Part shown: positions 1-64,000 of the stretch, piece by piece
How the letters are laid out: every line of letters starts with the position of its first letter
Numbering within the stretch: the first letter of the stretch is position 1
Source: Candidatus Enterousia sp.
Lineage (GTDB): Bacteria; Pseudomonadota; Alphaproteobacteria; Rs-D84
Assembly (NCBI GenBank): GCA_045613925.1
Contig: JAZLBV010000006.1
Location: forward strand, 19,224 to 83,223
DNA: 64,000 nt
Reading direction: 5' to 3'
Made by a program: the position numbers and the translations under genes
Notes under the pieces: generated by a model
What the model saw: only the letters and a program-made list of their open reading frames with translations
What the model was told of the DNA's origin: nothing
Database searches by the model: none

Positions 1-46
1 TTAAAAAGGTCGCCAATATCGCAGAAAGTTGTACAAAGGTTTTGAA

Positions 47-1537
47 ATGATAAAAAAATATTTAATATATTTATCATTTATTTTCTTTGCCACAAATGTT
101 TGTGCGGGATTTGCAGGCGATAGATTATACCGTTTTCCCAATGAAGATTTTGTTTATAAAACTATGATTGATTTTTTTGGCAATCGTTATGTTGATGCCT
201 ATGCGCTTTATTATGACAGATTATCACAAAATAGATTTCTTGGGATAACTGCCGAAGATATCTGGGATATTTGTCAGGCAGGTGGTTTGAACATAGAAAT
301 TATGACCGACAAAGGCAGATGTAATCAATTTAAAAATGAACTTATTAAAGGAAAATACAAATATTATGACGTTTGCAAAAACAAAGGTGTATCAAAGGGA
401 ACAGAACATTGTATAGATGTGTTTTCGGGTATAGAAGTTCAATACGCCCAGGCAAAAAATTTAGCCGCAACCTATGCCAAAGAAAAATTCAATGACAGCA
501 TAATTTGTAATCCGAATATTCGTCCAGAAGTTGTATATGCTAGTTATATGGGGGCGGTAATTTACGAACACGACTATATACAGTGTACATCAGTACAGCA
601 AAAAAATACCTATTACGAATTTGAATTTCGCGATGCAACGGAATCTGATGTTTCAAAAAATCAATATGTGTGGCGTGAATTTGCACGCGGTCTTTGCCTA
701 ATATACGACGGCCAACCGGAACCTGCTCCTTTAAAGGCTCAACAAACGATTCTTGATGAACGTGGACGTGCGGATTTTGATGTAAAATGTAATGGAATTT
801 CATCGTGCGATTGGTTGCAATCAAAAATTAGCCATTTTGGATATAGTGTAAATCCACAGCAAGATACGTGTGTAATATCACATAATCTGGATAACATAGA
901 ACATTCAGACAAAGGTTTTTCCGATGATTATTATGCTTTGTTTGATGGGCATAATTTTACAATATTTTATAAAAACAATGTATTAAAATCGTGGCCGGCT
1001 GTATCTGGTCGTGGAAAAACGCCAAAGGATTCACGTCCTACTATATGTCAAAGACCTGAATATCAATCGTGCGAAAAAGTTGGGCCTATACCGGCTGGGG
1101 AATATTATATCAATCAAAACGATATTGAATATTGGGAAAACATCAAAATAGGAAACTATAATACAAATACTAGAAAAATCGCCATTGGCTCTAGGGGAAT
1201 AGGCGTTCCATATCGCCGTCCAGACCACAGTGAATCGTGGGGTGATGCGCGCGTGTTGCTGAATCCTTTTGATGAAACAAATCTTTACGGACGTAAACCA
1301 GATATGTATATTCACGGCGGAGATTATGCCGGCAGCGCAGGCTGTATAGATTTAATTGGTCGCATTATGGATTTTATGAATTGGTTTGATGTCCAGACAG
1401 ATTTTTCATCACTAAAGGTTATTGTTGATTATGGTTCAAATGTAAATGTTTGCAAATATTGTGATGAAAACGAACCGTGCTATCCGTGCCGTTGTATCAA
1501 AGACGAAGAAGTCGAAGAAAAATGCGAATACACATAA
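47..1537 (+). CDS. secreted protein with C-terminal Tlde1/DUF2778-like (L,D-transpeptidase-fold) domain
   Basis: ORF 29..1537. The ATG at 47 gives a signal-like N-terminus (MIKKYLIYLSFIFFATNVCAG). The C-terminal GPIPAGEYYI ... MYIHGGDYAGSAGCIDL resembles the HGG..S.GC catalytic signature of YkuD/Tlde1-type domains. The tail is Cys-rich. Confidence 0.55.
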   Translation: MIKKYLIYLSFIFFATNVCAGFAGDRLYRFPNEDFVYKTMIDFFGNRYVDAYALYYDRLSQNRFLGITAEDIWDICQAGGLNIEIMTDKGRCNQFKNELIKGKYKYYDVCKNKGVSKGTEHCIDVFSGIEVQYAQAKNLAATYAKEKFNDSIICNPNIRPEVVYASYMGAVIYEHDYIQCTSVQQKNTYYEFEFRDATESDVSKNQYVWREFARGLCLIYDGQPEPAPLKAQQTILDERGRADFDVKCNGISSCDWLQSKISHFGYSVNPQQDTCVISHNLDNIEHSDKGFSDDYYALFDGHNFTIFYKNNVLKSWPAVSGRGKTPKDSRPTICQRPEYQSCEKVGPIPAGEYYINQNDIEYWENIKIGNYNTNTRKIAIGSRGIGVPYRRPDHSESWGDARVLLNPFDETNLYGRKPDMYIHGGDYAGSAGCIDLIGRIMDFMNWFDVQTDFSSLKVIVDYGSNVNVCKYCDENEPCYPCRCIKDEEVEEKCEYT

Positions 1538-1544
1538 AAACAAA

Positions 1545-1571
1545 AAACCGTCGAATTCGACGGTTTTTTAT
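1545..1571. terminator. bidirectional intrinsic terminator hairpin
   Basis: accgtcgaattcgacggt stem-loop flanked by an A-run and a T-run, between convergent genes. Confidence 0.7.
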
Positions 1572-1574
1572 ATC

Positions 1575-1781
1575 TTAGAATCCGAAAACCATACGTTGTT
1601 TGGATTGACGTTTCTTTTCGTTGCGAACCGCTTCTTCCTTTAAACGTTTACGTTTCGTAGTTGGTTTTTCGAAACGTTGGCGTTCTTTCATTTCGCGATA
1701 AAGGCCTTCTTTTTGCGATTTACGTTTTGCGACACGCAAAGCCTGTTCAACGTTATTATCACGAACCAAAACTTTTACCAT
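1575..1781 (-). CDS. rpsU: 30S ribosomal protein S21
   Basis: [46 protein letters not shown] is typical S21. The ATG at 1781 is preceded by an AAAGGGGG RBS. Confidence 0.9.
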
Positions 1782-1821
1782 ATTGTTATTCACCCCCTTT
1801 GGCGAATGTTAGTTTATTTTC

Positions 1822-1897
1822 TGGTGGAGCTGATCAGGCTCGAACTGACGACCCCCTGCTTGCAAAGCAGGTGCTCTACCAACTGAGCTACAACCCC
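1822..1897 (-). tRNA. tRNA-Ala (anticodon UGC)
   Basis: Reverse complement GGGGTTGTAGCTCAGTTGGTAGAGCACCTGCTTTGCAAGCAGGGGGTCGTCAGTTCGAGCCTGATCAGCTCCACCA. It has the G3:U70 pair, anticodon loop UUUGCAA and an encoded CCA. Confidence 0.95.
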
Positions 1898-1961
1898 AGA
1901 ACTTTGCACATTTCTATCGAAAGCCAGCATATTTTATATATTTATTTTCCGAAAGTCAATA

Positions 1962-2780
1962 TTATTTTTTCACGTGAACATCCATTTGTGGAAACGGGAA
2001 GTTTAATTTTTGCTTTGGAAATTCGGTGTATATTTTTTCTAAAACATCTGCCCGCACAGCCAACAAATCAGCAAAACTGGTCCAATAGCGTACGGTTAGT
2101 GTAACAGCACTATCATCTAAAGATGACAAAAATACTTCTGGTTCTGGCTTTTTCAGAACACGTTTGTCATTTTTTAATATCTTCTGTGCCACATCACGAG
2201 CTTTTTCGATATTATCCCCATATGATATAGCCACATTTATATCGGTTCTGCGGTTTTCACCTTGGGAAAGATTTGTTATCACGCCATTAGACAATGCACC
2301 ATTTGGCAGAAAAACAACCTGGTTATCAAAAGTATTTATTTGTGTTGTGAAAATCATAATTTTTTTGACTATACCTGTTTTACCGTCAGCTGTTATAATA
2401 GCATCACCCACGCGAAACGGTTTAAAAAATAAAATTACCATACCACCTGCGAAATTCTGCAAAGTCCCAGACAAAGCCATACCGACCGCCAATGACGCCG
2501 CCCCCAACACAGCGACAATAGATGTCATTTGCACGCCCAGAGTTGTTAAAATAACGATAATAACAAAAACTTTTAATGTAACATTTAAAAATGACACTAT
2601 GAAAGAATTAAGCGACGGTTCAACATTATGTTTTTTCATACCAAAACCGATTGAAGCAACGATTTTTCTTACCAACCAAAAACCAATTATCCATATAGCA
2701 ATCGCGGCAATTAATTTCATACCAAAATCGGCCACTATGCCACCCAAAGTTGTTATCAAAGAATTAATAGTTGCATTCAT
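1962..2780 (-). CDS. small-conductance mechanosensitive channel (MscS family)
   Basis: 272 aa with N-terminal TM helices followed by a PFRVGDAI..GKTGIVKKI..TTQI MscS beta-domain pattern. Confidence 0.8.
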   Translation of the reverse strand: MNATINSLITTLGGIVADFGMKLIAAIAIWIIGFWLVRKIVASIGFGMKKHNVEPSLNSFIVSFLNVTLKVFVIIVILTTLGVQMTSIVAVLGAASLAVGMALSGTLQNFAGGMVILFFKPFRVGDAIITADGKTGIVKKIMIFTTQINTFDNQVVFLPNGALSNGVITNLSQGENRRTDINVAISYGDNIEKARDVAQKILKNDKRVLKKPEPEVFLSSLDDSAVTLTVRYWTSFADLLAVRADVLEKIYTEFPKQKLNFPFPQMDVHVKK

Positions 2781-2934
2781 AATTGTTTCCTTTTGTTTTT
2801 TTCAGAATAAATTTACACAAAAATTATCGGTTTATACAAGCGGAAAAAAATTTTTACCTGAAAAGCTGATATTTCTTGACAAATAAATCAATCGTATTAG
2901 TATGTAAACACAACAAGAATATAAGGAATTTAAA

Positions 2935-3609
2935 ATGACGTATAATCGTTCACAAATCGCAGAAATTGTAAAACAACAAATCAAAAGCAATTGTAAATCT
3001 CCTAGTCTTATTGATTCACTTGATTTAACAAAGCACAGTTTAGCTTATTTGGGTTTTGAACAAAATGATGTTTTTGACCTTGTCTTACAAATAGAAGATG
3101 TCCTTGGTGTTTCTTTTGATGACAAAGATTTTAAGAAAAAATATTCAGATATTACGTTTAACGATATTGTTGACATAGCAACCAAAAAATACAATCGGAA
3201 AATGAATCGTTCTGAATCAATCGGAAATACAAAACCAGTATCCGGACAAGGTAAAATCATTAATTACGCAACTATAGAACAATCTGTAAGAAATGTATTT
3301 GGTGCCTATGGCATTACAGATAAACAAATTGTTCCAACAAAATCTTTGAAATCGTTTAATTTTGATTTTATGGATGCCTTAGATTTGATGGCTGATTTAG
3401 AACACGAGTTTAATCTGCCTTTGAATCATATAAGCGGCAAAATCGAGAAAAAGTATCAACCAAAAGCAAAAAGATTTATTAACGGAATTTACGATTTTTA
3501 TAGCGAAGCTTCTTATAACGATATAATAAATATCTTGTGTGAAAAGTTCAAAATTGTAAGACCACAGGCCTTTATTGTTAAAGCTTTGATTGATTCAAAA
3601 ACGATTTAA
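2935..3609 (+). CDS. tandem acyl-carrier-protein-like domain protein lacking both phosphopantetheine serines
   Basis: Two ACP-like helical units. LGFEQNDVFDLVLQIEDVLGV and FNFDFMDALDLMADLEHEFNL align to the ACP motif LGADSLDTVELVMALEEEF, with the DS serine replaced by N and F. Confidence 0.5.
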   Translation: MTYNRSQIAEIVKQQIKSNCKSPSLIDSLDLTKHSLAYLGFEQNDVFDLVLQIEDVLGVSFDDKDFKKKYSDITFNDIVDIATKKYNRKMNRSESIGNTKPVSGQGKIINYATIEQSVRNVFGAYGITDKQIVPTKSLKSFNFDFMDALDLMADLEHEFNLPLNHISGKIEKKYQPKAKRFINGIYDFYSEASYNDIINILCEKFKIVRPQAFIVKALIDSKTI

Positions 3610-3626
3610 TAAAATAAAAAACAAAA

Positions 3627-3656
3627 CACCCCGCATTCAAAGCGGGGTATTTTTTT
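3627..3656. terminator. bidirectional intrinsic terminator hairpin
   Basis: accccgc-attcaaa-gcggggt stem-loop followed by a T-run, between convergent genes. Confidence 0.7.
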
Positions 3657-3669
3657 ATCATATATCATT

Positions 3670-5727
3670 TTATTTTACAGTTAATTCTTTGCCGTGAACG
3701 TCAACATCAACGGTTGAACCTTCGCCTATGGCACCAGATAATATCAAATCAGCGATTTTATCTTCCACAGCGGTTGTAATTAAACGCTTTAGTGGACGTG
3801 CGCCAAAGACTGCATCATATCCATTATCGCCCAACCATTTAATTGCCGCATCAGACACATGCATTGATATTTGTCGTTCGCCTAACCGTTTTTCTAATAT
3901 CTTCAATTGGATTTTTACTATGTCCCCCATAACATCTTTGCCCAATTGATTAAAGAATACTATTTCGTCGATTCGGTTGATAAATTCAGGTCTGAATTGT
4001 TTTTTCACTGCATCCATAGATGGCAAATTACTTGTCATTATGATAATAGTATTTGTGAAATTTACTATGCGACCCTGACCATCTGTTAATCGACCGTCAT
4101 CCAATATCTGTAAAAAGACATTAAATACATCTGGATATGCCTTTTCAATTTCATCAAACAATAAAACCTGATATGGTCTGCGACGTACAGATTCTGTCAA
4201 TTCCCCACCTGATTCATATCCCACGTATCCCGGAGGTGCCCCAATTAAACGCGCAACTGAATGCGGTTCCATATATTCAGACATATCTATACGTGTCATT
4301 GCTGTATCATCGTTAAACAAATATTGCGCCAAGGCTTTTGCTACCTCTGTCTTGCCAACGCCGGTAGGCCCCAAGAACATAAAAGAACCAGATGGACGAT
4401 GCGGATCAGACAACCCAGCACGCGAACGACGGATAGCGCGCGCAACAACTGACAATGCGTGATCTTGACCAACAACACGCTTACGAAGTTCGTCTTCGAT
4501 GTTTAATAATTTGGATTGTTCTTCAATCGACAATCTGTCTGCTGGAACCCCAGTCCATTTACTTACCACTGCCGCGATATGTTCTGGCAACACAGTTTTA
4601 TATTCTTTGGATTCGGTATTTTGTTTTTTGATTTTTTCTTCTAATTCTGGGATTTTACCGTATTGCAAAGCTGATGCTTTTTCATAATCCCCATTACGCA
4701 TAGCGATTGCAACTTCTGCCCGTGCTGCATCCAAAGCCGCCATAGAATCGGAAAGTCCGCGCATTTTTTCTTGTTCGTCTTTCCATTCGGCTGTCATTTT
4801 ATCGGATTCGTTTTGCAGTTTCGCAATTAAAGATTCCAAATCTTTTAACCGTTTTTGGGATTCGGTATCTTTTTCTTTTTTCAATGCCTGTTGTTCTATT
4901 TTTAATTGCATTAAATGACGATCTAATTCATCCAATTTTTCCGGCTTAGACGCTATTTCAATACGAACACGCGCAGCAGCTTCATCAATTAAATCAATTG
5001 CTTTGTCTGGTAAAAATCTGTCTGTGATATAACGATTAGACAATTTAACTGCCGCAACCAGCGCAGCATCCGCAATACGAACACCGTGATGTCCTTCGTA
5101 TTTATCTTTTAAACCACGCAATATGGATATAGTATCTTCAACCGTCGGTTCGTCCACATATACAGGTTGAAAACGACGTGCCAATGCAGGATCTTTTTCA
5201 ATATACTGACGATATTCATCTAAAGTTGTTGCACCTACACAATGTAATTCTCCGCGTGCCAACATAGGTTTTAATAAATTGCCAGCATCCATAGAACCTT
5301 CACCTTTACCTGCACCAACCATAGTATGCAATTCATCTATGAATAAAATAATTTCACCGTTTGAATCTTTAACAGCTTTAAGAATCGCTTTAAGACGTCC
5401 TTCGAATTGGCCACGAAACATTGCACCTGCCATCAAAGCGCCCATATCCAACGACAACAATTTTTTATTTAATAAATTCTCTGGCATATCACCAGATACA
5501 ATCCGCTGGGCCAAACCTTCTACTATAGCAGTTTTACCAACCCCAGGATTTCCAATTAACACAGGATTATTCTTGGTGCGACGTGACAAAACCTGAATCG
5601 TTCTGCGAATTTCTTCTTCACGTCCGATAACAGGGTCTAATTTTCCGTCTGCCGCCAATTTTGTAAAATCTGTTGTATATTTTTCAATTGCCTGTTGCGG
5701 TGTTTCTTGAACTTCTTCTGGATTCAT
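3670..5727 (-). CDS. clpB: ClpB-type AAA+ disaggregase lacking the N-terminal domain
   Basis: Two AAA+ modules ([18 protein letters not shown]; [17 protein letters not shown]) flank a coiled-coil middle region. The likely start is MNPEEVQ at 5727. The first Walker A begins about 60 aa from that start. Confidence 0.85.
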
Positions 5728-5893
5728 TTTTGATTCCTTTTTGATTTGTTTTTTCTTGTGCTTTTTATATAGTCGCATTTTTTTTAAATTCAAGCCATCG
5801 GACAATAAACCCAACAGATTCAAATTATAAATTGTATTGCGCAAATTTCTTTTTTAGTCTAGAATCAAAGGGAATATAATCAAAAGGTCTACA

Positions 5894-7342
5894 ATGATTT
5901 TTTCAGACAAAGATATTAAACAAATAAAAAACCACGGATTAAGCCTGGATGAAGTTAACGCACAAATAGAAAACTTTAATACAGGTTTTCCTGTTTTAGA
6001 TATTGTAAAACCTGCAGTTGCAGGCGATGGTGTCATACGGTGTACCCCGTTGGATTGTGAAAGATATATTGATACATATGAAAAATATGCTTTGTCTCAT
6101 AAAATTGTGAAATTTGTTCCTGCGTCTGGGGCTGCGACACGTATGTTCAAAGATTTGTTCGATTTTATCGCAACAAATATGCCAAATACGGTATCCAGAA
6201 TGACCGCAAATAATATTACAAAGTTCGCTTTTTGGGATGATTTAAAACAATATTTGCCGCAAAATGCATCTGATATGAATATCGCAGAATGTATTGTGAC
6301 CGCTTCAGGACTAAATTACGGCAATTATCCAAAAGGTCTTATCAAATTCCATAAATACCCAGAATATACAAGAACCCCTGTCGAAGAGCATCTTGACGAA
6401 GGCGCACAATACGCGATGTCTGGACGATCTGTGAATATTCATTTCACTATATCCCCAGAATATAGGGCTGGGTTCGAAGCTTTAATCAACAGCGTAATTC
6501 CGCAATATGAATCCAAATATGGTATGAAATACAACGTATCATTGTCAGAACAAAAATCATCTACGGATACAATTGCACTTCAAATGGATAAAAAACCGTT
6601 CAGAAACCCGGATGGCTCTTTGTTGTTCAGACCTGCGGGACATGGGGCTTTGATTGAAAATCTTAATGAAATTGATGCAGATTTGGTATTTATAAAAAAT
6701 ATTGATAATGTGATAATTGAACCTTTGCGTGGCGATACAATAAAACATAAAAAAATGTTGGCGGGGATGCTGGTTGACGTTCAAAAACAAATCTTTGATT
6801 TTGTTTCATATATAGATTCCGGCATAAATGTTGATACGGACAGAATCCATAATTTCATTGTCAATAATATCGGAATAAAATTAAAGAATAAATTGTCTTT
6901 GGGTGAATATAGAAATATTTTAAATCGCCCATTACGTGTTTGTGGCATGGTGAAAAATACTGGCGCACCAGGCGGTGGCCCGTTCTGGGTTCGTGAAAAT
7001 AATGATGTTATTAGTTTGCAGATTCTTGAATCCAGTCAAATTCCCAAAGATTCTAAAAACATGATGGACAGTGCTGAATATTTTAATCCTGTGGATTTAG
7101 TATGCGGCATCAAAGATTTCAGAAATGGAAAATTTAATCTTGCAGATTTCATTGATGGCAAGGCTGGTTTTATATCTGAAAAATCCAGAAACGGTATCGC
7201 GTTATTGGCAATGGAAAAACCGGGTTTGTGGAACGGTGCAATGGCAAAATGGAACACTATATTTGTAGAGGTTCCTGCTGATACATTTACGCCAGTAAAG
7301 GTTGTAACTGATTTATTATTGCCACCACATCAACCAAAATAA
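5894..7342 (+). CDS. DUF4301-like / UDP-sugar pyrophosphorylase-related protein
   Basis: 482 aa. KFVPASGAATRMFKDLF and RPAGHGALIENLN are reminiscent of UDPGP-type nucleotidyltransferases. The family assignment is from memory only. Confidence 0.4.
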   Translation: MIFSDKDIKQIKNHGLSLDEVNAQIENFNTGFPVLDIVKPAVAGDGVIRCTPLDCERYIDTYEKYALSHKIVKFVPASGAATRMFKDLFDFIATNMPNTVSRMTANNITKFAFWDDLKQYLPQNASDMNIAECIVTASGLNYGNYPKGLIKFHKYPEYTRTPVEEHLDEGAQYAMSGRSVNIHFTISPEYRAGFEALINSVIPQYESKYGMKYNVSLSEQKSSTDTIALQMDKKPFRNPDGSLLFRPAGHGALIENLNEIDADLVFIKNIDNVIIEPLRGDTIKHKKMLAGMLVDVQKQIFDFVSYIDSGINVDTDRIHNFIVNNIGIKLKNKLSLGEYRNILNRPLRVCGMVKNTGAPGGGPFWVRENNDVISLQILESSQIPKDSKNMMDSAEYFNPVDLVCGIKDFRNGKFNLADFIDGKAGFISEKSRNGIALLAMEKPGLWNGAMAKWNTIFVEVPADTFTPVKVVTDLLLPPHQPK

Positions 7343-7418
7343 TGCAAAAATAAAATCAGGACTTGACTTTTTACAATTTATATTATAAATTATTGCCCAG
7401 TAATTAAAGGATTTAGAT

Positions 7419-7793
7419 ATGCCTCGTGTATGTAAAGTAACTGGAAAAAAAACAATGGTAGGAATGAACGTTTCGCATTCTGAACGTCATACGAAGCGCA
7501 CATTTTTGCCAAATTTACAAAAATTATCCTTCCACAGTGATGCTTTGGCACGCGATTTCAGTTTGCGTATTTCGACTGCTGGGTTGCGTACATTGACAAA
7601 GCACGGTGGATTGGATGAATATGTTATGTCAAAACCTATATCGCGTTTGACACCTGAAATGGCTGCAATTAAGAAGGCCATTGAAAAGAAACAAGGCAAA
7701 GCTGCAAAACCTGCAAAAAAACCGGTTCATAAACCGACACGCAGTGCACGCCTTGTCAAAAAGGTTGAATCCAAGAAAGCGGCCGCTAAATAA
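7419..7793 (+). CDS. rpmB: 50S ribosomal protein L28 with Lys/Ala-rich C-terminal extension
   Basis: MPRVCKVTGKKTMVGMNVSHSERHTKRTFLPNLQ is the L28 core. About 45 extra K/A-rich residues follow at the C-terminus. Confidence 0.9.
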   Translation: MPRVCKVTGKKTMVGMNVSHSERHTKRTFLPNLQKLSFHSDALARDFSLRISTAGLRTLTKHGGLDEYVMSKPISRLTPEMAAIKKAIEKKQGKAAKPAKKPVHKPTRSARLVKKVESKKAAAK

Positions 7794-7815
7794 TCTGGCT
7801 GTTTGATTGTGTCCT

Positions 7816-7900
7816 GGCTCTGTGGCGGAACTGGTAGACGCGCTTGACTCAAAATCAAGTTCTGCAAGGAGTATCGGTTCGATTCCGATCAGAGCCACCA
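7816..7900 (+). tRNA. tRNA-Leu (anticodon CAA)
   Basis: GGCTCTG acceptor stem pairs with CAGAGCC. Anticodon loop is CUCAAAA. It has a long variable arm, a TTCGATT T-loop and an encoded CCA. Confidence 0.95.
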
Positions 7901-7908
7901 AAAATAAA

Positions 7909-7930
7909 ATGCCCTTTTGGGCATTTTTTG
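7909..7930 (+). terminator. intrinsic terminator
   Basis: atgccc-tttt-gggcat hairpin followed by a T-run after tRNA-Leu. Confidence 0.7.
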
Positions 7931-8035
7931 TTTTTCAAGTATCTTCTTTACCGTAATTATTTCAATTTATTAAAATAACATTGATTTTTGCGCACACTGT
8001 AATACACTGTCAAATAACCAAACAAAGGATTTTCA

Positions 8036-8599
8036 ATGAATTTTATCAAAACAGATATAGATGGTGTTGTTATTATTGAACCAAGAATATTTCCTGATTC
8101 GCGTGGATATTTTTTTGAAAGCTATAACGAACAAGAATTTATAAAAAACGGTATTCCGAATCGCTTTGTCCAAGATAACCAATCAAAATCATCATACGGT
8201 GTTGTGCGTGGTTTGCATTGCCAATTAGTTGCACAAGCCCAGGCTAAATTAGTTCGCGTATTGCAGGGCAAAGTTTTAGACGTCGCAGTTGATGTTCGCA
8301 AAGGTTCCCCAACCTTTGGAAAACACGTTGCCGTTGAATTATCCGACGAGAATATGCGACAATTGTTTATACCACGCGATTTTCTGCACGGATTTTCCGT
8401 TTTAAGCGACACCGCTGTTTTCGCCTATAAGGTAGACAATTTTTATAACAAAGAATCAGAATTTGGAATTCGTTATAATGACCCTGAAATCAATGTAAAT
8501 TGGCGTGTTCCTGTGAACAAAATAATAACGTCAGACAAAGACAGAATCGCAAATAGTTTGCAGGATTTGATAATAAAAAACTATCAATTTGAAAAATAG
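8036..8599 (+). CDS. rfbC: dTDP-4-dehydrorhamnose 3,5-epimerase
   Basis: DGVVIIEPRIFPDSRGYFFESYN ... VRGLHCQ ... GKVLDVAVDVRKGSPTFG is the RmlC cupin signature. Confidence 0.85.
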   Translation: MNFIKTDIDGVVIIEPRIFPDSRGYFFESYNEQEFIKNGIPNRFVQDNQSKSSYGVVRGLHCQLVAQAQAKLVRVLQGKVLDVAVDVRKGSPTFGKHVAVELSDENMRQLFIPRDFLHGFSVLSDTAVFAYKVDNFYNKESEFGIRYNDPEINVNWRVPVNKIITSDKDRIANSLQDLIIKNYQFEK

Positions 8600-8610
8600 G
8601 AAAAAAATAT

Positions 8611-8639
8611 TTGTAAAATCAATAAAAAACAGCTATAAC
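8611..8639 (+). promoter_or_regulatory. candidate sigma70 promoter for the TR-containing RNA
   Basis: TTGTAA (8611-8616), a 17-nt spacer, then TATAAC (8634-8639), immediately after the rfbC stop. Confidence 0.4.
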
Positions 8640-8645
8640 ACTTAT

Positions 8646-9100
8646 AAGGCAACAAAGTTTCCACGCCAAAACGTGGAAAAGGTCGCATTGTCGTACAGTT
8701 GTGTGTAGCGGTTTACGAGGCAGTTTTCTTGCGGTTTCGTTGTGGGTGTTCAACAACTCGAACAGCTCTACGTCCGAATGTGCGTCGAATTGCACGAACA
8801 ACTGTGGCAACAACGTCCAGAACAACTCGGACTTTCGCGCCGGCCTCTTCGGCTCTGTCGCTCCTTTGAAGGTGATAACTTTGACCAAAGGACAAAGTTT
8901 GGCTAACCTGCAGGACAAAGTGTAGATATAGACACTTTTCGGGTGTCAAGAAAACGACATCTGTTTTAAGGCCTTTCACATCAAAGGCGGGACGGTGTGA
9001 CCTGTCTTAACAAGACGAATACAAAACGCAGGGGATGTCTGGACTAGTAGTTTGCTCTGTATCACGACGAACGTCCTGGATATCCGATTAAACAAAGGAC
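8646..9100 (+). ncRNA. candidate DGR template RNA (TR plus structured spacer)
   Basis: About 450 nt that is markedly GC-richer than its surroundings, with no convincing CDS. Hairpins at 8658-8679 (tttccacg/cgtggaaa), about 8931-8947 (gacac/gtgtc) and ccttt/aaagg near 8970-8985. It lies directly upstream of ORF108 and the RT. Confidence 0.5.
8701..8870 (+). other. template-repeat (TR)-like segment; AAC-rich core at 8752-8826
   Basis: In the open frame starting at 8701, codons 18-42 hold 9 AAC and 1 AAT (FNNSNSSTSECASNCTNNCGNNVQNNSDFRAGL). The true boundaries cannot be set without a VR. Confidence 0.55.
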
Positions 9101-9104
9101 AAAT

Positions 9105-9431
9105 ATGACACTGGATGAAATTAAGCAATTAAACGAAAAAAATTATCCTAAATTTTCTTCGTTTGCAAAGAATCAGATGCCTATGCCCGGGAATAAAAAA
9201 CATCTGGATGATGTTTTAAACCGTGAAATCACGATTATCGATTACAGAATGCGACGTTCGACAAAACGTGATGGCACAGAGTGTCTGCAACTACAATTTA
9301 TACTGGATAACGAGGTTTGTGTTTTATTTACAGGCTCAAGTGTATTGACTAATCAAATCAAAGAAAGCAAAGATAATATCCCGTTTGTGACAACGATTGT
9401 TAAAATCGACAGATATTACTCTTTCTCTTAG
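9105..9431 (+). CDS. DGR-associated accessory protein, not Avd-like
   Basis: 108 aa with an AAAGGA RBS. The sequence looks beta-strand-rich (ITIIDYRM, CLQLQFILDNEVCVLFTG, FVTTIVKIDRYYSF). It sits between the TR-like RNA and the RT. Confidence 0.6.
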   Translation: MTLDEIKQLNEKNYPKFSSFAKNQMPMPGNKKHLDDVLNREITIIDYRMRRSTKRDGTECLQLQFILDNEVCVLFTGSSVLTNQIKESKDNIPFVTTIVKIDRYYSFS

Positions 9432-9451
9432 AACCAGTATAAAATTGTGTT

Positions 9452-10486
9452 ATGAAGACATATAAAAATCTTTGGGATAAATTTATCTCGAAAGAAAACT
9501 TTGATTTAGCAGCAAAGAAAGCGATAAAAAGTAAAAAATCTAAGAAATCAGTAAGGTTCTTTTTAAGAAATCGTGAAAAATTCTTAGAAAAATTACGAAA
9601 ATCTTTAATAAATGGCACTTTTAAAACATCGCCATATAAAACTTTTGTTATTTATGAGCCCAAAAGGCGAATAATTTACAAATTACCGCTTTATCCAGAC
9701 CACGTGTTGCATCACGCGCTTATCAATGTTCTGGGGCCGATTTGGCAAAGCTTCTTTATCAAAGACTCTTTTTCGTGCATTCCAGGGCGTGGTTTGTTGT
9801 ATGCTTCACGCCGTACGATGCGGTTTATCAAACGAAACAAATATGTTTTGCAATGTGATATTCGGAAATTTTATCCTTCCATAGATCATACTGTTATTAT
9901 GGATATAATCGCACATAAAATCCATGACAGACGCATGTTAAAAATATTAAATGAAGTCATCTGCTCTGTGGGTGGGCAAACTAATTTGCCGATTGGTAAT
10001 CTCACATCTCAGTGGTTGGGTAACGTTTATATGAATGAACTTGACCATTTTATAAAACAAGATTTACATTGGCGCGATTATATCAGATATTGTGATGATT
10101 TTTGTCTTTATGGGAATAACAAACAAGATTTGCACGATGCGGCTCAAAAAATAAAAACATTCGTCAGAGAACGACTAAAAATGGAATTTTCTAAATGCAA
10201 CCTGCGCAGGACATCAAACGGTGTTACCTTCATAGGATACAGGCATTTCAGAAAATTTATATTACTGCGTCATCTTACTGCGTGTAAATTACGCAGACGA
10301 ATCGTAAACATAATCGTGCACAGCGACTTCAGTGATCGTTCTGTTGCTCAATTGGCATCAGCATATGGATGGACCAAGTGGTGCAACAGTTATCATTTTC
10401 GAAAAACAATTCAGGTATTTGCGCGCAAAATTTCGCGGAAAGCTGGCGCTTTTATAAAAAGCAACCTTTTTTTTGACAAAAAATGA
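9452..10486 (+). CDS. DGR-type reverse transcriptase
   Basis: NLWDKFISKENFDLAAKKA, YEPKRRIIYKLPLYPDHVLHHAL, DIRKFYPSIDH, LPIGNLTSQWLGNVYMNELDHF, YIRYCDDF and FIGYR. It is colinear with Bordetella phage BPP-1 Brt as I recall it. Confidence 0.85.
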   Translation: MKTYKNLWDKFISKENFDLAAKKAIKSKKSKKSVRFFLRNREKFLEKLRKSLINGTFKTSPYKTFVIYEPKRRIIYKLPLYPDHVLHHALINVLGPIWQSFFIKDSFSCIPGRGLLYASRRTMRFIKRNKYVLQCDIRKFYPSIDHTVIMDIIAHKIHDRRMLKILNEVICSVGGQTNLPIGNLTSQWLGNVYMNELDHFIKQDLHWRDYIRYCDDFCLYGNNKQDLHDAAQKIKTFVRERLKMEFSKCNLRRTSNGVTFIGYRHFRKFILLRHLTACKLRRRIVNIIVHSDFSDRSVAQLASAYGWTKWCNSYHFRKTIQVFARKISRKAGAFIKSNLFFDKK

Positions 10487-10526
10487 AAAATTTTTTTAAA
10501 TGTTGTTTGGCTTTGAAAAAAAAATA

Positions 10527-10535
10527 TGATATAAT
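10527..10535 (+). promoter_or_regulatory. extended -10 promoter element (TGATATAAT)
   Basis: An exact TGnTATAAT about 20 nt upstream of the 10556 start codon. Confidence 0.45.
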
Positions 10536-10555
10536 GCATAGCAAGAGAAAGGGAA

Positions 10556-11329
10556 ATGCGTCATTTTAATAGGCAATTTTCATTGGTTGCGGCGGTTTTG
10601 TGTTTCGGCCTGGTATCTGGTGCGGATGCTGCGCCGTCTGTCCGTGTATTAGGATCATCTGCTGGCTCTTCGGTTGGAAAAACCACAGGGACTAAGGTTT
10701 CTGGGGCTAAGACTGGGAACACCATAAAATCATCTGTTTTGAACGCCAATACCGGTGTAAAGAAATCTGCGTCTGTAAAAACTATGTCGCCGACCACCAC
10801 AACTATGCAACCTGTGGCACGTACGTCGTCTGGTCGTGCTGGGACTGCTGGCACAGGAACCGTTGCGACTGTTGGTGGCGCGAATCGTTTCCCAGGAATT
10901 GCATCCAAAACCAACGTACAAAAATCTTATAGTCCGTCTGCAACAGGAACCATAATATCTACCGATCCAAATGCACGTAGCTATAATATGCAGGAAATGA
11001 GTGAACGTTTGGAAGTTTTGGAAGAAGACATCGTGTCTAAGGCGAAAAAAAACGATTTAGATAATTATTATACAAAAGACGAAATCAATGAAGGTTATTA
11101 CACTACGACCCAGGTTGATGAAAAAATAAACAGTATCAACACAGACATGTCGTCGCCGTATATGCAGGCATTGACTGAAAGTGTGCAAAGAAACACCGCA
11201 GATATTCTTACTCTTAAAGGTCAATATCAGTATATTTACGATATGGGCACTGGCGAAAAGAAATCTGTTTATCTGATAACTAATTTTGATGAAAGTTTGT
11301 TCTCTGACGAGACTGTTGTGGGGGATTAA
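10556..11329 (+). CDS. secreted fibre-like protein (Gly/Ser/Thr/Ala-rich N-terminal half, coiled-coil C-terminal half)
   Basis: Signal peptide MRHFNRQFSLVAAVLCFGLVSGADA. Low-complexity region. YYTKDEINEGYYTTTQVDEKI resembles tail-fibre motifs. Confidence 0.6.
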   Translation: MRHFNRQFSLVAAVLCFGLVSGADAAPSVRVLGSSAGSSVGKTTGTKVSGAKTGNTIKSSVLNANTGVKKSASVKTMSPTTTTMQPVARTSSGRAGTAGTGTVATVGGANRFPGIASKTNVQKSYSPSATGTIISTDPNARSYNMQEMSERLEVLEEDIVSKAKKNDLDNYYTKDEINEGYYTTTQVDEKINSINTDMSSPYMQALTESVQRNTADILTLKGQYQYIYDMGTGEKKSVYLITNFDESLFSDETVVGD

Positions 11330-11348
11330 GAAAACAAGGTAAAACGAA

Positions 11349-11771
11349 ATGAAAAAGATATTGTTTTCTTGTATGGCTTTATCAATTCTGACTGCGACTT
11401 CCGCGTTTGCAGATGGTGTTGCGTATGTCGTGACAAAACCTTATGTTGATGCAGGACTTCAGAGTGTGTATAACAAAATCAAATCCGCACAAAGCGATAT
11501 CGACGAATTAACTGTTTTTGTTGGTGCACCAACTGTTGGTGATATTCCTGGCACAGGGTTGGCGAAACGAATTGAACAATTAGAAGTTGGCTTGGTAAAT
11601 GCTAATAATCAATATTCTGGTGATGGTCGTGGTGTAATTGTCACGGACGATAATAAAATCGGAATTATTGGATTAAGTCAGTCTACGGGTGTTAACAATA
11701 AAATGTATGTTTTCCAAAATAATATCGCCACAGAACTTGAAGTAAAGGACACCTGGACCATAGATAACTAA
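11349..11771 (+). CDS. small secreted fibre-like protein
   Basis: Signal peptide MKKILFSCMALSILTATSAFA. VVTKPYVDAGLQSVYNKI is related to the YVKGAYN motif of the downstream paralogs. Confidence 0.6.
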   Translation: MKKILFSCMALSILTATSAFADGVAYVVTKPYVDAGLQSVYNKIKSAQSDIDELTVFVGAPTVGDIPGTGLAKRIEQLEVGLVNANNQYSGDGRGVIVTDDNKIGIIGLSQSTGVNNKMYVFQNNIATELEVKDTWTIDN

Positions 11772-11777
11772 GATTAA

Positions 11778-11801
11778 AATCCCACACATGGGATTTTTTT
11801 T
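11778..11801 (+). terminator. intrinsic terminator
   Basis: atccc-acacat-gggat hairpin followed by a T-run. Confidence 0.65.
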
Positions 11802-11808
11802 ATTTAAA

Positions 11809-11838
11809 ACCGATTCGTTTAACAGAATCGGTTTTTTT
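11809..11838 (+). terminator. second intrinsic terminator (accgattc family)
   Basis: accgattc-gtttaaca-gaatcggt hairpin followed by a T-run. A related hairpin recurs at 13072. Confidence 0.65.
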
Positions 11839-11973
11839 ATGCATCAATGCTATAAACTGGGCGATATAGGTTGCCAAGTTATGAAAGACCGAAAAATTCT
11901 GCATTTTTTCAAAAGTCAAGCAAAAAAATATTATAAATATAGTTTGACTGGACATAAAAAACAAAAAATTTTA

Positions 11974-11982
11974 TGATATAAT
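11974..11982 (+). promoter_or_regulatory. extended -10 promoter element (TGATATAAT)
   Basis: An exact TGnTATAAT about 30 nt upstream of the 12014 start. Confidence 0.45.
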
Positions 11983-12013
11983 AAATGCGTGAGAGAAAAA
12001 AACGAGGCTAAAT

Positions 12014-13051
12014 ATGAAAAGACTGTTAAGTGTTTCAATGTTTGCGATTGTTGCCGCGGCACCTGTTATGGCGCGCGCTGACAAAACAATAACATCGCTT
12101 GAATTGCAAAATGGTGGGAACGTTCCCGCTTCGACCCAGGTTGCAACAACATCATATGTTAAGGGTGCATACAACGCGGTTGCAAATGCGGTCAATGCTG
12201 TGGTCACAGATATGACTGTTGCAGACGGCGAATATACCCACATTAACCCAAACAAAAGCGTTGCTGAAAACTTGGTATTATTGAACAATGCAATTAACAG
12301 TGCGGGCACCACATCAAGCAGCACATATACAACCAAAGAATCTGCAGCTGCATCTTTAGCGACTGGCGCGGATACATTACATTACGTCAGTGCAGATGGC
12401 GAAAAGGTTGGCGCAAACCTTGGTGCATTGGACAAAGCTGTTTATGATAACGAAACTGCAATCGGGTTATTGAATTCTGGCGACACAGTCGAAGGTTCTG
12501 TTGCATATGCGGTTAAAGGCGAAGAAACCCGTGCAATGGCGGCAGAAACAGCGTTAAGCGATCGTATTGGAACATTGGATACGAATAAAAATTATTTACG
12601 GACTACAAACGACGTCTATACAAATATGACTGCGCTTGACACCCAGGTTCACAATAATGAATTAAGCATTGGTTCTTTAAGTTCGTTAAGCTCTGCTGGC
12701 AGTATGAACACAATTGAAAGTCGTGCAACATTGGTATCTGCAATCAATACATTGGATGCTGCGATTTCCAGCGCGGGAACTGCATCTAATGTGACGACCG
12801 GACACTATATCGGAACAGCAAACGGAAAAACATCTGTTTCTGCTAATTTAACGGCTTTGGATAACGAAGTCTATGATATTAACACCAACAAAATTGGTTC
12901 AGTTGATATGGGTACGACTGCAACAACCGTTACTGGCGCAATCAAGGAAATGCACGATCAACAGATTGAGGTTGCGACCACTTGGAACAGCAGTACTACT
13001 CAAAAGATTAATTTATTCCCAACTGCATCTGGCGATGACGATGGCGAATAA
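12014..13051 (+). CDS. secreted fibre-like surface protein paralog
   Basis: Signal peptide. VATTSYVKGAYNAVANAVNAV motif. The NLxALDxxV..N...IG motif occurs 4-5 times. Confidence 0.65.
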   Translation: MKRLLSVSMFAIVAAAPVMARADKTITSLELQNGGNVPASTQVATTSYVKGAYNAVANAVNAVVTDMTVADGEYTHINPNKSVAENLVLLNNAINSAGTTSSSTYTTKESAAASLATGADTLHYVSADGEKVGANLGALDKAVYDNETAIGLLNSGDTVEGSVAYAVKGEETRAMAAETALSDRIGTLDTNKNYLRTTNDVYTNMTALDTQVHNNELSIGSLSSLSSAGSMNTIESRATLVSAINTLDAAISSAGTASNVTTGHYIGTANGKTSVSANLTALDNEVYDINTNKIGSVDMGTTATTVTGAIKEMHDQQIEVATTWNSSTTQKINLFPTASGDDDGE

Positions 13052-13071
13052 TCTTTTGTAAAAGAAATAAA

Positions 13072-13103
13072 AAACCGATTCGTTCAACCGAGTCGGTTTT
13101 TTT
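13072..13103. terminator. intrinsic terminator hairpin
   Basis: aaccgattcg-ttcaac-cgagtcggtt flanked by an A-run and a T-run. Confidence 0.65.
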
Positions 13104-13343
13104 ATACATGAAAAAAAATTAAGCACCAATCTCTGTTTTTGATTCGCGGAACACAGCATATTCTGCCCCTTGGGGAAGTGGCACGTAGTGCCGAAGGGTG
13201 TTCACCGAATTGCGAATACACCGGAACACCCCACTCCGGCTGCGCCCACCCCCAACCATAAAAAACATACGAAAAAAAATAAAAAGTCAAGAGAAAATTT
13301 TCATAAAAAAATGTTTGACAAGCGTAAAAACACCCTTTTTTTG

Positions 13344-13352
13344 TGATATAAT
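13344..13352 (+). promoter_or_regulatory. extended -10 promoter element (TGATATAAT)
   Basis: Lies within cacccttttttTGTGATATAAT, about 55 nt upstream of the 13407 start. Confidence 0.45.
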
Positions 13353-13406
13353 ATGGTTATAAAATTGCTTAGCTTAGGGACGGCTATTTAAATGAGAGAG
13401 AAAACA

Positions 13407-14036
13407 ATGAAAAAATTATTAGGTATTTCTATCGTCGCTATGTTAGCCGTCACACCTATGATGGCAAACGCAGCGCAGACGGCTGCTAATTTAGCGGCAA
13501 CATCTGGTACCGAACAAAATGCTATTGCAACAACATCGTATGTTAAGGGTGCCTATAACGCAGTAAAAGCAGCGCACGATGCCGTTGTTTCCGATATTAC
13601 TGTTGGCAGTGGCACACATTATCATATTACAGCTGGCAACAGTGTTGCTGAAAATTTGGGAGAATTAGATACAGCAGTTCACCAAAATGATGAGAAAATT
13701 GGTACTATAACAACTTTACAGAGCAGCACCACATTTGGTCAGGACGAAGACCACAGCGACGTCGTTAATGCAATCATCAGTACAAAAACACAAGCTAACG
13801 CGACAGATGCTTTGGTTGGCAGTTCTGCATCATCATTGACAACCGAATTTGGTTCAGGTGTTGACACTGTTGATAAGGCTTTGAAAAAATTGAAAGAAGG
13901 GCTTGGTGCAACAGATAGCAAAGGCGTTGTTGTTTATAATGGTTGGAATGGCGGTGGCACACCAAATGGTAATGGTTGGGTCGGTTTGACAGCAGAACCT
14001 CAACAAACTGGTAGTGGTGAACAAACTGGTAACTAA
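13407..14036 (+). CDS. secreted fibre-like surface protein paralog
   Basis: The start at MKKLLGISIVAMLAVTPMMANA was chosen by identity with the 14434 paralog. IATTSYVKGAYNAVKAAHDAV motif. Gly/Asn/Trp-rich C-terminus. Confidence 0.65.
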   Translation: MKKLLGISIVAMLAVTPMMANAAQTAANLAATSGTEQNAIATTSYVKGAYNAVKAAHDAVVSDITVGSGTHYHITAGNSVAENLGELDTAVHQNDEKIGTITTLQSSTTFGQDEDHSDVVNAIISTKTQANATDALVGSSASSLTTEFGSGVDTVDKALKKLKEGLGATDSKGVVVYNGWNGGGTPNGNGWVGLTAEPQQTGSGEQTGN

Positions 14037-14057
14037 TCATTTAGATACAAATTTAAA

Positions 14058-14081
14058 ACGACCCATTTGGGTCGTTTTTTT
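14058..14081 (+). terminator. intrinsic terminator
   Basis: acgaccca-tt-tgggtcgt hairpin followed by a T-run. Confidence 0.7.
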
Positions 14082-14370
14082 GTTGTACCTGGCTTTGAAT
14101 CCTGTCCAAAAGAAAAAGCATCGGTATTTGTTTCTATTTTGCGATGCACCGCAACACAAAAACCAAACCAAAGTGCTTTATAATTAGAAACGAAATGCGT
14201 TTTATTGTCGCAGGGCTGGAAATAAAAAACAAAAATTTCTTTTCGTCGCGCACGCGGGTTCAACCAAGAAAAATCCCATAAAAAAACCGTCAGAAAATAA
14301 AAAAAATATAAAAGTCAAGAGAAAAATTTCATAAAACAACATTTGGCATTGGACTAAATCATAAAAATTA

Positions 14371-14379
14371 TGTTATAAT
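14371..14379 (+). promoter_or_regulatory. extended -10 promoter element (TGTTATAAT)
   Basis: A TGnTATAAT about 55 nt upstream of the 14434 start. Confidence 0.45.
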
Positions 14380-14433
14380 GTCAGAGTAAAAAATACTTGG
14401 CTTAGGGACGGCTATAAAAATGAGAGAAAAACA

Positions 14434-15543
14434 ATGAAGAAATTATTAGGTGTTTCTATCGTCGCGATGCTAGCCGTCACGCCTATGATGGCACACGCCG
14501 TGGGAAGTGCCCCAACGGCGGCGACCACATCGTCCGAACCATATTTGGGGGTTGATGTTGCGACGACTGACCAGGGTCATATTGCATCTACTGCGTATGT
14601 CAAGGGTGCGTATAACGCCGCGATTGGCGCAGTTAACGCGGTTTCAGCTGCAAAACAAAATAATTTGATGAACAACGCAGCAAGCCCTGTTGCCGTATCT
14701 AGCACTGTTAAGACAAGTGTTGGCGCTGCGACTGGTGAAAACGCTGCAGACAATACATCATTGGTAACTGAAAAGGCCGTCCGTGATGCGATTGATGCAA
14801 TTGAGGGCGCCGATGCAATCACAGCAGGTCCAGGTGTTAGCAAAACAAACAACAAGATTTCTGTAGATTTAACATCAAACGGCGGTTTGCAGACAACTGG
14901 TGAGGGTGATGCCGCTACATTGGGTGTAAAGGTTAACACTGGCACTATGGAAGTTGGCGCAGACGGTGTCGGAATCAAAGCCGGCGGTGTGGGCACAACG
15001 CAATTGGCAGATAACGCAGTGACAACTGCTAAGATTCTTGACGCAAATGTTACAGCTAATAAATTAGCAACAGATTCTGTAACGACCGCGAAAATCGCCG
15101 ATGGTAATGTTACAACTGCTAAGTTGGATGCAAGTGCCGTAACAACTGCGAAAATCGCTGACGCAAATGTAACGACTGGTAAGTTGGCGGATAGTGCTGT
15201 AGAAACAGCAAAAATCGCTAATGGGGCTGTGACATATAGCAAGTTGGATTCAGACTTGGTTCAAACTTCAGTTCGTTCATCGGTGGATAGTAATGCCGAA
15301 GGTTATAGTGCTTGGAATTCTGATCAAACTGTCGCATCTGAAAAAGCGGTCGCGACTGCGATTTCTACGGCTACAACAGGTATGGCGACACAAACTGGTG
15401 TGAATTCTGCTATTGCAGCGTCCAGCGTTTCTGTAACATCTGCAACTGTGGATGTCTATAACGCTTGGGGTGCAGAAACTACAACCCCTGTTAATGCCAA
15501 TGTGACCGTAGACTTTACAGCGGGTACATATCCAAATAATTAA
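14434..15543 (+). CDS. secreted fibre-like surface protein paralog with 11-residue tandem repeats
   Basis: Signal peptide MKKLLGVSIVAMLAVTPMMAHA. IASTAYVKGAYNAAIGAVNAV motif. About 8 copies of an xxVTTAKIADxN-type repeat. Confidence 0.7.
   Translation: MKKLLGVSIVAMLAVTPMMAHAVGSAPTAATTSSEPYLGVDVATTDQGHIASTAYVKGAYNAAIGAVNAVSAAKQNNLMNNAASPVAVSSTVKTSVGAATGENAADNTSLVTEKAVRDAIDAIEGADAITAGPGVSKTNNKISVDLTSNGGLQTTGEGDAATLGVKVNTGTMEVGADGVGIKAGGVGTTQLADNAVTTAKILDANVTANKLATDSVTTAKIADGNVTTAKLDASAVTTAKIADANVTTGKLADSAVETAKIANGAVTYSKLDSDLVQTSVRSSVDSNAEGYSAWNSDQTVASEKAVATAISTATTGMATQTGVNSAIAASSVSVTSATVDVYNAWGAETTTPVNANVTVDFTAGTYPNN
14983..15252 (+). repeat. in-frame 33-bp tandem repeats (about 8 units) encoding (A/N)VTTAK(I/L)ADxN
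   Basis: GVGTTQLADNAVTTAKILDANVTANKLATDSVTTAKIADGNVTTAKLDASAVTTAKIADANVTTGKLADSAVETAKIANGAVTYSKLD. Confidence 0.8.
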
Positions 15544-15553
15544 CATAAAATTT

Positions 15554-15598
15554 GGTCTGGACAATTATGTTGTATTCGTATAACATAATTGTCAGACC
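15554..15598. repeat. long imperfect inverted repeat (about 17-bp arms)
   Basis: ggtctggacaattatgtt ... aacataattgtcagacc between two paralogs. No T-run follows it. Confidence 0.6.
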
Positions 15599-15651
15599 GG
15601 GTGGGAAAGGAAAAAATTCAATCTTTATCAAAAAAAATTAATAAAAATTAC

Positions 15652-16224
15652 ATGAAAAAACTTTTATTCATTTTTCTTGGTTCGATCTTAGTTACACCTG
15701 CGTTCGCATTGGGCGAAGAGCAGGAAACGCCGGCAATTACTCAGTTTATAAGCCCGACGACTGCAAGCGTCCAGGATTCTGCATCTGTGTCTGCAAACGC
15801 GCCTAAGTATGATTTGAATACTATTACTACAACCGACCAGGAACATATTGCGTCGGCTGCGTATGTTAAGGGCGCACACAACAGCGCACTTTCCGCTATC
15901 AATTATTTACAGGGTTCTAAACAGGCGCAATTGGTTAATGATGCCGCGTCGCCTGCTAATGTTTCCAATACAGTGAAAACAACGTTGGGAACAACATCCA
16001 CCGCCAGTGATACTGCGTTGGCATCCGAGTTAGCGGTGGCGACTGCGTTGTCTGAGAAACAGGCCACATTGTCAAGCACCAATGTTACAACATCTGGTAC
16101 GGGCGCTGTTGTTACAGGCGTCAGTGCATCCGGTGGTAATGTTACGGTTACAACGGGTCAGGTCACGATTCCGGTGGGCAGTGTTTCGTCGCCTACATCC
16201 CAGGCACAAATTTGGGTACAATAG
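15652..16224 (+). CDS. secreted fibre-like surface protein paralog
   Basis: Likely start MKKLLFIFLGSILVTPAFA. IASAAYVKGAHNSALSAINYL motif. Ser/Thr/Val-rich C-terminus. Confidence 0.6.
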   Translation: MKKLLFIFLGSILVTPAFALGEEQETPAITQFISPTTASVQDSASVSANAPKYDLNTITTTDQEHIASAAYVKGAHNSALSAINYLQGSKQAQLVNDAASPANVSNTVKTTLGTTSTASDTALASELAVATALSEKQATLSSTNVTTSGTGAVVTGVSASGGNVTVTTGQVTIPVGSVSSPTSQAQIWVQ

Positions 16225-16246
16225 AATTATTCTTGAATAAAAAAAA

Positions 16247-16272
16247 GAATCGGATACAAATCCGATTTTTTT
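16247..16272 (+). terminator. intrinsic terminator
   Basis: aatcgga-tacaaa-tccgatt hairpin followed by a T-run. Confidence 0.7.
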
Positions 16273-16385
16273 ATGGTTTGGTTTCAAAAAGTTAAAAAAT
16301 CAATGATAAATTCCACAGAATCATCCATACCTGTTGTATATTTTATCTTGATTTTTTACGATGTTTATGCGCTATAATATTGACA

Positions 16386-17306
16386 ATGAAAATAGAAAAT
16401 TTTGATTTTTTGAAAGTATCTCCGTATGTATCAGATAAAAAAGAGTATTTTGAAGTAAATACTCTTGTGAAATTTGTTGATGCCAGTTATGGCAATTGGA
16501 AAATTACTGATAAGTTTAACGATAAAGGATACAATGGTAATATATATAGGGTGGTAAACAAACGGGGAGTTAAAGGATTGCTAAAACTGCCCCGTATAAG
16601 ATCAATAGATAATGAAAAGACTAGTAAGCAAAACCTGATTACAGAAATAAAAAATTTACTATTACTAACTGGCCACCCTAATATTCAATTGATACTTGAC
16701 AGCGATATAGCTGAAAATAATCCGTTTCTTGTTTACGAAGAAATTGTTGGTTCTACGCTAGACAAAATTGTAAAAAACAAACCAATTGAACCCCAAAAAG
16801 CTATTCTGGCAACAATTAACTTATTGGATACACTGCAATTTTGTCACAGTCAAAACATAGTGCACAGAGATATTAAACCAGATAATATTATTTGCAGAAA
16901 CGATGATATCAACGATATGGTCTTGATAGATTTTGGTTTATCAACAACGGCGAATTCTTCATCTGAAAAAGACTGGAATCGTATATGTTGCAACAGGAGT
17001 ATTGCTCTACCTGAATTATTTTTAGGTACGAACTAGTCAGATCCGCGCTCTGATATTTCATATGTATGCTGCGGGGTGTTATTTTATATGTTATATGGCT
17101 TTTTGCCAAGAATAATGACCGATGGTATGGGTATGTTGCCCACGACAGTAGAACAGGCACGCACAATACATAACAACTGGTCCCCCAGAATACAAGAACC
17201 CATTATGAATTTTTTTAGAAAAGCCTATTATCCAAATATCGACCAACGTTATCAGAATATTAAAGAAGCGCAAAGCGAATTGAAAAACATATTAAAACTG
17301 TTTTGA
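16386..17306 (+). pseudogene. Ser/Thr protein kinase interrupted by a single in-frame TAG (17034-17036)
   Basis: HRDIKPDNII catalytic loop and IDFGLS (DFG motif). ORFs 16380..17036 and 17076..17306 share one reading frame. Subdomain IX (SDISYVCCGVLFYMLYGFLP) continues after the stop. Confidence 0.7.
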
Positions 17307-17314
17307 TAAAATTC

Positions 17315-18142
17315 TTATAATTGCACTACCCTAACAACAAACACATTGCTGCTGGGAATCAAATTGCATTGCCGAATATCAATAGTAAATCTATCTGAAA
17401 TTGGTCCACTGGGCAATTCAACAAAATATCCCGCACAATAATCATATTGACCAGGTATCTGCGTAAACAGATTCAATTTTATAATATCAAAAATCTTTGC
17501 TTCGTCATTACGGTTAGACGCTTTTTTTGCTTCTATTACAATTTTATTATTTTTTCTGCCACGCATATGCGCTATTATGTCTGGGAAAACTCGTTTTACA
17601 TATTTTTTTGAATTATTCTTTGACGTAGAAAATTCTAAAAAACTTCCTGCAAAATCCGTTCCCACATCACTTTCGTCGGCAATCCTGACTGGATTATCCA
17701 AATCTTTTGCTAACTCAGAAAATATACCTCTAAGTTCAGATATTTCATTCCACCCAAATGCATACCGTAAGATTTCGAAAATGTTGTTATTCTTTGTTGT
17801 TTCTTTATTTTTATCAACAAAATTTTTAATCTCTTGTACAATATAGTCAAAATCCAGAGTCTTTGTGGTGTTAAGCTTTTTATTATACTCACAATCAACA
17901 TTATAATCAGGTAATAAATGTTGTAAATATTCCGCTATTTTATGTGTCTGTGCCCGCTCATTTAAATCTTTTTCAAATAGGTAAGTATCATCTTTTATAA
18001 AACGATTCAAAGCAGATATTATTAATTTATGATATTGTACCTTACCTGAAAAACAACCACAATGACAACATCTATATTCACAGACAAAATCTAAACAATT
18101 ATGACAGTGTAACATTTTTACTCTTTCGATTTTATCACACAA
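17315..18142 (-). CDS. Cys-rich (Zn-ribbon-like) N-terminus plus PD-(D/E)xK nuclease-fold protein
   Basis: CHNCLDFVCEYRCCHCGC at the N-terminus. FPDIIAHMRGRKNNKIVIEAKK is a canonical PD...ExK arrangement. Confidence 0.5.
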   Translation of the reverse strand: MCDKIERVKMLHCHNCLDFVCEYRCCHCGCFSGKVQYHKLIISALNRFIKDDTYLFEKDLNERAQTHKIAEYLQHLLPDYNVDCEYNKKLNTTKTLDFDYIVQEIKNFVDKNKETTKNNNIFEILRYAFGWNEISELRGIFSELAKDLDNPVRIADESDVGTDFAGSFLEFSTSKNNSKKYVKRVFPDIIAHMRGRKNNKIVIEAKKASNRNDEAKIFDIIKLNLFTQIPGQYDYCAGYFVELPSGPISDRFTIDIRQCNLIPSSNVFVVRVVQL

Positions 18143-18490
18143 TGACTATATTCAGTAATCATTATCAAAAGCTACTTAAGTAAGCGTACCTAAAAATAAA
18201 AGAATAATCAAGTTATTAAAATAAATTAATATATAATCTTGGTAATTAACGCACTTAATTTTTCTATATCACAGAATGTAGTACCGTGTAAATATTTTTC
18301 TTACTCACCTTTATTACCTTACTGACGGATGATTATTCCTAATATTATGCTGTTATTCAATAGTTTTTTTTACAAAACCGGCATTGACAAATCGGGCAAG
18401 GTATATAGTTGTGCTGGACTTGGGCGGATTGGAAACGCGTAGCGATATACACTGGTAATGTCGTGTGTAAAAACTGCCAGAAACCGAGCG

Positions 18491-18525
18491 AAAAAGAACA
18501 TCCTGTGGGATTGCCACGGGATGTT
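18491..18525 (-). terminator. intrinsic terminator downstream of tRNA-Ser
   Basis: aacatcctgtgg-gattg-ccacgggatgtt hairpin, followed on the minus strand by cttttt. Confidence 0.6.
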
Positions 18526-18534
18526 GAATTTTAC

Positions 18535-18624
18535 TGGCGGATGGGGAGGGATTCGAACCCCCGGAAGCCTTACGACTTCAGCGGTTTTCAAGACCGTCGC
18601 ATTCGACCGCTCTGCCACCCATCC
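18535..18624 (-). tRNA. tRNA-Ser (anticodon UGA)
   Basis: Reverse complement GGATGGGTGGCAGAGCGGTCGAATGCGACGGTCTTGAAAACCGCTGAAGTCGTAAGGCTTCCGGGGGTTCGAATCCCTCCCCATCCGCCA, with a long variable arm. Confidence 0.95.
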
Positions 18625-18705
18625 TAAACTTTTTTTCGACGGTTCTTTCAAACCGGCGGTTTTGGTAATGCGCAAACTTTCGTTTGCTCTTACCTCGCTT
18701 CGCAG

Positions 18706-18743
18706 TCAAGACCGTCGTATTCGACCGCGGCTTTCACCCGTCC
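18706..18743 (-). pseudogene. degenerate duplicate of the tRNA-Ser 5' half (acceptor to anticodon stem)
   Basis: Reverse complement GGACGGGTGAAAGCCGCGGTCGAATACGACGGTCTTGA against GGATGGGTGGCAGAGCGGTCGAATGCGACGGTCTTGA. The upstream flank aaagtttag is also duplicated. Confidence 0.7.
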
Positions 18744-18793
18744 TAAACTTTTCTGGCATTTTATATGTTAGCATAAAAAATGTCAAACTTTAT

Positions 18794-19639
18794 TTAATTA
18801 CTTCTTATAATATGTTCCCTATTTTGTTTTGATGCATAATACAAAACACCAGCACCAAGGATGAATATTCCCACAGATAATAACTGTCCCATGGTCAATC
18901 CCCATGATGTCAAAAATCCTATTTGTGCGTCTGGTTGACGAAATTGTTCACAAAAAATCCTGAACACCGCATAAATCATACATAATATTCCGCCCAGCGC
19001 ACCTGGGTATTTCTTTAAATTCGTTTTGGTATAAAGAGTTATCATTATAATGAATAAGACCAATCCTTCAAGAACAGCTTCGTAAATTGGGCTTGGGTGA
19101 CGGGGAAAATCTGGTCCCCCACGAAAAATCACACCAAAAATCGAATCGGTTGGACGTCCCATAATTTCCATATTTACAAAATTAGCTATGCGCCCCAACC
19201 CCAATCCCACCGGTGTAACAACCGCCAGCAAATCCAAAAGACGCAGAGAATTTCGAACAACTGATTTATCGTTGGTAAATTTTTGGGTTAAAACATATAT
19301 TACCACAGCAGCTATGACACCGATTAAACCGCCGTGAAAGCTCATTCCACCGTGCCAAACAGCAAAAATTTCCAATGGGTGCACCATAAAATATGAAAAA
19401 TTATAAAACAAAACATAACCGATTCGTCCGCCCAATATAACACCAAAAACAATTGCAGTTAAAAAATCATCCATTTGTTTATTGGTTAATTTTATCTGGG
19501 AATTTTTCGACATAACAAGTCGCTTAAATAGCCAAAAACCAAATACAAAGCCCGCTATGTACGCCAATGCGTACCAGCGCACAGGCACACCAAACACTGA
19601 AAAAGCAACCGGTGATATTGGATTTAAGACTATTGCCAT
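18794..19639 (-). CDS. lgt: prolipoprotein diacylglyceryl transferase
   Basis: VRWYALAYIAGF, GGRIGYVLFYN, HGGMSFHGGLIG, GRIANFVNMEIMGRPT and RHPSPIYEAVLEG motifs. Likely start MAIVLNP. Confidence 0.9.
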   Translation of the reverse strand: MAIVLNPISPVAFSVFGVPVRWYALAYIAGFVFGFWLFKRLVMSKNSQIKLTNKQMDDFLTAIVFGVILGGRIGYVLFYNFSYFMVHPLEIFAVWHGGMSFHGGLIGVIAAVVIYVLTQKFTNDKSVVRNSLRLLDLLAVVTPVGLGLGRIANFVNMEIMGRPTDSIFGVIFRGGPDFPRHPSPIYEAVLEGLVLFIIMITLYTKTNLKKYPGALGGILCMIYAVFRIFCEQFRQPDAQIGFLTSWGLTMGQLLSVGIFILGAGVLYYASKQNREHIIRSN

Positions 19640-19744
19640 TATAGACCCCTTTGGCGATATTTTATTATTTTGAATAGAATCTTTGCAATAAAAATATAAA
19701 AGGCCGCACAAAAAATGTGCGACCTTTTATGAATGTGTGTGCTT

Positions 19745-20230
19745 TTATATTTGATTACTGATTTGATTTAGGCACCATATATCTCTGGATTGTTGCGCAA
19801 CCATCACTTTAACATTAATCGATTGAATTCTTTCTCTGTCTTTTTTGCGACTTTTTTGTTGTTTGTTAAATTCTTGTTTGGACATACATATCACAAGACC
19901 GTCTGAGCGTCTTGCAAGTACCAACCCAGTGCGTTCTTGTTGCATAATCAAGGTATCTTTTAACGTATTAATTTTTTCTGCCAATCGTTTGGCTGAATCT
20001 ACATCAAATTTACTTGGTTCTTGACCTGCACTTGTTGATGCGTTAATTTTTTCAGCTGTTTCGTTGAAAGTTTGTATTTTCTTATACATTGTTTCACAGG
20101 TTTTAATTAAAAAATCTTTTTTGTCTTCCATACAACCATATCTGCTTATCAATTCAGCATTTTGCCCATTTTTGTCATATCTGAATAAATATGCAATCGG
20201 CAATTCTTTTCCAAAAATATCATCTGCCAT
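19745..20230 (-). CDS. hypothetical protein
   Basis: 161-aa ORF with no recognisable motif and a basic C-terminal region. Confidence 0.4.
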   Translation of the reverse strand: MADDIFGKELPIAYLFRYDKNGQNAELISRYGCMEDKKDFLIKTCETMYKKIQTFNETAEKINASTSAGQEPSKFDVDSAKRLAEKINTLKDTLIMQQERTGLVLARRSDGLVICMSKQEFNKQQKSRKKDRERIQSINVKVMVAQQSRDIWCLNQISNQI

Positions 20231-20392
20231 CTTTATACTCCCTTGGTTTGATTTTTTGTATTTCTGAGCCGATTATATATTGACAAAAAAAAAATGTCAA
20301 CTAAAAAATAAGAATTTATGTTCTGGTTTCGTCTTGAATTATTATTTGACCTGTATTATATTTGGTTTAACCAGAATCAAAAGGAGAAAAAA

Positions 20393-21103
20393 ATGGTTGC
20401 GAAGAAACGTTTATCACCGGTTAAACAAAAAACAGGCGGTATCGAAATTTATCTTAAACGTGTATTTGGGTTAATGACGGGTGCCGTTGGGGTTACCGCG
20501 TTGACGACTATATTTATGATAATAACAGGCACGTGGCGTGGTCTGATTCATAATGGCGGATTGTCTGCGGCATACTATATTATCGCATTTGGTGGTTTGG
20601 CGTTATCTATTTGGGCCCAGGCACGTGCGTTTTCTATGAAACCATCGACAGCTAAATGGTTGTTGGCTTTGTATTCAATCTTGATGGGTATTGCCATAAC
20701 ACCATTGGTGTTGATGTCAAGTCCTGTGTCAATAATGCTTGCAATAATATTGGCGACCATTATGTTCGGCTGTATGGCATTGTTCGGATATAAAACAGTC
20801 AAAGATTTGTCTTTTTTGGGTGTGTTTTTGTTTTTAGGTATGATAGGTTTAATTTTGGTTGGCGTTGTGTCTATGTTTATCCCATTGGGTGCAACGTTTA
20901 ATACGGTTGTTTGCTTGATTGGCGTCCTGGTGTTTGCTTTGTTCACTGCATACGATATGCAGACATTGAAAAATGCATATTATATGTTAGGCAACAACAC
21001 AGAACAAAAAGATCAGCTGGCGGTATTGGGTGCTTTACATATGTACGTGTCATTTATCGCTTTGTTTGAATATATATTAAGTTTGTTAAACAGCAGAAAT
21101 TAA
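20393..21103 (+). CDS. Bax inhibitor-1/YccA family membrane protein
   Basis: AAAGGAG RBS before MVAKKRLSP. It has seven hydrophobic segments, and the C-terminal part contains FTAYDMQTLKN. Confidence 0.8.
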   Translation: MVAKKRLSPVKQKTGGIEIYLKRVFGLMTGAVGVTALTTIFMIITGTWRGLIHNGGLSAAYYIIAFGGLALSIWAQARAFSMKPSTAKWLLALYSILMGIAITPLVLMSSPVSIMLAIILATIMFGCMALFGYKTVKDLSFLGVFLFLGMIGLILVGVVSMFIPLGATFNTVVCLIGVLVFALFTAYDMQTLKNAYYMLGNNTEQKDQLAVLGALHMYVSFIALFEYILSLLNSRN

Positions 21104-21122
21104 AAATATAAAAGGAAAAAAA

Positions 21123-21302
21123 ATGGCTTATAAAATAGATGCTAACAGATGTATAGGTTGCCACGCGTGTATGGGTGCGTGTCCTGCGATGGCTATTGTT
21201 GATGCACAAAATGGCAAATGTATGATTGATAAAACAAAATGTATGGGATGTGGAACATGTGCACAAGTGTGCCCTATGTCTGCAATTGAACCAGATTTAT
21301 AA
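21123..21302 (+). CDS. 2x[4Fe-4S] ferredoxin (59 aa, below the ORF-track cut-off)
   Basis: My translation is MAYKIDANRCIGCHACMGACPAMAIVDAQNGKCMIDKTKCMGCGTCAQVCPMSAIEPDL, with two CxxCxxCxxxCP motifs. Confidence 0.85.
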   Translation: MAYKIDANRCIGCHACMGACPAMAIVDAQNGKCMIDKTKCMGCGTCAQVCPMSAIEPDL

Positions 21303-21322
21303 AGAAAGCACGGGGGTTAAAA

Positions 21323-22684
21323 ATGCCTGCAAAATCAGTAAATGATATTATAGCACTTTGCAAAAGACGCGGTTTTATTTTCACAGGTTCCGAAATTTAT
21401 GGCGGCCTTGGTGGTGCGTATGATTACGGTCCGTACGGTGTTGAAATGATGCGCAACATTCGCAATGCCTGGTGGAATACTATGATTTATTCCCGCAACG
21501 ATATTGAAGGTTTAGATGCTGCATTAATAACCAATCGTTTAATGTGGAAATATTCTGGCCACGAAGGTAGTTTTTCTGATCCACTGGTTGAATGTAAAAA
21601 ATGTGGTGCACGTATGCGCCAAGATAAAATGAAAGACCCAACAAAATGTGACAACTGTGGCAGCACAGAAATAACCGAACCACGTGCATATCAGTTAATG
21701 ATGGGGCTGTCTATTGGTGCAACGGCAGATGGCGCGATAAACGCATATTTGCGTCCTGAAACCGCAACCACTACGTATGTGAATTTTAAAAATGTTTTGG
21801 ATTCTAAACCACACAAATTGCCTTTTGGAATTGCCCAGATTGGCAAGGCTTTTCGTAATGAAATTTCCCCGCGTGGTTTTGTTTTCCGTATGCGTGAATT
21901 TGAACAGGCTGAAATGCAATATTTTGTAAATCCTGTTGATGATGAAAAATATTTTGAATATTGGAAAAATGCGCGCCTGGCGTGGTGGATAAATGTATTA
22001 GGTATCCCAGCCGAAAAATTGCGTTTCACCCCACACGAAAAATTGGCGCACTATGCCAAAGCAGCTGTGGATATAGAATATGAATTCCCAGACGGATTTG
22101 ATGAAGTCGAAGGTGTTCATAATCGCCAAGATTTTGATTTGGGTTCGCATACTAAATCGCAAAGCGAATTTAAATTGGCTGCGAATGTTATGGAAAACAA
22201 AGATTCCACAATTAAATTGTCATATAGCGATGCACAAACTGGTGAAAATTTTGTTCCGTATGTTATTGAAACTGCAATGGGTGTAAATCGTGCTATGTTT
22301 GCAGTGATGCTGGAAGCATATAACGAAGAAGACCTGGGCGATGGAAAAACGCGTACAGTATTGAAACTGAAACCGTGGTTAGCACCTGTTAAAGCGGCGG
22401 TTATTCCGCTGGTTCGCAATGTTCCAGAAATTGTTGATTTATCAAATGAAATCGTAGATAGTTTGCGCAAATTGGGTATTGGTAAAATAGAATTAGAAAA
22501 TTCTGGGAACATTGGCAAGAACTATCGTCGCCACGATGAAATTGGGACACCTGTGTGTATAACAATCGATCATCAAACGTTGGAAGATGGTACACTTACA
22601 TTACGTCATCGTGATACGATGGAACAAGAACGAATCCACAAAGATGATTTGATAAAACGAATTCTTGAAATCGTTAATCAATAA
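21323..22684 (+). CDS. glyQS: glycine--tRNA ligase (homodimeric GlyQS type)
   Basis: RRGFIFTGSEIYGGLGGAYDYGPYGVEM ... GIAQIGKAFRNEISPR ... FRMREFEQAEMQYF. Confidence 0.9.
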   Translation: MPAKSVNDIIALCKRRGFIFTGSEIYGGLGGAYDYGPYGVEMMRNIRNAWWNTMIYSRNDIEGLDAALITNRLMWKYSGHEGSFSDPLVECKKCGARMRQDKMKDPTKCDNCGSTEITEPRAYQLMMGLSIGATADGAINAYLRPETATTTYVNFKNVLDSKPHKLPFGIAQIGKAFRNEISPRGFVFRMREFEQAEMQYFVNPVDDEKYFEYWKNARLAWWINVLGIPAEKLRFTPHEKLAHYAKAAVDIEYEFPDGFDEVEGVHNRQDFDLGSHTKSQSEFKLAANVMENKDSTIKLSYSDAQTGENFVPYVIETAMGVNRAMFAVMLEAYNEEDLGDGKTRTVLKLKPWLAPVKAAVIPLVRNVPEIVDLSNEIVDSLRKLGIGKIELENSGNIGKNYRRHDEIGTPVCITIDHQTLEDGTLTLRHRDTMEQERIHKDDLIKRILEIVNQ

Positions 22685-22691
22685 CAACAAA

Positions 22692-22716
22692 AACCGCCAA
22701 AACGGCGGTTTTTTTT
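22692..22716 (+). terminator. intrinsic terminator
   Basis: accgcc-aaaac-ggcggt hairpin followed by a T-run. Confidence 0.75.
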
Positions 22717-22825
22717 ATACTGCAAATCTCTTTTCATATTTGCATAAATATGTCAAGATAATTTATATTTTGACTTATGTTATGATATGTATCACAATAC
22801 GCACGTTATATCGCAAAGCATACTA

Positions 22826-22875
22826 TTGCCAATAATGGGTGGTATGGGTATAGCACCGATCTTGCCAATAATGGG
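22826..22875 (+). repeat. two 14-nt direct repeats TTGCCAATAATGGG, 36 bp apart, upstream of an OMP gene
   Basis: Exact copies at 22826-22839 and 22862-22875. Confidence 0.8.
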
Positions 22876-22912
22876 GGTTGGTTATTTCATCAAGTTAACA
22901 AAGGAGTTTTAG

Positions 22913-23926
22913 ATGAAAAAAACTTTGAAACATTTGATTGCCGCGACAGCATCTGTTGTGTCTACGGGCGCGTTTGCTGCATCAAATATTGAAAGTCCGC
23001 TTTATATGCCACAAAATCGCGAAGTTTATTTAAGAACTGGTGCCGCGATGATGTATAAAACGGTTGAAAAGACTGATGCTACCATAGCGAAAGATACAGA
23101 TGGGAACTGGGAATTTCCTGTATGGCGTTTTACTGGTGATATTGGATATGGTATTACGGACAGATTAGATGTTCACGGCCATTTCGGATACACCAAAGAC
23201 GGTAAAATTGACCGCAAGGGTATGCACCGTGGACGTGTTGGTTTAATGTATCGTGTTTTAACTGACGAAGATCCTTTTGTTTTGGATTTTTATGCCGACG
23301 GTTATTTATCTGGCATCACACCTATGAAGGGAACTTACACTGCCAGAGGTTTTAATTTTGACAATTATTCCAATGGTCGTTGGGGCGCAATTGCTGGAAC
23401 ACGTTTTGGTAAAACATTGGGTGATTTCACGTTGGGTGCACACGTTGAATATTTACAAACATTTGGAAATCATAATAACAAGATTGCGATTGATCGTAAT
23501 GTTCCTGTTACTGGTACTCCATACAATATGGGGCAAATTGGGTTTCCAGATGAAATTTCTGTGGATTTAAAATCTACACACGAAACAACTGCTGGATTTG
23601 ATGTAATGTATCAAATGAACACAAAGTGGTCTTTTGGTGCTGGATTTGAATATATTGAACACGCAAATAATGGTGTAAAGGGTGTTCATACACAAATGCC
23701 TAATGCGGCATCAGAACAAGTTGCTGCAGGCTTGGTAGAACTGACCAAAGATATGAAAGATGGTTGGGATGAATATGTTATAAAAACCAGTGCTGCATAT
23801 CAAATGACAGAAGATATTCAATTTGCAATATTTGGTGAATATACGATGGATGATTCTAATTCTAAATCGCAGAATGCCACTAATTGTAAAATTGAATTCG
23901 GTGCTCGTTTGAATGCACGTTTCTAA
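22913..23926 (+). CDS. outer-membrane beta-barrel protein
   Basis: Signal peptide ending AFA-AS. It shows an alternating beta-strand pattern, and its C-terminal residue is Phe (NARF). Confidence 0.65.
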   Translation: MKKTLKHLIAATASVVSTGAFAASNIESPLYMPQNREVYLRTGAAMMYKTVEKTDATIAKDTDGNWEFPVWRFTGDIGYGITDRLDVHGHFGYTKDGKIDRKGMHRGRVGLMYRVLTDEDPFVLDFYADGYLSGITPMKGTYTARGFNFDNYSNGRWGAIAGTRFGKTLGDFTLGAHVEYLQTFGNHNNKIAIDRNVPVTGTPYNMGQIGFPDEISVDLKSTHETTAGFDVMYQMNTKWSFGAGFEYIEHANNGVKGVHTQMPNAASEQVAAGLVELTKDMKDGWDEYVIKTSAAYQMTEDIQFAIFGEYTMDDSNSKSQNATNCKIEFGARLNARF

Positions 23927-23958
23927 AATTAAATAAAAAATAACTTTATATTGGACAA

Positions 23959-23985
23959 TTTGCACCCGAAAGGGTGCAATTTTTA
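23959..23985 (+). terminator. intrinsic terminator
   Basis: ttgcaccc-gaaa-gggtgcaa hairpin followed by a T-run. Confidence 0.75.
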
Positions 23986-24033
23986 TTTTATAATATAAAA
24001 ATGTTTTTAGGGCTTTTTTTGAACCCCAATTTA

Positions 24034-24042
24034 TGATATAAT
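24034..24042 (+). promoter_or_regulatory. extended -10 promoter element (TGATATAAT)
   Basis: An exact TGnTATAAT about 25 nt upstream of the 24068 start. Confidence 0.45.
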
Positions 24043-24067
24043 ATTCACAAAGGGATTTAGGAGAAAA

Positions 24068-25210
24068 ATGAAAAAAGCCTGCTTTTTTGCGACTTTCATT
24101 GGCATTATGTCGTCATTGCCGTTTGGGGTAGATGCCGCATATCCTGTATATAATCCACAGCAATTAGCACGCCAGGGGTATGTTATAAACACACAACAAT
24201 ATCCAACACAAAACGTGCAAACACAGTATCAACAGCGCACAAACATTATGCCCCAACAATTGGCGGCTGCATCTGCGGTTAATGGGCGTCCTATGGTGGC
24301 GGCTTCTAATCCAAATCGTGTAACAGGTTCGTTGCCACGCGTGGGGTCATCTGCAACAAATGCAGGACGTCAATATTACCAATCTGCTGATTATAACAGA
24401 TTGGCAGATAGTGGTTTATATGTTGGCTTGTCCGCCGGATATAATGTTATGACTAAGGGTTCAATGTCTGCTGATTATGCAAACGAAGAAAAGGCATTTT
24501 TGGCACCGGGTTCATTTGAACCGTCTGATTTTCAAAAAGATAGCGTAATTCCATTACAGGTATCTGTGGGTGCCGCGATAAATAGCGATGTTCGTGTTGA
24601 TTTTTCATTTTTGCGCTATTCTGGGCTTTCATACGCTAGCAACGTTCAAACATCCACAGGTGATGGCCTTACTGATGCGACGGTCAGTGGTGGTGCGATA
24701 ACATCAAATTCCACTATGTTAAACGTTTATTATAATGTGGATTCTTTCACTGGAAATATGGCGGGCGGTTCGTTGCGTCCATATGTTGGTGCTGGTGTTG
24801 GGTTGGCATTGAATACAATTGCTGATTATGTTGTATTTGATAATCATTTCTATGATGAAACAGATGGTTTGGGGCCAGGTTCCATTGCAGCAGGTTATTT
24901 GACCGCGGTTTCTGATATTTACGGTTATCATAATGGCGGAACTATGGAACAAATCGCATTTAATTTAGAAGCTGGTGTAACGACTGCTATGAACGATGGT
25001 TTAAAGCTTGATTTCTTCGTGCGTTATGCAAATTTGGGTAAAGTAAGAACTTCTGGTTCTATTGTTGTATCCCAGACCGAATGGTTAAGTGATGGTGCCG
25101 GCGATGAATATGAAGCCCCATACGATAGTGTATTTCATTATACTAATTGGTTTGAAAGCGGCAGATTAAATATGATGGATGTCGGTGTCAGATTAAGATT
25201 AGAATTTTAA
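24068..25210 (+). CDS. outer-membrane beta-barrel protein (Omp25/porin-family-like) with Gln/Pro-rich N-terminal extension
   Basis: Signal peptide. Beta-barrel repeats such as PYVGAGVGLA. The C-terminus is VRLRLEF. Confidence 0.65.
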   Translation: MKKACFFATFIGIMSSLPFGVDAAYPVYNPQQLARQGYVINTQQYPTQNVQTQYQQRTNIMPQQLAAASAVNGRPMVAASNPNRVTGSLPRVGSSATNAGRQYYQSADYNRLADSGLYVGLSAGYNVMTKGSMSADYANEEKAFLAPGSFEPSDFQKDSVIPLQVSVGAAINSDVRVDFSFLRYSGLSYASNVQTSTGDGLTDATVSGGAITSNSTMLNVYYNVDSFTGNMAGGSLRPYVGAGVGLALNTIADYVVFDNHFYDETDGLGPGSIAAGYLTAVSDIYGYHNGGTMEQIAFNLEAGVTTAMNDGLKLDFFVRYANLGKVRTSGSIVVSQTEWLSDGAGDEYEAPYDSVFHYTNWFESGRLNMMDVGVRLRLEF

Positions 25211-25244
25211 TCGTGGCGTGATATTTATCTGAAATATTACAAAA

Positions 25245-26954
25245 ATGATAAATAAAATATGTAAAATATCTTTGTTTTCTGCGATTTTGGCATCTGTTAT
25301 GAATATGCCGGCTGATGCGCGTGTAACGGTCAAAAAAGCGGGAAGCTATGCCAACGCATACAACCAGGTTATGAATGTTCGTCAACAGGCAGAATATATG
25401 TCTGCTAATCAAATTACTGCAACAACGAACAGTGCAACATCAATATTGCCTGTGGCGGTTGATGATGCAGATTTAGCGCAAGAGATTTTTAACAATACCG
25501 CAACAAATGTGAATACTGACGATTTGGAAATGTGTTCTATGATTTATCCAACTGGCATTTTTAGATGGGGTGTGCCAGAGGCGGGTATTCGCAGAAATCC
25601 ATCTCAGCAATGCATCGCTGTGGTTGAGCTGCGTGATGCAAATACAAATGCTGTGTTAGCCCAGACAACATTGGCATCTGGGGATGCAATGAAATGCAAT
25701 ATTGATATGTTCCCTGAATCTGGGTGGATGAACGTATTGGGCAATGTGATATTGCCTGCTGATGCTGCGCCTACTTTGGCCCAAGTTGAACAGGTTATGA
25801 ATATCGAACAGAAACAGAATGCCGGATTAAAGATTGCCGCTGCTGCGATAATAAGCGGTGTTGCAGGCAATATGTTGGCACCAAAAGAAGCGGGCGACAC
25901 AAAATTATTAGGCACTGGTAAAACACAGTTAATTGATACCGCAATTGGTGCAACCGCAGGTGCAGGCATTATGGCAGCCAGTACTTATACAGGCAAAGTT
26001 GCTGGCGATACTATCAAATCTACGGCTGTGAATGCTGCTGCTGGTATGGTTGTGGGAAATATGGCTGCGGGTATGTCGGGTGGAAATGGTATTTTATATA
26101 CTGCAAAATGTTCAGTTGACGGTATTGAACAAGATTGTGTCATCGGCAAGGTCAGAATTACAGACAAAACAGAAAAGTACGAATACACAAAAAGCAATGA
26201 CATTTATTTGATAAACAGAAAAAAAGAAATTCTTAAATGTAAACGTGATGTATGTATGGATATGGAAGCAGAAGATTGTTTAAAATCTTGCTATTCCCAG
26301 AGATACAATGAATTGATAAATATGAAGGTATCTTTGTTAAATAACAGAGGTATCAAAATGGTGTCGCAGCTGGAAAGTAATGATTGGCAGAATATCGCCC
26401 TTAAATACAGAAAAACAGATAAAAAATTTGAACAAACGTCTAATTTCGGTGATGAAACTGATGTGGATGTTTATTATGTAGTCCAAGAAGGTATCCCATC
26501 TGGTAAAACTGGCGACAGGCCTGCGTATGCCGTATTTGGTTCATTGCCAAAAAAATTGAGTGGTTATAAAGTTTCTGAATGGGATTATCTGTATGCTCAG
26601 GGGCCGCAAATCTATTACCGCAACACAGACGGCAGTGTTGGTGATATTGTAAGGATAGAAGATGGACAAACATCATATTTTACTCCATCTGAACGTGATG
26701 CAAGCGACGGCGCATTAGTTGACTTATCAAACGAAGCACGTGCCAAAGCAACAATTACTGGTGCGGTTGCAGGTGGTGCATTGGGTGGTTTTTCTGGATA
26801 CCAAGGCGCGAAACAGGAGGTGTCTGAACGTTGGACTGCGGCTGTGCGAGAATATGAAGATTCTTTGTCTATTTTCTATTGTGCAACTGGAACACGCTTT
26901 TTATCCAAATATAATGATTATTTTGAAATTCCAGAGGCACGAAAGGCAGAATAA
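25245..26954 (+). CDS. secreted/membrane protein with glycine-zipper-like segments
   Basis: Signal-like N-terminus. Gly/Ala-rich stretches (AIGATAGAGIMAAS, AAAGMVVGNMAAGMSGG, GAVAGGALGGFSG). Confidence 0.45.
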   Translation: MINKICKISLFSAILASVMNMPADARVTVKKAGSYANAYNQVMNVRQQAEYMSANQITATTNSATSILPVAVDDADLAQEIFNNTATNVNTDDLEMCSMIYPTGIFRWGVPEAGIRRNPSQQCIAVVELRDANTNAVLAQTTLASGDAMKCNIDMFPESGWMNVLGNVILPADAAPTLAQVEQVMNIEQKQNAGLKIAAAAIISGVAGNMLAPKEAGDTKLLGTGKTQLIDTAIGATAGAGIMAASTYTGKVAGDTIKSTAVNAAAGMVVGNMAAGMSGGNGILYTAKCSVDGIEQDCVIGKVRITDKTEKYEYTKSNDIYLINRKKEILKCKRDVCMDMEAEDCLKSCYSQRYNELINMKVSLLNNRGIKMVSQLESNDWQNIALKYRKTDKKFEQTSNFGDETDVDVYYVVQEGIPSGKTGDRPAYAVFGSLPKKLSGYKVSEWDYLYAQGPQIYYRNTDGSVGDIVRIEDGQTSYFTPSERDASDGALVDLSNEARAKATITGAVAGGALGGFSGYQGAKQEVSERWTAAVREYEDSLSIFYCATGTRFLSKYNDYFEIPEARKAE

Positions 26955-26961
26955 ACAAAAA

Positions 26962-26983
26962 AACGCCGATTGGCGTTTTTTTT
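26962..26983. terminator. bidirectional intrinsic terminator
   Basis: aacgcc-gattg-gcgtt hairpin flanked by an A-run and a T-run, between convergent genes. Confidence 0.7.
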
Positions 26984-28226
26984 ATTTGTGTTTATATGCC
27001 AAAACCAACGGAACAAATTTATCGCGATATTGCGGTGGTATTTTTTCTGTTGGTATTAAAATAGAATTATGCTGTCCAGCAGATAATTTCGGCAAATGTT
27101 CGCCATTTTTTGCGTTTATAACCTTGTCAACGACCACAGGAATTTTTTCATTTATGTTCGGTAAAATAAATTTGATTTCGTCGCCTGGCCCTATTTCATT
27201 GCGCAATTCCAATGTAATATTTTTATCATTAACGTCTGTTATAACGCCCGCGGCGTGCCAATCTGATGAAGAACGCGTTGTATTATAATCGTGCGCATCT
27301 GGTGGCACAGGCCCATCAAAAAACGCCGTAGTATATCCACGTGATTCCAATACATTTAAATCATCCATAAAAGGTTTCGGGTCAAAATTGTCCGGATTGC
27401 GCGCATATTCATCCAGCGCATTTCTGTACGCGCGCGTAACAGAACCAACGTAATATTCACTGCGATTGCGACCTTCTATTTTTAAACTATCAGGTCCCGA
27501 TTCTATTACTTCCTTTAACCGTGGCATTAAACATAAATCTTTGGAATTCATAATGTATGCGCCACGTTCATCTTCTTGTATTGGCATTTCGATACCAGAT
27601 TCAACTTCGCGTAAAATAACATCATATTTCCAACGGCATAATTGTGCACACGCACCACGATTAGATGGCCGCCCGGTAATAAAATTAGACAATAAACACC
27701 GCCCAGAATAAGACATACACATTGCACCGTGAATAAATATTTCTAAACCAATATCTGGACATTGTTGCCGGATAGATTTGAATTCATTATGAGAAACTTC
27801 GCGCGCCAAAACACATTGCACAGCACCAGCATTTTGCCAGAATTTAACAGTTTTTGCCGAACAAATATTCGCCTGGGTCGATATATGAATCGGGATGTCA
27901 GGATGATTTTCACGCACCCACATCAAAATACCTGCATCAGAAACTATCAACGCATCTGGGCGCAAATAATCCAAAATCTGGGACACTCGTGGCATATTTT
28001 CATAATCTTTGTCGTGTGCGAACAGATTAAAAGCCAAATAAACACGTTTGCCATTTGCGTGCGCTAAATCTATGCCCGCTTTTACTTCATCCACACTGAT
28101 TTTTGCCCGTGCCCGCATAGAAAAACCTGGTAAACCTGCATAAATTGCATCTGCACCGTAAAGAATCGCTGTTTTAAAAGCATCCAATGTTCCACCTGGC
28201 GCTAAAAGTTCAGGTAATTTTATCAT
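26982..28226 (-). CDS. peptidase U32 family protein (YegQ/TrhP-like)
   Basis: ELLAPGGTLDAFKTAILYGADAIYAG ... IHGAMCMSYSGRCLLSN is the U32 signature. Confidence 0.75.
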   Translation of the reverse strand: MIKLPELLAPGGTLDAFKTAILYGADAIYAGLPGFSMRARAKISVDEVKAGIDLAHANGKRVYLAFNLFAHDKDYENMPRVSQILDYLRPDALIVSDAGILMWVRENHPDIPIHISTQANICSAKTVKFWQNAGAVQCVLAREVSHNEFKSIRQQCPDIGLEIFIHGAMCMSYSGRCLLSNFITGRPSNRGACAQLCRWKYDVILREVESGIEMPIQEDERGAYIMNSKDLCLMPRLKEVIESGPDSLKIEGRNRSEYYVGSVTRAYRNALDEYARNPDNFDPKPFMDDLNVLESRGYTTAFFDGPVPPDAHDYNTTRSSSDWHAAGVITDVNDKNITLELRNEIGPGDEIKFILPNINEKIPVVVDKVINAKNGEHLPKLSAGQHNSILIPTEKIPPQYRDKFVPLVLAYKHK

Positions 28227-28346
28227 AAATGTCCCCTATGGTATGTATTACGTATATATTTTTAGTGTATTTTTAACAAAAGCAAGTTTTTTATCATTTT
28301 TTACTTGAAAAAAATTTCAATTCCATATAATATATGCGTTGCGTTG

Positions 28347-28422
28347 GCCGGTTTAGCTCAGCTGGTAGAGCATCTGATTTGTAATCAGAGGGTCGGGGGT
28401 CCGAGTCCCTCAACCGGCACCA
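28347..28422 (+). tRNA. tRNA-Thr (anticodon UGU) with atypical T-loop (C at position 55)
   Basis: GCCGGTTTAGCTCAGCTGGTAGAGCATCTGATTTGTAATCAGAGGGTCGGGGGTCCGAGTCCCTCAACCGGCACCA. The cloverleaf fits, and the T-loop reads TCCGAGT. Confidence 0.85.
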
Positions 28423-28432
28423 CAGATTTAAA

Positions 28433-28456
28433 ACACCGACATTTGTCGGTGTTTTA
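28433..28456 (+). terminator. intrinsic terminator
   Basis: acaccgac-atttg-tcggtgt hairpin followed by a T-run. Confidence 0.7.
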
Positions 28457-28464
28457 TTTTGTAT

Positions 28465-28911
28465 TCATTTGTAAATTCTCTTCCATTTTTTATATTTATC
28501 GGCAAAATTTATATGTGCAGCAGGGCTACTTGATGGCAGTACTTGCTTTTCAGATACTTTGAAATCAGTATGCAGTTCTTTTTGTGCTTTCACAAAATAA
28601 TTATATGCTGCTTTGCCGTTAAAAAATATCGTTTTGCCCTTTAATGCAGACAAATTATTATATTTAGGATTTTTAATATTTTTATCTGAACTGCCATCAC
28701 GTTCACAGGATTCGATTACATCCCATAAACCAATATTCAATTTCTTCAATCCGTTAAAATCCTGTTTTTCCAATCCCAACAATCTCCAAAATTGATTATT
28801 GTTGTTTGCATAATACTCTTTCTTGCACAACGACATTTCGCCAGGAAAAGTCCCCAATATAACAATATCAGCGTTTTTAAGGTTAAAGGCGGGTAATCCT
28901 TGTATTTTCAT
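28465..28911 (-). CDS. DNA-deoxyinosine (hypoxanthine) glycosylase, UDG superfamily
   Basis: IVILGTFPGEMSLCKKEYYANNNNQFWRLLG ... IFFNGKAAYNYF ... LPSSSPA. Confidence 0.65.
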   Translation of the reverse strand: MKIQGLPAFNLKNADIVILGTFPGEMSLCKKEYYANNNNQFWRLLGLEKQDFNGLKKLNIGLWDVIESCERDGSSDKNIKNPKYNNLSALKGKTIFFNGKAAYNYFVKAQKELHTDFKVSEKQVLPSSSPAAHINFADKYKKWKRIYK

Positions 28912-28926
28912 AATATTTCTCCTTTT

Positions 28927-30063
28927 TTATTTATTTCTATCTCGTTCTTCCATTTCTTTTCTTAATTCTGTTGTTTTCTTATGCGTATAGGCGGCATTTT
29001 CTATAACTTCAATAAGGAAATTACCAATAATCTCTTCGCTATTGTCTTTTGGGCTTGCTTCGCCATATCTCAATTGCTCTGTTTTAACCCGTTGCTTTTC
29101 CATTTTTTGTTTGCAATTATCTATAATCGAAGCAAGTTCTATCAATTTAGATTCTGGAATTTTGTATTTTTCAACTATATAAATTAAATTTTTATAGGAA
29201 ATTTTTTGATAAGAATCGCGCGTAAAACAAAGACACTCTGTATCTGGAGCATAAATATTATAACGACAAAAATCATATAATACCTTTATAACGTTTAGTT
29301 TAGTTACTATTTTTGTTTCAACATCACATAATCTACTATCATAACATTCATCGTCATATACCCCAAGTATCGCATTATTTGCGCTTACTAATTCACTTGG
29401 TTTAAATACTTGTAATAAATTATCCGTATTAGTTGGTATCGGAAAAATCGTACGAATTTTATCTTTCACATTTTGCTTTAATGCTTGTTTATCTATGTTC
29501 GTTTTACAACCTTCTTTACCACAAATAGATTCCGTTAAATATTTTTCACAATCTAACTCTTTTTGACACATTATTGGATGAAGTCCCGATTCCAAACCAC
29601 AACTATGCATTGAAAAGGGTATTGCACCAACAATTGTAATCATTGATGCAAAAGATACTAATCTAAAAGGAAAATAAACTAATGTTTCCCAACCATATTC
29701 GTCGTAATATTTATTCCTACAATATTGTTTTTCTTCTTCTAATAAACTTGCAGCATTATCTACACAATTGTACTTATCTATCACCGATAAATCTAGTTTA
29801 TATAATTTATCTATATCTGTTGAATCAACAGATTTTAAACCTAATATTGGCATAATTTCAGCCAAATCATCCTTGGTTGGTGATTGTTTTTGTGAAAACG
29901 CATATAACAGCCCCAATTTATCACAATCAGAATTTCTGTCATGTTTGTTCGTTAATTCTATAAATTTATCGGCATTTTGATTATCCTGCAAAAATTCTTG
30001 TTTTGTAAAACCACCACACCCACCAACTACCAAAGCAATCAGCACCAGTAAATAACGTTTCAT
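28927..30063 (-). CDS. hypothetical lipoprotein
   Basis: MKRYLLVLIALVVGGCGG has a lipobox. AGGGGGA RBS. Cys-rich, with no recognisable domain. Confidence 0.55.
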   Translation of the reverse strand: MKRYLLVLIALVVGGCGGFTKQEFLQDNQNADKFIELTNKHDRNSDCDKLGLLYAFSQKQSPTKDDLAEIMPILGLKSVDSTDIDKLYKLDLSVIDKYNCVDNAASLLEEEKQYCRNKYYDEYGWETLVYFPFRLVSFASMITIVGAIPFSMHSCGLESGLHPIMCQKELDCEKYLTESICGKEGCKTNIDKQALKQNVKDKIRTIFPIPTNTDNLLQVFKPSELVSANNAILGVYDDECYDSRLCDVETKIVTKLNVIKVLYDFCRYNIYAPDTECLCFTRDSYQKISYKNLIYIVEKYKIPESKLIELASIIDNCKQKMEKQRVKTEQLRYGEASPKDNSEEIIGNFLIEVIENAAYTHKKTTELRKEMEERDRNK

Positions 30064-30085
30064 TTATTTATCCCCCTATTTTCAA

Positions 30086-30273
30086 TAAAAAAAACCGCTG
30101 AACCATAAGATTGAGCGGTTGGAGGTTAGAAACAATCATATGAGTTGTGCGGTTTATTAGACAAAATGTCATATTCACCAGCCCTCCAACCATAACAGTT
30201 GTAGGGCTTTTTAACGTCAACCCTGACGCATATGATAGGTTTCTACACCCAGAACCACATTGATTATGATTCA
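30086..30273 (-). promoter_or_regulatory. structured leader or sRNA of about 190 nt with its own promoter, intrinsic terminator and alternative (anti-terminator-like) pairing
   Basis: Minus-strand TGTTATAAT at 30280-30288. Terminator aaccgct...agcggtt plus a U-run (30086-30120). Perfectly complementary 9-mers at 30117-30125 and 30183-30191 compete with both the terminator and an internal hairpin. Confidence 0.5.
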
Positions 30274-30279
30274 GATGCA

Positions 30280-30288
30280 ATTATAACA
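30280..30288 (-). promoter_or_regulatory. extended -10 promoter element (TGTTATAAT on the minus strand)
   Basis: Plus-strand attataaca, just downstream of the stop of the 30317 gene. Confidence 0.45.
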
Positions 30289-30316
30289 TCTAAATTCAAA
30301 TAACGCAAGAATAGCC

Positions 30317-30778
30317 CTATTTTTTTGTTTTTTTCTTATTAGAATTTTGCATTGCTGTTAAAATCTCATCAAATACAGCTGTCGTTTTTGGGTGTTTTTT
30401 AGAAAATTTTTGTATTCCCATTATTACAAGTGTCGTTATAAAACGTTCTATATCTTTTTTTGATATTATTTCACTTAAAACATCACCAGATGATTTTGGC
30501 TGTGGCTGGATTGTGGCATTGCACGCACGCGGACAAAACAGACGTGATATTTCTGGAATCCACCAGAAAAAAATGCACGATATAATTGGCAGCATTATAC
30601 AAAATAGAAAATATTTAAATGTTGTATGGGCGCAAAAATTTACATTAAAAACACCAACGCAATAACTTGGTATTTGTAATATGGTCAACATCGTAAATTC
30701 GTACAGTGTGAACACTGAAATAAATATTTTAAACTTTCGCATATAATTATTATATTGAAACGTATGACTGTTAACCAC
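30317..30778 (-). CDS. hypothetical membrane protein
   Basis: 153 aa with 3-4 hydrophobic segments and no recognisable motif. Confidence 0.4.
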   Translation of the reverse strand: MVNSHTFQYNNYMRKFKIFISVFTLYEFTMLTILQIPSYCVGVFNVNFCAHTTFKYFLFCIMLPIISCIFFWWIPEISRLFCPRACNATIQPQPKSSGDVLSEIISKKDIERFITTLVIMGIQKFSKKHPKTTAVFDEILTAMQNSNKKKTKK

Positions 30779-30791
30779 AGGACGTTATTCC

Positions 30792-30817
30792 ATAAAAAAA
30801 CCGCCGAATTGGCGGTT
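30792..30817 (-). terminator. intrinsic terminator after cvpA
   Basis: aaccgcc-gaatt-ggcggtt hairpin with a minus-strand T-run. Confidence 0.7.
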
Positions 30818-30838
30818 ATCTTTTTGATAAAATCAAAT

Positions 30839-31555
30839 TTATTCTTGGGATTCTTGAATCGAATTAGCAACAGATTCAATTTGCAATAATTGATTTTCCA
30901 ATGCCGCCCTTTCAGAATTTTTATACCCCGTTTCTGGTTCTGGCTGTGGTGCACCTTCTTGTTTCACAGGTTTTCTTTCTATTGCCGGATTTATAAGATT
31001 ATCAAGAATTTCTTTGGCTTCTTTTGCGCCTGTCATATCGCGTTGCAACAATTTATTATTACCGAAAAAGAACCATTCGTCCAACTTTACCGCGGTCAAT
31101 TGCATAACTGGGCGTGTTCTGGCGTTTTCAACCCAACCAGGTAAACCCTGGGGCATATCAGAATAGTACCACAACAATCCCCAATATACAAAACCCATAA
31201 CAACAATACTGCGGATTATGCCGAATATCACACCCAATGTTTTATCTGTAACCGATAAAATACTATCTTGGATACGGTCGCGGATTTTCTGATTGATAAA
31301 TCCAACAAGCACCAAAATAACAAAAAACACTATGAAATACGAAGCAACCAAAGTCCCAACAGTTGACGACGATAAATCAAACCATTTTTGCAATAAACCG
31401 TCCAGATATGGTGATATAAAGCGCGCTGCAAACGCCGCAACCACCCACGATAATGTTGCGATAGTTTCATATATTCCACCACGAACAGTTGCCCAGATGG
31501 TTGAACCTATGACCATCGCTATGTATATGTAATCTAATATTGTTAAGTTAAACAT
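30839..31555 (-). CDS. cvpA: CvpA family membrane protein with hydrophilic C-terminal extension
   Basis: ILDYIYIAMVIGSTIWATVRGGIYETIATLSWVVAAFAARF is a CvpA-like N-terminus. It has four TM segments. Confidence 0.7.
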   Translation of the reverse strand: MFNLTILDYIYIAMVIGSTIWATVRGGIYETIATLSWVVAAFAARFISPYLDGLLQKWFDLSSSTVGTLVASYFIVFFVILVLVGFINQKIRDRIQDSILSVTDKTLGVIFGIIRSIVVMGFVYWGLLWYYSDMPQGLPGWVENARTRPVMQLTAVKLDEWFFFGNNKLLQRDMTGAKEAKEILDNLINPAIERKPVKQEGAPQPEPETGYKNSERAALENQLLQIESVANSIQESQE

Positions 31556-31655
31556 AATATTGCCTATTTTTGTCTTTTGAATTTAATAACACCGATTATT
31601 AACAACAAAACTAAAATTCCAACCAGAATATTTGTTGTATTTAATGTGCCATTAT

Positions 31656-32117
31656 TTACTTTTTTTTTGATTCATCTGAATTTGTTATGGCGTTCAATCT
31701 GTCCGAATGTGCAGAAACAAACGCATTTTTGTTCTTAGCCATTTCTGTTCTATTTGATTGTGCAGATTTTTTCTGGGCATCTGTTAAATCAGATTCAACC
31801 GATGCACGTATTGCATCACGCAAAGAATCACCATATCCCTGGAAACAATCTTCACCAATAACCATAACCGGCACACCACCAGATTTATATTTACATTTGT
31901 TCAGTGCATCAATAAAACCTTGTCTGTTATCTGCAATAGTTGCATTAATTTCTACAACTTTTAAATCATCATATTCATAAATCAATTCATTTTTAATAAA
32001 ATCGCGTGCGCGATGACAATGCGGGCAAGATGGCGAATAAAAAATAGTTATATCTGCAGCATTTGCAACCGACAGTAAACCAACAAATAAAAACAAAGCG
32101 CTTTGTAATATTTTCAT
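31656..32117 (-). CDS. secreted glutaredoxin/thioredoxin-fold protein
   Basis: Signal peptide, then ITIFYSPSCPHCHRARDFI (CPHC motif) and GGVPVMVIGE. Confidence 0.7.
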   Translation of the reverse strand: MKILQSALFLFVGLLSVANAADITIFYSPSCPHCHRARDFIKNELIYEYDDLKVVEINATIADNRQGFIDALNKCKYKSGGVPVMVIGEDCFQGYGDSLRDAIRASVESDLTDAQKKSAQSNRTEMAKNKNAFVSAHSDRLNAITNSDESKKK

Positions 32118-32194
32118 AAAAAATCTCCTTTCTACTTAGCCAGCAAATTATAGAAACAATGAACATACAAAATCAAGTGTTTTTTATTTTTTTC

Positions 32195-32223
32195 TTGAGT
32201 AAAAAAATCAAAGTGTCTAGAAT
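32195..32223 (+). promoter_or_regulatory. candidate sigma70 promoter
   Basis: TTGAGT, a 17-nt spacer, then TAGAAT, about 18 nt upstream of the 32241 start. Confidence 0.4.
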
Positions 32224-32240
32224 ATTTTTGAAGGAATCAT

Positions 32241-32975
32241 ATGAATAAACTTAGCAATATTTTATGGAAAATTTTTACCAGTTTAGTGGTGTTTTCTTGT
32301 CGTACACCGACGGACGCAAATGCCGAAGAATATGCGCAAACACACACATTATGTCGGGCCGGGTATTATGTGTCAAAATGTGGTGATTATAATGTCGGAA
32401 CAAATTGGTTAAAGGGTTATCCTGAATCTGAAAACAGTGTTGCAATTAGTGCCGCATTGGAAAATTCTGCTACCGTTGTATCTTCGCGTGTTGGGATTCG
32501 AAATTCTCTTATTTCTGGCGTTGTAAACAGTCCTAATTATTACGATTATTCTGGGATAAACAATCTTAAAAATTTACGGTATTTTTTTTCTGATGATGGT
32601 TCTGAAATAATATATACTACATCGTCTGGTACGCGTCAGGTGGTTCGATATGACACTTATAAAATTATGAGAAATGATTTACTTACTGCAACTTGTAATC
32701 CAGTGGATGTCCAGATAACCTGTTCACAATGTCCAGGAATTGGTACTGTGCCTGCGTCAAGTGTGGATATAACCTATGATTCTGGATTATTGGTTTCTGG
32801 ATCGTGGAATTTTCATACTATTGCCGATTGTTATATGCAAGAATTTTCTGATTCTACTGGGATTTATGAATATGTTGATAACAACAACAATACGGAAAAT
32901 TGTTATTATGCTAATGATGTTTCTGGTGATGTACTGATAAGGGAAAATACCGCTACTAGTTCGCAATATGATTAA
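32241..32975 (+). CDS. secreted Cys-containing hypothetical protein
   Basis: Signal-like N-terminus. The CRAGYYVSKC and CSQCPGIG motifs are shared with the C-terminus of the 48274 protein. Confidence 0.45.
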   Translation: MNKLSNILWKIFTSLVVFSCRTPTDANAEEYAQTHTLCRAGYYVSKCGDYNVGTNWLKGYPESENSVAISAALENSATVVSSRVGIRNSLISGVVNSPNYYDYSGINNLKNLRYFFSDDGSEIIYTTSSGTRQVVRYDTYKIMRNDLLTATCNPVDVQITCSQCPGIGTVPASSVDITYDSGLLVSGSWNFHTIADCYMQEFSDSTGIYEYVDNNNNTENCYYANDVSGDVLIRENTATSSQYD

Positions 32976-32978
32976 AAA

Positions 32979-33791
32979 ATGAAAGACATTTTTTTTACTA
33001 TTATTATCAAAGACTCAGATAACCTTGCGGCGTTGGATGCAGTAAACCGACAAAATTGGAACAATTACGAATGCTTTATCGTTAATAATTCCATAAAAGA
33101 TTTAGAAAAATACATCGTTTCAAACAATCGTTTTCATATAATAGAAAACAAATCTGATGATAAATATAAGAACATAAATACTGCCATAGAACAGGGAAAC
33201 GGGGAATATTTTATCATTCTGAATTCAAGCGACATTTTAACACAAAATTCGTTGGCTGATATTTCCAGAATTGCAAATTTAACAGATGCACAAATAATAG
33301 AATATAACACAATGTATGTTCAAAATGTTTCTGGGGTATCTTTGGACGAACAACAATGTATTTTTAATTATTTAATACGTCGCAAAATAATTATGGAATC
33401 TGTGTTTGATAGTATGTCTGCATTTTGTTTTTCACATAGTATTATAAAAAAACAGATACTGAATTTACCAGAACACGTGTTTATTATGAATTTATTAAAA
33501 GATACACCATCCATTGCAAAAACAAACAATACCTATCTGTTGCAATTGGCAGAACATAATAAAATCAAATCTGAAGAATATATAAAAATTGTAGATAATT
33601 ATAAAAAAATAGAAAACGAATTTGACAATAATTTTTGGCGCAATTATTTTAAAAAAATCATTCCAGGATTAATGATGGCTACAGTATCCGAAAAACGTCG
33701 CGATGCTTTTGTATACTGTTGCAAAAATATACCGTTAAAATTTATACCATTAAAATATAGATTTATGTTTTCTGTAATGAAGACATTTTAA
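32979..33791 (+). CDS. GT2-like glycosyltransferase homolog with degenerate acidic motifs
   Basis: FTIIIKDSDN ... YECFIVNNS ... GEYFIILNSSDIL matches the GT2 layout, but DD is replaced by NN and DxD by SSD. Confidence 0.45.
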   Translation: MKDIFFTIIIKDSDNLAALDAVNRQNWNNYECFIVNNSIKDLEKYIVSNNRFHIIENKSDDKYKNINTAIEQGNGEYFIILNSSDILTQNSLADISRIANLTDAQIIEYNTMYVQNVSGVSLDEQQCIFNYLIRRKIIMESVFDSMSAFCFSHSIIKKQILNLPEHVFIMNLLKDTPSIAKTNNTYLLQLAEHNKIKSEEYIKIVDNYKKIENEFDNNFWRNYFKKIIPGLMMATVSEKRRDAFVYCCKNIPLKFIPLKYRFMFSVMKTF

Positions 33792-33808
33792 ATATCACAG
33801 GAAAAGCA

Positions 33809-34549
33809 ATGTATATAAAGAAACATAAACATCTTGACCGAAAATTATGGACCAATACAAATGAATTAAAACAGCCCGTATCGGAGATGCTGATGTCCAT
33901 AGTTTGGTCGTATATAGACAGCATCCGCGGGTTAAATGCCATAGATGTTTGTAATTCTGATATCAAAGATGTTTTCATATACGGATCGTGTGCTAATTAT
34001 TTTTATACAAACAAATCCGATATAGATATGTGCATTATTCTGGATTTCGATAAAATTTTTAAACGCAATCCTGGATTAAAAAACGAACAGAATTTCAAAT
34101 TATATTATTATAATTGGGCGATGACACATAAATGTAAAATATATGGTCGCAAAATTGATGTTTCGTTTGAAAATGAAAAAAATACTATATCACCAAATGG
34201 ACGCTATCGTTCCGGACCTGTGTTTTCAATTATGCACAACAGGTGGTTGTTTAAACCAATGATTATTTCTGACCGGGAATACAAAAAGATAAAAAAAGAT
34301 TCTGTATCGGTTTGCAAACAAATTTTGCACGATTATAAAATGGTTAAAAAAAATGGTTTTGTATTCAAAGATGTGCAAAAACTTTACAAAGACATTTATG
34401 ATGCAAAAAATATATCACATAAAATGAATCTGGAACAACCTATTACGTATATGTATGTTGCGTTTCGTAAAATTCGCGGTATGGGAATACTAGACAAATT
34501 GCGCGACAAAATGGTTGAATCAGAATCTGAACATTTTGTTTTAAAATGA
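33809..34549 (+). CDS. nucleotidyltransferase (Pol-beta-fold) domain protein
   Basis: VFIYGSCANYFYTNKSDIDMCIILD matches the GS...DxD NTase motif. Confidence 0.5.
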   Translation: MYIKKHKHLDRKLWTNTNELKQPVSEMLMSIVWSYIDSIRGLNAIDVCNSDIKDVFIYGSCANYFYTNKSDIDMCIILDFDKIFKRNPGLKNEQNFKLYYYNWAMTHKCKIYGRKIDVSFENEKNTISPNGRYRSGPVFSIMHNRWLFKPMIISDREYKKIKKDSVSVCKQILHDYKMVKKNGFVFKDVQKLYKDIYDAKNISHKMNLEQPITYMYVAFRKIRGMGILDKLRDKMVESESEHFVLK

Positions 34550-34551
34550 TA

Positions 34552-34878
34552 TTAATGTCCGTGCGACACAAGATGCAAAATTATACTTATAAAAAATAAA
34601 ACCGTTATTATCGATAAAGCTATTTTCTGTTTTCTATGAGATTTTTCTTCATCACATTCTGCACACGGGCAATCACCCAAAACTAAAATCCACGAAAGCC
34701 CCAACATTAAACTTGAAAACACAAAAAGCCACGGTTCAACCCATTCTGGTATCAATGACGAATGAGCGATTTCCGGCGCAAACAAACCAATAACAGACAA
34801 AACAATAGGTAAAACACAACAAAACAAATGTGGCAGAATTGATGCAATTAATCCAAATTTAACAGCTTTGTTTTTCAT
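34552..34878 (-). CDS. small membrane protein with CC and CxC/CxxC motifs (MerT/MerC-like?)
   Basis: LPHLFCCVLPIVL lies in TM1. It also carries GDCPCAECDEE and has three TM segments. Confidence 0.35.
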   Translation of the reverse strand: MKNKAVKFGLIASILPHLFCCVLPIVLSVIGLFAPEIAHSSLIPEWVEPWLFVFSSLMLGLSWILVLGDCPCAECDEEKSHRKQKIALSIITVLFFISIILHLVSHGH

Positions 34879-35044
34879 TATTTTGTCCTTGTTTATTTAT
34901 GCGTTGCACGCGATAATGAAAACGACCTTTGGTGCTTTCCGTCCGCCTTCGCCGTCCTTAAAAAACAATATATGTTCCAAGAATTTATTGGGCTACGGCG
35001 GGACACTCGATTTTCAATCCTCGCTTCGCTTCGGTGAAAATCGG

Positions 35045-35120
35045 TGGTGTCCCCAGCAGAATTCGAATCTGCATCTAATCCTTAGGAGGGATTTGTTCTA
35101 TCCAATTGAACTATGGGGAC
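35045..35120 (-). tRNA. tRNA-Arg (anticodon CCU)
   Basis: Reverse complement GTCCCCATAGTTCAATTGGATAGAACAAATCCCTCCTAAGGATTAGATGCAGATTCGAATTCTGCTGGGGACACCA. Confidence 0.95.
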
Positions 35121-35267
35121 CGAACGCGGTTGATTCTACATCAATAAAAAAATAAATCAAAATATTTATTACAAAAATACGTGTTCTTGGGCAATCGACA
35201 AAAAACCAGAAAAAATAATTGCAATCTGGCAAAGAACTTTTATAATTATTAAAAACAAGGGTTCTTG

Positions 35268-35555
35268 ATGGCGACCATTACACGTATTGATTTGGCAAAT
35301 GTTTTAAGAAACCGTTTTGGTTTAACTACGTCTGATTCCTATAAAATGGTGGATATTATTTTTGACGAAATCGAACAATCGCTGATTCACGGCGAAGATG
35401 TTAAGATTTCAGGATTTGGAACATTTAAAATATTGGCTAAGTCCGCACGTGTTGGACGTAATCCAAAAACTGGGATTCCGGCGGTGATTTCTGCACGTCG
35501 TGTGGCAACTTTCCGCCCAAGTCGTGAATTCAGAAATATTGTTTCTGGAAAATAA
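35268..35555 (+). CDS. ihfA: integration host factor subunit alpha (HU/IHF family)
   Basis: ITRIDLANVL ... ISGFGTFKILAKSARVGRNPKTGIPAVISARRVATFRPS. Confidence 0.85.
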   Translation: MATITRIDLANVLRNRFGLTTSDSYKMVDIIFDEIEQSLIHGEDVKISGFGTFKILAKSARVGRNPKTGIPAVISARRVATFRPSREFRNIVSGK

Positions 35556-35579
35556 TTAATCTATATCAAGGGGACAAAA

Positions 35580-35846
35580 ATGGCACAAGAATTACAATTA
35601 GACATTTTTGAAGAACAAAGAAAAGATGATATAGCCGAAGAAATCAACAGTTATGAAAAAAAGAAATCTGAATTAACAGCAGAAAGGGATGCAACAGAAC
35701 AAAGGTTGCACGATGATGACCTTTCCTGGCAGGACAGAAAAGAATATCAAGATGACCTGCAAGATTACCAACGGGAACTTGAATCATTGGAAAGATCGCA
35801 CAAAAGAACATTAGATGAACTGTACGCAAAGCAGTATAATATTTAA
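35580..35846 (+). CDS. acidic coiled-coil hypothetical protein
   Basis: 88 aa, rich in Glu, Asp and Gln, with a GGGGA RBS. Confidence 0.45.
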   Translation: MAQELQLDIFEEQRKDDIAEEINSYEKKKSELTAERDATEQRLHDDDLSWQDRKEYQDDLQDYQRELESLERSHKRTLDELYAKQYNI

Positions 35847-35856
35847 AAAAATTTTA

Positions 35857-35875
35857 ACCGCCCGATTGGGCGGTT
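35857..35875. terminator. bidirectional terminator hairpin
   Basis: aaccgccc-gatt-gggcggtt between convergent genes. The same stem sequence recurs at 50675. Confidence 0.6.
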
Positions 35876-35880
35876 CTTAA

Positions 35881-37863
35881 TTACCACAAATTCACACGCT
35901 TTTCAGGGGCGACATACATTTTGTCATTACCTTTTACGTCAAAAGCTTCATACCACGCGTCCACGTGTGGCAATATGCCGTTCACACGCCATCTTGATAA
36001 CGAATGTTCATTTGTTTTTGTTTGACGCAACAAGGCTTCATCTGTGATATTTGATGCTTCGGTCATCGCATAAGCTACAAAAAATCTTTGATCTGGCGTC
36101 ATATCCATCGCATTTTCTGATTTTTCACCAAAGTTTTTATATGCAGTATATGAAATTGTCACACCACCATAATCAGCCAGATTTTCACCCAACGTGAATT
36201 TTCCATTCGCGTGTGTATTCGGTGCAACAATTATGTCATCAAAGAAATCAGACATAACCTTAGCCCGCAATTCAAATTTTTCAGAATCTTGCTGGGTCCA
36301 CCAATCACGCATATTACCTGATTTATCAAAATGACGACCCTGGTCATCAAAACCGTGTGTCATTTCGTGACCGATTATCGAACCGATTGCACCATAGTTA
36401 AATGCATCATCTGCATCCATATCAAAAAATGGATATTGTAAAATACCCGCAGGAAAACAGATTTCATTTGTTGATGGGTCATAATATGCGTTAACTTCGT
36501 GGGCATTCATATACCAAATTGTTGGATCTTTTTCTTTGCCAACTTTTGCCAACCAGAATGCATCTTCAAACGCATCTACGCGCATCATATTCGCAAACAA
36601 AGAATCATTTTTGATTTCTAATTTAGAATAATCACGCCATTTGTCTGGATATCCGATTTTGGCACGAAAAGTATGCAATTTTTCAAGTGCTTGTTTCTTT
36701 GTTTCATCACTCATCCAATTTAAATCTTTGATACGAATTTCATATGCACGCTGTAAGTTTTTGACTAGATTTTCCATACGTTTTTTTGCTGATTCTGGAA
36801 AATATTCTGCAACGTAAAGACGACCTATTTCTTCACCCAAAGAACCATCTAATATTGCCACAGCACGTTTCCAACGTGGTTTTTGTTCTTTCTGACCTGA
36901 CATTACACGATTGTAAAAATCAAAAGATATGTCATAAGTTTTATCATCCAGTAAACCAGATGCAGAATTTATAACCCTTAATTTCAAATAATTTTTTAAC
37001 AATTCTAAATTCGTGTTATTTATAATTGCAATTGATTCTTTGATTGGTTCTATTTGCATAACATTTATAAATTCTGGTTTAACGCCACGTGATTCAAAAT
37101 ATGTATCCCAATCAAACCCGGCAAATTCATCTTTGAATTCAGCAAATGATTTTTTATGATAATTTGCCAATGGATCACGCAATTTTTCTTTTTTATAGAA
37201 AGATTTTGCCATACGTTCTTCCAATGCATACAATTTATCAACATCTACAGAAACACCGAAATTGGCCATCATATCGTGAATATATTGTTTATATTTTGTA
37301 CGAACTTCCACAGATTTTGCATCATCATCAAAATAGTAATCTCGTGATAGTCCTGTACCACCTTGGCCCATAACAAATATATAGTGTGTACTGTCTTTAT
37401 CATCCAGCGCAACACCATCAGACCAAAAAGCAGATGAAAAAGTATGCATTTTCCCAAGATATTTTGGTAAATCTGCGATTGATTTTATATTATCTATTTC
37501 ATCTAAATACGGTTTCACAGGTTGTGTTTTATCAGCGTTTAATTTTTCTGAATCCATCGCAATTTTATAAAGAGTGCCTATTTTCCCAGTATCATTTTCA
37601 GCAATTTTGCGAACGCGTTCATTATTCATCTTGTCAATTGTTTCAAATGAACCAAATCTTGTATAATCGTTTGGCAACGGATTATTTTTGCGCCATCCAG
37701 CCGTCGCAAAATCGTAAAAATCATTTCCTGGTTTTACAGACAAATCCATATTTTCAGATTTTATTCCACTTTGCATTGTTTTCTCCTTGGTTAAAAAAAT
37801 TGCAAAAACAGCCGCGATACATACGGCCAAAATTCCAATTATATTCAATATTTTGTTTTTCAT
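35881..37863 (-). CDS. M13 family zinc metallopeptidase (PepO/endothelin-converting-enzyme-like)
   Basis: The zinc-binding HExxH motif occurs as IIGHEMTHGFDDQG. It also has NAYY and GENLADYGG, plus an N-terminal membrane anchor. Confidence 0.85.
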   Translation of the reverse strand: MKNKILNIIGILAVCIAAVFAIFLTKEKTMQSGIKSENMDLSVKPGNDFYDFATAGWRKNNPLPNDYTRFGSFETIDKMNNERVRKIAENDTGKIGTLYKIAMDSEKLNADKTQPVKPYLDEIDNIKSIADLPKYLGKMHTFSSAFWSDGVALDDKDSTHYIFVMGQGGTGLSRDYYFDDDAKSVEVRTKYKQYIHDMMANFGVSVDVDKLYALEERMAKSFYKKEKLRDPLANYHKKSFAEFKDEFAGFDWDTYFESRGVKPEFINVMQIEPIKESIAIINNTNLELLKNYLKLRVINSASGLLDDKTYDISFDFYNRVMSGQKEQKPRWKRAVAILDGSLGEEIGRLYVAEYFPESAKKRMENLVKNLQRAYEIRIKDLNWMSDETKKQALEKLHTFRAKIGYPDKWRDYSKLEIKNDSLFANMMRVDAFEDAFWLAKVGKEKDPTIWYMNAHEVNAYYDPSTNEICFPAGILQYPFFDMDADDAFNYGAIGSIIGHEMTHGFDDQGRHFDKSGNMRDWWTQQDSEKFELRAKVMSDFFDDIIVAPNTHANGKFTLGENLADYGGVTISYTAYKNFGEKSENAMDMTPDQRFFVAYAMTEASNITDEALLRQTKTNEHSLSRWRVNGILPHVDAWYEAFDVKGNDKMYVAPEKRVNLW

Positions 37864-38915
37864 TTTATTAAATCCAATACTATGTCATCCAATATCAACA
37901 TACCACGATCTGTAGCACGTAAATAATTATCAGATTGAATAACCAGTTCAGGATGTGATTTTACCCAATCATTATTTATTTTTTGCGTTACATCGTTCGA
38001 CAACATTACACCAGAAATTGTTCTGATGCCAGTAATAATTTTTTCAATTGCGCGTGTTTCATTACTTAATTTTTCAAATTTTTCATTTGCACCACGTTGT
38101 TCGTACCAAACATCGTTAATATATACCCTGCCCGCAGCGCCACGACCAATACCAACATATGCGTCGCCCATCCAAACATTTTTGTTATGCCGACATTGTT
38201 CATCTGGGGTCGAATAATTAGATACCTCATACCGCAGCAAAGACAAAAATTCAGGAATTGCCGTGTACATATTTGCCATATTTTCATTAGTCGGCATTTG
38301 CAAATTCATTTTTCCAAACGGTGTATTTTCTTCTATGGTTAATTCGTATAAAGATACGTGCTTTAATCCTAAATTGTTTATGCTTTTACATAAATCAATA
38401 ACAGATTGAACATTATGCCCCGGCAAACCATATATAAAATCCCCAGAAAGGCGTAAATTCATATTCTGGGCAACGTTCAATAAATCCAGCGCCTGTTTTG
38501 CATTATGTTTTCGACCTAAAAATTCTAATTCTTTATCTTTTAAAGATTGAACACCAACCGACAAACGATTTACACCATTTGATACAAAGTCTTTTAATTT
38601 TTCGACTGTCAAAGTTCCTGGGTTAGATTCCATTGTTATTTCACAATCTTTATCAACATCAAAATTTTTGTAAATGCAATTCATAATTTGTTCGAAAATA
38701 CTAACCGGCATTAAAGACGGTGTACCACCACCAAAAAATATCGTAGGAACCGAACAATGACATAGTTTTTCAGCCCAAAATTGTAATTCGCCACAAATAT
38801 CATCTGAATATTTTTGCCAATTTGGATTTAGTATTGCATTTGAATAAAATGCACAATATTTGCATTTTGACATACAAAAAGGAACATGAATATAAATATT
38901 ATGCGGATAATTCAT
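37860..38915 (-). CDS. hemW: radical SAM heme chaperone HemW
   Basis: IYIHVPFCMSKCKYCAFYS (CxxxCxxC) and GGGTPSL. Its stop overlaps the pepO-like start by 4 nt. Confidence 0.8.
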   Translation of the reverse strand: MNYPHNIYIHVPFCMSKCKYCAFYSNAILNPNWQKYSDDICGELQFWAEKLCHCSVPTIFFGGGTPSLMPVSIFEQIMNCIYKNFDVDKDCEITMESNPGTLTVEKLKDFVSNGVNRLSVGVQSLKDKELEFLGRKHNAKQALDLLNVAQNMNLRLSGDFIYGLPGHNVQSVIDLCKSINNLGLKHVSLYELTIEENTPFGKMNLQMPTNENMANMYTAIPEFLSLLRYEVSNYSTPDEQCRHNKNVWMGDAYVGIGRGAAGRVYINDVWYEQRGANEKFEKLSNETRAIEKIITGIRTISGVMLSNDVTQKINNDWVKSHPELVIQSDNYLRATDRGMLILDDIVLDLIK

Positions 38916-38983
38916 AGAAATTATGATAATTCACCAAAAAAGAAAATCAATATAAACAAACACTTTTTTTAATACCCTTTTTG

Positions 38984-38992
38984 TGGTATAAT
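38984..38992 (+). promoter_or_regulatory. extended -10 promoter element (TGGTATAAT)
   Basis: Lies within aatacccttttTGTGGTATAAT, about 20 nt upstream of the 39011 start. Confidence 0.45.
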
Positions 38993-39010
38993 AAGGGGGA
39001 TTAAGGAAAG

Positions 39011-40504
39011 ATGAGAACAAAATTTTTGTCTGTTTTTTGCGGGATTGCTATACCTTTGTCGTGTTGGGCATCTAACGAAGGGGTGCCGTCGTATTATTCA
39101 AGCGGTCCGACAATTAATGCAAATCGTGCGGCGTATAGCAAATATCAACGCCAGGGTTATACCAAGTATGTTGGGAACACCGGAAAAAAACAGGTTTTAT
39201 CCAGAAACACCTATTCTTATGATGTTCCACGTCCAACCTATGAAACCATCAGCACAACAACAACTGGTACTATGACAACAAATGGTATTGCTAGACCAGC
39301 TGATGAACATAAAACATCTATATACGCTGGGTATTCACGTCGTTTTGCTGATTTTGAATTTAAAACAGGCGTTAATTCCATCCTTGAATGGGACGATATG
39401 TTGTTTAATGAAATCAATTTCGGGCTTAAACACGTTTTTGATATTAACGGTTTTTATTTAAGTGTATTTGGTGATTATACACGTGGCGAAATGGCCGGTG
39501 GCGGGTTGTCTATGGATTATGATTTAGAACCATATGATTATTCGTATCCAACCGACGGTATATTCACTATTTCTATGGGTGATCAAAGTGGCAGCACAGA
39601 CCGGTTGCGCTTTGGGATTGGTGCACACCATATTTGGAATTTGGGTGGCTGGAAATTAACACCTTATATAGGTTATGAAATCTTTAAACACAATTTAAAT
39701 ATGGGCAACCATTTGTATCCAAACCCAGGGGTATATTTGCCTTTGATGACAAGTGCTGGGGATTATGTATTCGGCGATTTAGAAGGAAACTATTATGCTG
39801 TATCGCCAACTGTTGCGGTGGATGATGATTCTGGGTTGTATCAAATTTGTATGGGCCCCGAAGATATCAAGGTTGTTCCTGCGAATTACAGCGGCGGCAG
39901 TGTTAATGGTATGTTATACCCATTGGGAAACACATTAACCACAGTAGATTATAATTCTTCTATGGGGGATTTGCCCTGGGGCGTTCCAGAGGGCGACTGT
40001 GTTGTTATCGGTGGTGATGGGATAGTAAGGGTCGACGGAACAACACATATTTACAATACAACTTGGTCTGGATTTTATCTGGGGTTAGAGGTTGAAAAAC
40101 AAATGACACTGGCAGATAAATTGCGTTTCTATGTCCAGGTCAGTATGCCGAAGTATTCATCCGAAGGAACATGGCCTAATCGTGATGATTGGCAACAAAA
40201 TCCGTCATTCCTTGACGAAGGCGACAACGGTGCGTTTGCGTACAGCGCAGAAATGGAATATACGTACAATTTGTCCGACCGCATGGCATTATCATTAAAA
40301 GCAGACACTAATTATTTCCACGTTGGGAAAATACCTGGTGAATTATATGTTGCAGAATCCCTTATATACGTAGAAGATGAAAACAATCCTGGGAATTTCA
40401 TAGTCCAAACACAACCCGCGTATACAGAATACGTCGCAGTATCATTGGAAGAAGCAACTTGGCGTTCTTTTGGGTTGCACGTCGGGGTAAAATATGCTTT
40501 TTAA
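39011..40504 (+). CDS. large outer-membrane beta-barrel protein
   Basis: Signal peptide, amphipathic beta-strands, and a C-terminus of GVKYAF. Confidence 0.6.
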   Translation: MRTKFLSVFCGIAIPLSCWASNEGVPSYYSSGPTINANRAAYSKYQRQGYTKYVGNTGKKQVLSRNTYSYDVPRPTYETISTTTTGTMTTNGIARPADEHKTSIYAGYSRRFADFEFKTGVNSILEWDDMLFNEINFGLKHVFDINGFYLSVFGDYTRGEMAGGGLSMDYDLEPYDYSYPTDGIFTISMGDQSGSTDRLRFGIGAHHIWNLGGWKLTPYIGYEIFKHNLNMGNHLYPNPGVYLPLMTSAGDYVFGDLEGNYYAVSPTVAVDDDSGLYQICMGPEDIKVVPANYSGGSVNGMLYPLGNTLTTVDYNSSMGDLPWGVPEGDCVVIGGDGIVRVDGTTHIYNTTWSGFYLGLEVEKQMTLADKLRFYVQVSMPKYSSEGTWPNRDDWQQNPSFLDEGDNGAFAYSAEMEYTYNLSDRMALSLKADTNYFHVGKIPGELYVAESLIYVEDENNPGNFIVQTQPAYTEYVAVSLEEATWRSFGLHVGVKYAF

Positions 40505-40521
40505 TACTTTGTGGGTAATGT

Positions 40522-41583
40522 ATGAAATATAGTGCAATTCGTTTTTGCTGTGTGTTTTTGTTATGTGGTATTGTTACGAATCCCGCATTTGCAGAACGTG
40601 GTGTTTTCGATTTCGAACGCTGGGATAGTGTTTTAAACGATATACGCACCAAAGCCTCTGCACAAAATATCAGTAAATCAGTTATAGATGACACTTTGAA
40701 AAATCCTATGTTTATTCCAAACATAGTGAAATCTGATAAAAACCAATCTGAATTTACTTTGACTTTGGATCAATATTTAAACAGAACTGTTACAAATGAT
40801 CGCATTGTCCAGGGCCGCAAAAAACGTGCACAATACCCAACTATGTTAAATCAAATAGAAAACAAATTTGATGTTCCTCACAATGTTATTTTGGCGTTTT
40901 GGGGACTTGAATCTAATTATGGGGTTGTCAAATCAAAATATCAATTGACCAATTCGTTTTTGACATTGATTTACGAAGGTCGCCGCGCTGAATTTTTCTC
41001 TAAACAATTATTAGCATTGATGAAAATTGCAGATAAAAATAAATTGCAAATAAATAATATTCACGGCAGTTGGGCTGGCGCAATGGGGCATTTTCAATTC
41101 ATACCAACGACATTGGTTCAATACGGTGTTGACGGCAATAACGACGGCCATATTGATATTATAAACAGTGTTGGCGACGCGATGTACAGCGCCGCAAATT
41201 ACCTGCATAAATTAGGTTGGAATAAAAACGAAAAGATAGTGCGCCGTGTTATTGTTCCCGCTGATTTTGATAGAACATTATTAAACGGCGACGTTAAAAA
41301 AACTTTGCCAGAATGGTCGGATTTAGGCGTTGTAAATGTTGACGGAACACCAATACCACAATCTGAAATGGTGGCAGGTTTAATTGCAGACACCAAAGAA
41401 ATCGCAAAACAGGATTTATACAACACAAAACCTGATTTTCCCGATGATTCAGACACTGACATTGCACCAAAACCGGTTATTTATGCATATTTGACATATC
41501 CTAATTTTTACAGAATAAAAAAATGGAATAATTCATCGTGGTATGCAATTGCAATCGCCGAATTAGCCGATAAATTAAAATAA
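40522..41583 (+). CDS. lytic murein transglycosylase (MltB family)
   Basis: ILAFWGLESNYG and GSWAGAMGHFQFIPTT ... DGNNDGHIDI motifs. Confidence 0.8.
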   Translation: MKYSAIRFCCVFLLCGIVTNPAFAERGVFDFERWDSVLNDIRTKASAQNISKSVIDDTLKNPMFIPNIVKSDKNQSEFTLTLDQYLNRTVTNDRIVQGRKKRAQYPTMLNQIENKFDVPHNVILAFWGLESNYGVVKSKYQLTNSFLTLIYEGRRAEFFSKQLLALMKIADKNKLQINNIHGSWAGAMGHFQFIPTTLVQYGVDGNNDGHIDIINSVGDAMYSAANYLHKLGWNKNEKIVRRVIVPADFDRTLLNGDVKKTLPEWSDLGVVNVDGTPIPQSEMVAGLIADTKEIAKQDLYNTKPDFPDDSDTDIAPKPVIYAYLTYPNFYRIKKWNNSSWYAIAIAELADKLK

Positions 41584-41693
41584 AAATTCACCTTTCGTTA
41601 AAAAAATAAAAACTTCAGCCAAAATAAAAATAAATTGCTTATGGTTATTTTCTTTGGTACCATTTGTTCTATGTTATACAAAGGAAATATATT

Positions 41694-42653
41694 ATGGCTA
41701 TAAAAGTTCGTGATTTTGAGGTCCGTTTAACCAGAACCAAAGAAGAACGCAAGCAAGTGCGCCAATTGCGCTATGATGTTTTCTGTTTGGAAGAAAATGC
41801 GACTCCTACTGAAGAACAAAAAAATCTGGGCGAAGAATACGATGCATATGATACCTATGCCGATTATATGGCGGTTTTTCATCAAAATAAGATTGTTGGG
41901 ACTTATCGTATTATTGACCGGGATGCCGCAGAAAAAATGGGCGGATTTTATACCGAACGCGAATTCAATTTATCAAAAATAAAGAAAGTAAAAGGAAATA
42001 TTGCAGAAATGTCGCGCGCCTGTGTCAAAGCGGACTATCGCGAAAATGGATTGGTTATGCGATTGCTTTGGGCTGGGCTTTGTGAATACGTTGTGAAACG
42101 CAAAATTTCTATATTGTTTGGTGTGCCATCTTTCGTTGGAACAAAACCAGCGCAATCTGCCCAAGCTTTGTCTTATCTTTATTACAACTGTTTATCGCCG
42201 TATCATTTGCGTGCTACTGTGATGAAGGAAAACCTGGACCCAAGTATTGATCCACGTATGACACAGATGAATATTTTGCCACGTGTTTTCGTTGACGAAG
42301 CAGAGGCAAAAAAACAAATGACCCCGTTGATTAAGGGATATTTGCGACTTGGCGCGACGTTCGGTCGTGGTGTATTTATAGACAAAGGTTTTGGCACATA
42401 CGACGTATTTGTGTTGGTACAAACAAAGAACGTTGATAAAACGTATCAAAAACATTTTACCGGGTCTGAAAACGCGTTCGATGAATTGGGTGTCAAAGAA
42501 GGACCTTTGCATATACTTGGTAAAATTATTATGTCGCCAATTACTGGTACTGCAAAGGCAATCCGCGCGTTTGGTGAATTATTTATGCGTGAAGATGCTG
42601 ATGACATTGAATACATAGACAAAGAAGAAGAATCTGTTAAAGATGAAGAATAA
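41694..42653 (+). CDS. olsB: OlsB-like GNAT N-acyltransferase (ornithine/amino-acid lipid synthesis)
   Basis: QLRYDVFCLEENA ... IVGTYRIID ... EMSRACV. Adjacent to a PlsC-type acyltransferase gene. Confidence 0.6.
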   Translation: MAIKVRDFEVRLTRTKEERKQVRQLRYDVFCLEENATPTEEQKNLGEEYDAYDTYADYMAVFHQNKIVGTYRIIDRDAAEKMGGFYTEREFNLSKIKKVKGNIAEMSRACVKADYRENGLVMRLLWAGLCEYVVKRKISILFGVPSFVGTKPAQSAQALSYLYYNCLSPYHLRATVMKENLDPSIDPRMTQMNILPRVFVDEAEAKKQMTPLIKGYLRLGATFGRGVFIDKGFGTYDVFVLVQTKNVDKTYQKHFTGSENAFDELGVKEGPLHILGKIIMSPITGTAKAIRAFGELFMREDADDIEYIDKEEESVKDEE

Positions 42654-42655
42654 AA

Positions 42656-43465
42656 ATGAAAATTCGTAAACAAAACATTTTTAACACTATGTGGGCGGTT
42701 TTGCGTATGACAATTGCGTGTTTAATGGTTGCATTAAACGCATTGGTTTTGTGTTTTATACCATATGGGAAATTGTCTGTAAAATATATGCAGTTTTTTA
42801 TGCGCCAATTTAATTTACTGACCGGGACACGGTTCAAAGTGAACGGAAAATTGTCATCAAAGCGACCCTTGCTTTGTGTCTGTAATCATATATCTATATT
42901 TGAATTGACGACTATGCCTGTCGCATTTGGTGGTTCGTTCTTTGGCAAAAAAGAAATCTCACGCTGGCCGCTGGTTGGTTGGATTGCAAAAAAATTTGGT
43001 GTCATTTTCATAGATCGTCGTCCGTCGCACGCTATGGATGCATTGGATGCGGTAAAAAACGAATTAGACCGTGTTGATTATCCTATGTTTATATTTCCAG
43101 AGGGTACATCCACAAATGGTGCGTATGTGAAAAAATTTAAAAGTTCGCTTTTTGATGTCGTAGAAAAAACGGGGGCCACGGTACAACCTGTGGTAATTCA
43201 TTATCGTTTGCGCGACGGCACAAAGATAAATGATGAAGATATGGCAAATCATTTTGCATATTTTGATAATAAAAAAATGGACTGTGGTCCGTTCTGCAAA
43301 AAAGAACGCAACGCATTTATGCAGGTTTTTCACATAATGGTTCTTGGCGGTTTCTTGGTAGAAATCAAAGTTTTACCCTGCCCCGATTTGGACGGGCTGG
43401 ACAGAAAACAAATTGCAGATAAACTTTATGAAATAATTTCAAATGAATATATGAAAAATAAATAA
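42656..43465 (+). CDS. olsA: PlsC-family lysolipid O-acyltransferase (OlsA-like)
   Basis: CNHISIFE (HX4D/E box) and FPEGTSTNG motifs. It starts 3 nt after the olsB-like stop. Confidence 0.6.
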   Translation: MKIRKQNIFNTMWAVLRMTIACLMVALNALVLCFIPYGKLSVKYMQFFMRQFNLLTGTRFKVNGKLSSKRPLLCVCNHISIFELTTMPVAFGGSFFGKKEISRWPLVGWIAKKFGVIFIDRRPSHAMDALDAVKNELDRVDYPMFIFPEGTSTNGAYVKKFKSSLFDVVEKTGATVQPVVIHYRLRDGTKINDEDMANHFAYFDNKKMDCGPFCKKERNAFMQVFHIMVLGGFLVEIKVLPCPDLDGLDRKQIADKLYEIISNEYMKNK

Positions 43466-43485
43466 TAAAATGAAGAGTTATAAAA

Positions 43486-44766
43486 ATGAGAATAGAAAAA
43501 TTATGTGTTAACAGGTTGTACGGTGATGTTGCAGGCGCAACAACACGTGGACATAAAATCGCAGTCAAAGGCGGATATATTTATCAAACTTTTCAAGGTG
43601 GATATACCTTGACACCTTTGGGCTGGAGTGTTGTTCACAAAATCGAAAATATTATTCGTGATGAAATGAACGCTATTGACGGACAGGAAATTTTGATGCC
43701 TGTTGTATGCACTGCTGATTTATGGCAAGAAACAGGTCGTTATGATGCAATGTCTGTTCTGGCAAAGTTCAAAGGTTCTTCGGGTGCAGATTATGTAATT
43801 TGTCCAACACATGAAGAAGTTGTGACAGATTATGCGCGTTCTGTGGTTACATCGTATCGTCAGTTGCCTTTTATGTTATATCAAATTCAAACTAAATTCC
43901 GCGATGAATTGCGTGTACGCGCAGGCTTGATAAGAACGCGTGAATTTATTATGAAAGATGGTTATTCTTTCCACGAAACCCAGGAAGATTTGGAACAATA
44001 TTATCAACGTTGTTTCGATGCATATTACAAAATATTCAGACGCTGTGGTTTAAAAAATTTCACAGACGTAATGTCATCTACTGGCGATATGGGTGGAAAA
44101 ATTGCGCACGAGTTTCAATTGATAAACGAAATGGGCGAAGATACTTTGTACATTTGTGATTGCGGTTTTCGTGCAAACAAAGAATTAGAAGATACCGATT
44201 CCACAGTATGTCCAAAATGCGGAAAACCTTTGAACAAAGTTCGCGGTATTGAAATCGGTAATATTTTCCAATTGGGTAAAAAATATACTGAATCAATGAA
44301 TATGAAATATACAGCCGCAGACGGTTCTGAAAAGACACCTATTATGGGTTGTTATGGAATTGGTGTTGGACGTACCATGGCAGCAATTATAGAAGAAAGC
44401 GCAGATGACAATGGCCCGATTTGGAATATGGAAACTGCGCCTTTTGCTGTTGAAGTAATTGGATTGGTCGACAAAGAAAATAAAACTTTGCCATTGGCTG
44501 AAACAATTTATGACGAATTAAAGGCACATCACATTGAAACTTTGTTGGATAATCGCGATTGTCGCGCAGGCGAAAAATTTGCAGATGCTGATTTAATCGC
44601 AGCACCAATTCGTTTGATTGTTTCGCAAAAAAATCTGGAACAAAATAAAATCGAAATTAAATATCGTGTCAACAATTATGACACGTCTGAATTGCCAACA
44701 TCCGTGGCGGTTGATGATTATATGAACACGATATTAGATTTGATAAAAAAACTTAGTGAACATTAA
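43486..44766 (+). CDS. proS: proline--tRNA ligase (short form without insertion/editing domain)
   Basis: The class II motifs are present: FRDELRVRAGLIRTREFIMKDGYSF and GCYGIGVGR. The protein is 426 aa. Confidence 0.85.
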   Translation: MRIEKLCVNRLYGDVAGATTRGHKIAVKGGYIYQTFQGGYTLTPLGWSVVHKIENIIRDEMNAIDGQEILMPVVCTADLWQETGRYDAMSVLAKFKGSSGADYVICPTHEEVVTDYARSVVTSYRQLPFMLYQIQTKFRDELRVRAGLIRTREFIMKDGYSFHETQEDLEQYYQRCFDAYYKIFRRCGLKNFTDVMSSTGDMGGKIAHEFQLINEMGEDTLYICDCGFRANKELEDTDSTVCPKCGKPLNKVRGIEIGNIFQLGKKYTESMNMKYTAADGSEKTPIMGCYGIGVGRTMAAIIEESADDNGPIWNMETAPFAVEVIGLVDKENKTLPLAETIYDELKAHHIETLLDNRDCRAGEKFADADLIAAPIRLIVSQKNLEQNKIEIKYRVNNYDTSELPTSVAVDDYMNTILDLIKKLSEH

Positions 44767-44770
44767 AAAA

Positions 44771-44794
44771 AATCGCCCAAATGGGCGATTTTTA
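44771..44794. terminator. bidirectional intrinsic terminator
   Basis: aatcgccc-aaat-gggcgatt hairpin flanked by an A-run and a T-run. Confidence 0.7.
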
Positions 44795-45544
44795 ATTTCT
44801 GCATATTAATGCGATATTTTTAGTCAGCACAGATTCTGTAGCGCTGCGTGAATTTAATATTACCGTGTTTTTTGTACCCGTTAAAAAACACGATGGTTCC
44901 CAATTATTACTTAACACCGACAATGATTTAAATATTGCATTACTGGTGTTGATATTGTCGCCGACTATGATATCTGCCAATTCCCCAGACAAATGTTTTT
45001 CAACGCGCACATCTTTGTCCAGCGCAACATCCAACTGTTCAATTCGTAATGTTCCTGCCGGAAAATCGTTGACGTGCGCATTATGCCACGAATGCAAAGT
45101 TGGAGATAATTTAGTATTTGTATCACCACCCGCAGAAATAAGAGATATAAACGGTGGACGCGCATAATCAAATATTTGAGAAAACAAAGATACTGCGTGT
45201 TCCACAATATGTGTTAACTGGTTTTCATCTGGCAATGGAATACATGCAGAATCTGTCAGAATAAACGGCGGACGTTTTCCCGACACATCACGAAATAAAG
45301 CACAATGTGTTAAATAAAATTTTTCACCGTTTGTTAGTTTTTTATTAATTGCGATAACACGCCGCAAAAAATCATCAGAATGAATATCGCATTTCATCAA
45401 AACATATTCGTCATCAGACGCCGGCAGTTCGTCCACATCTGGCGCGCGTTCCCAAGCAACTATATTAGGACATTCACGCATAGCGTTTTCTATGGCATTT
45501 TTATATTTTTCATTAACATTACCGAAACATAAAATTTTTTTCAT
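44792..45544 (-). CDS. divergent phosphate acetyl/butyryl-transferase (PTA_PTB) family protein
   Basis: LMKCDIHS, LTDSACIPLP, ISLISAGG and ADIIVGDNINTSNAIFKSL are colinear with the PTA_PTB conserved blocks, but several consensus residues differ. Confidence 0.4.
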   Translation of the reverse strand: MKKILCFGNVNEKYKNAIENAMRECPNIVAWERAPDVDELPASDDEYVLMKCDIHSDDFLRRVIAINKKLTNGEKFYLTHCALFRDVSGKRPPFILTDSACIPLPDENQLTHIVEHAVSLFSQIFDYARPPFISLISAGGDTNTKLSPTLHSWHNAHVNDFPAGTLRIEQLDVALDKDVRVEKHLSGELADIIVGDNINTSNAIFKSLSVLSNNWEPSCFLTGTKNTVILNSRSATESVLTKNIALICRN

Positions 45545-45614
45545 AAGTTATTTCCTGTGTTTGTATTTTTGTGAATACTAGCAAAACATAAATGTTTTTA
45601 TCAAATACTTTTTG

Positions 45615-45623
45615 TGATATAAT
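45615..45623 (+). promoter_or_regulatory. extended -10 promoter element (TGATATAAT)
   Basis: Lies within actttttGTGATATAAT, about 30 nt upstream of ldh. Confidence 0.45.
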
Positions 45624-45653
45624 TAATTCATAAATTTGTATAGGGAGAATTAA

Positions 45654-46583
45654 ATGAAAATCGCAATTATTGGTATTGGTTCTGTGGGTTCTGCAGTAGC
45701 GACCGCTGTTAAAAGTACAGGGTTGGCACATGAAATAGTTTTATACGACAGAGACGGTATGCGCGCACGCGCCGCAGCTGAAGATTTGGGACACGCATCT
45801 GCATTTTCATATGATATAAAAATCACCGCAGCAAGCAATTATCGCGCGGTTCGTGGTTCAGATATAGTTATTATCGCAGCGGGCGCAAATCAAAAACCTG
45901 GGGAAACTCGTATGGATTTATTACATAAAAACGCTCTTGTTATCCAAGACATTATCCCACGTGTTATGGAAGTTGTAGATACAAAGACTGTAAAAATCGT
46001 AGTTGTCACAAACCCTCTGGATGTGATGGTTATGTTGGCACAAAAATTATCAAAGTTGCCTGCATCGCGCGTCATAGGCACAGGAACTATGTTGGATTCT
46101 GCGCGATTCAAAATTATATTGTCGCGCCAACTTGGGATTTCTACACGTTCGATAACTTCATACGTGTTGGGTGAACACGGCGATTCATCCGTGGTTAATT
46201 GGTCATCTGTGTGCATCGGTGGCATAGGTCTGGATGATTTTTGCAAACAATCTAAAATCACTCTGCCTGCAACAACACGAAAGACAATTGAACATCGTGT
46301 AAAAAATGCAGCATATGAAATTATCCAAGGACGCGGCGCAACTTGGGACGGCATAGGCGCTGCAGTTGCAGATTTATTATATGCAATTATAAATGATGAA
46401 CGTCGCATATTGACAACATCTATCATTGATGGTATTGGCAAAAATGCGGTGGCTATGTCTTTGCCACGCGTTGTTGGAAATGCAGGTGTGTTAATGAATC
46501 TTAAATCTAAGATGAGTGCAGAAGAATCTGCAAACCTGCGCAAAAGCGGTAAAATCATCCGTCGCAATTTTGATTTAATTTAA
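45654..46583 (+). CDS. ldh: L-lactate dehydrogenase
   Basis: MKIAIIGIGSVGSA, GANQKPGETRMDLL (Gln at the LDH-specifying position), VVTNPLDV and LGEHGDS. Confidence 0.8.
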   Translation: MKIAIIGIGSVGSAVATAVKSTGLAHEIVLYDRDGMRARAAAEDLGHASAFSYDIKITAASNYRAVRGSDIVIIAAGANQKPGETRMDLLHKNALVIQDIIPRVMEVVDTKTVKIVVVTNPLDVMVMLAQKLSKLPASRVIGTGTMLDSARFKIILSRQLGISTRSITSYVLGEHGDSSVVNWSSVCIGGIGLDDFCKQSKITLPATTRKTIEHRVKNAAYEIIQGRGATWDGIGAAVADLLYAIINDERRILTTSIIDGIGKNAVAMSLPRVVGNAGVLMNLKSKMSAEESANLRKSGKIIRRNFDLI

Positions 46584-46618
46584 AAAGAAATCAATCTTAT
46601 AGTCAAAAAAATATCCTT

Positions 46619-46627
46619 TGGTATAGT
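46619..46627 (+). promoter_or_regulatory. extended -10-like promoter element (TGGTATAGT)
   Basis: About 30 nt upstream of the 46658 start. Confidence 0.35.
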
Positions 46628-46657
46628 CCTTTTGAAAGAACAGCCAAAGGATTTTTT

Positions 46658-46963
46658 ATGCAGAAACAAGACATAACTTTTAAAATTGCAGATGATGGCT
46701 GTAGAATATGTGCGATATGCCACGAAAAAGAAATTGGTAGTATTTTTTTTATCAAAATTGGTGTTGATAAAATTATGATTTCAGATGCCGAAATAGAACC
46801 AGATTATCAAAATGATAATGTTGAATTATACCTTATTGAAGAAATAATAAAAATAGCACGCAGTCAACACAGAAAAATTATGTCTATATGTCCATATATT
46901 TCCAATATATTCAAACAACATCCAGAATTTGATGACGTCCGATTATTAAACCAAGGACGATGA
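46658..46963 (+). CDS. small GNAT-like acetyltransferase (YjdJ-like)
   Basis: 101 aa. The C-terminal ICPYISNIFKQHPEFDDV resembles the YjdJ-type GNAT family. Confidence 0.5.
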   Translation: MQKQDITFKIADDGCRICAICHEKEIGSIFFIKIGVDKIMISDAEIEPDYQNDNVELYLIEEIIKIARSQHRKIMSICPYISNIFKQHPEFDDVRLLNQGR

Positions 46964-46983
46964 TGCCCGGCATAAAAAAAGTG

Positions 46984-47009
46984 CCGCCACAGAAAATTAT
47001 CTGTGGCGG
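46984..47009 (-). terminator. intrinsic terminator for the 47044 gene
   Basis: ccgccacag-aaaattat-ctgtggcgg hairpin with a minus-strand T-run. Confidence 0.65.
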
Positions 47010-47043
47010 GACTCCCTTCCTTCCGTTAATCACGGAAACTTTG

Positions 47044-47379
47044 TTATGCGGCCATACGGTTTGTAGATTTTTCTTCCGTTTCACCTGCATCCATAATCTT
47101 TTTAGCTTCAGCAAAAACCATTTCTTTAACTTTCTGTGCCAATACTGATGTATCCAAAGTTTCAGCTGCAACATCAAAATTATCTGTTCTTATTTGCAAA
47201 GAAACATACGCCCCAATAAGAGATGAACGTGACAAATCTTCAATAGAACGTGGCGCATTGTTTTTACCAATATGCAATTCATCGCTTAAAGAAACGATTT
47301 GGCGTTCGGCATTTACCCAAACAGTCGTAGTCAATACTTTGTTAAGGGCAATCATTATTTCTTTTATATTTTTTGGCAT
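47044..47379 (-). CDS. hypothetical protein
   Basis: 111-aa ORF with a GGGGGGA RBS and no recognised motif. Confidence 0.45.
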   Translation of the reverse strand: MPKNIKEIMIALNKVLTTTVWVNAERQIVSLSDELHIGKNNAPRSIEDLSRSSLIGAYVSLQIRTDNFDVAAETLDTSVLAQKVKEMVFAEAKKIMDAGETEEKSTNRMAA

Positions 47380-47672
47380 TCGGTCCCCCCTTTCAATTTA
47401 TTTTTGTATAAAAAATTCAATTTTTTTGTATTTACCAGTGTATTTACAATTTTTTATTTTGAACTTTTTAGTTTTTTTATTTTTTTCCAGAATTCCAATT
47501 TTATTTGGTTTTCTGCTGTTTTACTATATCCTTTCCCTTGTCTATACAAACATCTTAGAACAAAAACGAATCGCACGTCAAGCAGAAATTTTATTTACTA
47601 TAAAAATATTTTTAAAATTACAGTTTTTATATCAAAAACCACAAAATACCACAAATTAACAACAACTTGTCA

Positions 47673-47701
47673 TTGACAACCATAAAAGACTGTGCTAGAT
47701 T
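47673..47701 (+). promoter_or_regulatory. mraZ promoter (sigma70 -35/-10)
   Basis: TTGACA, a 17-nt spacer, then TAGATT preceded by TGc. Confidence 0.55.
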
Positions 47702-47704
47702 CAC

Positions 47705-47718
47705 GAACGAAGAACGAA
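47705..47718 (+). promoter_or_regulatory. tandem heptamer GAACGAA-GAACGAA just downstream of the mraZ promoter (possible operator)
   Basis: Two exact adjacent copies at the predicted transcription start region. Confidence 0.3.
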
Positions 47719-47750
47719 AACAACACAAAAAATCAAAAAGAATAATCACA

Positions 47751-48200
47751 ATGGGTTTATTTCTTTCTTGTTATGAAAATCGTTTGGATACCAAGGGACG
47801 TATTTCTGTACCTGTCGCTTTTCGTTCTTCATTAAATAATGAAAATTTTGCAGGCGTGGTTTTATATCGTTCTTTCACCCATAATTGTATCGAAGGCCTA
47901 TCTATGTCCCGCATGGAAAAAATAGCAACAGCAACCGATCAAATGGGAATTTTCGATGGTGATTTGGATGATGTTAGCGCACTTGTATTTGCAGATGCGC
48001 GCCCATTAGCATTTGATGTAACCGGCCGAATTGTCATACCTGATGATTTATTAAAACACGCAAATATAACCGAACGCGCACTTTTCGTTGGGCGCGGAAA
48101 CAGTTTTCAAATTTGGAATCCTGATGATTTTTCAGCTATTCAAAAAACATCATTGAATAAATTAAAACAAATTCGTCCATCTATAAAAATTAACGTATAG
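47751..48200 (+). CDS. mraZ: transcriptional regulator MraZ
   Basis: MGLFLSCYENRLDTKGRISVPVAFR and a second repeat with DVTGRIVIPDDLL ... FQIWNP. Confidence 0.85.
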   Translation: MGLFLSCYENRLDTKGRISVPVAFRSSLNNENFAGVVLYRSFTHNCIEGLSMSRMEKIATATDQMGIFDGDLDDVSALVFADARPLAFDVTGRIVIPDDLLKHANITERALFVGRGNSFQIWNPDDFSAIQKTSLNKLKQIRPSIKINV

Positions 48201-48236
48201 TTTACCCTTTTTGTGCTTGTAAAAAAATCCACTTTG

Positions 48237-48245
48237 TGATAAAAT
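48237..48245 (+). promoter_or_regulatory. extended -10-like promoter element (TGATAAAAT)
   Basis: About 30 nt upstream of the 48274 start. Confidence 0.35.
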
Positions 48246-48273
48246 TAAATCAATAAGGAAGGATGATTTTACA

Positions 48274-50664
48274 ATGAAAAGATTTATTGCTGTATTAAGT
48301 AGTTTGTTAGTGTTGCCCGCTTTTGCAGAGGTTGCACCGGTATATTACGAAGAAATCGTCGAATATACTGATGATATGATTGATGCGATTGATACAAAAA
48401 ACGCGGATGAAACACCTGTTGAACAAACACAAAAAACTGTTGCACCGCGCACAACGACGATTAATCGTTCAACATCGCGCGCAGTGTCTACGGCAACTGC
48501 TAATAATCAACAACGTTCTAATACTTCCACGCGCGCAACCGCTTCATCACAGCGGAATGCTCAGAAAGTAAGTCGTTCTACCGTGTCTCGCAATACGAAA
48601 AATGCTGCAACCGCTACAAATGTTCAACCACGTAATGTTTCGCGTTCTGTGGCTACATCCAGAACAACCCAGGCAACAAAACCAACGACTGCACGTGTTA
48701 GCGTAAATAATTCTACAGTTGCTGCTGTACGTAATACAAACACGTATGGTTCATCGTCTCCTGTGACGGTTTTGGAAGATTCTGGTTTACCAATATACAA
48801 TTCTAATACGGCGGGAAATGTAGAAACCGCACGTATTGGTGTGGGCAGTCGCCGTTCAACCGCGCGCATATCGACTCCGGCGATAACAACACCTGTAATA
48901 ACAGAAGAAGACATTTCTTCAACTACGTCGAATTTATCTGCTCTTGCTGAATTGACCGATTATTGCAAGGCACAATATGCAGCCTGTATGGATAATTATT
49001 GTAATGTTTTGGACGATAACCAGGGCAGATGTTCTTGTTCTAAAAACCTTAAAAATTATGAAAAAACAGAACAAGCATTGGCAACTGCGACGGAAGAATT
49101 CAAAGACGTTGTTCAAAAAATCAAATATATTGGTTTGACCGGCGACCAGGTAAGTGCCTTGTTCGCTGAAACAGAAGCTGAATTAACAATGAAATCCAAA
49201 ACAGATTCTTCACAGATAAAGAATAGTTTGGATAACATAAAAAAACAGATTATTGATGCATCAGCACCGACGTCGTCTATAAGTTCAAATAATATATCTA
49301 TGGATTTGACAGGGTTATTGAATGCTGATTTCACATCTAATTTCGATTTAAGTGAATTTTTAGGCAGTTGGGCCACTACAGGCAGCACTGCTAATAATGT
49401 TTCAAATCAACGTGGTGAAACTTTGTACAAGACAGCTATGCAACGTTGCAAGGTTTCGGTGTTGAATTCCTGTACTGCCCAGGGTATTGATGCAAACCTT
49501 ATTACAAATTCCTATGATTTAGAGATTGATAAACAGTGCATAATTTATGAACGCAATCTTAATGAAGCTAACTCTGAAATGAGAAGCAATGTCGCAAACG
49601 CTTCGACAATTTTACAACAAGCACGTTTGCTTTTGATGCAAAACAAAAATTCGTATGATTTACGCAGCTGTGTTGCAGCGATTGATGCCTGTATGCAGGA
49701 TGAATATGTTTGCGGTTCTGATTATGAATTATGTTTGGACCCGACCGGAAAATATCTATCAGGTGGTGAAATTGTCAAAGGTGGAACACCGGGGGTTTCT
49801 GGTGGTTGGGTTGCAAATCGCGACGATATTACGCAAACGAACATAAATACTTGGACAAGTAAGGGTATGTATGAATTATATGCAACCTGGAATTATGATG
49901 AAGATGGGCTTTCTGCAACACCGGGTAATTCGGGTACGTTGAATGCGTGGGGTGGTGGCCGCGATGAAAACTTGGGTGCATATATTGACAAGGCTTTGGC
50001 AAATTGGAAAACAAATTACACAAAATCCATTGTATCAAATGATATGGCAACCTATATCTTACAAAAGGTTGGATATATCGACAGAGATGACAAAGTTCAC
50101 GGTATGTGCGCATCTATTATGAAACAATGCCAGGATTACACATTTGAAGATGGTGCCAAAGCAACCAGAAACAAAAGATATAAACCAGACAGTGAAGTTG
50201 TTCGTCAGTATTTGGCATCTGCATTAACAAAAATCAAATTGCAGCAAGATTCGATTTTATCTGATTATGCAGAAGGTTGCCGCAGTGATGTGTCGTCTTG
50301 TTTATCTACAAATGGCTATGATGAAACAAATACGACAACTACTGCATCAACGACAGCTGTTAATGCGTGTCGCGCAGAAATTGCAACTTGTATGTCAGTT
50401 GGTGGGTACAAGCCATCTGATTCTTCGAACTTAACATTACGTGTAATGCGTGATTGGGTTGATAGTATGTTAAGAACTTGCCCGGTGAATTATTACCTGA
50501 ATGATACCGGAACGGGTTCTGTATCGTGCCAGTCGTGCCCGACATTGGGTGGTGTTCAAACAGAATCTGCCGGTGGCCAGGTGACCAGATGCTCATGTCC
50601 AGACGGGTATTCGGATGTGACGGATTCTTCTGGTAATCTGACAAGTTGCCGCCGCAATAGTTAA
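48274..50664 (+). CDS. large secreted protein: Thr/Ser/Arg/Asn-rich disordered N-terminal region plus Cys-rich C-terminal region
   Basis: Signal peptide MKRFIAVLSSLLVLPAFA. About 200 aa of low complexity. Many paired cysteines (CKAQYAACMDNYCNVLDDNQGRCSC ... CQSCPTLGG ... CSCPDGY). Confidence 0.6.
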   Translation: MKRFIAVLSSLLVLPAFAEVAPVYYEEIVEYTDDMIDAIDTKNADETPVEQTQKTVAPRTTTINRSTSRAVSTATANNQQRSNTSTRATASSQRNAQKVSRSTVSRNTKNAATATNVQPRNVSRSVATSRTTQATKPTTARVSVNNSTVAAVRNTNTYGSSSPVTVLEDSGLPIYNSNTAGNVETARIGVGSRRSTARISTPAITTPVITEEDISSTTSNLSALAELTDYCKAQYAACMDNYCNVLDDNQGRCSCSKNLKNYEKTEQALATATEEFKDVVQKIKYIGLTGDQVSALFAETEAELTMKSKTDSSQIKNSLDNIKKQIIDASAPTSSISSNNISMDLTGLLNADFTSNFDLSEFLGSWATTGSTANNVSNQRGETLYKTAMQRCKVSVLNSCTAQGIDANLITNSYDLEIDKQCIIYERNLNEANSEMRSNVANASTILQQARLLLMQNKNSYDLRSCVAAIDACMQDEYVCGSDYELCLDPTGKYLSGGEIVKGGTPGVSGGWVANRDDITQTNINTWTSKGMYELYATWNYDEDGLSATPGNSGTLNAWGGGRDENLGAYIDKALANWKTNYTKSIVSNDMATYILQKVGYIDRDDKVHGMCASIMKQCQDYTFEDGAKATRNKRYKPDSEVVRQYLASALTKIKLQQDSILSDYAEGCRSDVSSCLSTNGYDETNTTTTASTTAVNACRAEIATCMSVGGYKPSDSSNLTLRVMRDWVDSMLRTCPVNYYLNDTGTGSVSCQSCPTLGGVQTESAGGQVTRCSCPDGYSDVTDSSGNLTSCRRNS

Positions 50665-50674
50665 CATAACAAAC

Positions 50675-50700
50675 AACCGCCCAATCGGGCGGTTTATTTT
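50675..50700. terminator. bidirectional intrinsic terminator
   Basis: aaccgccc-aatc-gggcggtt hairpin followed by a T-run, between convergent genes. Confidence 0.7.
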
Positions 50701-50728
50701 TCTGTTTCGAAAATTTATTTTATTAATT

Positions 50729-51802
50729 TTATTCCGCTGTTTCCGGGGATTTTAATTCTTTCTTGATATTGGCCAATGCGTTTGTACGCTCGCGGATTTT
50801 GCCGTAAAAATCAGAACGTGATAAATTCGCCGCATATTCTAACGCGTGCGACCAAGCCAGCGCATCAGAATTACCGTGCGTTTTTATCGAAAACCCATTA
50901 AGACCTAAAAATACAGCCCCTGCATAAGAACGTGGGTCTATTTTATGTTTCAATCTTTTGAACAAATGAATAAGGAAAAACGTTCCTAAAATAGCCAGCA
51001 TAGAGCGTTTATAATTTGCCTTTACAATGCGTGAAATCATTTTGGCGGTACCTTCGACCGTTTTTAACATAACATTGCCTGTAAAGCCATCTGTGACAAC
51101 AACCTGGACATTACCAGCCGTAACATCGTTTCCTTCTACAAATCCGATATATTCATACGGTAATTCGCCCACGTGGTCGGTTAACACTTTATTCAATCGT
51201 TGCAGTGTTTCGCTGCCCTTGGTTTCTTCTTCGCCGATATTCAAAATGCCAACGCGGGGGCGTTTCATTCCACCGATAATTTCTGCATAAACACTGCCTA
51301 AGATAGAGAAATCAAATAAAATCTCTTCATCACATTGGACGTTGGCACCCAAATCCAAACCAACTACGCGTGTGTCGCCATTTCCAGACGGCAACATAGT
51401 CGTTATTGCAGGACGTGATATACCATCAACCGTTTTCAATGCTAATTTTGACAATGCCATTAATACACCTGTATTCCCAGCAGAAACAATCGCGGAAGAG
51501 TTGCCTTCGCGAACGTCTTTAATCGCCATATACATTGATGTGTCTTGTGCGTGTCGAATAACATCGCGAACTTTGTCAGCACTTGATATTTTTCCAGCGC
51601 AATGGATGATTTCACAATTACGTGCAACACGCGGAAATTTCTTTAAAAGTGGACGTAAAATTTCTTCGTTCCCAAAAACGCGAAAAAACACCGTGTCTTC
51701 ACCATATTGGTAAAGAAACTGGTTCATACCGCCCAACACAGCACCAGGCGCGTGATCACCGCCCATTGCATCTATGGAAATAAATCTTTTTTGTTGCGAC
51801 AT
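50729..51802 (-). CDS. plsX: phosphate acyltransferase PlsX
   Basis: ISIDAMGGDHAPGAV ... GFVEGNDV ... VVTDGFTGNVMLKT. Confidence 0.9.
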   Translation of the reverse strand: MSQQKRFISIDAMGGDHAPGAVLGGMNQFLYQYGEDTVFFRVFGNEEILRPLLKKFPRVARNCEIIHCAGKISSADKVRDVIRHAQDTSMYMAIKDVREGNSSAIVSAGNTGVLMALSKLALKTVDGISRPAITTMLPSGNGDTRVVGLDLGANVQCDEEILFDFSILGSVYAEIIGGMKRPRVGILNIGEEETKGSETLQRLNKVLTDHVGELPYEYIGFVEGNDVTAGNVQVVVTDGFTGNVMLKTVEGTAKMISRIVKANYKRSMLAILGTFFLIHLFKRLKHKIDPRSYAGAVFLGLNGFSIKTHGNSDALAWSHALEYAANLSRSDFYGKIRERTNALANIKKELKSPETAE

Positions 51803-51870
51803 CTTTACAATACAAAGGGGGGCTTTGGATAAAAAATCCGCGCCCCCTTAATCCCTTTTAAATAACAAGA

Positions 51871-52020
51871 TTATTTTGAACCGCACGCAGGGCAAATATG
51901 ATGCGGACGTTTCTTTTCGCCACATTTTTTGCACACACCCACTGGCATAGCAGACAACGCATCGTGTGAACGACGTTGTGCAGAACGTGCTTTGCTTGTT
52001 TTACTTCTTGGAACTGCCAT
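51871..52020 (-). CDS. rpmF: 50S ribosomal protein L32 (49 aa, below the ORF-track cut-off)
   Basis: My translation is MAVPRSKTSKARSAQRRSHDALSAMPVGVCKKCGEKKRPHHICPACGSK. It lies upstream of plsX, as is typical. Confidence 0.9.
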   Translation of the reverse strand: MAVPRSKTSKARSAQRRSHDALSAMPVGVCKKCGEKKRPHHICPACGSK

Positions 52021-52157
52021 TTTACAATCCTTTTTATTTAACGGTCTTTTATTCTAGTCAAATATTACTTATTTGCAAGTAAAAAATTACCTGACTTACA
52101 ATCAATGCCCGGCATTTGTAGCAACAAAGTACCGGGCATTTGATAGTTTATACATTG

Positions 52158-55100
52158 TTAAATATCTAACAATTGTTGTTGATTGCCACCTTCACGAGCC
52201 AATTTTTCAGCCTGTTCTTCTTCTTTGGCAATTTCACGGACACGACGAACATATGCACCTGTTCCAATCGGTATCAAACGACCAACAACTAAGTTTTCAT
52301 TAACACCTATTAATTTATCTGTCGAACCACTTATTGCAGCATCAACCAAAACTTTTGTTGTTTGTTGGAACGCTGCATTTGATATGAACGAACGAGATGT
52401 CAATGACGCACGTGTTAAACCAACCAAAACCTGGGTAGCTTGGGCAATTTTTCCGCCATCACGCGCAACACGTGCATTTTCTTCTTCGAAATCGACACGA
52501 TCAACAACAGAACCGCTGATAAAACAAGTATCACCTGGATCGCTGATTTCAACACGACGAGTCATCTCACGTATCAAAATTTCGATATGTTTATCATTGA
52601 TGGACACACCCTGCAAACGATAAACTTGTTGCACTTGTTCCACCATAAATTGCGCCAATGCTTTTTGACCCAATATACGCAAAATGTCTTGCGGCACTGG
52701 ATCTCCGTCGACCAATTTATCAGCTTTGTGAACCACATCCCCGCTGCGAACTAACAAATTAGTTCCCTTTGGTACAGCGTATTCCACAGGCGCAGACCCG
52801 TCTGTTGGTTCAATACGGATGATGATTTTAGATTTTGCATCTTCCAAATCAATCGTTCCGTCAATTTCTGCCAACAATGCAGGATTTGCAGGACGACGAA
52901 TTTCAAGCAATTCTTCAACACGTGGAAGCCCCCCGGTAATATCGCCTGTCTTCTTGGTTTGCACAGGAATACGCGCCAAAATATCACCTGCAGATATTTT
53001 ATCACCATTTGACACATTTAAGGTCGAATATGTCGGCAACAAATATTCTGCTATCTTTTTGCCACCCAAAGAAATCACATTTCCTTTGTCATCAACCAAA
53101 CGGATAGATGGGCTTAAAGCCTTTTTGGTATTTGTTTTCCAATTAATAACTTTGCGGGAAACAATACCAGTCATAGAATCGACTTCTTCTTGGTAAGAAA
53201 CATTTTCAATCAAATCGTTGAACGAAACGATACCGTCTTTTTCAGCGATAATTGTATTTGAATATGGATCCCATTCTGCAACTTTTTGTCCCTTTTCAAC
53301 CTTGTCGCCTTCGTTAACAACCAACATAGACGCATAAGGCAATGCACAACTAAATTGTTCTTTACCATCTTTGTTAACAACTGCGATTTTTCCATTACGT
53401 GATAAAACAACTACACGACCAGCAGAATTCGTAATTGTGTTAACATTTTCTAATTTGATTGTTCCTGCAACAGGCATTTCAATAAAGTGAGATTCAGAAC
53501 CACCTTCTGCAATACCACCAATATGGAAGGTACGCAATGTCAACTGAGTTCCAGGTTCACCAATTGATTGTCCAGCAATTAATCCAACCGGTTCCCCAAC
53601 GTGTACTAATGCGTTTCTGGACAAATCCATACCATAACATTTTGCACACAAACCATCACTCTGACACGTCAATACACTGCGTACATCTACGCTTGGCAAT
53701 CCAGATTCATTGATTTGTTTTGCAGCAGATTTAGTAATTAAATCACCCGCTTTTACAATAACATCTTTGGTCAAAGGATGTACAATGTCGTGTGCCGCAG
53801 TACGTCCCAACACAACATCACCCAATGGAACAGTTAGTGTAGAACCCTGGTACACAGGTTTCGCAGTAATAAATTCATGCGTTCCACAATCATGTTCTGT
53901 GATAACTGTGTTAAGTGCCAAATCAACCAAACGACGTGTCAAATAACCAGCAGACGCTGTTTTCAAAGCCGTATCCGACATACCTTTACGTGCACCGTGG
54001 GTTGATGTAAAGTATTCAGACATTGTAAGACCTTCTTTGAAGTTCGAAATAATAGGAACTTCGATAATAGAACCGTCTGGTTTCTGCATCATACCACGCA
54101 TACCTGCCAACTGCTGAATCTGACCTTTGGATCCACGGGCACCCGACAAAGCCATCATATGAATTGAATTCCAATTATCGCCAGTCGTATTACCCAACGA
54201 AGCGTACGCTTTATCACCCAATTCATCAGTTGTATGTTGCCACAAATCAATCAATTTGTTATGACGTTCACCACTGGATAACAAACCGTTTTGATATTGA
54301 CTTTCGATTTCTGCCGCAGCTTTTTCAGATTTTTCAATCATTGCTTCTTTGTCGCTTGGAACAACAATATCGTCGAATCCGATTGAAATACCACTGCGCA
54401 CAGCTTGTTCAAAACCAGTATCTTTCAATGCATCAGCCAACAAAATCATAGCTTTGTCGCCACACGCTTCATAGGTCGCAGCCAACAATTTTTTGATTTC
54501 TTTAACAGGCATTACTTTGTTCACAGAATCAAATGGCATACCATCAGGCAATAATTCGCCCAACATCATACGACCTGCGGTTGTTGCGTATTTTTGACCT
54601 TTGACACGCGCATAAATTGGTGTGTGTAATGTGATAGTCTTGTTTTCCAACGCAAGCATCACTTCATCCATATTTGCAAATCTTGGTGATTTCTTTTCGT
54701 CGTGTTCACCATTTATCAAAGAAATGTAGTAAACACCCAAAACCATATCTTGTGATGGAACAGTCATAGGTTCACCATTAGCAGGCGATAACACATTGTT
54801 TGTCGACAACATTAATGTACGCGCTTCCAATTGTGCTTCTAAGGAAATTGGCACATGCACAGACATCTGATCGCCGTCAAAGTCCGCATTGAATCCTTTG
54901 CAGACCAACGGGTGCAGACGAATTGCTTTGCCTTCTATCAAAACAGGTTCAAAAGCAATCAATGACAATCTATGCAAAGTTGGTGCACGGTTCAACAACA
55001 CAGGGTGTTGATAGATAACCTTTTCCAAAATTTCCCAAACAATATCTTCACCGTTTTCAACCATCTTACGCGCAGTTTTCAATGTATTTGCGTAATCACC

Positions 55101-56264
55101 AGCCAACAATTTCGCATAAACAAATGGTTTGAATAATTCCAAAGCCATTGTTTTTGGCAAACCAACCTGGTGCATACGAAGTGATGGTCCAGGTGTAATA
55201 ACACTACGTCCAGAATAATCCACACGTTTACCCAACATATTCATACGGAAACGTCCGGTTTTTCCACGTAAAGAATCAGATAAAGATTTCAATGGACGAC
55301 GATTCTGAGAAACCATTGGACGCGCTTTGTGTCCGTTATCAAATAACGAATCAACAGCTTCTTGCAACATGCGTTTTTCGTTACGAACAATAATTTCAGG
55401 TGCATGCATTTCCATAAATCTTTTCAAACGATTATTACGGATAATCACACGACGATATAAATCGTTCAAATCAGACGCAGCAACGTGTCCAGCATCCAAA
55501 GTAACCAATGGACGCATATCTGGTGGAATCACAGGCAAAACATCCGGCAACATCCACGCTGGTTCTGTTTTAGAATCTAAGAATGATTCAACCAATTTCA
55601 ATTGTTTGATGATTGATTTGCGTTTTGCTTCGGATTTTGTTTCGGCCAATTCAGCACGCAAACGTGTTCTTTCATCACCCATATCAAGATTTGCAATAAT
55701 AGAACGAACGCCTTCTGCGCCAATACCAACATGGAAAGCATCTTCGCCAAATTCTTCAATTGCAGCCTGGTATTCATCTTCGCTGATAACGTCATATTGT
55801 TTCAAACTGGTCAAACCTGGTTCAGTTACAATATACGCATCATAAGAGATAACCTGTTCCAATTTCTTTTGTGGTAAATTGTTCAACAATGTGGCAATTT
55901 TACCTTCGCGTAAAAACCAAGTATGTGCTACAGGAATTGCCAATTTGATATGTCCCATACGTTCACGACGCACAGTAGACGAACCAACTTCGACCCCACA
56001 ACGTTCACAAACAACACCACGGAATTTAATACGTTTATATTTTCCGCATGCACATTCGTAATCTTTCACAGGTCCGAAAATTTGCTGACAGAATAAACCT
56101 TCTGCTTCTGGTTTCAAGGAATGATAATTGATGGTTTCTGGTTTTTTCACTTCGCCGTGCGACCAAGACAGAATTTCTTCTGGGGACGCAATAGAAATAC
56201 GCAAAGCATCAAATTGTTCCTTGGTTTCTATTTGTCCAAATATCTTTTGCAACATATTTGTCAT
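52158..56264 (-). CDS. rpoC: DNA-directed RNA polymerase subunit beta'
   Basis: 1368 aa with NADFDGDQM catalytic motif and the typical N-terminal Zn-binding CxCGKY region. Confidence 0.97.
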   Translation of the reverse strand: MTNMLQKIFGQIETKEQFDALRISIASPEEILSWSHGEVKKPETINYHSLKPEAEGLFCQQIFGPVKDYECACGKYKRIKFRGVVCERCGVEVGSSTVRRERMGHIKLAIPVAHTWFLREGKIATLLNNLPQKKLEQVISYDAYIVTEPGLTSLKQYDVISEDEYQAAIEEFGEDAFHVGIGAEGVRSIIANLDMGDERTRLRAELAETKSEAKRKSIIKQLKLVESFLDSKTEPAWMLPDVLPVIPPDMRPLVTLDAGHVAASDLNDLYRRVIIRNNRLKRFMEMHAPEIIVRNEKRMLQEAVDSLFDNGHKARPMVSQNRRPLKSLSDSLRGKTGRFRMNMLGKRVDYSGRSVITPGPSLRMHQVGLPKTMALELFKPFVYAKLLAGDYANTLKTARKMVENGEDIVWEILEKVIYQHPVLLNRAPTLHRLSLIAFEPVLIEGKAIRLHPLVCKGFNADFDGDQMSVHVPISLEAQLEARTLMLSTNNVLSPANGEPMTVPSQDMVLGVYYISLINGEHDEKKSPRFANMDEVMLALENKTITLHTPIYARVKGQKYATTAGRMMLGELLPDGMPFDSVNKVMPVKEIKKLLAATYEACGDKAMILLADALKDTGFEQAVRSGISIGFDDIVVPSDKEAMIEKSEKAAAEIESQYQNGLLSSGERHNKLIDLWQHTTDELGDKAYASLGNTTGDNWNSIHMMALSGARGSKGQIQQLAGMRGMMQKPDGSIIEVPIISNFKEGLTMSEYFTSTHGARKGMSDTALKTASAGYLTRRLVDLALNTVITEHDCGTHEFITAKPVYQGSTLTVPLGDVVLGRTAAHDIVHPLTKDVIVKAGDLITKSAAKQINESGLPSVDVRSVLTCQSDGLCAKCYGMDLSRNALVHVGEPVGLIAGQSIGEPGTQLTLRTFHIGGIAEGGSESHFIEMPVAGTIKLENVNTITNSAGRVVVLSRNGKIAVVNKDGKEQFSCALPYASMLVVNEGDKVEKGQKVAEWDPYSNTIIAEKDGIVSFNDLIENVSYQEEVDSMTGIVSRKVINWKTNTKKALSPSIRLVDDKGNVISLGGKKIAEYLLPTYSTLNVSNGDKISAGDILARIPVQTKKTGDITGGLPRVEELLEIRRPANPALLAEIDGTIDLEDAKSKIIIRIEPTDGSAPVEYAVPKGTNLLVRSGDVVHKADKLVDGDPVPQDILRILGQKALAQFMVEQVQQVYRLQGVSINDKHIEILIREMTRRVEISDPGDTCFISGSVVDRVDFEEENARVARDGGKIAQATQVLVGLTRASLTSRSFISNAAFQQTTKVLVDAAISGSTDKLIGVNENLVVGRLIPIGTGAYVRRVREIAKEEEQAEKLAREGGNQQQLLDI

Positions 56265-56339
56265 TTGTATCTGCTCCTTTTACGTCACTAAAAGTGCCTT
56301 GTGGCCGGCGGGCGAATTTAATCGCCCGTGGCCGGGCCA

Positions 56340-59300
56340 CTAATCAATTTTTTTTGGGTTCAAAGCCAAGCCCAAACCACGCAATTCACGCACCAAAACG
56401 TTGAACGCTTCTGGGGTGCCGGTTTGAATATCAGTATTACCTGAAATAATCGCTTCGTACATCTTGTTTCTGCCGACAATATCGTCTGATTTCACAGTCA
56501 ACATTTCGCGCAACAAGTGTGCTGCACCGTGTGCCTCTAATGCCCAAACTTCCATTTCTCCGAGACGCTGACCACCCATATGTGCCTTTCCAGACAATGG
56601 CTGTTGCGTCACCAAAGAATAATTTCCAGTTGAACGAGCGTGAATCTTTTCATCAACCAAGTGATGCAATTTCATCATATACATCACGCCAACTGTCACA
56701 GGGCGGGCAAATTTTTCACCAGTAATACCATCATACAATGTAAATTGACCAGATTCTGGTAATTTAGCCAATTTCAACATAGCTTTGATTTCTTCTGGTG
56801 TTGCACCATCAAATGTCGGAGTTGCCATTGGAACACCATCTTTTAACAGCGCCGCTTCTGCACGAACATCTGTATCAGTCATTTTTTCCAATTTTTCGGC
56901 AACAGCTTTACCATAAATCTTGCCCATAATTGCACGCAAATCGTCAGTAACGGCGCGTTTTTGTTTAACTTCGTCCAAAACTTCACCGATTTGCTTACCC
57001 AAGCTACGTGCGGCCATTCCAAGGTGTGTTTCGAATATCTGACCGATATTCATACGACTTGGCACACCAAGCGGATTCAACACGATATCAACAGGTGTTC
57101 CATCTTCCATATGTGGCATATCTTCGATTGGAACCACCTTAGAAACGATACCTTTGTTTCCGTGGCGCCCAGCCATTTTATCACCTGGCTGCAATTTCAT
57201 TTTGTGTGCAATGTAAACTTTGACTTCTTTCAAGACACCAGCCGCCAAAGCAGTGCTTTCTGTAGCCTTAGCAATTTCAGCATCAGCACGTTCATTTAAA
57301 TCTTTCAATTTCAAAAGATGTTGTTCACGCAATTCATCAATTGTAGATTGAATTTCTTTGTTTGAAACGACCAATTTTTTCATATCTGCCGGTTTAATAC
57401 CTTCAAACACTTCTGCAGTCAATTTTTTACCTATAAACGGTTTCAAACTGCCAGAACCTGCAGAAATCGTTTGGTTTTCAGCCAACTGATAAACCTGGTC
57501 TGCAAAGCCTTTTTCGATGATAGAAGTTTCTTCATCACGGTCTTTGTTGATTTTTTCAATTTTCTGCAATTCAATCATTTGGGTTCTGTCGTCTTTCTTA
57601 ACACCATGACGAGTCAAAACATTAACGCCGATGACTGTTCCTTCTTCGTTTGGTCCAACCTTTAACGAAGAATCTTTAACGTTCAATGCCTTTTCACCAA
57701 AGATGTTACGCAAAAGTGCTTCTTCTGGGGTCAATAATGTCTCAGATTTCGGAGAAACACGACCAACCAAAATATCACCCTGTTTCACACGTGCACCGAC
57801 ATAGATAATACCGGATTCGTCCAGATTTTTAAGTGCTTCTTCACCGACATTTGGAATATCGCGCGTAAAGCTTTCTGGCCCCAATTGTGTATCACGCAAT
57901 TTGATTTCTTTTTCAACGATTTTAATAGATGTGTAAACATCATCACGTGAAATACGTTCAGAAATCACAATAGCGTCTTCGTAGTTATAACCACGCCACG
58001 GTACAAATGCGACCAAGACATTACGTCCCAATGCCAATTCACCGTAATTCATGGATGAACCGTCAGCGATAATGTCGCCCGCAGAAATTCTGTCGCCTAC
58101 GTGAACCAAAGGTTTCTGATGAATCAAAGTTTCACCGTTTGAACGACCAAATTTTTCAAGATTATAAATATCAACACCTGTCACGACATTTCTTGAATTC
58201 ATACATTTAACCACGATACGATTTGCATCCACAGATTCAACAATACCACTGTGTTTTGCAACCTTACCAGTACGGGAATCACGTGCCACTTCGCGTTCAA
58301 TACCTGTTCCAACCAATGGGGCATCAACACGCATTAATGGAACACCCTGACGTTGCATGTTTGATCCCATCAAAGCACGATTCGCGTCGTCATTAGCAAC
58401 AAACGGTATCAAACCAGTCGCAATAGACACAACTTGGCGCGGGGCCACGTCGATTAAATCGATTTCATCTTTTGGAACCATTGTAAATTCGCCGTCAACA
58501 CGCGCAGTCACCATGTCTTCTGCCAAAATACCAGCTGATGTTGTTGGGGTGTTTCCTTGGGCAATTTTGTGTCCCAATTCTTCATCTGCAGTCAAATATA
58601 CCATTTCATCGGTAATTTTGCTGTTTTTAACAACGTAATATGGTGTTTCAATAAATCCATAAGGATTCACACGCGCATATGCAGACAAGTGAGAAATCAA
58701 CCCAATATTTGCACCTTCGGGTGTATGAATTGGGCACAATCTACCATAATGTGTTGGATGAACGTCGCGGACGTCAATTCCAGCACGTTCACGATTCAAA
58801 CCACCAGGTCCCAAAGCAGATACAAGACGTTTATGTTCAACTTCGGCCAATGGGTTATAAGAATCCATAAACTGTGATAATTGTGATGTTCCTAAGAATT
58901 CAGCAACCAATGACATCAAAGGTTTTGCATTGATAACATCCTGAGGTTGCATAGTTGCAATGTTTGGCGATGTCAAACTTTCGCGTACCAATCTTTCAAT
59001 ACGCAACATACCTGAACGGAATGTTTGTTCAAACAATTCACCAACCGCACGAACACGACGATTAGACAAATTATCAATATCATCTATTACATCTTTGTGA
59101 TTGATAATATTCATCAAAGTCTTTAACACAGCCAAGAAATCTGCCTTGGTCAAAGTGCGTTCGTCTTCTGGTTTTTTACCAGAATCAATCTTCAAACGTT
59201 TGTTCATCTTGAAACGACCAACCGCAGACAAATCATAATATGCAGCATCAAAACCTTGGCGCAAGAACAAATTGATTGCCGCTTCTAATGTTGGACGTTC

Positions 59301-60476
59301 ACCAGGACGAACCAAATCATAAATCGCAATAAGCGCTTCTTCACGTGTAGCAGTTTTATCAGCCATTAATGTATTGCGCATATGTGCGGAAACGGTTGTA
59401 TTATCGATTGCAATCAAAGAAATGTTCTTTACACCCAATTTTTCCAATTCGTTCAGAACTTCTTCGGTTATTTCGGTACCTTCTGGGAATAAAACATCTT
59501 CGCCGTTTTTAATCGCACTAAATAAATATTCACCAATCAAAGAATCACGTTCCAGACCAAATGTCTTGGATTCAGATACAATTTTGGATAAACGTTTAGC
59601 AGTCAAACGATCACCCTTTGATGCCAAAACTTTTTTATCTTTTGGATTAATCAAATCGTAATTCAAACGATATTTATCCAATCCTTCGAAATCAGAGGTG
59701 TTGCCAACCCATAATTTGCCATCAAAAGATAAATTTATACGTTTATAGAAATTAGACAAAATTTCTTCTGGACTCATTCCGGCAATATTAGCCTTGCGCG
59801 GGTCAGCGGCAAATTTCTTTTCATCAGCAGCAGATGGTAAACAACGCAACAAAACTGTTGCAGGTATTTTACGTCTGCGATCTATACGGACATAAATAAT
59901 ACCTTTGGCTTCTTCAAAATCAATCCAAGAACCATGTTCTGGGATAATACGTCCAGTATAAGTTTCTGGATTTCCAGCAAGCTTAGCCTCTTTTGTTGTT
60001 CCAAATACCACACCTTGGGCACGATGCATTTGTGATACGACAACACGTTCCACACCGGCGGCTATAAAACTGCCACGTTCTGTCATCAAAGGAACGTCGC
60101 CCATAAATATTTCTTGTTCTTTGATATCGCGTAATGTTTTTTTGCCATCTTCTGCGACATCCCATAAAATCAATCTCAGCTTCAATTTCAGTTTGCTGGA
60201 ATATGTCATATTGCGCAGCATACATTCTTGCACATTATATACAGGTTTATCCAATGTATATTCAATGAATTCCAAATCTGCAATCCCTGCATAATCTTTG
60301 ATTGGGAACATAGATTTGAAAACATTTTGCAGCCCGATATTTTTTCTGTTTTCTGGGGCTACATCTGCCTGTAAAAAGTCTTTGTAAGAATTGTACTGAA
60401 TTTCAACCAAATCAGGAAGCGGAGTTTGCAAAAAACTTTTACCAAAAGATTTTCTAAGTTTCTGGATAACTGCCAT
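56340..60476 (-). CDS. rpoB: DNA-directed RNA polymerase subunit beta
   Basis: 1378 aa with conserved beta-subunit blocks (GPGGL, NMQRQ, GRHGNKG). Confidence 0.97.
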   Translation of the reverse strand: MAVIQKLRKSFGKSFLQTPLPDLVEIQYNSYKDFLQADVAPENRKNIGLQNVFKSMFPIKDYAGIADLEFIEYTLDKPVYNVQECMLRNMTYSSKLKLKLRLILWDVAEDGKKTLRDIKEQEIFMGDVPLMTERGSFIAAGVERVVVSQMHRAQGVVFGTTKEAKLAGNPETYTGRIIPEHGSWIDFEEAKGIIYVRIDRRRKIPATVLLRCLPSAADEKKFAADPRKANIAGMSPEEILSNFYKRINLSFDGKLWVGNTSDFEGLDKYRLNYDLINPKDKKVLASKGDRLTAKRLSKIVSESKTFGLERDSLIGEYLFSAIKNGEDVLFPEGTEITEEVLNELEKLGVKNISLIAIDNTTVSAHMRNTLMADKTATREEALIAIYDLVRPGERPTLEAAINLFLRQGFDAAYYDLSAVGRFKMNKRLKIDSGKKPEDERTLTKADFLAVLKTLMNIINHKDVIDDIDNLSNRRVRAVGELFEQTFRSGMLRIERLVRESLTSPNIATMQPQDVINAKPLMSLVAEFLGTSQLSQFMDSYNPLAEVEHKRLVSALGPGGLNRERAGIDVRDVHPTHYGRLCPIHTPEGANIGLISHLSAYARVNPYGFIETPYYVVKNSKITDEMVYLTADEELGHKIAQGNTPTTSAGILAEDMVTARVDGEFTMVPKDEIDLIDVAPRQVVSIATGLIPFVANDDANRALMGSNMQRQGVPLMRVDAPLVGTGIEREVARDSRTGKVAKHSGIVESVDANRIVVKCMNSRNVVTGVDIYNLEKFGRSNGETLIHQKPLVHVGDRISAGDIIADGSSMNYGELALGRNVLVAFVPWRGYNYEDAIVISERISRDDVYTSIKIVEKEIKLRDTQLGPESFTRDIPNVGEEALKNLDESGIIYVGARVKQGDILVGRVSPKSETLLTPEEALLRNIFGEKALNVKDSSLKVGPNEEGTVIGVNVLTRHGVKKDDRTQMIELQKIEKINKDRDEETSIIEKGFADQVYQLAENQTISAGSGSLKPFIGKKLTAEVFEGIKPADMKKLVVSNKEIQSTIDELREQHLLKLKDLNERADAEIAKATESTALAAGVLKEVKVYIAHKMKLQPGDKMAGRHGNKGIVSKVVPIEDMPHMEDGTPVDIVLNPLGVPSRMNIGQIFETHLGMAARSLGKQIGEVLDEVKQKRAVTDDLRAIMGKIYGKAVAEKLEKMTDTDVRAEAALLKDGVPMATPTFDGATPEEIKAMLKLAKLPESGQFTLYDGITGEKFARPVTVGVMYMMKLHHLVDEKIHARSTGNYSLVTQQPLSGKAHMGGQRLGEMEVWALEAHGAAHLLREMLTVKSDDIVGRNKMYEAIISGNTDIQTGTPEAFNVLVRELRGLGLALNPKKID

Positions 60477-60645
60477 TTTCTGAATCCTTTTTATTGTTCT
60501 CTTCTGTGTTTTGCAAACGAAAAAAGTTTATCACCTTTTACGCCTGTGTGCCCGCCAAAGATTTTTTCAACCCTGGCGGGCGGCGAAATTGCATAAAATG
60601 CAATTTAAATTTGAATCTTTCGATTCGTGTCAAATTAAATAGAAA

Positions 60646-61014
60646 TTATTTCATTTCTACTTTTGCACCAGCTGCTTCTAATGTAGCTTTCATTTTTTCA
60701 GCTTCATCTTTAGCAACGCCTTCTTTGACAGCTTTTGGTGCAGATTCAACCAAAGCTTTCGCTTCGCCCAAACCTAAACCAGTGATATCTTTAACAGCTT
60801 TGATAACAGCCAATTTGTTCGCGCCAGCATCTGCCAACACAACGTCAAATTCTGTTTTTTCTTCAGCTGCAGCACCGGCAGCAGGACCAGCAGCAACTGC
60901 AACAGCTGCAGCGGCGCTAACGCCCCAAGTTTCTTCCAATGCTTTGGACAATTCGACTGCTTCTTGAACAGTTAATTTTGACAATTCTTCAACTATTTTT
61001 TGAATATCTGCCAT
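60646..61014 (-). CDS. rplL: 50S ribosomal protein L7/L12
   Basis: An Ala-rich hinge, then [24 protein letters not shown]. Confidence 0.95.
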
Positions 61015-61036
61015 TTCTTACTCCTTCGTGAGTTTT

Positions 61037-61516
61037 TTAATTTTGTTTCTTTCCATACTCTGCTGAAACACGTGCTAAACGTGATGCTGGTTCTATCAAT
61101 ATACGTGCGATAGTACCACGAATTTCCAACAAAGACGGAAGCTTGGATAATTGCACAATGCCGTTCACATCCAGAAGTTCTGCATCCATTTTACCGCCGA
61201 CAATAGTCAATTTTTGATGTTCTTCGGCGAATTTTGCCAAAACTTTGGTAACTGCCAACGCGTCAGTTGCAACTGCAACAGCTGTCGGACGTTTCATCAA
61301 TTCGGATACAGCTTCGAAATTAGTATCTTTCAATGCTAATTTCATAAGACGGTTTTTAACAACTTTAAACAAAGAAACCAATGGGCGTAATTCATTACGC
61401 AAGATTTCCATTTCTTTCACTGTTAAACCATGGTTTTCTATGACGAAAACACCGTCTGCTTCCTTCAAGGACGACTGCAACGCTGAAATCAAATCTGATT
61501 TTTCTTCGCGTCTCAT
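61037..61516 (-). CDS. rplJ: 50S ribosomal protein L10
   Basis: Position between rplA and rplL, with an L10-like sequence (GLTVKEMEILRNELR). Confidence 0.9.
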   Translation of the reverse strand: MRREEKSDLISALQSSLKEADGVFVIENHGLTVKEMEILRNELRPLVSLFKVVKNRLMKLALKDTNFEAVSELMKRPTAVAVATDALAVTKVLAKFAEEHQKLTIVGGKMDAELLDVNGIVQLSKLPSLLEIRGTIARILIEPASRLARVSAEYGKKQN

Positions 61517-61698
61517 CTTTATATATCCTTTTAAGCTTCTTTTGTTAAACTTTCCATCTGTGGTTTTTTTCCACGGGTGGGGCTTCGTTCCTGCCCCAAA
61601 GAAATTGTTCTTTGTCTATGATGGAAATTAAGTGATTTTTTTCACACCATCAGTCTTGGACAGAAATCTGTTTTTATGGTGGGAAAACCCACCATATA

Positions 61699-62373
61699 TT
61701 ATTTTACATCAACCTTAAGACCTGGGCCCTGGGTTGTCGCAACAGATGCACCCAAGATATATTGACCCTTAGCCGATGCAGGTTTAACCTTTTTCAATTG
61801 TTCAATCAATGCGTTTGCATTTTCGACCAATTTGTCTGTGGCAAAAGACATTTTACCAATCCCAGCGTGTATGATACCGTTCTTTTCAGCACGATATTCA
61901 ATCTGCCCCGCCTTAGCACTGGCAACAGCTTCTGCAACGTTGTTTGTAACCGTACCCAATTTAGGATTAGGCATCAAACCCTTTGGTCCCAAAACACGTG
62001 CAACCTTAGACATTTTTGGCATCATATCTGGTGTTGCAATAACACGGTCAAATTCCAAAAATCCATTTGCCACTTTGTCGATTAATTCTTCGCCACCAAT
62101 AACATCAGCGCCGGCTTTCTTGGCATCTTCTTGATTATTGACTGTGAATACAGCGACACGGACTTTTTTACCTGTGCCGTTTGGCAAAGATAACATACCA
62201 CGAATATTTTGGTCTGCTTTGGCCACATCAATACCCAATTTGACAGCGATTTCCAAACTTTCGTCGAATTTAGACGAACAAAAACCGCGCAATGTTTCAA
62301 TTGCATCAGACAAAGAATACACTTTGTTTGCTTCCAATGCGGACCAAGTTTTCTTTCTTTTTGTAATTTTCAT
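61699..62373 (-). CDS. rplA: 50S ribosomal protein L1
   Basis: DESLEIAVKLGIDVAKADQNIRG ... LPNGTGK ... GPKGLMPNPK. Confidence 0.95.
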   Translation of the reverse strand: MKITKRKKTWSALEANKVYSLSDAIETLRGFCSSKFDESLEIAVKLGIDVAKADQNIRGMLSLPNGTGKKVRVAVFTVNNQEDAKKAGADVIGGEELIDKVANGFLEFDRVIATPDMMPKMSKVARVLGPKGLMPNPKLGTVTNNVAEAVASAKAGQIEYRAEKNGIIHAGIGKMSFATDKLVENANALIEQLKKVKPASAKGQYILGASVATTQGPGLKVDVK

Positions 62374-62376
62374 AGC

Positions 62377-62808
62377 TTAGTCCTCCACCTTTACACCCAT
62401 AGAACGACATTGCCCCGCAACAATATTCATTGCAGATTCAATTGTTGAACAATTCAAATCAGGCATTTTGTTTTTTGCAATTTCTTCGATTTGCGCTTTG
62501 GTAATATTTCCAACAAAATCGCGACCTGGTTTCTTAGAGCCAGATTTTAATTTTAACGCTTTCTTAATATAATATGACACAGGTGGCAATTTCATAATAA
62601 ATTCAAAACTGCGATCTGTATAAACAGTTATAATGCAAGGAATCGGCATACCCGGTTCTTTGTCAGCTGTTTTGTCGTTAAATTGTTTACAAAATTCTGC
62701 GATGTTAACACCGGCAGCACCCAACGCAGGTCCAATTGGAGGCGCAGGATTCGCCTGTTTCGCAGGGACCACCAATTTGACAATCCCTTTTAATTCTTTC
62801 TTTGCCAT
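62377..62808 (-). CDS. rplK: 50S ribosomal protein L11
   Basis: [34 protein letters not shown]. Confidence 0.95.
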
Positions 62809-62902
62809 TTTTCACTCCATTTTTCAAAGGATGTTTTTTCATCCTAGTTAGTGTTGTGGTACGATGTGGCGCATCTACCACACTTTTATTAGTGGATTAC
62901 CA

Positions 62903-63448
62903 CTAAATTCTTTCAACCTGAGCAAAATCCAGTTCAACACTGGTTTCACGCCCAAACACCAAAATCGTAACTGTCATTTTTTGCTTAACATTATCAACAT
63001 TCGAAGCAATACCATTAAAGTTCGCAAAAGGCCCATCAATAACATGAACTTCTTGCCCTTCTTCGTATACAGTATCTTCTGTGACAACAGAGCCTTCTTC
63101 AACCTGTTTCAAAAGACGGCGCGCTTCAGCTTCTGTGATAGGAATTGGTTTTGGTTGATTTTTAACCTTTTGTCCCAAAAACATAACAACCTGAGGCATC
63201 AACTTAACCAAAGAAAACGTTTCGTTATTCATAACCATTTGAACAACAATGTATCCAGGAAAAAATTTCTTTTCTGTTTTTACACGCTTTCCAGCTTTTA
63301 CCTCTGAAACTTCGCGCGTTGGAACCAAAATTTCACCAAAATACGCATTTAATTTACGTTTATCAATTTGTTCGCGCAATTCACGCGCAACTTTGTCTTC
63401 ACACCCAGTATGAACATTGACAACAAACCATTGCATTTTTTCTTCCAT
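62903..63448 (-). CDS. nusG: transcription termination/antitermination factor NusG
   Basis: WFVVNVHTGCEDKV ... FPGYIVVQM ... KOW motif VIDGPFANFNG. The exact start (63448 or 63436) is uncertain. Confidence 0.9.
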   Translation of the reverse strand: MEEKMQWFVVNVHTGCEDKVARELREQIDKRKLNAYFGEILVPTREVSEVKAGKRVKTEKKFFPGYIVVQMVMNNETFSLVKLMPQVVMFLGQKVKNQPKPIPITEAEARRLLKQVEEGSVVTEDTVYEEGQEVHVIDGPFANFNGIASNVDNVKQKMTVTILVFGRETSVELDFAQVERI

Positions 63449-63469
63449 AGTATCTTTCCTTTGTAATAC

Positions 63470-63649
63470 CTAGAAAATCCAACCAACCAAAGCATTTAAA
63501 ATGCTGTCGACAACAAAAAAGAACAACGCAGCAAGAGCAGAAAATAACAATATCATACCCGTTGTATGAATAACGGTCTGACGATCAGGCCAAATTATTT
63601 TAAACCATTCCGAACGAACTGATTTGATAAATTGTATTACTTTTCTCAT
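63470..63649 (-). CDS. secE: preprotein translocase subunit SecE
   Basis: MRKVIQFIKSVRSEWFKIIWPDRQ followed by a single TM segment. The longer track ORF would overlap tRNA-Trp. Confidence 0.85.
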   Translation of the reverse strand: MRKVIQFIKSVRSEWFKIIWPDRQTVIHTTGMILLFSALAALFFFVVDSILNALVGWIF

Positions 63650-63688
63650 TAATTTTCCGATTTTATTCCATCTATGCCAGCGTTTCTT

Positions 63689-63762
63689 TGGCAGGGGCTG
63701 AAGGAATCGAACCCTCATCCGCGGTTTTGGAGACCGATATTCTACCGTTGAACTAAGCCCCT
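63689..63762 (-). tRNA. tRNA-Trp (anticodon CCA)
   Basis: Reverse complement AGGGGCTTAGTTCAACGGTAGAATATCGGTCTCCAAAACCGCGGATGAGGGTTCGATTCCTTCAGCCCCTGCCA. Confidence 0.95.
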
Positions 63763-64000
63763 CTATCTCATTTTATGCATCTGCCCCCATAAAAACACCC
63801 CAGCATTTTGCCTTTGTTATACTGATAATCGGTGCAAGCATAGCACACCAATACCAAAAATCAAGCGGAAATATTATAATATGTTAAAAAATTTATGGCA
63901 AGCAAAAAAGTTTATGTTTCTATTACAATAAACACACAAAATATTTTTTACAAAATTGTCATTTTTATATTATTTTTTGCTTGCGCTGGGTTAGTAATTT

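Follow-up and report, generated by a model that had tools for sequence, protein, structure and literature searches.

What kind of reverse transcriptase (RT) system lies between rfbC and a set of secreted fibre-like genes in this 64,000-nt stretch of Candidatus Enterousia DNA (hereafter the window), and on what does it act? The earlier note had proposed a cassette of a diversity-generating retroelement (DGR) with an unconventional layout. Our analysis supports the reading that positions 8611-10486 are the core module of a DGR on the chromosome of a gut Alphaproteobacterium of the Candidatus Enterousia type, with the target located elsewhere in the genome, and we put the probability of this reading at roughly 0.8. 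The proposed module would comprise, in order, its own promoter, a 5' hairpin, a template repeat (TR), a structured spacer RNA, a small accessory protein with a predicted OB-like fold (ORF108) and a DGR RT (Table 1). The gene upstream of the module is rfbC (Pfam dTDP_sugar_isom, E 4e-71), and the secreted fibre-like genes follow downstream. The setting is chromosomal and not that of a prophage, as the note had described it.

Table 1. Positions of the proposed module components in the window.
Feature	Positions	Strand	Basis
Promoter-like element, TTGTAA (8611-8616), 17-nt spacer, TATAAC (8634-8639)	8611-8639	+	Consensus-like match; putative function
5' stem-loop of putative DGR RNA, UUUCCACG-CCAAAA-CGUGGAAA, 9 pairs	8658-8679	+	Putative role
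TR core, 131 nt, 27 adenines, 55.7% GC	8731-8861	+	Homology to relatives' TRs with cognate VRs
Structured spacer RNA, ~245 nt, 3' of TR	8862-9104	+	nhmmer, covariation, folding
Accessory gene (ORF108), 108-aa basic protein, pI 8.6, predicted OB-like beta-barrel	9105-9431	+	AlphaFold2, gene linkage
DGR-type RT, 344 aa, intact	9452-10486	+	YCDD catalytic motif, IGNLTSQ signature, Pfam RVT_1

The RT reading frame contains all sequence blocks from which the DGR assignment had been made (NLWDKFISKENFDLAAKKA, YEPKRRIIYKLPLYPDHVLHHAL, FYPSIDH, LPIGNLTSQWLGNVYMNELD, YIRYCDDF and LASAYGWTKW). The colinearity with Bordetella phage bRT stated in the note was recovered as an end-to-end alignment of residues 2-315 with residues 3-314 of bRT. 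The best match in the PDB was 8ub7 (E 4.5e-43), a 328-aa chain deposited as 'Reverse transcriptase' that we take to be the Bordetella phage bRT. The next matches were to group II RTs (3e-18), leaving a gap of 25 orders of magnitude, and retron RTs followed at 1e-3 or worse. The RT also matched phrog_1423 (E 3e-94), and 2204 homologues were retrieved. Residues 181-187 read IGNLTSQ, and in the DGR RT signature [I/V/L]GxxxSQ replaces QGxxxSP (PMC7826257). Furthermore, R73 and I181 of the RT align with R74 and I181 of bRT, which have been described as promoting misincorporation opposite adenines (PMC7826257).

Retron and UG/DRT loci likewise combine an RT with a structured ncRNA and a small accessory protein, and show no target nearby. 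The RT could thus be that of a retron, of a group II intron or of an Abi/UG/DRT defence system, with the upstream RNA as its ncRNA (msr/msd-like or DRT), and partial matches to generic models of these families were indeed obtained (group II, 1e-29; UG17, 6e-26; retron St85, 1e-19; Drt3a, 2e-15). The scores, however, were far below the NCBIfam cut-offs, with 103.7 bits versus 300 for TIGR04416, 70.6 versus 235 for retron St85 and 56.9 versus 200 for Drt3a. An Rfam scan found no group II intron RNA, and the RT carries no maturase or endonuclease domain. The signature, the full-length best match to bRT and the adenine-only mismatches in TR/VR pairs (VR, variable repeat) of relatives from the same RT clade all point to a DGR instead. 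The retron, group II and Abi/UG/DRT reading is therefore largely refuted already, and we give it almost no weight. By profile and PDB match scores the RT appears to group with DGR RTs and not with retron, group II or UG/DRT enzymes, in agreement with the claim of the note.

Upstream of ORF108, a stretch of 505 nt (8600-9104) is free of ORFs of at least 100 aa. Its GC content is 44.6%, compared to 37.6% for the whole window, and it is the most GC-rich of the six ORF-free gaps of at least 300 nt, which confirms the long GC-rich non-coding stretch reported in the note. The AAC-rich core is present as well, since the frame starting at 8701 has ten AAC codons and one AAT among 75 codons. The proposed TR-like RNA proved to be homologous to TRs of relatives whose cognate VRs mismatch at adenines only. 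At the 3' end of the TR, the last ~35 nt are free of adenine and GC-rich, and may form an IMH*-like element.

Open frames occur on both strands of this segment, and gene prediction has placed such ORFs in databases (P0121, P0122). These are the arguments for considering the segment a small protein-coding gene (a 74-aa ORF at 8701-8925, or antisense ORFs of 88-99 aa) and not an RNA template. On the other hand, the sole protein homologues are other TR read-throughs, no family is matched, the ORF boundaries are not conserved in relatives, and the downstream part shows base-pair covariation. The open frame corresponds to the C-terminal frame of the target gene copied into the TR. Conservation of the segment is RNA-like; the note was right that it is not a conserved protein-coding gene, and a coding function is scarcely credible.

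The relatives provide the evidence for adenine-directed diversification. TR/VR pairs with adenine-only mismatches were found in 37 of the 42 relatives that have at least 2.5 kb of sequence upstream of the TR. In L001/L002, all ten mismatches are at A, and beyond L001 cognate VRs were found for about 40 further loci with TRs homologous to that of the window. When TRs were compared with each other, changes were mostly at non-A positions (0 of 4 and 2 of 21 at A). The TR adenines are thus kept between TRs, while the VRs vary at exactly those positions. In most relatives the target gene is located 0.3-1.9 kb upstream of the TR. The targets are secreted Cys-rich proteins of ~165-216 aa with the VR at the C-terminus, the VR ending 3-9 nt before the stop codon; no family was found when these proteins were searched against Pfam.

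Within the 64-kb window, no VR was found with direct-repeat searches, A- or T-tolerant scans of both strands and lenient self-blastn, the background being ~60-70% at non-A positions. A tblastn search of the window with the relatives' target proteins gave the TR itself as sole match. A protein search with the TR-encoded peptide, in a database that includes the RT of this contig, returned the two read-through ORFs P0121 and P0122 and no VR protein. The fibre-gene array downstream of the module was considered as a target and rejected because it holds no VR-like sequence. GC-rich palindromic repeats of the type present beside VRs of relatives are absent from the window. DGRs use a hairpin or cruciform just 3' of the VR for target recognition. 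As a candidate for this element, a hairpin (GGGCCG-9 nt-CGGCCC) lies 3' of the VR in L098 and L094, and no clear counterpart occurs in L093 and L097 (z -2.2 to +1.0).

VRs matching the TR of the window were found in metagenomes, where they are on other contigs and in small secreted proteins. For the window-type VRs of L093 and L097, 14 of 18 and 14 of 17 differences are at A. These two loci come from one metagenome and represent two target architectures with the same VR type, which suggests that more than one target is served by it. In another sub-lineage, the TR of L096 (33-kb contig) and the VR of L098 (141-kb contig), also from one metagenome, have 12 mismatches, all at A. The genes neighbouring the VR in L098 (grpE, tpiA, recO and polA) are absent from the window. 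Because the window has no VR and matching VRs are on other metagenome contigs, the clade has a split DGR. We infer from the cognate VRs on other contigs that in this genome the DGR works in trans and that its target lies beyond the 64 kb of the window, which would be more than 8.7 kb upstream or more than 53 kb downstream of the module. Five loci without a local VR were found among the relatives (L012, L025, L044, L058 and L091).

The window forms a sub-clade with L012, L095 and L096, in which rfbC directly borders the module and so leaves no adjacent target. These three relatives, which are from different samples and species, share the rfbC-TR junction, and this indicates that the junction in the window is not a misassembly. 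Collinearity of the window with L012, a different species with an RT that is 82% identical, extends from ClpB to beyond the RT (window 3616-10782). TR/VR repeats do interrupt or mislead the assembly of short reads, and contigs of several relatives begin inside the TR, so a collapse of such repeats could in principle have joined rfbC wrongly to the TR of a locus that really has the layout target(VR)-TR-ORF-RT. However, the junction includes a 130-nt promoter and hairpin segment that is present in four independent assemblies (window, L012, L095 and L096), and the sequence upstream of the TR core is unlike that upstream of the VRs. We consider such an artefact very improbable.

A different explanation for the missing target is that the module is an orphaned remnant, which lost its adjacent target in a rearrangement beside rfbC, no longer diversifies anything, and persists by drift or through another role. 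The window lacks a VR and a target homologue over 64 kb, and the TR-peptide search described above found no VR protein either. Incomplete cassettes are common in some lineages; for crAss-like phages, PMC7290462 reports 66 of 91 genomes as having incomplete cassettes or only some DGR elements. A remnant is nevertheless unlikely. Both ORFs are intact and kept in the same layout in a second species, with 82% identity for the RT and 84% for ORF108 (L012). The TR plus spacer is 89% identical to that of L012 as compared to ~77% for flanking coding DNA, and the TR adenines are preserved between lineages. Furthermore, cognate VRs with the adenine mismatches given above exist on other contigs for both sub-lineages, and in close relatives the short-read contigs end within the TR, which is what a second copy would lead to. 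A functional DGR with a distant target remains our preferred reading, and judging from the TR and spacer identity and from the RNA covariation, the TR-spacer-ORF108-RT module is probably under selection.

The promoter proposed in the note was present at the given place as a sequence, but its function is indicated by a consensus-like match that is kept in the nearest relatives and not family-wide. At the same position, L095 has TTGTAA-17-TATAAC, L096 and L012 have TTGTAA-17-TATAAA, and L001 has TTGCAA-17-TACAAT. Matches of at least 9 of 12 positions, 40-170 nt upstream of the TR, were found in 11 of 61 relatives versus 1 of 61 control windows. The nearest relatives and loci that have no VR next to the module make up most of the 11, and with this number of matches family-wide promoter conservation was rejected. 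A promoter scan of the window did not list the element. The putative DGR RNA would start near 8646. Its 5' stem-loop was listed in a site scan as a minus-strand terminator-like site. L012 has a compensatory change in this stem (CCACG/CGTGG to CCATG/CATGG), and L001 has a hairpin at the equivalent place.

The spacer between the TR and ORF108 is strongly structured. In its fold, CCUGC/GCAGG closes a junction of several helices, and a 12-bp helix (GGGGAUGUCUGG/CCUGGAUAUCC) comes next. According to nhmmer, the spacer RNA adjoins the RT in 76 loci. RNAalifold predicted 25 pairs, 17 of which have compensatory changes. When the single-sequence MFE structure was mapped on 64 sequences, 77.7% of the cells were paired as compared to 32-47% when the structure was slid, and 41 pairs showed double changes, a result reached in none of 500 shuffles. 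Helices 5, 6, 7 and 11 were 91-100% paired. The spacer MFE (z = -3.4) and the covariation across 64 relatives confirm that the hairpins noticed earlier are beyond chance. An outer helix between the 3' end of the TR and the ribosome-binding site of ORF108 (helix 1 of the single-sequence MFE structure) was poorly supported, with 46% of cells paired, and was rejected. No Rfam family matches the spacer RNA.

The order TR, small ORF, RT had been called unconventional. The order itself is correct, but it is not an oddity, since it is the norm for the whole clade and is seen in the majority of the 75 related loci with ORF108. The true peculiarity, which the note did not mention, is the lack of a VR and of a target in the window. 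With 48 DGR cassette architectures catalogued (PMC5758913), the order in the window is one more variant.

The 108-aa ORF between spacer and RT is real and conserved, as the note had assumed. Searches of Pfam, NCBIfam, PADLOC and PHROGs gave no match, and a profile of 33 ORF108 homologues matched no chain among PDB sequences at E values up to 10. Avd, the accessory variability determinant, is a four-helix bundle of the Pfam 23S_rRNA_IVP / TIGR02436 family, and Avd chains are expected among the PDB entries. We rejected ORF108 as an Avd since it matches no Pfam or NCBIfam family and is modeled as a beta-barrel instead of a helical bundle. The AlphaFold2 model (pLDDT 91.9) has a beta-beta-beta-alpha-beta-beta core that forms a beta-barrel with one long helix; following a short N-terminal strand, the elements are E41-51, E59-67, E70-76, H79-91, E94-101 and E104-107. 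In a Foldseek search of the PDB, the top matches were weak but all were OB folds (RuvBL domain II, HIN, RPA and SSB), with E values of 0.05 or worse and TM around 0.4. The best BFVD matches were viral proteins annotated as RT (E 1.6e-6 and 3.5e-6), and two weaker ones were annotated as ssDNA-binding proteins (E ~4e-3 and 1.3e-2). An OB fold is a closed beta-barrel of five strands with a helix between strands 3 and 4. The fold of ORF108 is predicted to be OB-like, with weak PDB matches.

Gene linkage of ORF108 to the RT is widespread. Of 80 related loci from different phyla, 75 have ORF108 beside the RT, either upstream or downstream, and the family includes 863 representative clusters. The proteins P0316 and P0222 are RT-ORF108 fusions. 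A homologue in the archaeal virus ANMV-1 (AJP62065.1, 98 aa, 40.6% identity, E 5e-15) adjoins a DGR RT, and members of the ORF108-linked RT clade come from gut Alphaproteobacteria, Melainabacteria, Clostridia, Spirochaetes and archaeal viruses. ORF108 might found a widespread, unnamed class of DGR accessory proteins. An OB-like protein that binds nucleic acids would then stand in for Avd across a large RT clade, fused to the RT in some members, and in Enterousia-type loci it would work together with the ~245-nt RNA. This proposal is tentative, and we rate its chance of being correct at slightly under one half.

The following mechanism is proposed. The TR-spacer RNA would be transcribed, probably along with both genes. 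The RT and the accessory protein, which would take the place of Avd, may then assemble on the structured spacer into an RNP, by analogy with the Bordetella bRT-Avd-Sp complex and in line with the gene linkage and natural fusions. In the third step, cDNA would be made from the TR, with bases inserted at random opposite adenines. This step is shown indirectly, because VRs of relatives differ from their TRs at TR adenines only and the residues that promote misincorporation in bRT are conserved in the RT. Finally, the cDNA would replace the VR at the 3' end of the target gene.

The closest experimental reference is the DGR of Bordetella phage BPP-1 (mtd-avd-TR-brt; PDB 8ub7-8ube). The RTs are collinear over 313 residues and share the IGxxxSQ motif and the R74/I181 pair of bRT (R73/I181 in the window). 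Both systems have a TR of ~130 nt rich in AAC codons, adenine-only VR changes (in relatives of the window) and a structured spacer between the TR and the downstream gene. The BPP-1 Sp is 144 nt long and carries the priming site, and bRT needs a protein partner as well as Sp RNA (PMC6182149). In contrast, the window cassette has no Avd but a 108-aa OB-like protein between spacer and RT, and its spacer is longer (~245 nt), with no similar Rfam model. Whereas the BPP-1 DGR is phage-borne, the window locus is chromosomal with a target that is not adjacent, and relatives target a small, secreted protein rich in Cys instead of a tail-fibre tip.

The absence of avd, and in most relatives the order target, TR, RT, resemble the Avd-less 'Lineage 3' DGRs (target-TR-RT), for which an Avd-independent variant of mutagenic retrohoming was already suggested (Wu et al., 2018, PMC5758913). 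The crAss-like phage LMMB (PMC7290462) belongs to the same Avd-less, target-TR-RT group. Unlike in Lineage 3, a conserved small gene accompanies the RT in the window clade, so the cassette is not accessory-free. By their descriptions in PMC5758913, the accessory proteins HRDC, MSL (112-283 aa, MutS-like) and CH1 (160-169 aa, pI 4.7) are unlike ORF108.

In the ANMV-1 DGR (Paul et al., 2015, PMC4372165; KP703175), the ORF108 homologue is also directly beside the RT, but downstream of it. The virus has an archaeal host, and its target gene adtA is adjacent and associated with the phage tail. AJP62065.1 is a hypothetical protein in the GenBank record; a figure in PMC4372165 labels one small ORF 'Avd', and the text does not tell which. 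Separation of a chromosomal TR-RT module from the VR gene(s) is known from Treponema and other DGRs that are not phage-borne; the cases described by Wu et al. (2018, PMC5758913) belong to Lineage 4 and its neighbours, where Avd is present. In the present case, however, module and target became separated within a clade in which the target is normally adjacent. The DGR is thus a known kind of system and its split layout is known but in the minority, whereas the accessory protein family is apparently undescribed. In the literature that we searched, neither an OB-fold accessory protein of DGRs nor an Enterousia DGR was described.

For the window itself the outcome is modest, a well-supported DGR core module with its target not in view. 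To our knowledge, DGRs are the only natural targeted protein hypermutation system in prokaryotes, and as far as we know, mechanistic insight stems almost entirely from the Bordetella bRT-Avd-RNA complex. The broader relevance lies in a large RT clade that is linked to a different small protein by adjacency in most loci, by fusions, by the number of clusters and by the archaeal virus homologue. If ORF108 does replace Avd, priming and adenine mutagenesis would rely on another RNP architecture in some of the DGRs that are now described as 'accessory-free' or as 'Avd-like by size and pI'. ORF108 and the covarying RNA of Enterousia-type loci offer a specific alternative RNP, open to experimental test, for the 'Avd-independent' retrohoming proposed in 2018. 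Furthermore, the shift from adjacent to non-adjacent targets occurred among gut and rumen bacteria that have small genomes and belong to a single genus-level group, and it bears on the in-trans matching of DGR modules with their targets. As to the products that are diversified in Candidatus Enterousia, the results point to a family of small secreted Cys-rich proteins.

The 344-aa protein contains all of the sequence blocks from which the earlier note had read it as a reverse transcriptase (RT) of diversity-generating retroelements (DGRs), and its sequence matches indicate an intact enzyme of this type. In a search of all PDB chains, the top match by far was 8ub7 (E 4.5e-43; query residues 2-315, target 3-314), a 328-aa chain deposited only as 'Reverse transcriptase', which we take to be the Bordetella phage DGR enzyme, bRT. 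Group II intron RTs followed at 3e-18 or worse and retron RTs at 1e-3 or worse. PHROG family 1423 ('Reverse transcriptase') matched at 3e-94. Assignment as a group II maturase, retron RT, AbiA or Drt2-5, the families against which the earlier note wanted the protein profiled, was rejected, as the NCBIfam matches were partial and far under the cut-offs (e.g., 103.7 vs. 300 bits). The protein carries both YCDD and IGNLTSQ; the pattern [I/V/L]GxxxSQ is a DGR RT signature, while retroviral, non-LTR and group II enzymes have QGxxxSP (PMC7826257). In the 8ub7 alignment, Arg73 and Ile181 correspond to bRT Arg74 and Ile181, which promote adenine mutagenesis (PMC7826257), and their equivalents are invariant among 28 homologues.

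Homologues of the RT are numerous (2204 at E ≤1e-10). One database protein (P0001) is 100% identical, the named homologues come from MAGs of 'Alphaproteobacteria bacterium', and the nearest loci in the genome scan belong to Candidatus Enterousia MAGs from rumen, gut and faeces. Several Enterousia MAGs have a pair of distinct RT loci from this clade (L025 and L069 in JAZSAG01, L027 and L078 in JAZSNY01, L036 and L055 in JAFURB01), which means that such DGRs can occur more than once per genome.

Upstream of the RT lies a 505-nt gap without ORFs of at least 100 aa (8600-9104), with the highest GC content among six such gaps (44.6% vs. 37.6% for the window). The promoter that the earlier note placed here is present as a consensus match, with conservation limited to near relatives. 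The AAC-codon-rich core was also recovered, with 10 AAC and 1 AAT codons in the frame that runs from 8701 through the template repeat (TR).

Features of the TR-ORF108-RT module in window coordinates
Feature	Position	Strand	Description
Promoter-like TTGTAA-17-TATAAC	8611-8639		consensus match
Hairpin	8658-8679		9 bp
TR core	8731-8861		131 nt; 55.7% GC, 27 adenines
Structured spacer			245 nt, TR core to small-ORF start codon
ORF108	9105-9431	+	108 aa
RT ORF	9452-10486	+	344 aa; Pfam RVT_1, E 3.9e-15

The function of the TR core is apparent from related loci. In L001, which like L002 has an RT 67% identical to that of the window, the counterpart of the TR core lies at 9278-9410 and is repeated 496 nt further upstream, at 8782-8914, where the copy forms the end of a gene for a secreted protein. 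This variable repeat (VR) differs from the RT-proximal copy at 10 positions, all of them adenines of the latter. Comparison of templates gave the opposite pattern: the window TR differs from that of metagenome contig L095 at 4 positions, none an adenine, and from that of contig L096 at 21, of which 2 are adenines. Templates thus preserve their adenines, whereas targets are altered at these positions, the hallmark of DGRs. Homology identifies the window core as a TR of the same kind as the working TRs of relatives, which bears out the TR-like RNA of the earlier note.

A survey of 80 genome loci by lenient blastn and an adenine-tolerant scan included 42 Enterousia-type loci in which 2.5 kb or more of sequence precedes the TR; a VR was found in 37 of them. 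Most of these VRs share the strand of the TR and lie 0.3-1.9 kb upstream of it, but some are inverted or downstream. Absence of an adjacent VR is thus a minority state in the clade (5/42 loci, plus the window). Just upstream of its diversified target, L001 also encodes a 156-aa paralogue (7642-8112) that shares the signal peptide and HCWC motif with it; its C-terminus does not match the TR, and the gene may be a former target that has decayed or is not diversified. Very GC-rich palindromic repeats (e.g., CTCCCCCAWTGGGGGAG) cluster just downstream of VRs (L098:500-790; L001:7400-8500 and 9100-9130). They stand out in otherwise AT-rich genomes, and on both strands they produce spurious ORFs rich in proline and glycine; the window has no such repeat.

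Neither strand of the 64-kb window contains a VR-like sequence, nor does the window encode a homologue of the relatives' target proteins, so that the TR/VR pair and the target gene of a typical DGR are missing from it. Misassembly at the rfbC-TR junction was ruled out. In L012, from a different Enterousia species (RT 82% identical), the region is collinear with window 3616-10782 (ClpB, DUF4301, L28, rfbC, TR, ORF, RT), and the junction recurs in L095 and L096. L012 likewise has no VR within 6.8 kb upstream or 11.6 kb downstream, and a local VR is also absent from L025, L044, L058 and L091.

Cognate VRs were found on other contigs. A JGI metagenome scan with a 45-nt TR-core stretch identical in the window and L012, adenines wild-carded, yielded two TRs (L095, window-type; L096, L012-type) and five VRs. 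Within one metagenome, the TR on L096 (33-kb contig) and the VR on L098 (141-kb contig) differ at 12 positions, 12/12 at TR adenines. The L098 VR gene is surrounded by grpE, tpiA, a ppiD-like gene, recO, a dsbA-like gene and polA, none of which is in the window. Two window-type VRs, on L093 and L097, terminate two different secreted proteins; adenine positions account for 14 of 18 and 14 of 17 differences from the window TR, and the others are strain-level changes like those between the window TR and L095. These two target genes (L093:79-261, L097:449-1099) come from the same metagenome, one in the usual CWCKMTHP context and the other encoding 216 aa whose N-terminal part differs and has a GYTFNGW-type repeat. 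Perhaps one TR serves several targets, or the two genes belong to different strains.

Short-read contigs of the closest relatives (RT 70-88% identical) begin inside the A-free TR 3' end, and those of L003, L004, L006, L008 and L010 all start at the equivalent of window ~8824-8830. Assembly breaks of this kind are typical of sequences that are present a second time, and they hint indirectly at a VR elsewhere in those genomes. Because the window lacks a VR and target, shares its junction with relatives and has cognate VRs on other contigs, we read it as one half of a split DGR, comprising TR, accessory gene and RT. The target of this genome would be retained beyond the 64 kb; a search with the TR-encoded peptide, which should cover proteins of the same MAG, returned TR read-throughs only and no VR protein.

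The 245-nt spacer adjoins the RT in 76 loci and is a structured, conserved RNA, without a match among Rfam families. Its minimum-energy structure in the window has -73.7 kcal/mol (z = -3.4). RNAalifold on 64 sequences predicted 25 pairs, and compensatory double changes occur at 17 of them. When the window structure was mapped on the alignment, 77.7% of cells were paired, against 32-47% with partners slid by 1-3 columns; 41 pairs showed double changes, and the covariation score (0.208 vs. 0.148 in shuffles) was reached in 0/500 shuffles. The junction-closing helix CCUGC/GCAGG is 100% paired, a 12-bp helix (GGGGAUGUCUGG/CCUGGAUAUCC) 97%, with covariation in 9/12 pairs, and two hairpins 91-97%. 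TR plus spacer are 89% identical between the window and L012, compared with ~77% for the mostly coding collinear block. In Bordetella, bRT by itself is inactive, and a 144-nt spacer following the TR both recruits bRT-Avd and supplies the priming 2'-OH (Sp A56) (PMC6182149). By analogy, the window spacer may likewise recruit the RT and its partner and serve in priming.

The 108-aa ORF of the earlier note (ORF108) is real and conserved, its gene adjoining the RT in 75 of 80 related loci, but it does not belong to the family of Avd, the usual DGR accessory protein. Avd is a four-helix bundle. No Avd model matched ORF108, and its AlphaFold2 model (pLDDT 91.9) has a short N-terminal strand followed by a strand-strand-strand-helix-strand-strand core, a predicted OB-like barrel. 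Pfam, NCBIfam, PADLOC and PHROGs gave no match, nor did a profile of 33 homologues against PDB chains at E up to 10. Foldseek found no significant PDB match, the top weak ones all being OB domains (RuvBL domain II, HIN, RPA, SSB). Among viral models, the best were proteins annotated as reverse transcriptase (E 1.6e-6 and 3.5e-6, TM 0.65-0.72), followed by two annotated ssDNA-binding proteins (E ~4e-3 and 1.3e-2). The family is mildly basic (pI 8.1 ± 1.0; 8.6 for the window protein).

A profile search of 1.84 billion representatives gave 863 clusters (371 at E ≤1e-10), of which almost all consist of stand-alone proteins 95-110 aa long. The Enterousia order is spacer, ORF108, RT; in distant loci (Melainabacteria, Clostridia, Veillonellaceae, Spirochaetia; RT 40-46% identical) the homologue lies directly downstream of the RT, and the one such locus inspected, L080, is prophage-like. 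P0222 (507 aa), P0316 (414 aa) and P0292 are natural fusions of an N-terminal RVT_1 and a C-terminal ORF108 domain. P0316 is 38% identical to the window RT, with an IGNYLSQ motif, and its last 97 residues are 38% identical to ORF108. Linkage across phyla, two gene orders and these fusions make ORF108 very likely a functional partner of the RT. Hits in annotated phage genomes were confined to two archaeal viruses: a Methanosarcinales virus (BK063673.1) and ANMV-1, the first archaeal DGR described (PMC4372165), where AJP62065.1 ('hypothetical protein'; KP703175.1 36106-36402) directly follows the RT rather than standing between spacer and RT as in the window.

Other features of the window were noted. 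The stretch from 10556 to 16224 and beyond is occupied by an array of six or more paralogues, all encoding secreted, fibre-like proteins that carry a signal peptide and share the conserved motif TSYVKGAYN. Repeats (families D1, D2, D4, D5) cover the 5' ends of these genes and the regions upstream of them. PHROG tail-fibre families match one member, a 369-aa protein encoded at 14434-15543 (E 9e-19). No VR-like sequence occurs in the array, which is kept downstream of the RT in L007-L012, the closest relatives. A 1-kb stretch without an ORF of at least 100 aa (34879-35880) includes a minus-strand tRNA gene (35048-35120). The minus-strand ClpB ORF (3670-5844), listed with a TTG start, has ~39 extra N-terminal residues compared with the 685-aa gene call of L001; the true start is probably an internal ATG (MNPEEVQ...).

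By its RT, TR and family context, the locus classifies as a DGR. Earlier work has described DGRs whose targets are non-adjacent or remote, cassettes that lack Avd, and a variety of gene orders (PMC5758913, PMC7290462), so its layout is a known kind of variation. Judged by their descriptions, ORF108 fits none of the four accessory classes of Wu et al., i.e., Avd, HRDC, MSL (112-283 aa, MutS-like) and CH1 (160-169 aa, pI 4.7) (PMC5758913). We found no paper describing the family in open-access text. Whereas the Bordetella DGR combines a 144-nt spacer with bRT and Avd, the window has a 245-nt spacer, an RT and a predicted OB-like ORF108. What looks new is this accessory protein family, joined in Enterousia-type loci by a covarying spacer RNA.

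TR/VR pairs in the clade show that it yields adenine-only differences, and ORF108 is linked to, sometimes fused with, DGR-type RTs. We propose that transcription would start from the 8611-8639 promoter and that RT, ORF108 and RNA would assemble into a particle. Priming from the spacer RNA would give adenine-mutagenised cDNA that replaces the VR of a distant target gene. The product would be a small secreted Cys-rich protein, diversified in its C-terminal ~40 residues.

Follow-up and report, generated by a model that had tools for sequence, protein, structure and literature searches.

Positions 8655-10486 of the window (the whole stretch of DNA that was analysed, 64 kb in length) very probably form an intact cassette of a diversity-generating retroelement (DGR), composed of a leader, a template repeat (TR), a spacer RNA, an ORF of 108 aa and a reverse transcriptase (RT) gene, which is parted from its target genes. 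The asparagine-codon-rich stretch that a preliminary description of this DNA had read as a DGR template repeat is indeed a genuine one, because it can be aligned with TRs of relatives in which the variable repeats (VRs) differ specifically at TR adenines, because a DGR-clade RT is encoded immediately downstream, and because the spacer RNA is conserved with covariation. The cassette is chromosomal, not phage-borne, and the gene order around it is clpB-DUF4301-L28-rmlC-TR-ORF-RT; the window also contains six tRNA genes and, at 52-60 kb, ORFs of 1368 and 1378 aa with the size and arrangement of rpoB/rpoC. The named relatives are uncultured Alphaproteobacteria from ruminant guts. The coordinates of the features are collected in Table 1.

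Table 1. Coordinates of the DGR cassette and of its parts in the window
Feature	Position	Strand	Basis and remarks
Conserved TR leader	8655-8726	+	Alignment with L015, L016, L018, L010, L007 and L012
Accidental open frame of 74 codons	8701-8925	+	Spans the TR; same reading frame as the VR; no protein gene
TR	~8727/8731-8861	+	Limits from homology to TR/VR pairs of relatives; non-coding
A-free GC-rich 3' end of the TR, TTTCGCGCCGGCCTCTTCGGCTCTGTCGC	8833-8861	+	Unchanged in VRs; presumed homing (IMH-like) segment
Structured spacer RNA, 243 nt	8862-9104	+	Between TR and small ORF; conserved family-wide
108-aa ORF, candidate DGR accessory protein	9105-9431	+	Between spacer and RT in 9/9 aligned loci
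DGR-clade RT, 344 aa	9452-10486	+	RVT_1; motifs IGNLTSQ and YCDD

The composition of the TR is exceptional within the window. Nine AAC codons and one AAT codon had been counted at 8752-8826 (codons 18-42 of the frame from 8701), and the count is right: the codons run AAC AAC TCG AAC AGC TCT ACG TCC GAA TGT GCG TCG AAT, followed by TGC ACG AAC AAC TGT GGC AAC AAC GTC CAG AAC AAC. Ten AAY codons per 25 were reached by the TR alone, i.e. in 1 of the 127,852 25-codon stretches in the six frames of the 64 kb, for which the mean is 1.45 and the standard deviation 1.23. The GC content of the TR segment is 54.8%, vs 37.6% for the window as a whole. The TR contains 27 adenines, and 26 of them occupy positions 1-2 of codons in the VR frame. 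The proposal that the AAY design permits adenine mutagenesis free of stops was confirmed by computation: adenine-only substitution in the TR frame gives no stop codon, and the computed repertoire of adenine-only changes amounts to 2.95e15 peptides from 16 variable codons. Two details of the preliminary description had to be revised. The repeat limits of 8701-8870 give way to those in Table 1, as the window segment aligns to the TRs of relatives from "...TGGGTGTTCAACAAC" through "...GTCGC", and the aligned end is followed in the window by the TR-specific TCCTTTG and then by the invariant box CCTGYRGRACAAAGTG. The open frame from 8701, in which the codons had been read, is an accidental ORF and not a gene; equivalent pseudo-ORFs in relatives are represented by the proteins P0121 and P0122.

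Relatives of the cassette were drawn from 2,188 RT homologs (E<=1e-20). The canonical order target(VR)-TR-spacer-small ORF-RT is found in the loci L007, L010/L011, L012/L013 and L023, and the repeats of these relatives are 130-137 nt long and lie 290-500 nt apart. Differences without a bias toward TR adenines were among the observations that the preliminary description had named as speaking against its reading; in the relatives, the mismatches between TR and VR fall at adenines of the TR, the RT-proximal copy, in 14/16 (L007), 10/10 (L010), 15/15 (L012) and 16/16 (L013) cases. The A-free GC-rich end common to TR and VR measures 29 nt. In every relative, the VR makes up the last ~45 codons of a protein with a signal peptide.

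The window RT belongs to the DGR clade. Its best match in the PDB is 8ub7 (chain 8ub7_A, 328 aa; E 4.5e-43), with an end-to-end alignment (2-315 against 3-314) that places IGNLTSQ/IGSLTSQ and YCDD/YMDD in register, and the 8ub7 chain sequence and its residues D215/D216 agree with the active site of bRT in the Bordetella cryo-EM preprint. Group II intron and retron RTs in the PDB match the window RT at E 3e-18 or weaker, and the match to phrog_1423 has a value of 3e-94. The motifs IGNLTSQ and YCDD are invariant across the 120 closest RT homologs, and the protein P0001 is identical to the window RT. The RT gene lies 590 nt downstream of the TR; the preliminary description was silent on it. A reading of the segment as no DGR template at all, i.e. 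as a gene for an Asn-rich small protein or as a chance AAC-rich GC island near a group II, retron or defence RT, could appeal to the existence of ORF 8701-8925 and to the matches of the RT to group II, retron and DRT models. However, these matches are far under the NCBIfam cut-offs (TIGR04416, 103.7 vs 300; retron St85, 70.6 vs 235; Drt3a, 56.9 vs 200), a DGR RT is the best structural relative of the window RT, the Rfam scan of 8500-9500 matched no family and thus no intron or retron RNA, and proven TRs, as well as VRs that differ specifically at adenines, can be aligned with the segment. The TR/VR pairs of the relatives refute this reading, to which we assign next to no probability.

The remaining RNA elements of the cassette are conserved as well. 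The leader contains a hairpin at 8658-8679, TTTCCACG-CCAAAA-CGTGGAAA, and a box, AGGTCGCATTGTCGTACAGTTGTGTG, and it probably represents the 5' portion of the DGR RNA or else the region of its promoter. The consensus structure of the spacer comprises 46 predicted pairs, 13 of which show compensatory changes. In a predicted helix, the 3' end of the TR, GTCGC, together with TCCTTTG pairs with CAAAGGCGGGAC; the spacer also holds the box GGCTAACCTGCAGGACAAAGTG and three further hairpins, and it matched no family in Rfam. By analogy, the spacer is likely to be the counterpart of the priming RNA "Sp" of Bordetella, the role of which is described in the Bordetella cryo-EM preprint.

The small ORF is always found directly upstream of the RT gene in the family, and its size is 108-110 aa. 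The alignment of nine loci contains 47 invariant columns, the dN/dS values range from 0.03 to 0.19, and the predicted pI is 6.6-8.8. The ORF had no match in Pfam, NCBIfam, PHROGs or the PDB, even when used as a profile at E<=10, and a single-sequence AlphaFold model (pLDDT 44) was too poor for use. The accessory classes of a 2018 survey (PMC5758913) are Avd (basic, pI ~9.5), HRDC, MutS-like and CH1 (160-169 aa, acidic). Each of them was considered for the 108-aa ORF and gave no detectable match; judged by size, charge or sequence, the ORF falls outside all four classes. Avd itself is common and not universal, occurring in 74% of DGRs.

Within the lineage without adjacent targets, dN/dS values of 0.03-0.08 show both the RT gene and the small ORF to be under strong purifying selection. 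The TR can be compared in the same way: between the window and L018, the TRs differ in the VR frame by 11 synonymous and 5 non-synonymous codon differences. The simplest reason why an untranslated TR should evolve like a coding sequence is selection acting through a coding VR.

The layout upstream of the TR distinguishes the window from the canonical relatives. The target gene that the relatives carry directly 5' of the leader is missing, and its place is taken by rmlC (8036-8599), after which the TR starts 128 nt later with the conserved leader alone in between. The same arrangement, a cassette directly after rmlC and no target, is seen in L015 (JGI 3300041893) and L018 (Ga0310696_10001532), in which the whole order from clpB to the RT gene agrees with that of the window at ~75% nucleotide identity; the rmlC-leader-TR junction is common to the window, L015 and L018, which come from independent assemblies and have 75-83% nucleotide identity. 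An adjacent target is absent in 3/3 loci of the sub-lineage with upstream sequence (the window, L015 and L018), and the target-less layout is a lineage trait. Short-read contigs that carry the closest RTs start in the equivalent of the TR segment 8833-8861 (L001-L005) or just after the TR (L029), as a second, diverged copy would lead one to expect. These contig breaks, together with chimeric VR/TR proteins in the database such as P0141 and P0144, might suggest an artefact of assembly or binning, in which the target truly lies beside the TR and the VR/TR repeat was collapsed or mis-joined into a false rmlC-TR junction. The recurrence of the junction, TR leader included, in three independent assemblies makes this explanation very improbable, as does the TR itself, which has a TR-specific 3' flank (TCCTTTG and spacer) and unmutated AAC codons and is therefore no hybrid.

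The preliminary description had reported no VR-like copy in the 64 kb, and all of our searches likewise matched only the TR segment itself. No VR was found in the 64 kb by adenine-tolerant ungapped scans of both strands with both TR orientations (L=30-120 nt, thresholds down to 55% non-A identity), by blastn with a word size of 7, by a repeat search, or with an A-to-N pattern allowing 3 mismatches. Searches by tblastn with the target proteins of eight relatives disclosed no VR in the 64 kb, and the signature of the VR 3' flank had no match there beyond the TR segment. The stretch excluded by the window extends over 55 kb on the downstream side of the TR and over only 8.7 kb on the upstream side.

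Several candidate sites within the window were rejected. ORF 15589-16224, considered as a decayed target, has only the N-terminal YVKGAYNA module in common with the targets and does not end like a VR. Had a simple inversion occurred relative to L010, the target would be to the left of clpB, where neither a VR nor a target homolog is present. An "empty site" was not recognized either, as the genes flanking the remote VRs of L020, L021, L022 and L028 are without orthologs in the window.

Beyond the window, a strict A-to-N pattern of the window TR had no match, that of the TR itself included, in the genome, metagenome and viral contig collections, from which the source is therefore absent, and the 3' pattern of the lineage had no match in the viral contig collection. 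The metagenome collection was scanned with the A-free 3' end in a degenerate form that covers the window, L015 and L001, and four loci (L017-L020) matched. Among these, L018 is a TR and L020 a VR that terminates an ORF; the two differ at 12/27 A sites and at 0/104 non-A sites. The TR of L018 is at ~18.2 kb of a contig of 33.2 kb, and the same sample contains the contig of L020, 141.4 kb (141,433 bp) in length, with its VR at ~63.4 kb. L018 and L020 appear to come from the same genome, as judged from their common sample and a TR/VR match without non-A differences, not from binning, and they are at least ~78 kb apart if they are on one replicon.

The other two loci, L017 and L019 (sample Ga0310690), are VRs, each terminating a different ORF, and are near to the window TR, and a third near-match VR, L024 (ENA ERZ28595234), was found by a protein search with the L019 target. 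When positions 8731-8861 of the window are compared with the VRs of L017, L019 and L024, 14/27 A sites differ in each, vs 4/104, 3/104 and 4/104 non-A sites, respectively (Fisher p 1.6e-8, 4e-9 and 1.6e-8). Almost all of these non-A differences are synonymous changes at third positions, as expected of strain-level TR alleles; since there are 3-4 of them in each case, these VRs belong to sister strains and not to the genome of the window. At least two different genes carry the three near-cognate VRs. L021 (RUG13256), L022 and L028 also hold VRs that have neither an RT gene nor the small ORF nor a TR box for several kb around, and the target homolog of L025, considered as a remote VR, has an AT-rich non-VR 3' end and was not counted. 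TGATGT follows every VR after 4-8 nt, even where it is not a stop codon; hairpins predicted 3' of the VRs are inconsistent between loci (z-scores +0.2 to -9).

Of the two fates left open by the preliminary description, a remote or a lost target, the remote one is favoured by the layout of L015 and L018, the L018/L020 pair, the near-cognate VRs and the purifying selection. If the VR gene or genes had instead been lost or had drifted in the genome of the window, the TR, ORF and RT would be an intact and idle cassette. This is compatible with the lack of a VR within the 64 kb, with the indexed protein search using the TR-frame peptide, which matched only the TR pseudo-ORFs P0121 and P0122, and with P0123, the only target homolog from an NCBI-only record like that of the window, whose VR would need ~5 non-adenine amino-acid changes relative to the window TR. 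An exhaustive search of representative proteins gave 112 matches at the level of the family, and in many of these proteins the match is at the C-terminus. An idle cassette is unlikely, however: the RT, ORF, spacer RNA and TR are without decay, including the low dN/dS, the motifs, the pairs and the stop-free AAY design, and the near-cognate VRs of the sister strains point to a lineage that is active on remote targets. Loss from MAG assemblies is typical of hypervariable VRs, and all of the near-cognate ones are on contigs of <=1.3 kb. Given the selection on the TR and the near-cognate VRs, a remote target is much likelier than a lost one for the genome of the window. A remote target is thus well supported by these sequence comparisons, and we infer a remote VR in the source genome itself.

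The target proteins of the family share a C-terminal module of the form ...CWC...WVF...CxxxCxxxC...FRxGxFG*, in which six cysteines are invariant. The preliminary description had likened the flanks of the Asn-rich stretch to the RGGSW...GFR framework of C-type lectin folds, a likeness that does not hold, as the repeat does not include GLRGSF (8710-8727) and a structural model of the target P0126 has no lectin match. The VR of P0126 is reachable from the window TR by adenine changes, and its structure was predicted from an alignment of 22 sequences, giving pLDDT >90 over most of residues 61-212 and block means of 85-98. In this model, the VR forms a beta-strand followed by two C-terminal helices. 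Foldseek found no significant PDB match for the model (best E 0.58, TM <=0.23) and nothing significant in BFVD (best E 0.09). A profile of the target family matched, among PDB sequences, only the Internalin B repeat, and did so with the N-terminal module; Pfam gave only a weak Flg_new match on the target. A C-type lectin fold of the target VR domain is therefore not supported by the model. The TR peptide shows a period of four residues, C-A-S-N / C-T-N-N / C-G-N-N / V-Q-N-N, which would suit a helix whose one face bears Cys/Val and whose other face bears the mutable codons. According to the model, the mutable Asn codons (C-x-N-N) may lie on the solvent face of the C-terminal helix, which three invariant cysteines may staple to the beta-sheet.

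Combining these observations, the following mechanism is proposed. The TR-spacer transcript would fold so that the 3' end of the TR pairs with the spacer, with a putative course of priming. The TR would be copied to cDNA by the RT, probably with the aid of the 108-aa protein, and with misincorporation opposite the 27 adenines; the part of the 108-aa protein in mutagenesis is presumed here. The cDNA would then replace the VR, which makes up the final ~45 codons in the genes of one or several secreted proteins at other sites of the chromosome, with homing presumably guided by the A-free GC-rich 3' segment common to TR and VR. The outcome would be a Cys-stapled C-terminal module with up to ~3e15 variants, all of them free of stops.

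The cassette shares several features with the DGR of the Bordetella phage BPP-1 (mtd-avd-TR-Sp-brt; structures 8ub7-8ube): the RTs are alike from end to end with IGxLTSQ and YxDD in register, the TR is AAC-rich, and the target ends in a VR of ~45 codons. Unlike BPP-1, the window is without Avd and has a 108-aa non-Avd ORF between the spacer and the RT gene, the cassette is chromosomal and without an adjacent target, and the VR domain of the targets is not detectably a C-type lectin in the model. A further comparison is offered by sister DGRs of gut and rumen Alphaproteobacteria (L007/L023 of RGIG2769, L010, and L012 of GCA_017543505.1), which have the same RT family at 65-70% identity, the same small ORF, spacer RNA and TR design, and the same C-terminal module of the target. 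These sisters keep the target 290-500 nt upstream of the TR, whereas the window lineage has rmlC there.

Action in trans on distant targets is also known from cellular DGRs, including that of Treponema denticola (Wu et al. 2018, PMC5758913), and the window lineage resembles them in the distance between L018 and L020 (at least ~78 kb, if on one replicon) and in having at least two types of target genes. In that survey, non-adjacent targets were reported for 45/372 DGRs, 10 of which have targets >100 kb away, and remote targets were linked to non-phage DGRs; two DGRs had no adjacent target, both of them phage-associated with a target 20 kb away. The window sub-lineage differs from the remote-target DGRs of Wu et al. 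in keeping no adjacent target at all, and from the surveyed DGRs in general in its accessory gene, which is in none of the four classes, and in its host, an uncultured alphaproteobacterium of the ruminant gut. The action of DGRs at a distance is already established; the window locus is a chromosomal DGR of a lineage that uses only remote targets. We put forward tentatively, and as somewhat less than an even prospect, that it represents a distinct DGR variant, which acts exclusively in trans, on several genes far off in the chromosome, has an unclassified accessory protein of 108-110 aa in place of Avd, and diversifies a domain with a fold other than the C-type lectin.

The locus bears on how DGRs are counted. 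A global survey of 2021 (PMC8144416) states that its own method misses DGRs acting on remote targets. Large metagenomic surveys of DGRs count only cassettes with a VR beside the RT gene, and the window locus is a clean comparative case of this blind spot: in the sub-lineage, a healthy TR-RT module is detached, and its targets are recoverable only via adenine-masked searches across contigs. For annotation, an "orphan" AAC-rich GC island beside an RT gene warrants a genome-wide search for VRs. The same 2021 survey found annotated VRs systematically in C-type lectin folds, a rule that a variable domain of another kind, if true, would break, and the family offers a handle on whether folds other than C-type lectins can bear DGR hypervariability. 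It likewise offers a handle on how a DGR finds distant VRs, the candidate signals being the A-free 3' segment and the TGATGT flank. As judged from the sequences of close relatives, this lineage of gut bacteria would rewrite genes for surface proteins that lie far off in the genome and not next door.

The related locus L010 (L010:1-11026) was compared with positions 3670-10486 of the window. In L010, a housekeeping block composed of rmlC, L28, DUF4301 and clpB is flanked at its clpB end by the whole DGR, target included, whereas in the window lineage the same block is retained but a target-less cassette adjoins rmlC. Judging from this differing placement around the block, a rearrangement must have separated the cassette from its target. 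A simple inversion was tried as the rearrangement relating L010 and the window and did not fit.

Every VR, whether adjacent to its cassette or remote, is followed 4-8 nt past the repeat end by TGATGT: in the relatives' loci L007, L010 and L012, in the metagenomic VRs L017, L019 and L024, in the remote VR L020, and in L021, L022 and L028, which lack a nearby RT or TR. The hexamer is kept even where it does not supply the stop codon (TAA in L017, an earlier TGA in L020). The same site in TRs reads TCCTTTG instead, and TGATGT is a possible target-recognition signal.

Features of the DGR cassette, its targets and the downstream genes
Feature	Location	Remarks
Non-coding RNA, strongly conserved	window 8862-9104	between TR and small ORF
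108-aa ORF	window 9105-9431	constant position in DGR family: spacer-ORF-RT
Four paralogous signal-peptide proteins	window 12014-16224	just downstream of DGR; 345, 214, 369, 211 aa
Duplicated regions upstream of paralogs	window 13263-13403, 14291-14431	84-89% identical
218-aa ORF	window 16380-17036	Ser/Thr protein-kinase-like domain
VR frame	window 8731-8861
P0126 target gene	L024:240-887
TGATGT flanks	L007:8952-8961; L010:8915-8925; L012:9112-9121; L017:255-271; L019:1093-1102; L020:413-426; L024:881-890

The spacer RNA, for which Rfam holds no family, contains 46 consensus pairs (compensatory changes in 13), and a long-range helix joins the TR 3' end with an invariant CAAAGGCGGGAC. The 108-aa ORF that follows has 47 invariant columns and a dN/dS of 0.03-0.19; nothing was found for it in Pfam, NCBIfam, PHROGs or PDB, and its product is a candidate DGR accessory protein of unclassified type.

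For the VR-bearing domain, studied in the target protein P0126 and its homologs (alignment A3), the AlphaFold model is confident, and neither PDB nor BFVD yields a matching structure. As modeled, the VR occupies one strand and two C-terminal helices. Mutable codons of the VR frame recur with a four-residue period, C-x-N-N, and six cysteines are invariant in the family. Downstream of the DGR, the four paralogs share an N-terminal 'YVKGAYNA' module, which the L007 and L012 DGR targets also possess; none of the four carries a VR. Beyond them, the 218-aa ORF gave only sub-threshold NCBIfam matches, the best being a PASTA kinase model (72.7 bits versus a cut-off of 450).

L021 (RUG13256, CADAFS010000013.1) and L022 come from species-representative MAGs, each with a diversified VR and no TR match anywhere in its assembly. 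These VRs without a TR are the mirror image of the window's TR without a VR, which suggests that TR and VR often land in different or missing contigs. Database 'target' proteins with TR-like (NN-rich) or frameshifted ends in alignment A3, among them P0141 and P0144, were also found and are probably VR/TR assembly chimeras. Such proteins call for caution in automated catalogues of DGR targets.

Follow-up and report, generated by a model that had tools for sequence, protein, structure and literature searches.

Does the small gene that lies directly ahead of the reverse transcriptase (RT) gene in a DGR cassette of Candidatus Enterousia encode an accessory protein of a kind other than Avd, and if so, what might this protein do? 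Wu et al. (2018) distinguished the accessory classes Avd, HRDC, MSL and CH1 and, besides these, the tenuous candidates PAG1-4; avd was present in 74% of the DGRs and absent from 26%, and 29% of the cassettes came without any accessory gene (PMC5758913). In the genomes of the latter avd was not found elsewhere either, and an Avd-independent mechanism was inferred by these authors, notably for lineage 3, with no factor being named (PMC5758913). The window studied here, by which we mean the whole 64-kb stretch of DNA that was analysed, carries a cassette in the order template repeat (TR), spacer RNA, accessory gene and RT gene. Its features are the following:

8680..8731, + strand: conserved 5'-flanking part of the DGR RNA, upstream of the TR (nucleotide conservation with related Enterousia loci; boundary approximate)
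8732..8861, + strand: TR, rich in in-frame AAC codons (aligns with the TRs of related loci having adenine-differing pairs of TR and variable repeat, VR)
8862..9104, + strand: structured spacer RNA of 243 nt, from the TR to the accessory gene (covariation in 25 loci)
8907-8911/9028-9032, 8917-8923/8932-8938 and 8940-8945/8958-8963, + strand: predicted spacer helices (25-locus alignment)
8971-8973/8986-8988, 9033-9044/9073-9085 and 9051-9052/9066-9067, + strand: remaining predicted spacer helices (25-locus alignment)
9095..9099, + strand: ribosome-binding site (RBS) of the accessory gene, AAGGA (direct sequence reading, 5 nt before the ATG)
9105..9431, + strand: accessory gene (ORF, homologues, AlphaFold2 model, RT adjacency and fusions)
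9452..10486, + strand: DGR reverse transcriptase, 344 aa (RVT_1, phrog_1423, 8UB7 match, motifs)

The accessory ORF runs from an ATG to a TAG, encodes a protein of 108 aa and stops 20 nt before the ATG of the RT gene at 9452. The first-pass annotation, which was made from the sequence alone, had described an ORF between a TR-like RNA and the RT with a good RBS and exactly this spacing, and its coordinates match ours. Its remark that the product is only mildly basic is borne out by a pI of 8.56, 16 K+R versus 14 D+E residues and a net charge of about +2. A word-indexed search returned 77 close homologues with identities of 43-97%, nearly all of them 108 aa long; the few that carry a name stem from Alphaproteobacteria MAGs. 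In a profile search of a library clustered at 50% identity we found 861 clusters at E<=1e-3 (379 at E<=1e-10), mostly of 90-110 aa. Because of these 77 close homologues and 861 clusters a chance ORF can be excluded and, judged by its relatives, the ORF is a genuine conserved gene. Among 106 diverse family members G29 is the only invariant residue, with F17, K31, S52, Q64, F75, T76, S78, V80, P93 and F94 being nearly invariant, and the family has conserved motifs of its own, namely G-x-K ahead of strand 1 and F-T-G-S closing strand 3 of the model described below. The family core corresponds approximately to residues 16-108, residues 1-15 or so forming an extension that is specific to the Enterousia lineage. 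Across the family the pI ranges from 5.0 to 10.1, with means of about 8.1-8.2.

Curated collections know next to nothing of this family. Pfam gave no family for the 108-aa protein even at E<=1, the NCBIfam and PADLOC models gave no match, and a PDB sequence search with a 39-sequence profile gave no chain at E<=10, the DGR ribonucleoprotein entries of the 8UB7 series being among those searched. The single trace in the libraries is phrog_19665 of PHROGs, whose function is unannotated and whose record states no link to DGRs. It matches the window protein weakly and below a safe threshold (E 0.012, residues 33-100); 36 of the 106 diverse family members match it at E<=1e-3, with a best E of 8e-11. 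Judging from these sequence comparisons, the accessory protein belongs to a widespread uncharacterised family distinct from Avd. A defence RT system (DRT/UG, retron or Abi) was also considered and rejected: the accessory protein had no PADLOC match, the best model for the RT was a generic RT model, and the scores of the NCBIfam defence models were far under their cut-offs.

The identity of the neighbouring enzyme is clear. The window RT matches RVT_1 of Pfam at E 3.9e-15 and phrog_1423 at E 3e-94, and its translation carries the motifs LPIGNLTSQ (IGNxxSQ) and YCDD. Of the solved structures its best relative is 8UB7, the DGR RT of the Bordetella phage, which is matched over residues 2-315 at E 4.5e-43. 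The 8UB7 series consists of Bordetella phage DGR ribonucleoprotein structures and comes from an Avd-containing element; to our knowledge, all knowledge of the DGR mechanism comes from such elements. Among deposited phages the closest relative of the window RT is that of a Methanosarcinales virus (44%), followed by those of crAss-like phages (34-39%); the RT of ANMV-1, which we take to be the first archaeal-virus DGR, stands at 34%.

What had been read as a TR-like RNA upstream of the accessory gene proves to be the TR at 8732-8861 followed by the spacer at 8862-9104. At the nucleotide level both have been conserved even between species that share only 75-84% identity in their proteins. Since an alignment of 25 loci shows compensatory changes in 20 of the 37 predicted spacer base pairs, the spacer is, on the evidence of covariation, a structured RNA. 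From its position we take it to be the likely equivalent of Sp, the region that the Bordetella phage DGR needs in its RNA for priming. Rfam, when applied to 7000-12000, returned a tRNA and sub-threshold noise only, with no family covering the spacer RNA. The tRNA gene (7816-7897, 61 bits) lies just upstream of the cassette, flanked by rmlC and the gene for ribosomal protein L28, and the order rpmB-rmlC-DGR recurs in L005. A scan for promoters and terminators around the cassette gave counts no better than those in shuffled sequence, and no promoter was found.

In the 64-kb window we found no VR by A-to-N patterns, word-7 blastn or an all-against-all self comparison, and the cassette is without a target over 8.7 kb upstream and 53 kb downstream. 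When homologues of Enterousia target proteins were sought in the window, the TR itself was the only match. The closest genomic relative of the window, the above-mentioned L005, has the same rmlC-TR-accessory-RT arrangement and is likewise without a nearby VR. Beyond the window, a search with the TR pattern in which the adenines were wild-carded led to one metagenome contig, L105 (JGI contig Ga0310690_10539192). Its positions 963-1092 differ from the window TR by 16 mismatches, 14 of which are at TR adenines; this VR lies at the 3' end of a gene encoding a secreted protein (about 215 aa), and its flanks on the contig are unrelated to the window. Because of this match, with its mismatches at adenines, the window TR has a cognate diversified target, which would lie at another place in this genome or else in a related strain of different layout. 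With 141-215 aa the DGR targets of Enterousia are unusually small; they are secreted, rich in Cys, have no Pfam domain on record and carry a conserved C-W-C motif that immediately precedes the VR. Examples are found at 8889-9314 in L001, at 4913-5455 in L017 and in L105. In some Enterousia loci (L041, L045) there are two VRs for a single TR. As a separate observation, the window region 12008-16000 holds paralogues in tandem that encode secreted proteins (12014-13051 and 13392-14036, with one more copy of the repeat from 14428). They have conserved signal-peptide regions and share a Y-V-K-G-A-Y/H-N motif that occurs once more near 15860; their upstream regions are duplicated as well (13272-13403 versus 14300-14431).

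If the gene belongs to the DGR, its homologues should accompany DGR RTs in other genomes, a check that the first-pass annotation itself had proposed. Indeed, nearly all the homologues we found are fused to a DGR RT or lie beside one, whether ahead of it or behind it. A genome survey with one genome per species gave 77 loci, and an RT homologue adjoins the accessory gene in 74 of these (74 of the 75 that are near-full-length). The three loci without an adjacent RT are the decayed DGR L017 and the partial matches L080 and L081. In L017 (4913-6327) the target, the TR and the accessory gene are intact, the RT is lost and unrelated ORFs come next. In the loci L005-L071, which are labelled as Candidatus Enterousia or as unnamed Alphaproteobacteria or proteobacteria from gut and rumen samples, the accessory gene precedes the RT with a gap of mostly 0-31 nt. 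Eight loci come from other phyla; seven of them (Nitrospirae, Bacillota, Fibrobacterota, Woesearchaeota, Bacteroidota, Treponema and a deltaproteobacterium) have the RT ahead of the accessory gene, and the eighth, a Desulfobacterium locus (L078), has the accessory gene first, as in Enterousia. About 50 of the 77 genomic loci have adenine-specific TR/VR pairs, with mismatches almost only at adenines. One Enterousia locus (L028, 3367-5437) has its RT and TR on the strand opposite to the accessory gene and VR, which looks like an inversion within the cassette.

The same linkage is seen in viruses. Using a single family protein (P0079) as query against viral contigs, we found the RT immediately upstream of the accessory gene in 15 of 17 contigs; the remaining two are cut off at their start, within the accessory gene or just ahead of it. 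In the GenBank phage collection, searched with three family members, the gene was found only in ANMV-1 and a Methanosarcinales virus; in each it comes directly after the RT and is annotated as hypothetical. The ANMV-1 figure of Paul et al. (2015) shows an 'Avd' arrow, and the text does not specify the ORF. Over 88 loci the pairwise divergences of accessory protein and RT are correlated (r 0.81, Mantel p 0.001). The gene thus recurs beside a DGR-type RT together with TR/VR pairs that differ at adenines, which makes it a DGR cassette component in the sense of Wu et al. The surroundings of the Enterousia cassette are housekeeping genes and not phage.

Is there an Avd hidden nearby? Pfam found no Avd or HRDC among the neighbours of the window cassette. 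In 33 loci we scanned 129 neighbouring ORFs (non-overlapping, 85-200 aa, at most 2.5 kb from the cassette), and neither Avd nor HRDC appeared among the 25 commonest of their 46 Pfam families; the families listed belonged to housekeeping genes or to structural genes of phages, and a lone Avd match could lie among the rarer families. In at least 12 loci where the RT comes first, the accessory gene is directly followed by a third small ORF of about 90-105 aa. It spans several phyla and viruses, has an N-terminus of the form M-[KR]-G-[FY]-P ... K-x-D and is absent from the window and from the Enterousia loci. Its sites are L072 6292-6582, L073 2308-2640, L077 1804-2103, L079 1805-2224, L084 5282-5584 and L086 3977-4261, and it also occurs in L089-L091, L095 and L099. 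This ORF may be one more gene linked to DGRs, or a phage module may begin with it.

The AlphaFold2 model of the window protein, which was built on a 39-sequence alignment, has a pLDDT of 91.9 and a pTM of 0.76. According to DSSP its main elements are strands b1 (41-51), b2 (59-67) and b3 (70-76), a helix (79-87) and strands b4 (94-101) and b5 (104-107); short helices at 3-7, 17-20 and 34-37 and a short strand at 30-32 are minor elements. The five predicted strands coincide with the hydrophobic runs in which the first-pass annotation had recognised a beta-like pattern. Three strands, a helix and two strands are the element order of the OB fold, so that the small beta-barrel or OB-like fold it had suggested fits the model in strand order, the matches to solved OB domains being weak. 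Foldseek against the PDB gave a best E of 0.049 (range 0.049-0.5) and TM values of about 0.3-0.44, and the matches of higher probability were mostly OB domains (RuvBL domain II, HIN-200, SSB, RPA, DUF2500). Among predicted viral structures the top fold matches, at E 1.5e-6 and 7.6e-6, were proteins with an RT domain; phage proteins that bear an SSB annotation were matched at E 2.7e-3 and 1e-2. No helical bundle occurred among the fold matches in the PDB or the predicted viral structures. Neither of the two outcomes that the first-pass annotation had named as refuting, a helical Avd-like bundle or homologues mainly without neighbouring RTs, was thus obtained.

With the OB proteins that bind single-stranded nucleic acids (SSB, RPA, HIN-200, RuvBL domain II, S1/cold-shock) the model thus shares five strands and a helix between strands 3 and 4. 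It differs from them in that the structural matches are weak (E of 0.049 or more, TM 0.3-0.44) and no OB Pfam family is related by sequence. Since the assignment comes from the order of secondary-structure elements and from weak fold matches, we call the predicted fold OB-like with moderate confidence. With high confidence, as far as a predicted structure can tell, the protein is not Avd: the model is rich in beta strands with OB topology instead of forming an Avd-like helical bundle, and the fold matches agree with this.

A second line of evidence comes from fusions. The proteins P0097, P0196 and P0170 combine RVT_1 with an accessory-family domain at the C-terminus, and among the 120 RTs closest to P0196 at least 13 clusters are fusions with a complete domain at E<=1e-30. 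One fusion, P0228, is encoded on a 5.2-Mb contig of the cultured Labilibaculum euxinus, where the locus comprises a target (855 aa), a TR and the fused RT; 14 of its 15 TR/VR mismatches are at adenines. The model of P0228 (pLDDT 92.3) shows the OB strand order again at residues 342-413. Its RT part can be placed on 8UB7 over 322 columns (E 1.7e-21, rmsd 2.0) and, as the RT part alone superposes, the extra domain is without counterpart in that chain. Because the linker has a pLDDT of only 62-70 and the model a pTM of 0.74, the position of the domain on the RT is not fixed, and no interface is predicted.

Two DGR RTs of crAss-like phages might present a related case:

L101, 3001-4239: DGR RT of cr7_1
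L103, 3001-4296: DGR RT of CrAssphage LMMB

Both proteins have about 90-95 residues past the RT core, where the fused domain sits in the fusions described above; the LMMB RT measures 431 aa, about 95 of them past the core. The DGR of LMMB has been placed in lineage 3 and described as lacking avd. The cr7_1 RT protein matches the window protein structurally over 71 columns (rmsd 1.3, E 4.8e-3), and the C-terminal extension of the crAss-like RTs may share the predicted fold of the window protein. However, the sequence match is not significant (family HMM E 5.6, hhalign E 0.35), the alignment being colinear. Because sequence methods do not confirm homology, we regard this link as a lead rather than a result. 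The ORF that follows the vir215 RT likewise shows no significant sequence homology to the accessory family. Read with the standard code, the cr7_1 RT frame contains in-frame stops; this suggests that stop codons are recoded in the phage.

How does the family compare with the accessory proteins already described? Avd of Bordetella phage BPP-1 (bAvd; Pfam 23S_rRNA_IVP) resembles it in several respects: it is a small protein encoded in the cassette beside the TR and the RT, the cassettes have adenine-specific TR/VR pairs, and the role proposed for it is that of an RT cofactor contacting nucleic acid. However, the two are without sequence similarity. Avd is a four-helix bundle that forms a pentamer and has a pI of about 9.5 +/- 0.7 (Wu et al., PMC5758913), whereas the accessory protein is predicted to be an OB-like beta-barrel, is less basic (8.56) and belongs to a family that also occurs fused to the C-terminus of the RT. 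Because of this lower basicity there is weaker support for non-specific nucleic-acid binding than in the case of Avd. HRDC, MSL, CH1 and PAG1-4 are alike in being small genes that were deemed accessory by their recurrence in or beside DGR cassettes. The accessory protein has no HRDC Pfam match and its predicted fold is not helical, and it has no match to a MutS domain in Pfam or NCBIfam, which separates it from MSL. CH1 is acidic, with 160-169 aa and a pI of 4.7, and was found only in cassettes without avd, HRDC and MSL, its E1 cassette architecture being confined to lineage 3a (PMC5758913); with about 95-110 aa and a pI of about 8 our family is set apart from CH1 by description. In the searchable DGR literature we found no OB-type or other non-Avd accessory protein beyond Avd, HRDC, MSL, CH1 and PAG1-4. 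When we call the family new, we mean that it corresponds to no curated family except phrog_19665 and to none in the searchable DGR literature, the comparison by sequence or by size and pI having covered Avd, HRDC, MSL and CH1. In this sense we state with high confidence that the 108-aa protein is a DGR-specific accessory protein unrelated to Avd.

What might it do? We favour, with a probability of roughly 60%, that the ORF encodes an accessory subunit of the DGR, namely a cofactor of the RT that binds nucleic acid and takes the place of Avd. We infer this from the predicted class of fold, from fusions in which one domain is joined to one RT, from Avd being apparently absent and from the position right after a structured RNA. 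As such a cofactor the protein would bind the RT and, in addition, the nascent cDNA and/or a single-stranded stretch of the DGR RNA. The RT might thereby be enabled for primed, adenine-mutagenic cDNA synthesis on the TR-spacer RNA, a job that the helical pentamer Avd does in the Bordetella phage element. The cDNA would then replace the VR of the target gene, which in this genome would be located outside the 64-kb window.

The main rival to the cofactor reading is that the protein acts in the manner of an SSB after reverse transcription, coating and protecting the mutagenised single-stranded cDNA or aiding its annealing at the VR, i.e. in homing. The OB fold is the classic fold for ssDNA binding, and the SSB-annotated viral proteins as well as SSB and RPA of the PDB are among the fold matches; the homing step of DGRs is not understood (bioRxiv 10.64898/2026.07.21.739853), and the strict linkage to the RT and the co-inheritance with it would be expected equally for a factor acting after synthesis. 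Nevertheless we consider such a post-synthesis cDNA-binding or homing factor unlikely: at least 13 clusters have the domain joined to the C-terminus of the RT, and one copy per polymerase would be an odd arrangement for coating cDNA. Moreover, with about 95 aa and no visible oligomerisation tail the domain is smaller than typical SSBs.

The linkage could also be that of a passenger or a regulator, which travels with the cassette, either controlling RT expression or being an unrelated phage gene, and takes no part in retrohoming chemistry. The further small conserved ORF in the RT-then-accessory loci illustrates that conserved small neighbours need not be cofactors. However, the linkage of the accessory gene is kept in bacteria, archaea and viruses alike and despite a swap of gene order, the domain has repeatedly been fused in frame to the RT, the Enterousia cassette sits among housekeeping genes instead of in a phage, and the decayed L017 retains the accessory gene along with target and TR; against this background a passenger seems quite improbable. 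Hardly any weight is left for the reading that the protein is an Avd (or HRDC) diverged too far for sequence methods to recognise it. It is true that avd genes show very little conservation (Wu et al., PMC5758913) and that both size and cassette position are Avd-like. The model, though, is of high confidence and mostly beta whereas Avd is a helical bundle, the fold matches are to beta-barrels, and neither Pfam (E<=1) nor the PDB sequence search (E<=10), the latter despite the 8UB7-series entries, gave any match.

A wider hypothesis would be that the cofactor missing from Avd-independent DGRs is supplied by this family. The family, free-standing or fused to the RT, would then replace the Avd pentamer across a whole branch of DGRs that comprises bacteria, archaea and their viruses, and maybe the abundant crAss-like gut phages. 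We put this generalisation forward tentatively, as its chances appear to us slightly worse than even. About a quarter of the catalogued DGRs are without avd, and a conserved protein of ~100 aa that is linked to the RT offers a testable candidate for their factor. Reconstitution would be practical, because a fused example exists in the cultured L. euxinus and the Enterousia cassette measures only about 1.8 kb. DGR-based mutagenesis tools are currently built on bRT plus Avd, and if the cofactor reading is true, a single chain of RT plus cofactor could simplify them. The annotation of DGRs would improve as well, the gene now being called 'hypothetical' everywhere, ANMV-1 included. In terms of biology, such a cofactor would represent a second, structurally unrelated way to assemble a mutagenic complex of RT and RNA.

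Follow-up and report, generated by a model that had tools for sequence, protein, structure and literature searches.

A lineage-specific gene cluster for putative Sec-exported envelope fibres beside a DGR cassette in Candidatus Enterousia

Six consecutive genes of Candidatus Enterousia sp. lie directly downstream of a DGR reverse transcriptase (RT) in the window, the 64-kb stretch of DNA analysed here, and the question is what they encode and whether the DGR acts on them. On balance, they probably form a lineage-specific chromosomal cluster for Sec-exported modular envelope fibres that are likely to attach to a partner, with the adjacent DGR a separate system acting in trans. The cluster would be confined to one lineage of uncultured Alphaproteobacteria from gut and rumen, namely Candidatus Enterousia (order Rs-D84 in the literature) and its relatives. 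Its products would assemble into oligomeric, probably trimeric, envelope fibres, with the conserved N-terminal end proximal and the C-terminal end distal, and may serve in adhesive contact with a partner or host. The features of the locus are as follows.

8727..8866, + strand: DGR template repeat (TR), which adjoins the array but lies outside the putative fibre cluster; aligns to VRs on contigs L033 and L035
9105..9431, + strand: accessory ORF of the DGR cassette, 108 aa, between TR and RT
9452..10486, + strand: DGR RT, 344 aa (RVT_1, E 3.9e-15; phrog_1423, E 3e-94)
10507..10535, + strand: putative promoter of genes 1-2 (TTGGCT, 17 nt, TGATATAAT)
10556..11329, + strand: gene 1, 257 aa; leader, Ser/Thr/Lys-rich low-complexity region, helical C-terminal part, hairpin-like C-terminal motif VYLITNF
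11349..11771, + strand: gene 2, 140 aa; leader, N-block variant TKPYVDAGLQ, C-terminal hairpin motif ELEVKDTW
11776..11837, + strand: two terminator hairpins after gene 2 (11776-11797 and 11806-11837)
11949..11982, + strand: putative promoter of gene 3 (TGGACA ... TGATATAAT)
12014..13051, + strand: gene 3, 345 aa; leader, ATTSYVKGAYN, eight predicted helices, four NLxxLDxxV, C-terminal beta-hairpin IEVATTW...KINLF
13069..13100, + strand: terminator after gene 3, 88% identical to that of gene 2
13315..13352, + strand: putative promoter of gene 4 (TTGACA ... TGATATAAT)
13407..14036, + strand: gene 4, a long paralog, 209 aa; gene-3-like N-terminal part, one NLGELDTAV, VVVYNGW, Gly/Asn-rich tail
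14055..14078, + strand: terminator hairpin after gene 4
14350..14379, + strand: putative promoter of gene 5 (TGGACT ... TGTTATAAT)
14434..15543, + strand: gene 5, 369 aa; N-block, Gly-rich repeats, about nine decapeptide (x)VTTAKIAD(x)N repeats, C-terminal VDVYNAW
15554..15598, + strand: long hairpin between genes 5 and 6, lacking a T tract
15652..16224, + strand: gene 6, a short terminal paralog, 190 aa; own leader type, PKYDL...YVKGAHN, conserved C-terminal ...VTVTTGQVTIPVG...IWVQ
16248..16267, + strand: terminator hairpin after gene 6

The outline given by the initial annotation holds. It placed six same-strand genes about 70 nt past the RT stop, and six + strand ORFs begin 69 nt after position 10486. 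The Sec signal peptide that it read in each product is predicted in all six from the residue pattern (two basic residues, a 12-residue hydrophobic core and a small-x-small site) and from Kyte-Doolittle means of 2.3-2.8 for the cores; the predicted cleavage sites are, in gene order, ADA, AFA, ARA, ANA, AHA and AFA. The exact extended -10 element assigned to four of the genes, TGNTATAAT, occurs at 10527, 11974, 13344 and 14371, 5' of genes 1, 3, 4 and 5 respectively, and at only eight sites in total on the + strand of the 64 kb. Gene 2 follows gene 1 after 19 nt, and the whole set would be driven by four putatively strong promoters with extended -10 elements. Terminator-like hairpins, expected after most of the genes, lie behind genes 2, 3, 4 and 6.

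Four parts appear to make up each protein: a cleavable leader, an N-proximal cap, a variable rod and, at the C-terminus, a short beta-hairpin whose Trp is invariant. The cap, PKYxL...A(S/T)xxYVKGAYN, is short and conserved and would mark the start of the first long helix. Its YVKGA(Y/H)N block is found in genes 3-6, with 70-92% identity among the four at the DNA level, and is replaced by PYVDAG in gene 2, as had been noted. In the gene-3 family alignment (A2), Y48, V49, G51, A52, Y53, N54 and W324 are invariant, as are Y71, V72, G74, A75, P174 and W188 in that of gene 6 (A4). The C-terminal parts had been called unrelated, which is not wholly so: genes 2-5 end in a beta-hairpin motif, [VI]x[VL]xxxW, gene 6 in IWVQ and gene 1 in the Phe version VYLITNF. 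The Trp motif is present in 58 of 81 family ORFs versus 57 of 564 other ORFs. What stands of the proposed conserved anchor with variable distal modules is a set of exported paralogs in which the N-proximal element is conserved while rods and tips vary. The mature parts are essentially free of Cys (genes 1 and 2 have one each, both within the leader region), and A, T, S, G, N and V make up 49-69% of the residues in the six proteins.

The rod would be built of segmented helices with NLxxLDxxVxxNxxxIG repeats, from which we infer Asn residues in the core, as is typical of trimeric coiled coils; that of gene 5 additionally carries Gly-rich repeats and phage-type decapeptide repeats. Three motifs had been read as fibre-like, and they fare differently. 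The VTTAKIADxN repeats have database support; NLxxLDxxV is significantly repeated (four copies in gene 3 versus 0.07 in shuffles) with no database model matching it, and YYTKDEIN matched nothing in the database comparison. The six proteins look like modular fibres, with predicted segmented helices and a common C-terminal beta-hairpin Trp motif. Gene structure, family limits, synteny, rates, the phage-type module of gene 5, the TR/VR pairs and the sister-clade fusion of fibre and VR are established by the analysis, whereas trimer state, surface location and adhesive function are inferred; the fibre fold and trimer state are predictions not demonstrated by the two AF2 monomer models, both of low confidence (mean pLDDT 60, for gene 3, and 56), for which Foldseek found nothing. 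The gene 3 model has eight helices and a terminal hairpin. Some paralogs of relatives give near-threshold matches to the adenovirus fibre shaft.

T4 fibritin is a segmented coiled-coil fibre whose C-terminal foldon is a beta-hairpin. The layout predicted for gene 3, with loop-broken helical segments followed by a Trp-containing beta-hairpin, resembles fibritin-type fibres by analogy, and no sequence or fold match between the two was found. The stalks of YadA-family trimeric autotransporter adhesins have Asn-at-d layers, which the putative core Asn of NLxxLDxxVxxN recalls. The array proteins share the Sec leader with this family but lack its C-terminal beta-barrel anchor, its head and neck motifs and a Pfam match. 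Another of the closest systems, by description, is the MAT (mosaic adhesive trimer) fibre family of Bdellovibrio bacteriovorus, a cell-contact-dependent bacterium (PMC10769870), which likewise comprises multiple paralogs with a Sec leader, a conserved region right after the signal peptide, phage-like modules and variable C-terminal tips. Characterised MAT members are, however, about 1,000 residues or longer, with a beta-rich N-domain of about 130 aa and beta-prism fibres, whereas the array proteins have 140-369 aa, an N-motif of about 25 residues and a mostly helical prediction. The S74 chaperone-protease found in 13 of 21 MAT proteins is absent from the array proteins in Pfam searches, and the two sets have no Pfam domain in common.

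The six genes encode a previously undescribed exported, fibre-like protein family. No Pfam or NCBIfam model matches it, and gene 1 has no match in Pfam, PHROG, NCBIfam or phages. For gene 3, 5.8 billion clusters yielded 26 homologs, none of them annotated; gene 6 has 32, all unnamed, and gene 2 only 41 representatives among 1.84 billion proteins, again all unnamed. A motif scan of one genome per species (185,579 species) returned 21 loci, all in gut or rumen Alphaproteobacteria MAGs, some of them Candidatus Enterousia. Across such MAGs the same order recurs: gene 1, gene 2, one to four long paralogs and a short gene-6-like gene. One Candidatus Enterousia locus, L012, reproduces the whole layout, RT included. 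Gene 1 has orthologs at the head of the cluster in L001-L014 and weaker matches in L019, L021, L022 and L028; gene 2 orthologs occur in 22 of the 32 loci L001-L032, and gene 4 orthologs in L005 (68%) and L009 (59%). Gene-6-like short genes close the array in most related loci, their C-terminal 55 residues being 41-69% identical. Genes 1, 2, 3 and 6 are conserved cluster components with orthologs throughout the lineage rather than free-floating members of a repertoire.

Long paralogs (genes 3-5 in the window) behave differently. A comparison of relatives for gene gain and loss, as the initial annotation proposed, found that their number and content vary between close species, and this variation probably arises by duplication and exchange of 5' cassettes. 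From promoter through UTR to leader, genes 4 and 5 share 84-92% identity at their 5' ends, and the two sequences part immediately after the leader-cleavage site, a pattern indicative of module duplication or exchange. Other parts are shared as well: over its first 92 or so residues gene 4 shares 42-53% identity with gene-3 proteins from the window and its relatives, and genes 5 and 6 are 40% identical across their first 130 or so residues. The fibre proteins diverge faster than neighbouring genes. Identity to L012 is 33-57% for these proteins and 68-92% for L28, rfbC, the accessory ORF, the RT and DUF4301. Genes 1 and 3 have dN/dS values of 0.10-0.18 (gene 1, 0.16-0.18), compared with about 0.04-0.10 in the RT and rfbC.

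After Sec export the six proteins could simply remain periplasmic, and they may be housekeeping proteins of the periplasm or envelope structure, such as coiled-coil spacers or membrane-wall tethers, instead of surface adhesins. We regard this as unlikely, though it is the alternative that fares best. Genes 1-3 occur as single-copy orthologs, all evolve under purifying selection (dN/dS below 0.2), and they are syntenic downstream of ClpB-DUF4301-L28-rfbC in relatives without the RT (L001-L006) as well as 3' of L28/rfbC in RT-bearing relatives. Synteny in RT-less relatives, half of what the initial annotation had named as refuting its own reading, was found for these three genes. The genomes of relatives fall below 1 Mb, and these organisms are presumed to depend on partners (PMC12306168); the retention of genes 1-3 in such small genomes would also fit a structural role. 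The leaders are of the plain Sec type, no outer-membrane translocation device is visible, and next to the cluster there is no sign of an outer-membrane anchor, a lipobox or any gene for a secretion system or for assembly. Against this role stand the variable set of long paralogs, the much faster divergence than that of the neighbours, the phage module in gene 5 and the DGR-variable tip on a sister subfamily (see below). Such tips are mostly found on surface-displayed ligand-binding proteins.

Somewhat less probable still is that the six proteins are subunits of a single polymeric, pilus- or filament-like appendage, with genes 1, 2 and 6 as base, adaptor and cap and the long paralogs as alternative major subunits joining through the common N-block. 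The gene order fixed over many loci, the separate strong promoters of the long paralogs and the conserved N-terminal element followed by a variable remainder, as in pilins and flagellins, are consistent with this arrangement. No usher, secretin, ATPase, sortase or prepilin peptidase is present, however, in the window cluster or in the called neighbours of its relatives, and the long helices and terminal hairpin predicted for gene 3 resemble rod-type fibres, not polymerising subunits.

Gene 5 is, as judged by homology, the only one of the six to hold a phage-tail-fibre repeat module. It matches the PHROG tail-fibre families 28766, 892 and 21412 (E 9e-19 to 2e-12) and PDB 9eg4_H (E 9e-4), and in tblastn its residues 150-312 or so match the repeat region of tail fibres of T7-like cyanophages (cyanopodoviruses), Gordonia phages and Lactobacillus phages at 34-68% identity (E 1e-18 for podovirus fibres). 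The search for fibre or stalk models suggested earlier succeeded for the tail-fibre PHROGs and gave no trimeric autotransporter match in Pfam. The likeness to phage fibres is limited to one module of one gene; the array has secretion leaders and a non-phage chromosomal context, and a virion-attachment domain is absent from gene 5 and its siblings. The initial annotation had also considered a decayed tail-fibre module from a DGR-carrying prophage, to which the adjoining RT, the gene 5 repeats and the tRNA genes flanking the wider region on both sides would be suited. This origin is already largely refuted and is now very improbable: all six proteins have leaders, Pfam and PHROG reveal no other phage gene in or flanking the array, and the chromosomal context is constant across the lineage whether the RT is present or absent. 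A scan of 2.9 million IMG/VR contigs with the gene-3 family alignment gave 189 motif-matching stretches, none encoding a relative, and genes 1-3 have no tblastn match in 50,697 GenBank phage records.

The TR-accessory-RT cassette is a DGR in its own right, and its position beside the array does not make the six genes its targets. The RT contains IGNLTSQ, which we take to be the DGR-type finger motif. The accessory ORF is 84-95% identical in L009, L011 and L012 (dN/dS 0.06-0.08) and has no Pfam or NCBIfam match, hence no Avd similarity from these models. The region around the TR (8600-9110) is 95-97% identical in L009, L011 and L034, even though the flanking genes are close to saturation at synonymous sites. 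Aligned to the VRs on metagenome contigs L033 and L035, the TR has 14 of 21 and 14 of 16 mismatches, respectively, at its adenines. Given this conservation and the adenine-specific mismatches on other contigs, the DGR is apparently functional and works in trans: its target is a small Cys-rich secreted protein whose gene lies outside the window. The matching VRs lie in proteins of this kind on other contigs, and the target linked to the window's TR is a 216-aa Flg_new-type secreted protein.

That the six genes are themselves targets with VRs diverged past recognition is refuted for the window and the least credible reading of all: adjacency and the sister-clade fusions speak for it, but blastn and an adenine-blind scan found no TR match besides the TR itself, tblastn with the real target protein found no homolog in the window, the Cys-rich VR domain is missing from these nearly Cys-free proteins, and the real VRs occur in a different protein. 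The earlier statement that none of the six contains a VR is borne out.

The preferred reading, an exported fibre cluster with a separate DGR, has a counterpart in DGRs with remote targets and in the DGR-diversified pilus tip adhesins of Bacteroides (bioRxiv 10.1101/2024.11.15.621889; PMC5758913). Unlike those adhesins, the window's six genes have no VR; as with remote-target DGRs, the VRs of the cassette lie elsewhere, and in a sister clade a YVKGAYN fibre is tipped at its C-terminus by the VR domain. There, L020/P0059 and about 20 full-length homologs join the YVKGAYN N-terminal end and the W hairpin to a C-terminal Cys-rich domain, which is homologous to the DGR target and hypervariable between invariant Cys and Trp residues. 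This capping supports a ligand-binding role and fits the receptor binding proposed by the initial annotation; the DGR targets none of the six. The RT cassette occupies exactly the same site between rfbC and gene 1 in L009, L011 and L012, four species with the window at 48-87% gene-3 identity, so its adjacency to the array may not be accidental.

As the initial annotation described, six + strand genes (g1 to g6) follow directly on the reverse transcriptase (RT) gene of a DGR cassette, and the ORF listing bears this out.

Features of the DGR cassette and the downstream gene array, with C-terminal motifs
8727-8866: AAC-rich segment, template repeat (TR)
9105-9431: accessory ORF, 108 aa
9452-10486: reverse transcriptase, 344 aa, stop 69 nt before the g1 start
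10556-11329, + strand: g1, 257 aa, VYLITNF
11349-11771, + strand: g2, 140 aa, ELEVKDTW
12014-13051, + strand: g3, 345 aa, IEVATTW
13407-14036, + strand: g4, 209 aa, VVVYNGW
14434-15543, + strand: g5, 369 aa, VDVYNAW
15652-16224, + strand: g6, 190 aa, IWVQ

The start codons first assigned to g4 and g6 are correct, since homologs start at MKK and the ATG upstream of and in frame with g4 does not keep that frame in the g5 leader region, which is nearly identical otherwise. Each of the six products has the Sec leader proposed for it: two basic residues come first, then a hydrophobic core of 12 residues and a site of the A-x-A type. Judged by inspection and hydropathy, all six fit the signal peptidase I substrate type (basic n-region, hydrophobic h-region, small-x-small site) and have no lipobox Cys.

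The exact extended -10 element TGNTATAAT is present upstream of four of the six genes, as claimed: g1 (10527), g3 (11974), g4 (13344) and g5 (14371). It occurs at just eight sites on the + strand of the entire 64-kb window. Hairpin terminators, said to follow most of the genes, are found 3' of g2, g3, g4 and g6. Based on the positions of these elements and hairpins, and on the 19-nt gap between g1 and g2, the array is predicted to be transcribed as four units: g1-g2, g3, g4, and g5 alone or together with g6. Between g5 and g6 lies an imperfect hairpin (15554-15598) that has 17-18-nt arms with one unpaired base and lacks a T tract on its 3' side; instead of terminating transcription, it may serve in processing or attenuation. 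An Rfam search of 8550-16400 at E up to 1 matched terminator hairpins at chance level and nothing more. GC-rich spacers separate g3 from g4 (13125-13275) and g4 from g5 (14081-14300) in a genome otherwise of 37% GC, and comparable spacers occupy equivalent positions in two related loci, L012 and L020. Neither spacer of the window has an Rfam match or a second copy in the window or the related loci, and 13125-13275, the sole one folded, is no more stable than shuffles (z = -1.7).

The block A(S/T)xxYVKGA(Y/H)N recognized at the outset is common to g3-g6, and g2 has the variant TKPYVDAGLQ. The C-terminal parts had been described as unrelated, which holds only in part: the short motif [VI]x[VL]xxxW is common to g2-g5, and g6 and g1 have related ends, that of g1 being a Phe version. 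The Trp motif is present in 58 of the 81 family ORFs across all loci, against 57 of 564 other ORFs. The YVKGAYN fibre family, as defined in this analysis, combines the leader, the block A(S/T)xxYV(K/Q)GA(Y/H)N and a C-terminal [VI]x[VL]xxxW hairpin. By this definition g3-g6 are full members, g2 deviates with YVDAGLQ, and g1 has just the Phe version of the C-terminal motif. Ala, Thr, Ser, Gly, Asn and Val make up 49-69% of the residues in the mature parts of g1-g6, which are essentially Cys-free; g1 and g2 have one Cys each, inside the leader region. In an alignment of 23 sequences, g3 has the invariant residues Y48, V49, G51, A52, Y53, N54, N61, A309 and W324, and insertions are tolerated in the middle.

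The g3 protein contains four NLxxLDxxV repeats (0.07 in shuffles) and g4 contains one. Read as heptads, the repeats place L, V, N and I at alternating core positions. Asn in the core is typical of trimeric coiled coils such as the stalks of trimeric autotransporters, and by this analogy the g3 repeats may represent a trimeric coiled-coil pattern. The AF2 monomer model of g3, built from the 23-sequence alignment and of low confidence (pLDDT 60), predicts eight helices with short loops between them and a terminal beta-hairpin (strands 317-321 and 329-333). That of g6 (30 sequences, pLDDT 56) predicts a helix from the N-block, two more helices and four terminal strands. Foldseek with both models found no match at E < 0.1 in PDB or BFVD, as would be expected if monomers of intertwined fibres are modelled, and the g3 profile returned just coiled-coil noise from PDB (E > 0.2).

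Judging by database searches, the g1-g6 family is small and unannotated. There are 26 homologs of g3 and 32 of g6 among 5.8 billion clusters, and 41 representatives of g2 among 1.84 billion. The relatives detected with g3 come from gut, rumen or faecal metagenomes in every case. A motif scan of one genome per species (185,579 species) gave 21 loci, all in animal-gut Alphaproteobacteria or 'proteobacterium' MAGs, several of them titled Candidatus Enterousia. This genus has been placed in the order Rs-D84, and its genomes are mostly <1 Mb (PMC12306168).

The array lies in a chromosomal setting, as the window has rpoB/C-sized ORFs, ribosomal protein L28, rfbC, lgt and six tRNAs. Six related loci (L001-L006) have the order ClpB-like, DUF4301, L28, rfbC, and genes of ~265, ~140 and ~340 aa, with no RT; the fourth gene of L005 is 68% identical to g4. 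In three others (L009, L011 and L012) the TR-accessory-RT cassette lies between rfbC and g1, the same as in the window. Across the wider loci the recurrent order starts with genes resembling g1 and g2, continues with one to four long YVKGAYN paralogs and closes with a short gene resembling g6, which is 41-69% identical to g6 over its final 55 residues. In L006 a g5-like/g6-like pair is found elsewhere, upstream of ClpB.

Gene order is identical in L012, a Candidatus Enterousia locus, where L28 is 92%, rfbC 83% and RT 82% identical to the window proteins. The six array proteins are 33-57% identical between these two loci, compared with 68-92% for L28, rfbC, DUF4301, RT and the accessory ORF. 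Relative to L009 and L011, dN/dS is 0.16-0.18 for g1, 0.10-0.14 for g3 and 0.07 for g2, and 0.04-0.10 for rfbC and RT. These ratios and the lower identities indicate that the fibre genes are under purifying selection yet evolve faster. Similarity between paralogs in BLAST is limited to the first 50-130 residues. The upstream regions, UTRs and leaders of g4 and g5 are 84-92% identical, with divergence right after the leader-cleavage site, and the terminators 3' of g2 and g3 are 88% identical. Together these patterns point to cassette duplication and exchange, in line with the earlier suggestion that the array may diversify by paralog exchange.

The initial annotation also considered that the array might be the remnant of a DGR-bearing phage tail module, and listed several tail-fibre motifs. 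One of these has database support, namely the VTTAKIAD repeats of g5; the other named motifs have none. The g5 protein has Gly-rich repeats and about nine decapeptide repeats. Its repeats hit tail-fibre families in PHROGs (E 9e-19). They also align, at 34-68% identity and with E values as low as 1e-18, to tail fibres of Gordonia phages, Lactobacillus phages and T7-like cyanophages. Through the repeats only, g5 also matches the PDB chain 9eg4_H (orf16; E 9e-4); 9EG4 is the accession given in its paper for the capsid of Legionella phage LME-1. Long paralogs of the relatives give near-threshold matches to an adenovirus fibre-shaft model. In the proposed search for tail-fibre HMM hits, the g5 repeat module alone matched; g1-g4 and g6 gave nothing significant against PHROGs (best E 0.02-0.04). 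Pfam and NCBIfam have no family match for any of the six genes, and tblastn of g1, g2 and g3 against 50,697 phage records found no match. In IMG/VR, none of the 189 stretches that match the motif encodes a relative.

A tail remnant is unsupported, because the cluster is conserved with or without the RT and neither IMG/VR nor, for g1-g3, the phage records yielded a relative. The housekeeping flanks and the lineage-wide chromosomal synteny also speak against it. Synteny of the array in relatives that lack the RT had been named beforehand as a finding that would count against the first reading, and it is seen for g1-g3 in L001-L006. The flanking tRNA-Leu (7816-7900) and tRNA-Ser (18535-18624) could suggest a prophage or island, but rfbC and g1-g3 lie inside that interval in all relatives. 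Just within the two tRNAs, a 22-nt inverted repeat (8038-8059 and 17293-17314, 91% complementary) encloses the region from the rfbC start to the end of a kinase gene; this may be chance.

The RT matches RVT_1 and phrog_1423, and the AAC-rich segment is a true template repeat. The region 8600-9110 is 95-97% identical in L009, L011 and the metagenome contig L034, despite synonymous sites near saturation in the flanking genes (dS 0.7-1.3). An adenine-blind pattern derived from the TR and scanned over metagenome contigs identified three: L034 has one more TR, and L033 and L035 have variable repeats (VRs). With its RT and TR/VR pairs the cassette qualifies as a DGR whose VRs both lie on other contigs, which are short. 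Mismatches fall at TR adenines in 14 of 21 cases for the L033 VR and 14 of 16 for that of L035. The L035 VR forms the end of a gene for a 216-aa protein. This protein carries a leader and a Listeria-Bacteroides repeat (Flg_new; 28.3 bits, cut-off 27), and its Cys-rich end reads ...SLWVFYDSYGSPSVCASNCANYCGISVQYYSDFRAGLFGSVAN. The conserved 108-aa accessory ORF between TR and RT has no Pfam or NCBIfam match, and no likeness to the DGR accessory protein Avd was detected.

None of the six genes contains a VR, as was first noted: the TR (8690-8930) is unmatched elsewhere in the window, and tblastn with the real target finds the TR alone. A VR inside the window was sought by blastn (word size 7), the adenine-blind scan and tblastn with the target protein, and all were blank; on the + strand the adenine-blind scan is dominated by self-matches, and the null there rests on blastn and tblastn. 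The window has no homolog of the L035 216-aa protein except the TR itself. L002, which lacks an RT between rfbC and g1, has a TR/VR pair on its minus strand (140-340 and 650-850) in which all 10 mismatches fall at TR adenines. The pair is ~8-9 kb upstream of g1, across ClpB, with a target of 165 aa, and the RT lies beyond the fetched locus.

With adenine-biased VRs on other contigs and no target homolog in the window, the DGR appears to be functional; it acts in trans, and the six genes are not among its targets. Precedents exist for DGRs whose targets are remote and for adhesin tips varied by a DGR (bioRxiv 10.1101/2024.11.15.621889; PMC5758913). In four species spanning 48-87% g3 identity the cassette keeps its place ahead of g1, where the cluster begins, and the locus is a clean case of an unlinked TR-RT cassette and targets in a very small genome. 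It is highly probable that the array encodes a fibre-like, non-phage family that is specific to the lineage and is not targeted by the DGR.

A link between the family and DGR variation is found in a sister clade. The sheep-ileum MAG locus L020 encodes a 349-aa protein (10745-11794) with the family leader, PKYALK...YVKGAYN and the W hairpin VPVMDNW, followed by a ~190-residue extension that ends in a Cys-rich VR-type domain. Over 113 residues this domain shares 48% identity with the L035 target (E 3e-21). A second fusion gene is present in L036 (10001-11029), and the fusion subfamily has ~20 full-length homologs (P0059-P0081). In their alignment the scaffold is invariant (CWCK, W and three Cys), and the intervening positions are hypervariable. 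No RT or TR was found within 10 kb of the fusion genes in L020 and L036. In these sequences a DGR-variable domain, presumably ligand-binding, forms the C-terminal end of a family member. Because a VR-type domain caps the L020-type fibre, this argues that the C-terminal end is distal and binding, that the N-block is proximal, and that the family has a role in recognition.

The closest functional analogue is the mosaic adhesive trimer (MAT) fibre family of Bdellovibrio bacteriovorus (PMC10769870), which likewise comprises many paralogs and combines a leader and a conserved region behind it with phage-like fibre modules and variable tips. However, the ~130-aa, beta-rich MAT N-domain that directly follows the signal peptide (PMC10769870) is absent from the array, where a ~25-residue motif is conserved instead. 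AF2 predicts disorder and then a helix at this motif, unlike the beta-rich MAT domain. The MAT S74 domain is absent as well, and with both domains missing membership of the MAT family is not claimed. Trimeric autotransporter adhesins have a C-terminal YadA-type beta-barrel anchor, whereas the array proteins end in 15-30-residue hairpins or short tails with no Pfam match; lacking the anchor, they do not belong to that class. Likeness to phage tail fibres is limited to the one g5 module. The array seems to represent a protein family and a cluster architecture that are new and unannotated but of a generally known kind, the bacterial fibre adhesins, in a gut lineage that is genome-reduced and poorly understood. 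It does not appear to involve a new mechanism.

Following Sec export and leader cleavage, the mature g1-g6 proteins would oligomerise into rods, probably trimers, nucleated by the C-terminal hairpin. Through the N-block the rods would anchor to g1/g2 or to a component of the envelope, and each paralog would display its own distal end. The evidence shows the export signals, the modular fibre character, the restriction to the lineage and the architecture of the cluster, and from these the oligomeric state, localisation and adhesive function are inferred. Trimeric rods are reasonably probable, and the overall picture of exported oligomeric envelope fibres for contact is slightly more likely than not. 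A function as surface adhesins is more tentative. Of the main rivals, a periplasmic structural role seems unlikely, and it is more doubtful still that the proteins are subunits of a single polymeric appendage.

Beyond envelope fibres for contact, it is conceivable, though improbable, that g1, g2, the fibre paralogs and g6 make up a new Sec-dependent surface organelle for attachment to a partner or host. Paralog turnover would renew its distal tips, as would, in some clades, DGR mutagenesis acting on a tip fused to the fibre. The DGR placement would then reflect co-regulation or shared use, e.g. a small DGR-varied protein docking on the fibres. In genome-reduced gut Alphaproteobacteria such an organelle would correspond in function to phage tails or to the MAT fibres of Bdellovibrio. 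Candidatus Enterousia and its order are widespread and uncultured in gut and rumen. The genomes lack the TCA cycle, respiration and standard transporters, and the partner-dependent lifestyle has been proposed from missing metabolism only (PMC12306168). A strongly promoted, fast-evolving exported fibre cluster offers concrete candidate molecules for partner contact, as does the sister subfamily with a DGR hypervariable domain on the fibre tip. These candidates provide handles for antibodies, pull-downs and partner identification. They are currently annotated just as hypothetical proteins because Pfam, NCBIfam and, one module excepted, PHROGs miss the family.

Directly downstream of the array, 16380-17306 encodes a eukaryote-type Ser/Thr protein kinase (Pkinase, E 3e-23), apparently as two ORFs (16380-17036 and 17076-17306); the split may reflect a frameshift or mark a pseudogene. 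Different genes occupy this place in the relatives examined. The interval from the kinase to tRNA-Ser contains a 275-aa ORF on the minus strand (17315-18142), which has an N-terminal Cys cluster, CHNC...CEYRCCHCGC, and no family match. Elsewhere in the window, a 502-aa protein (29-1537) has two weak domain matches, one at threshold to the YkuD L,D-transpeptidase and one below threshold to Tlde1. The region 22913-26954 encodes three leader-bearing proteins of 337, 380 and 569 aa with no Pfam match, two of which have a terminal Phe. A separate TGNTATAAT element at 24034 belongs to the 380-aa gene, and the GC content here (0.41) is elevated like that of the fibre array. Since the leader-bearing, Phe-ending proteins (22913-25210) resemble outer-membrane barrels, the cell is probably diderm.
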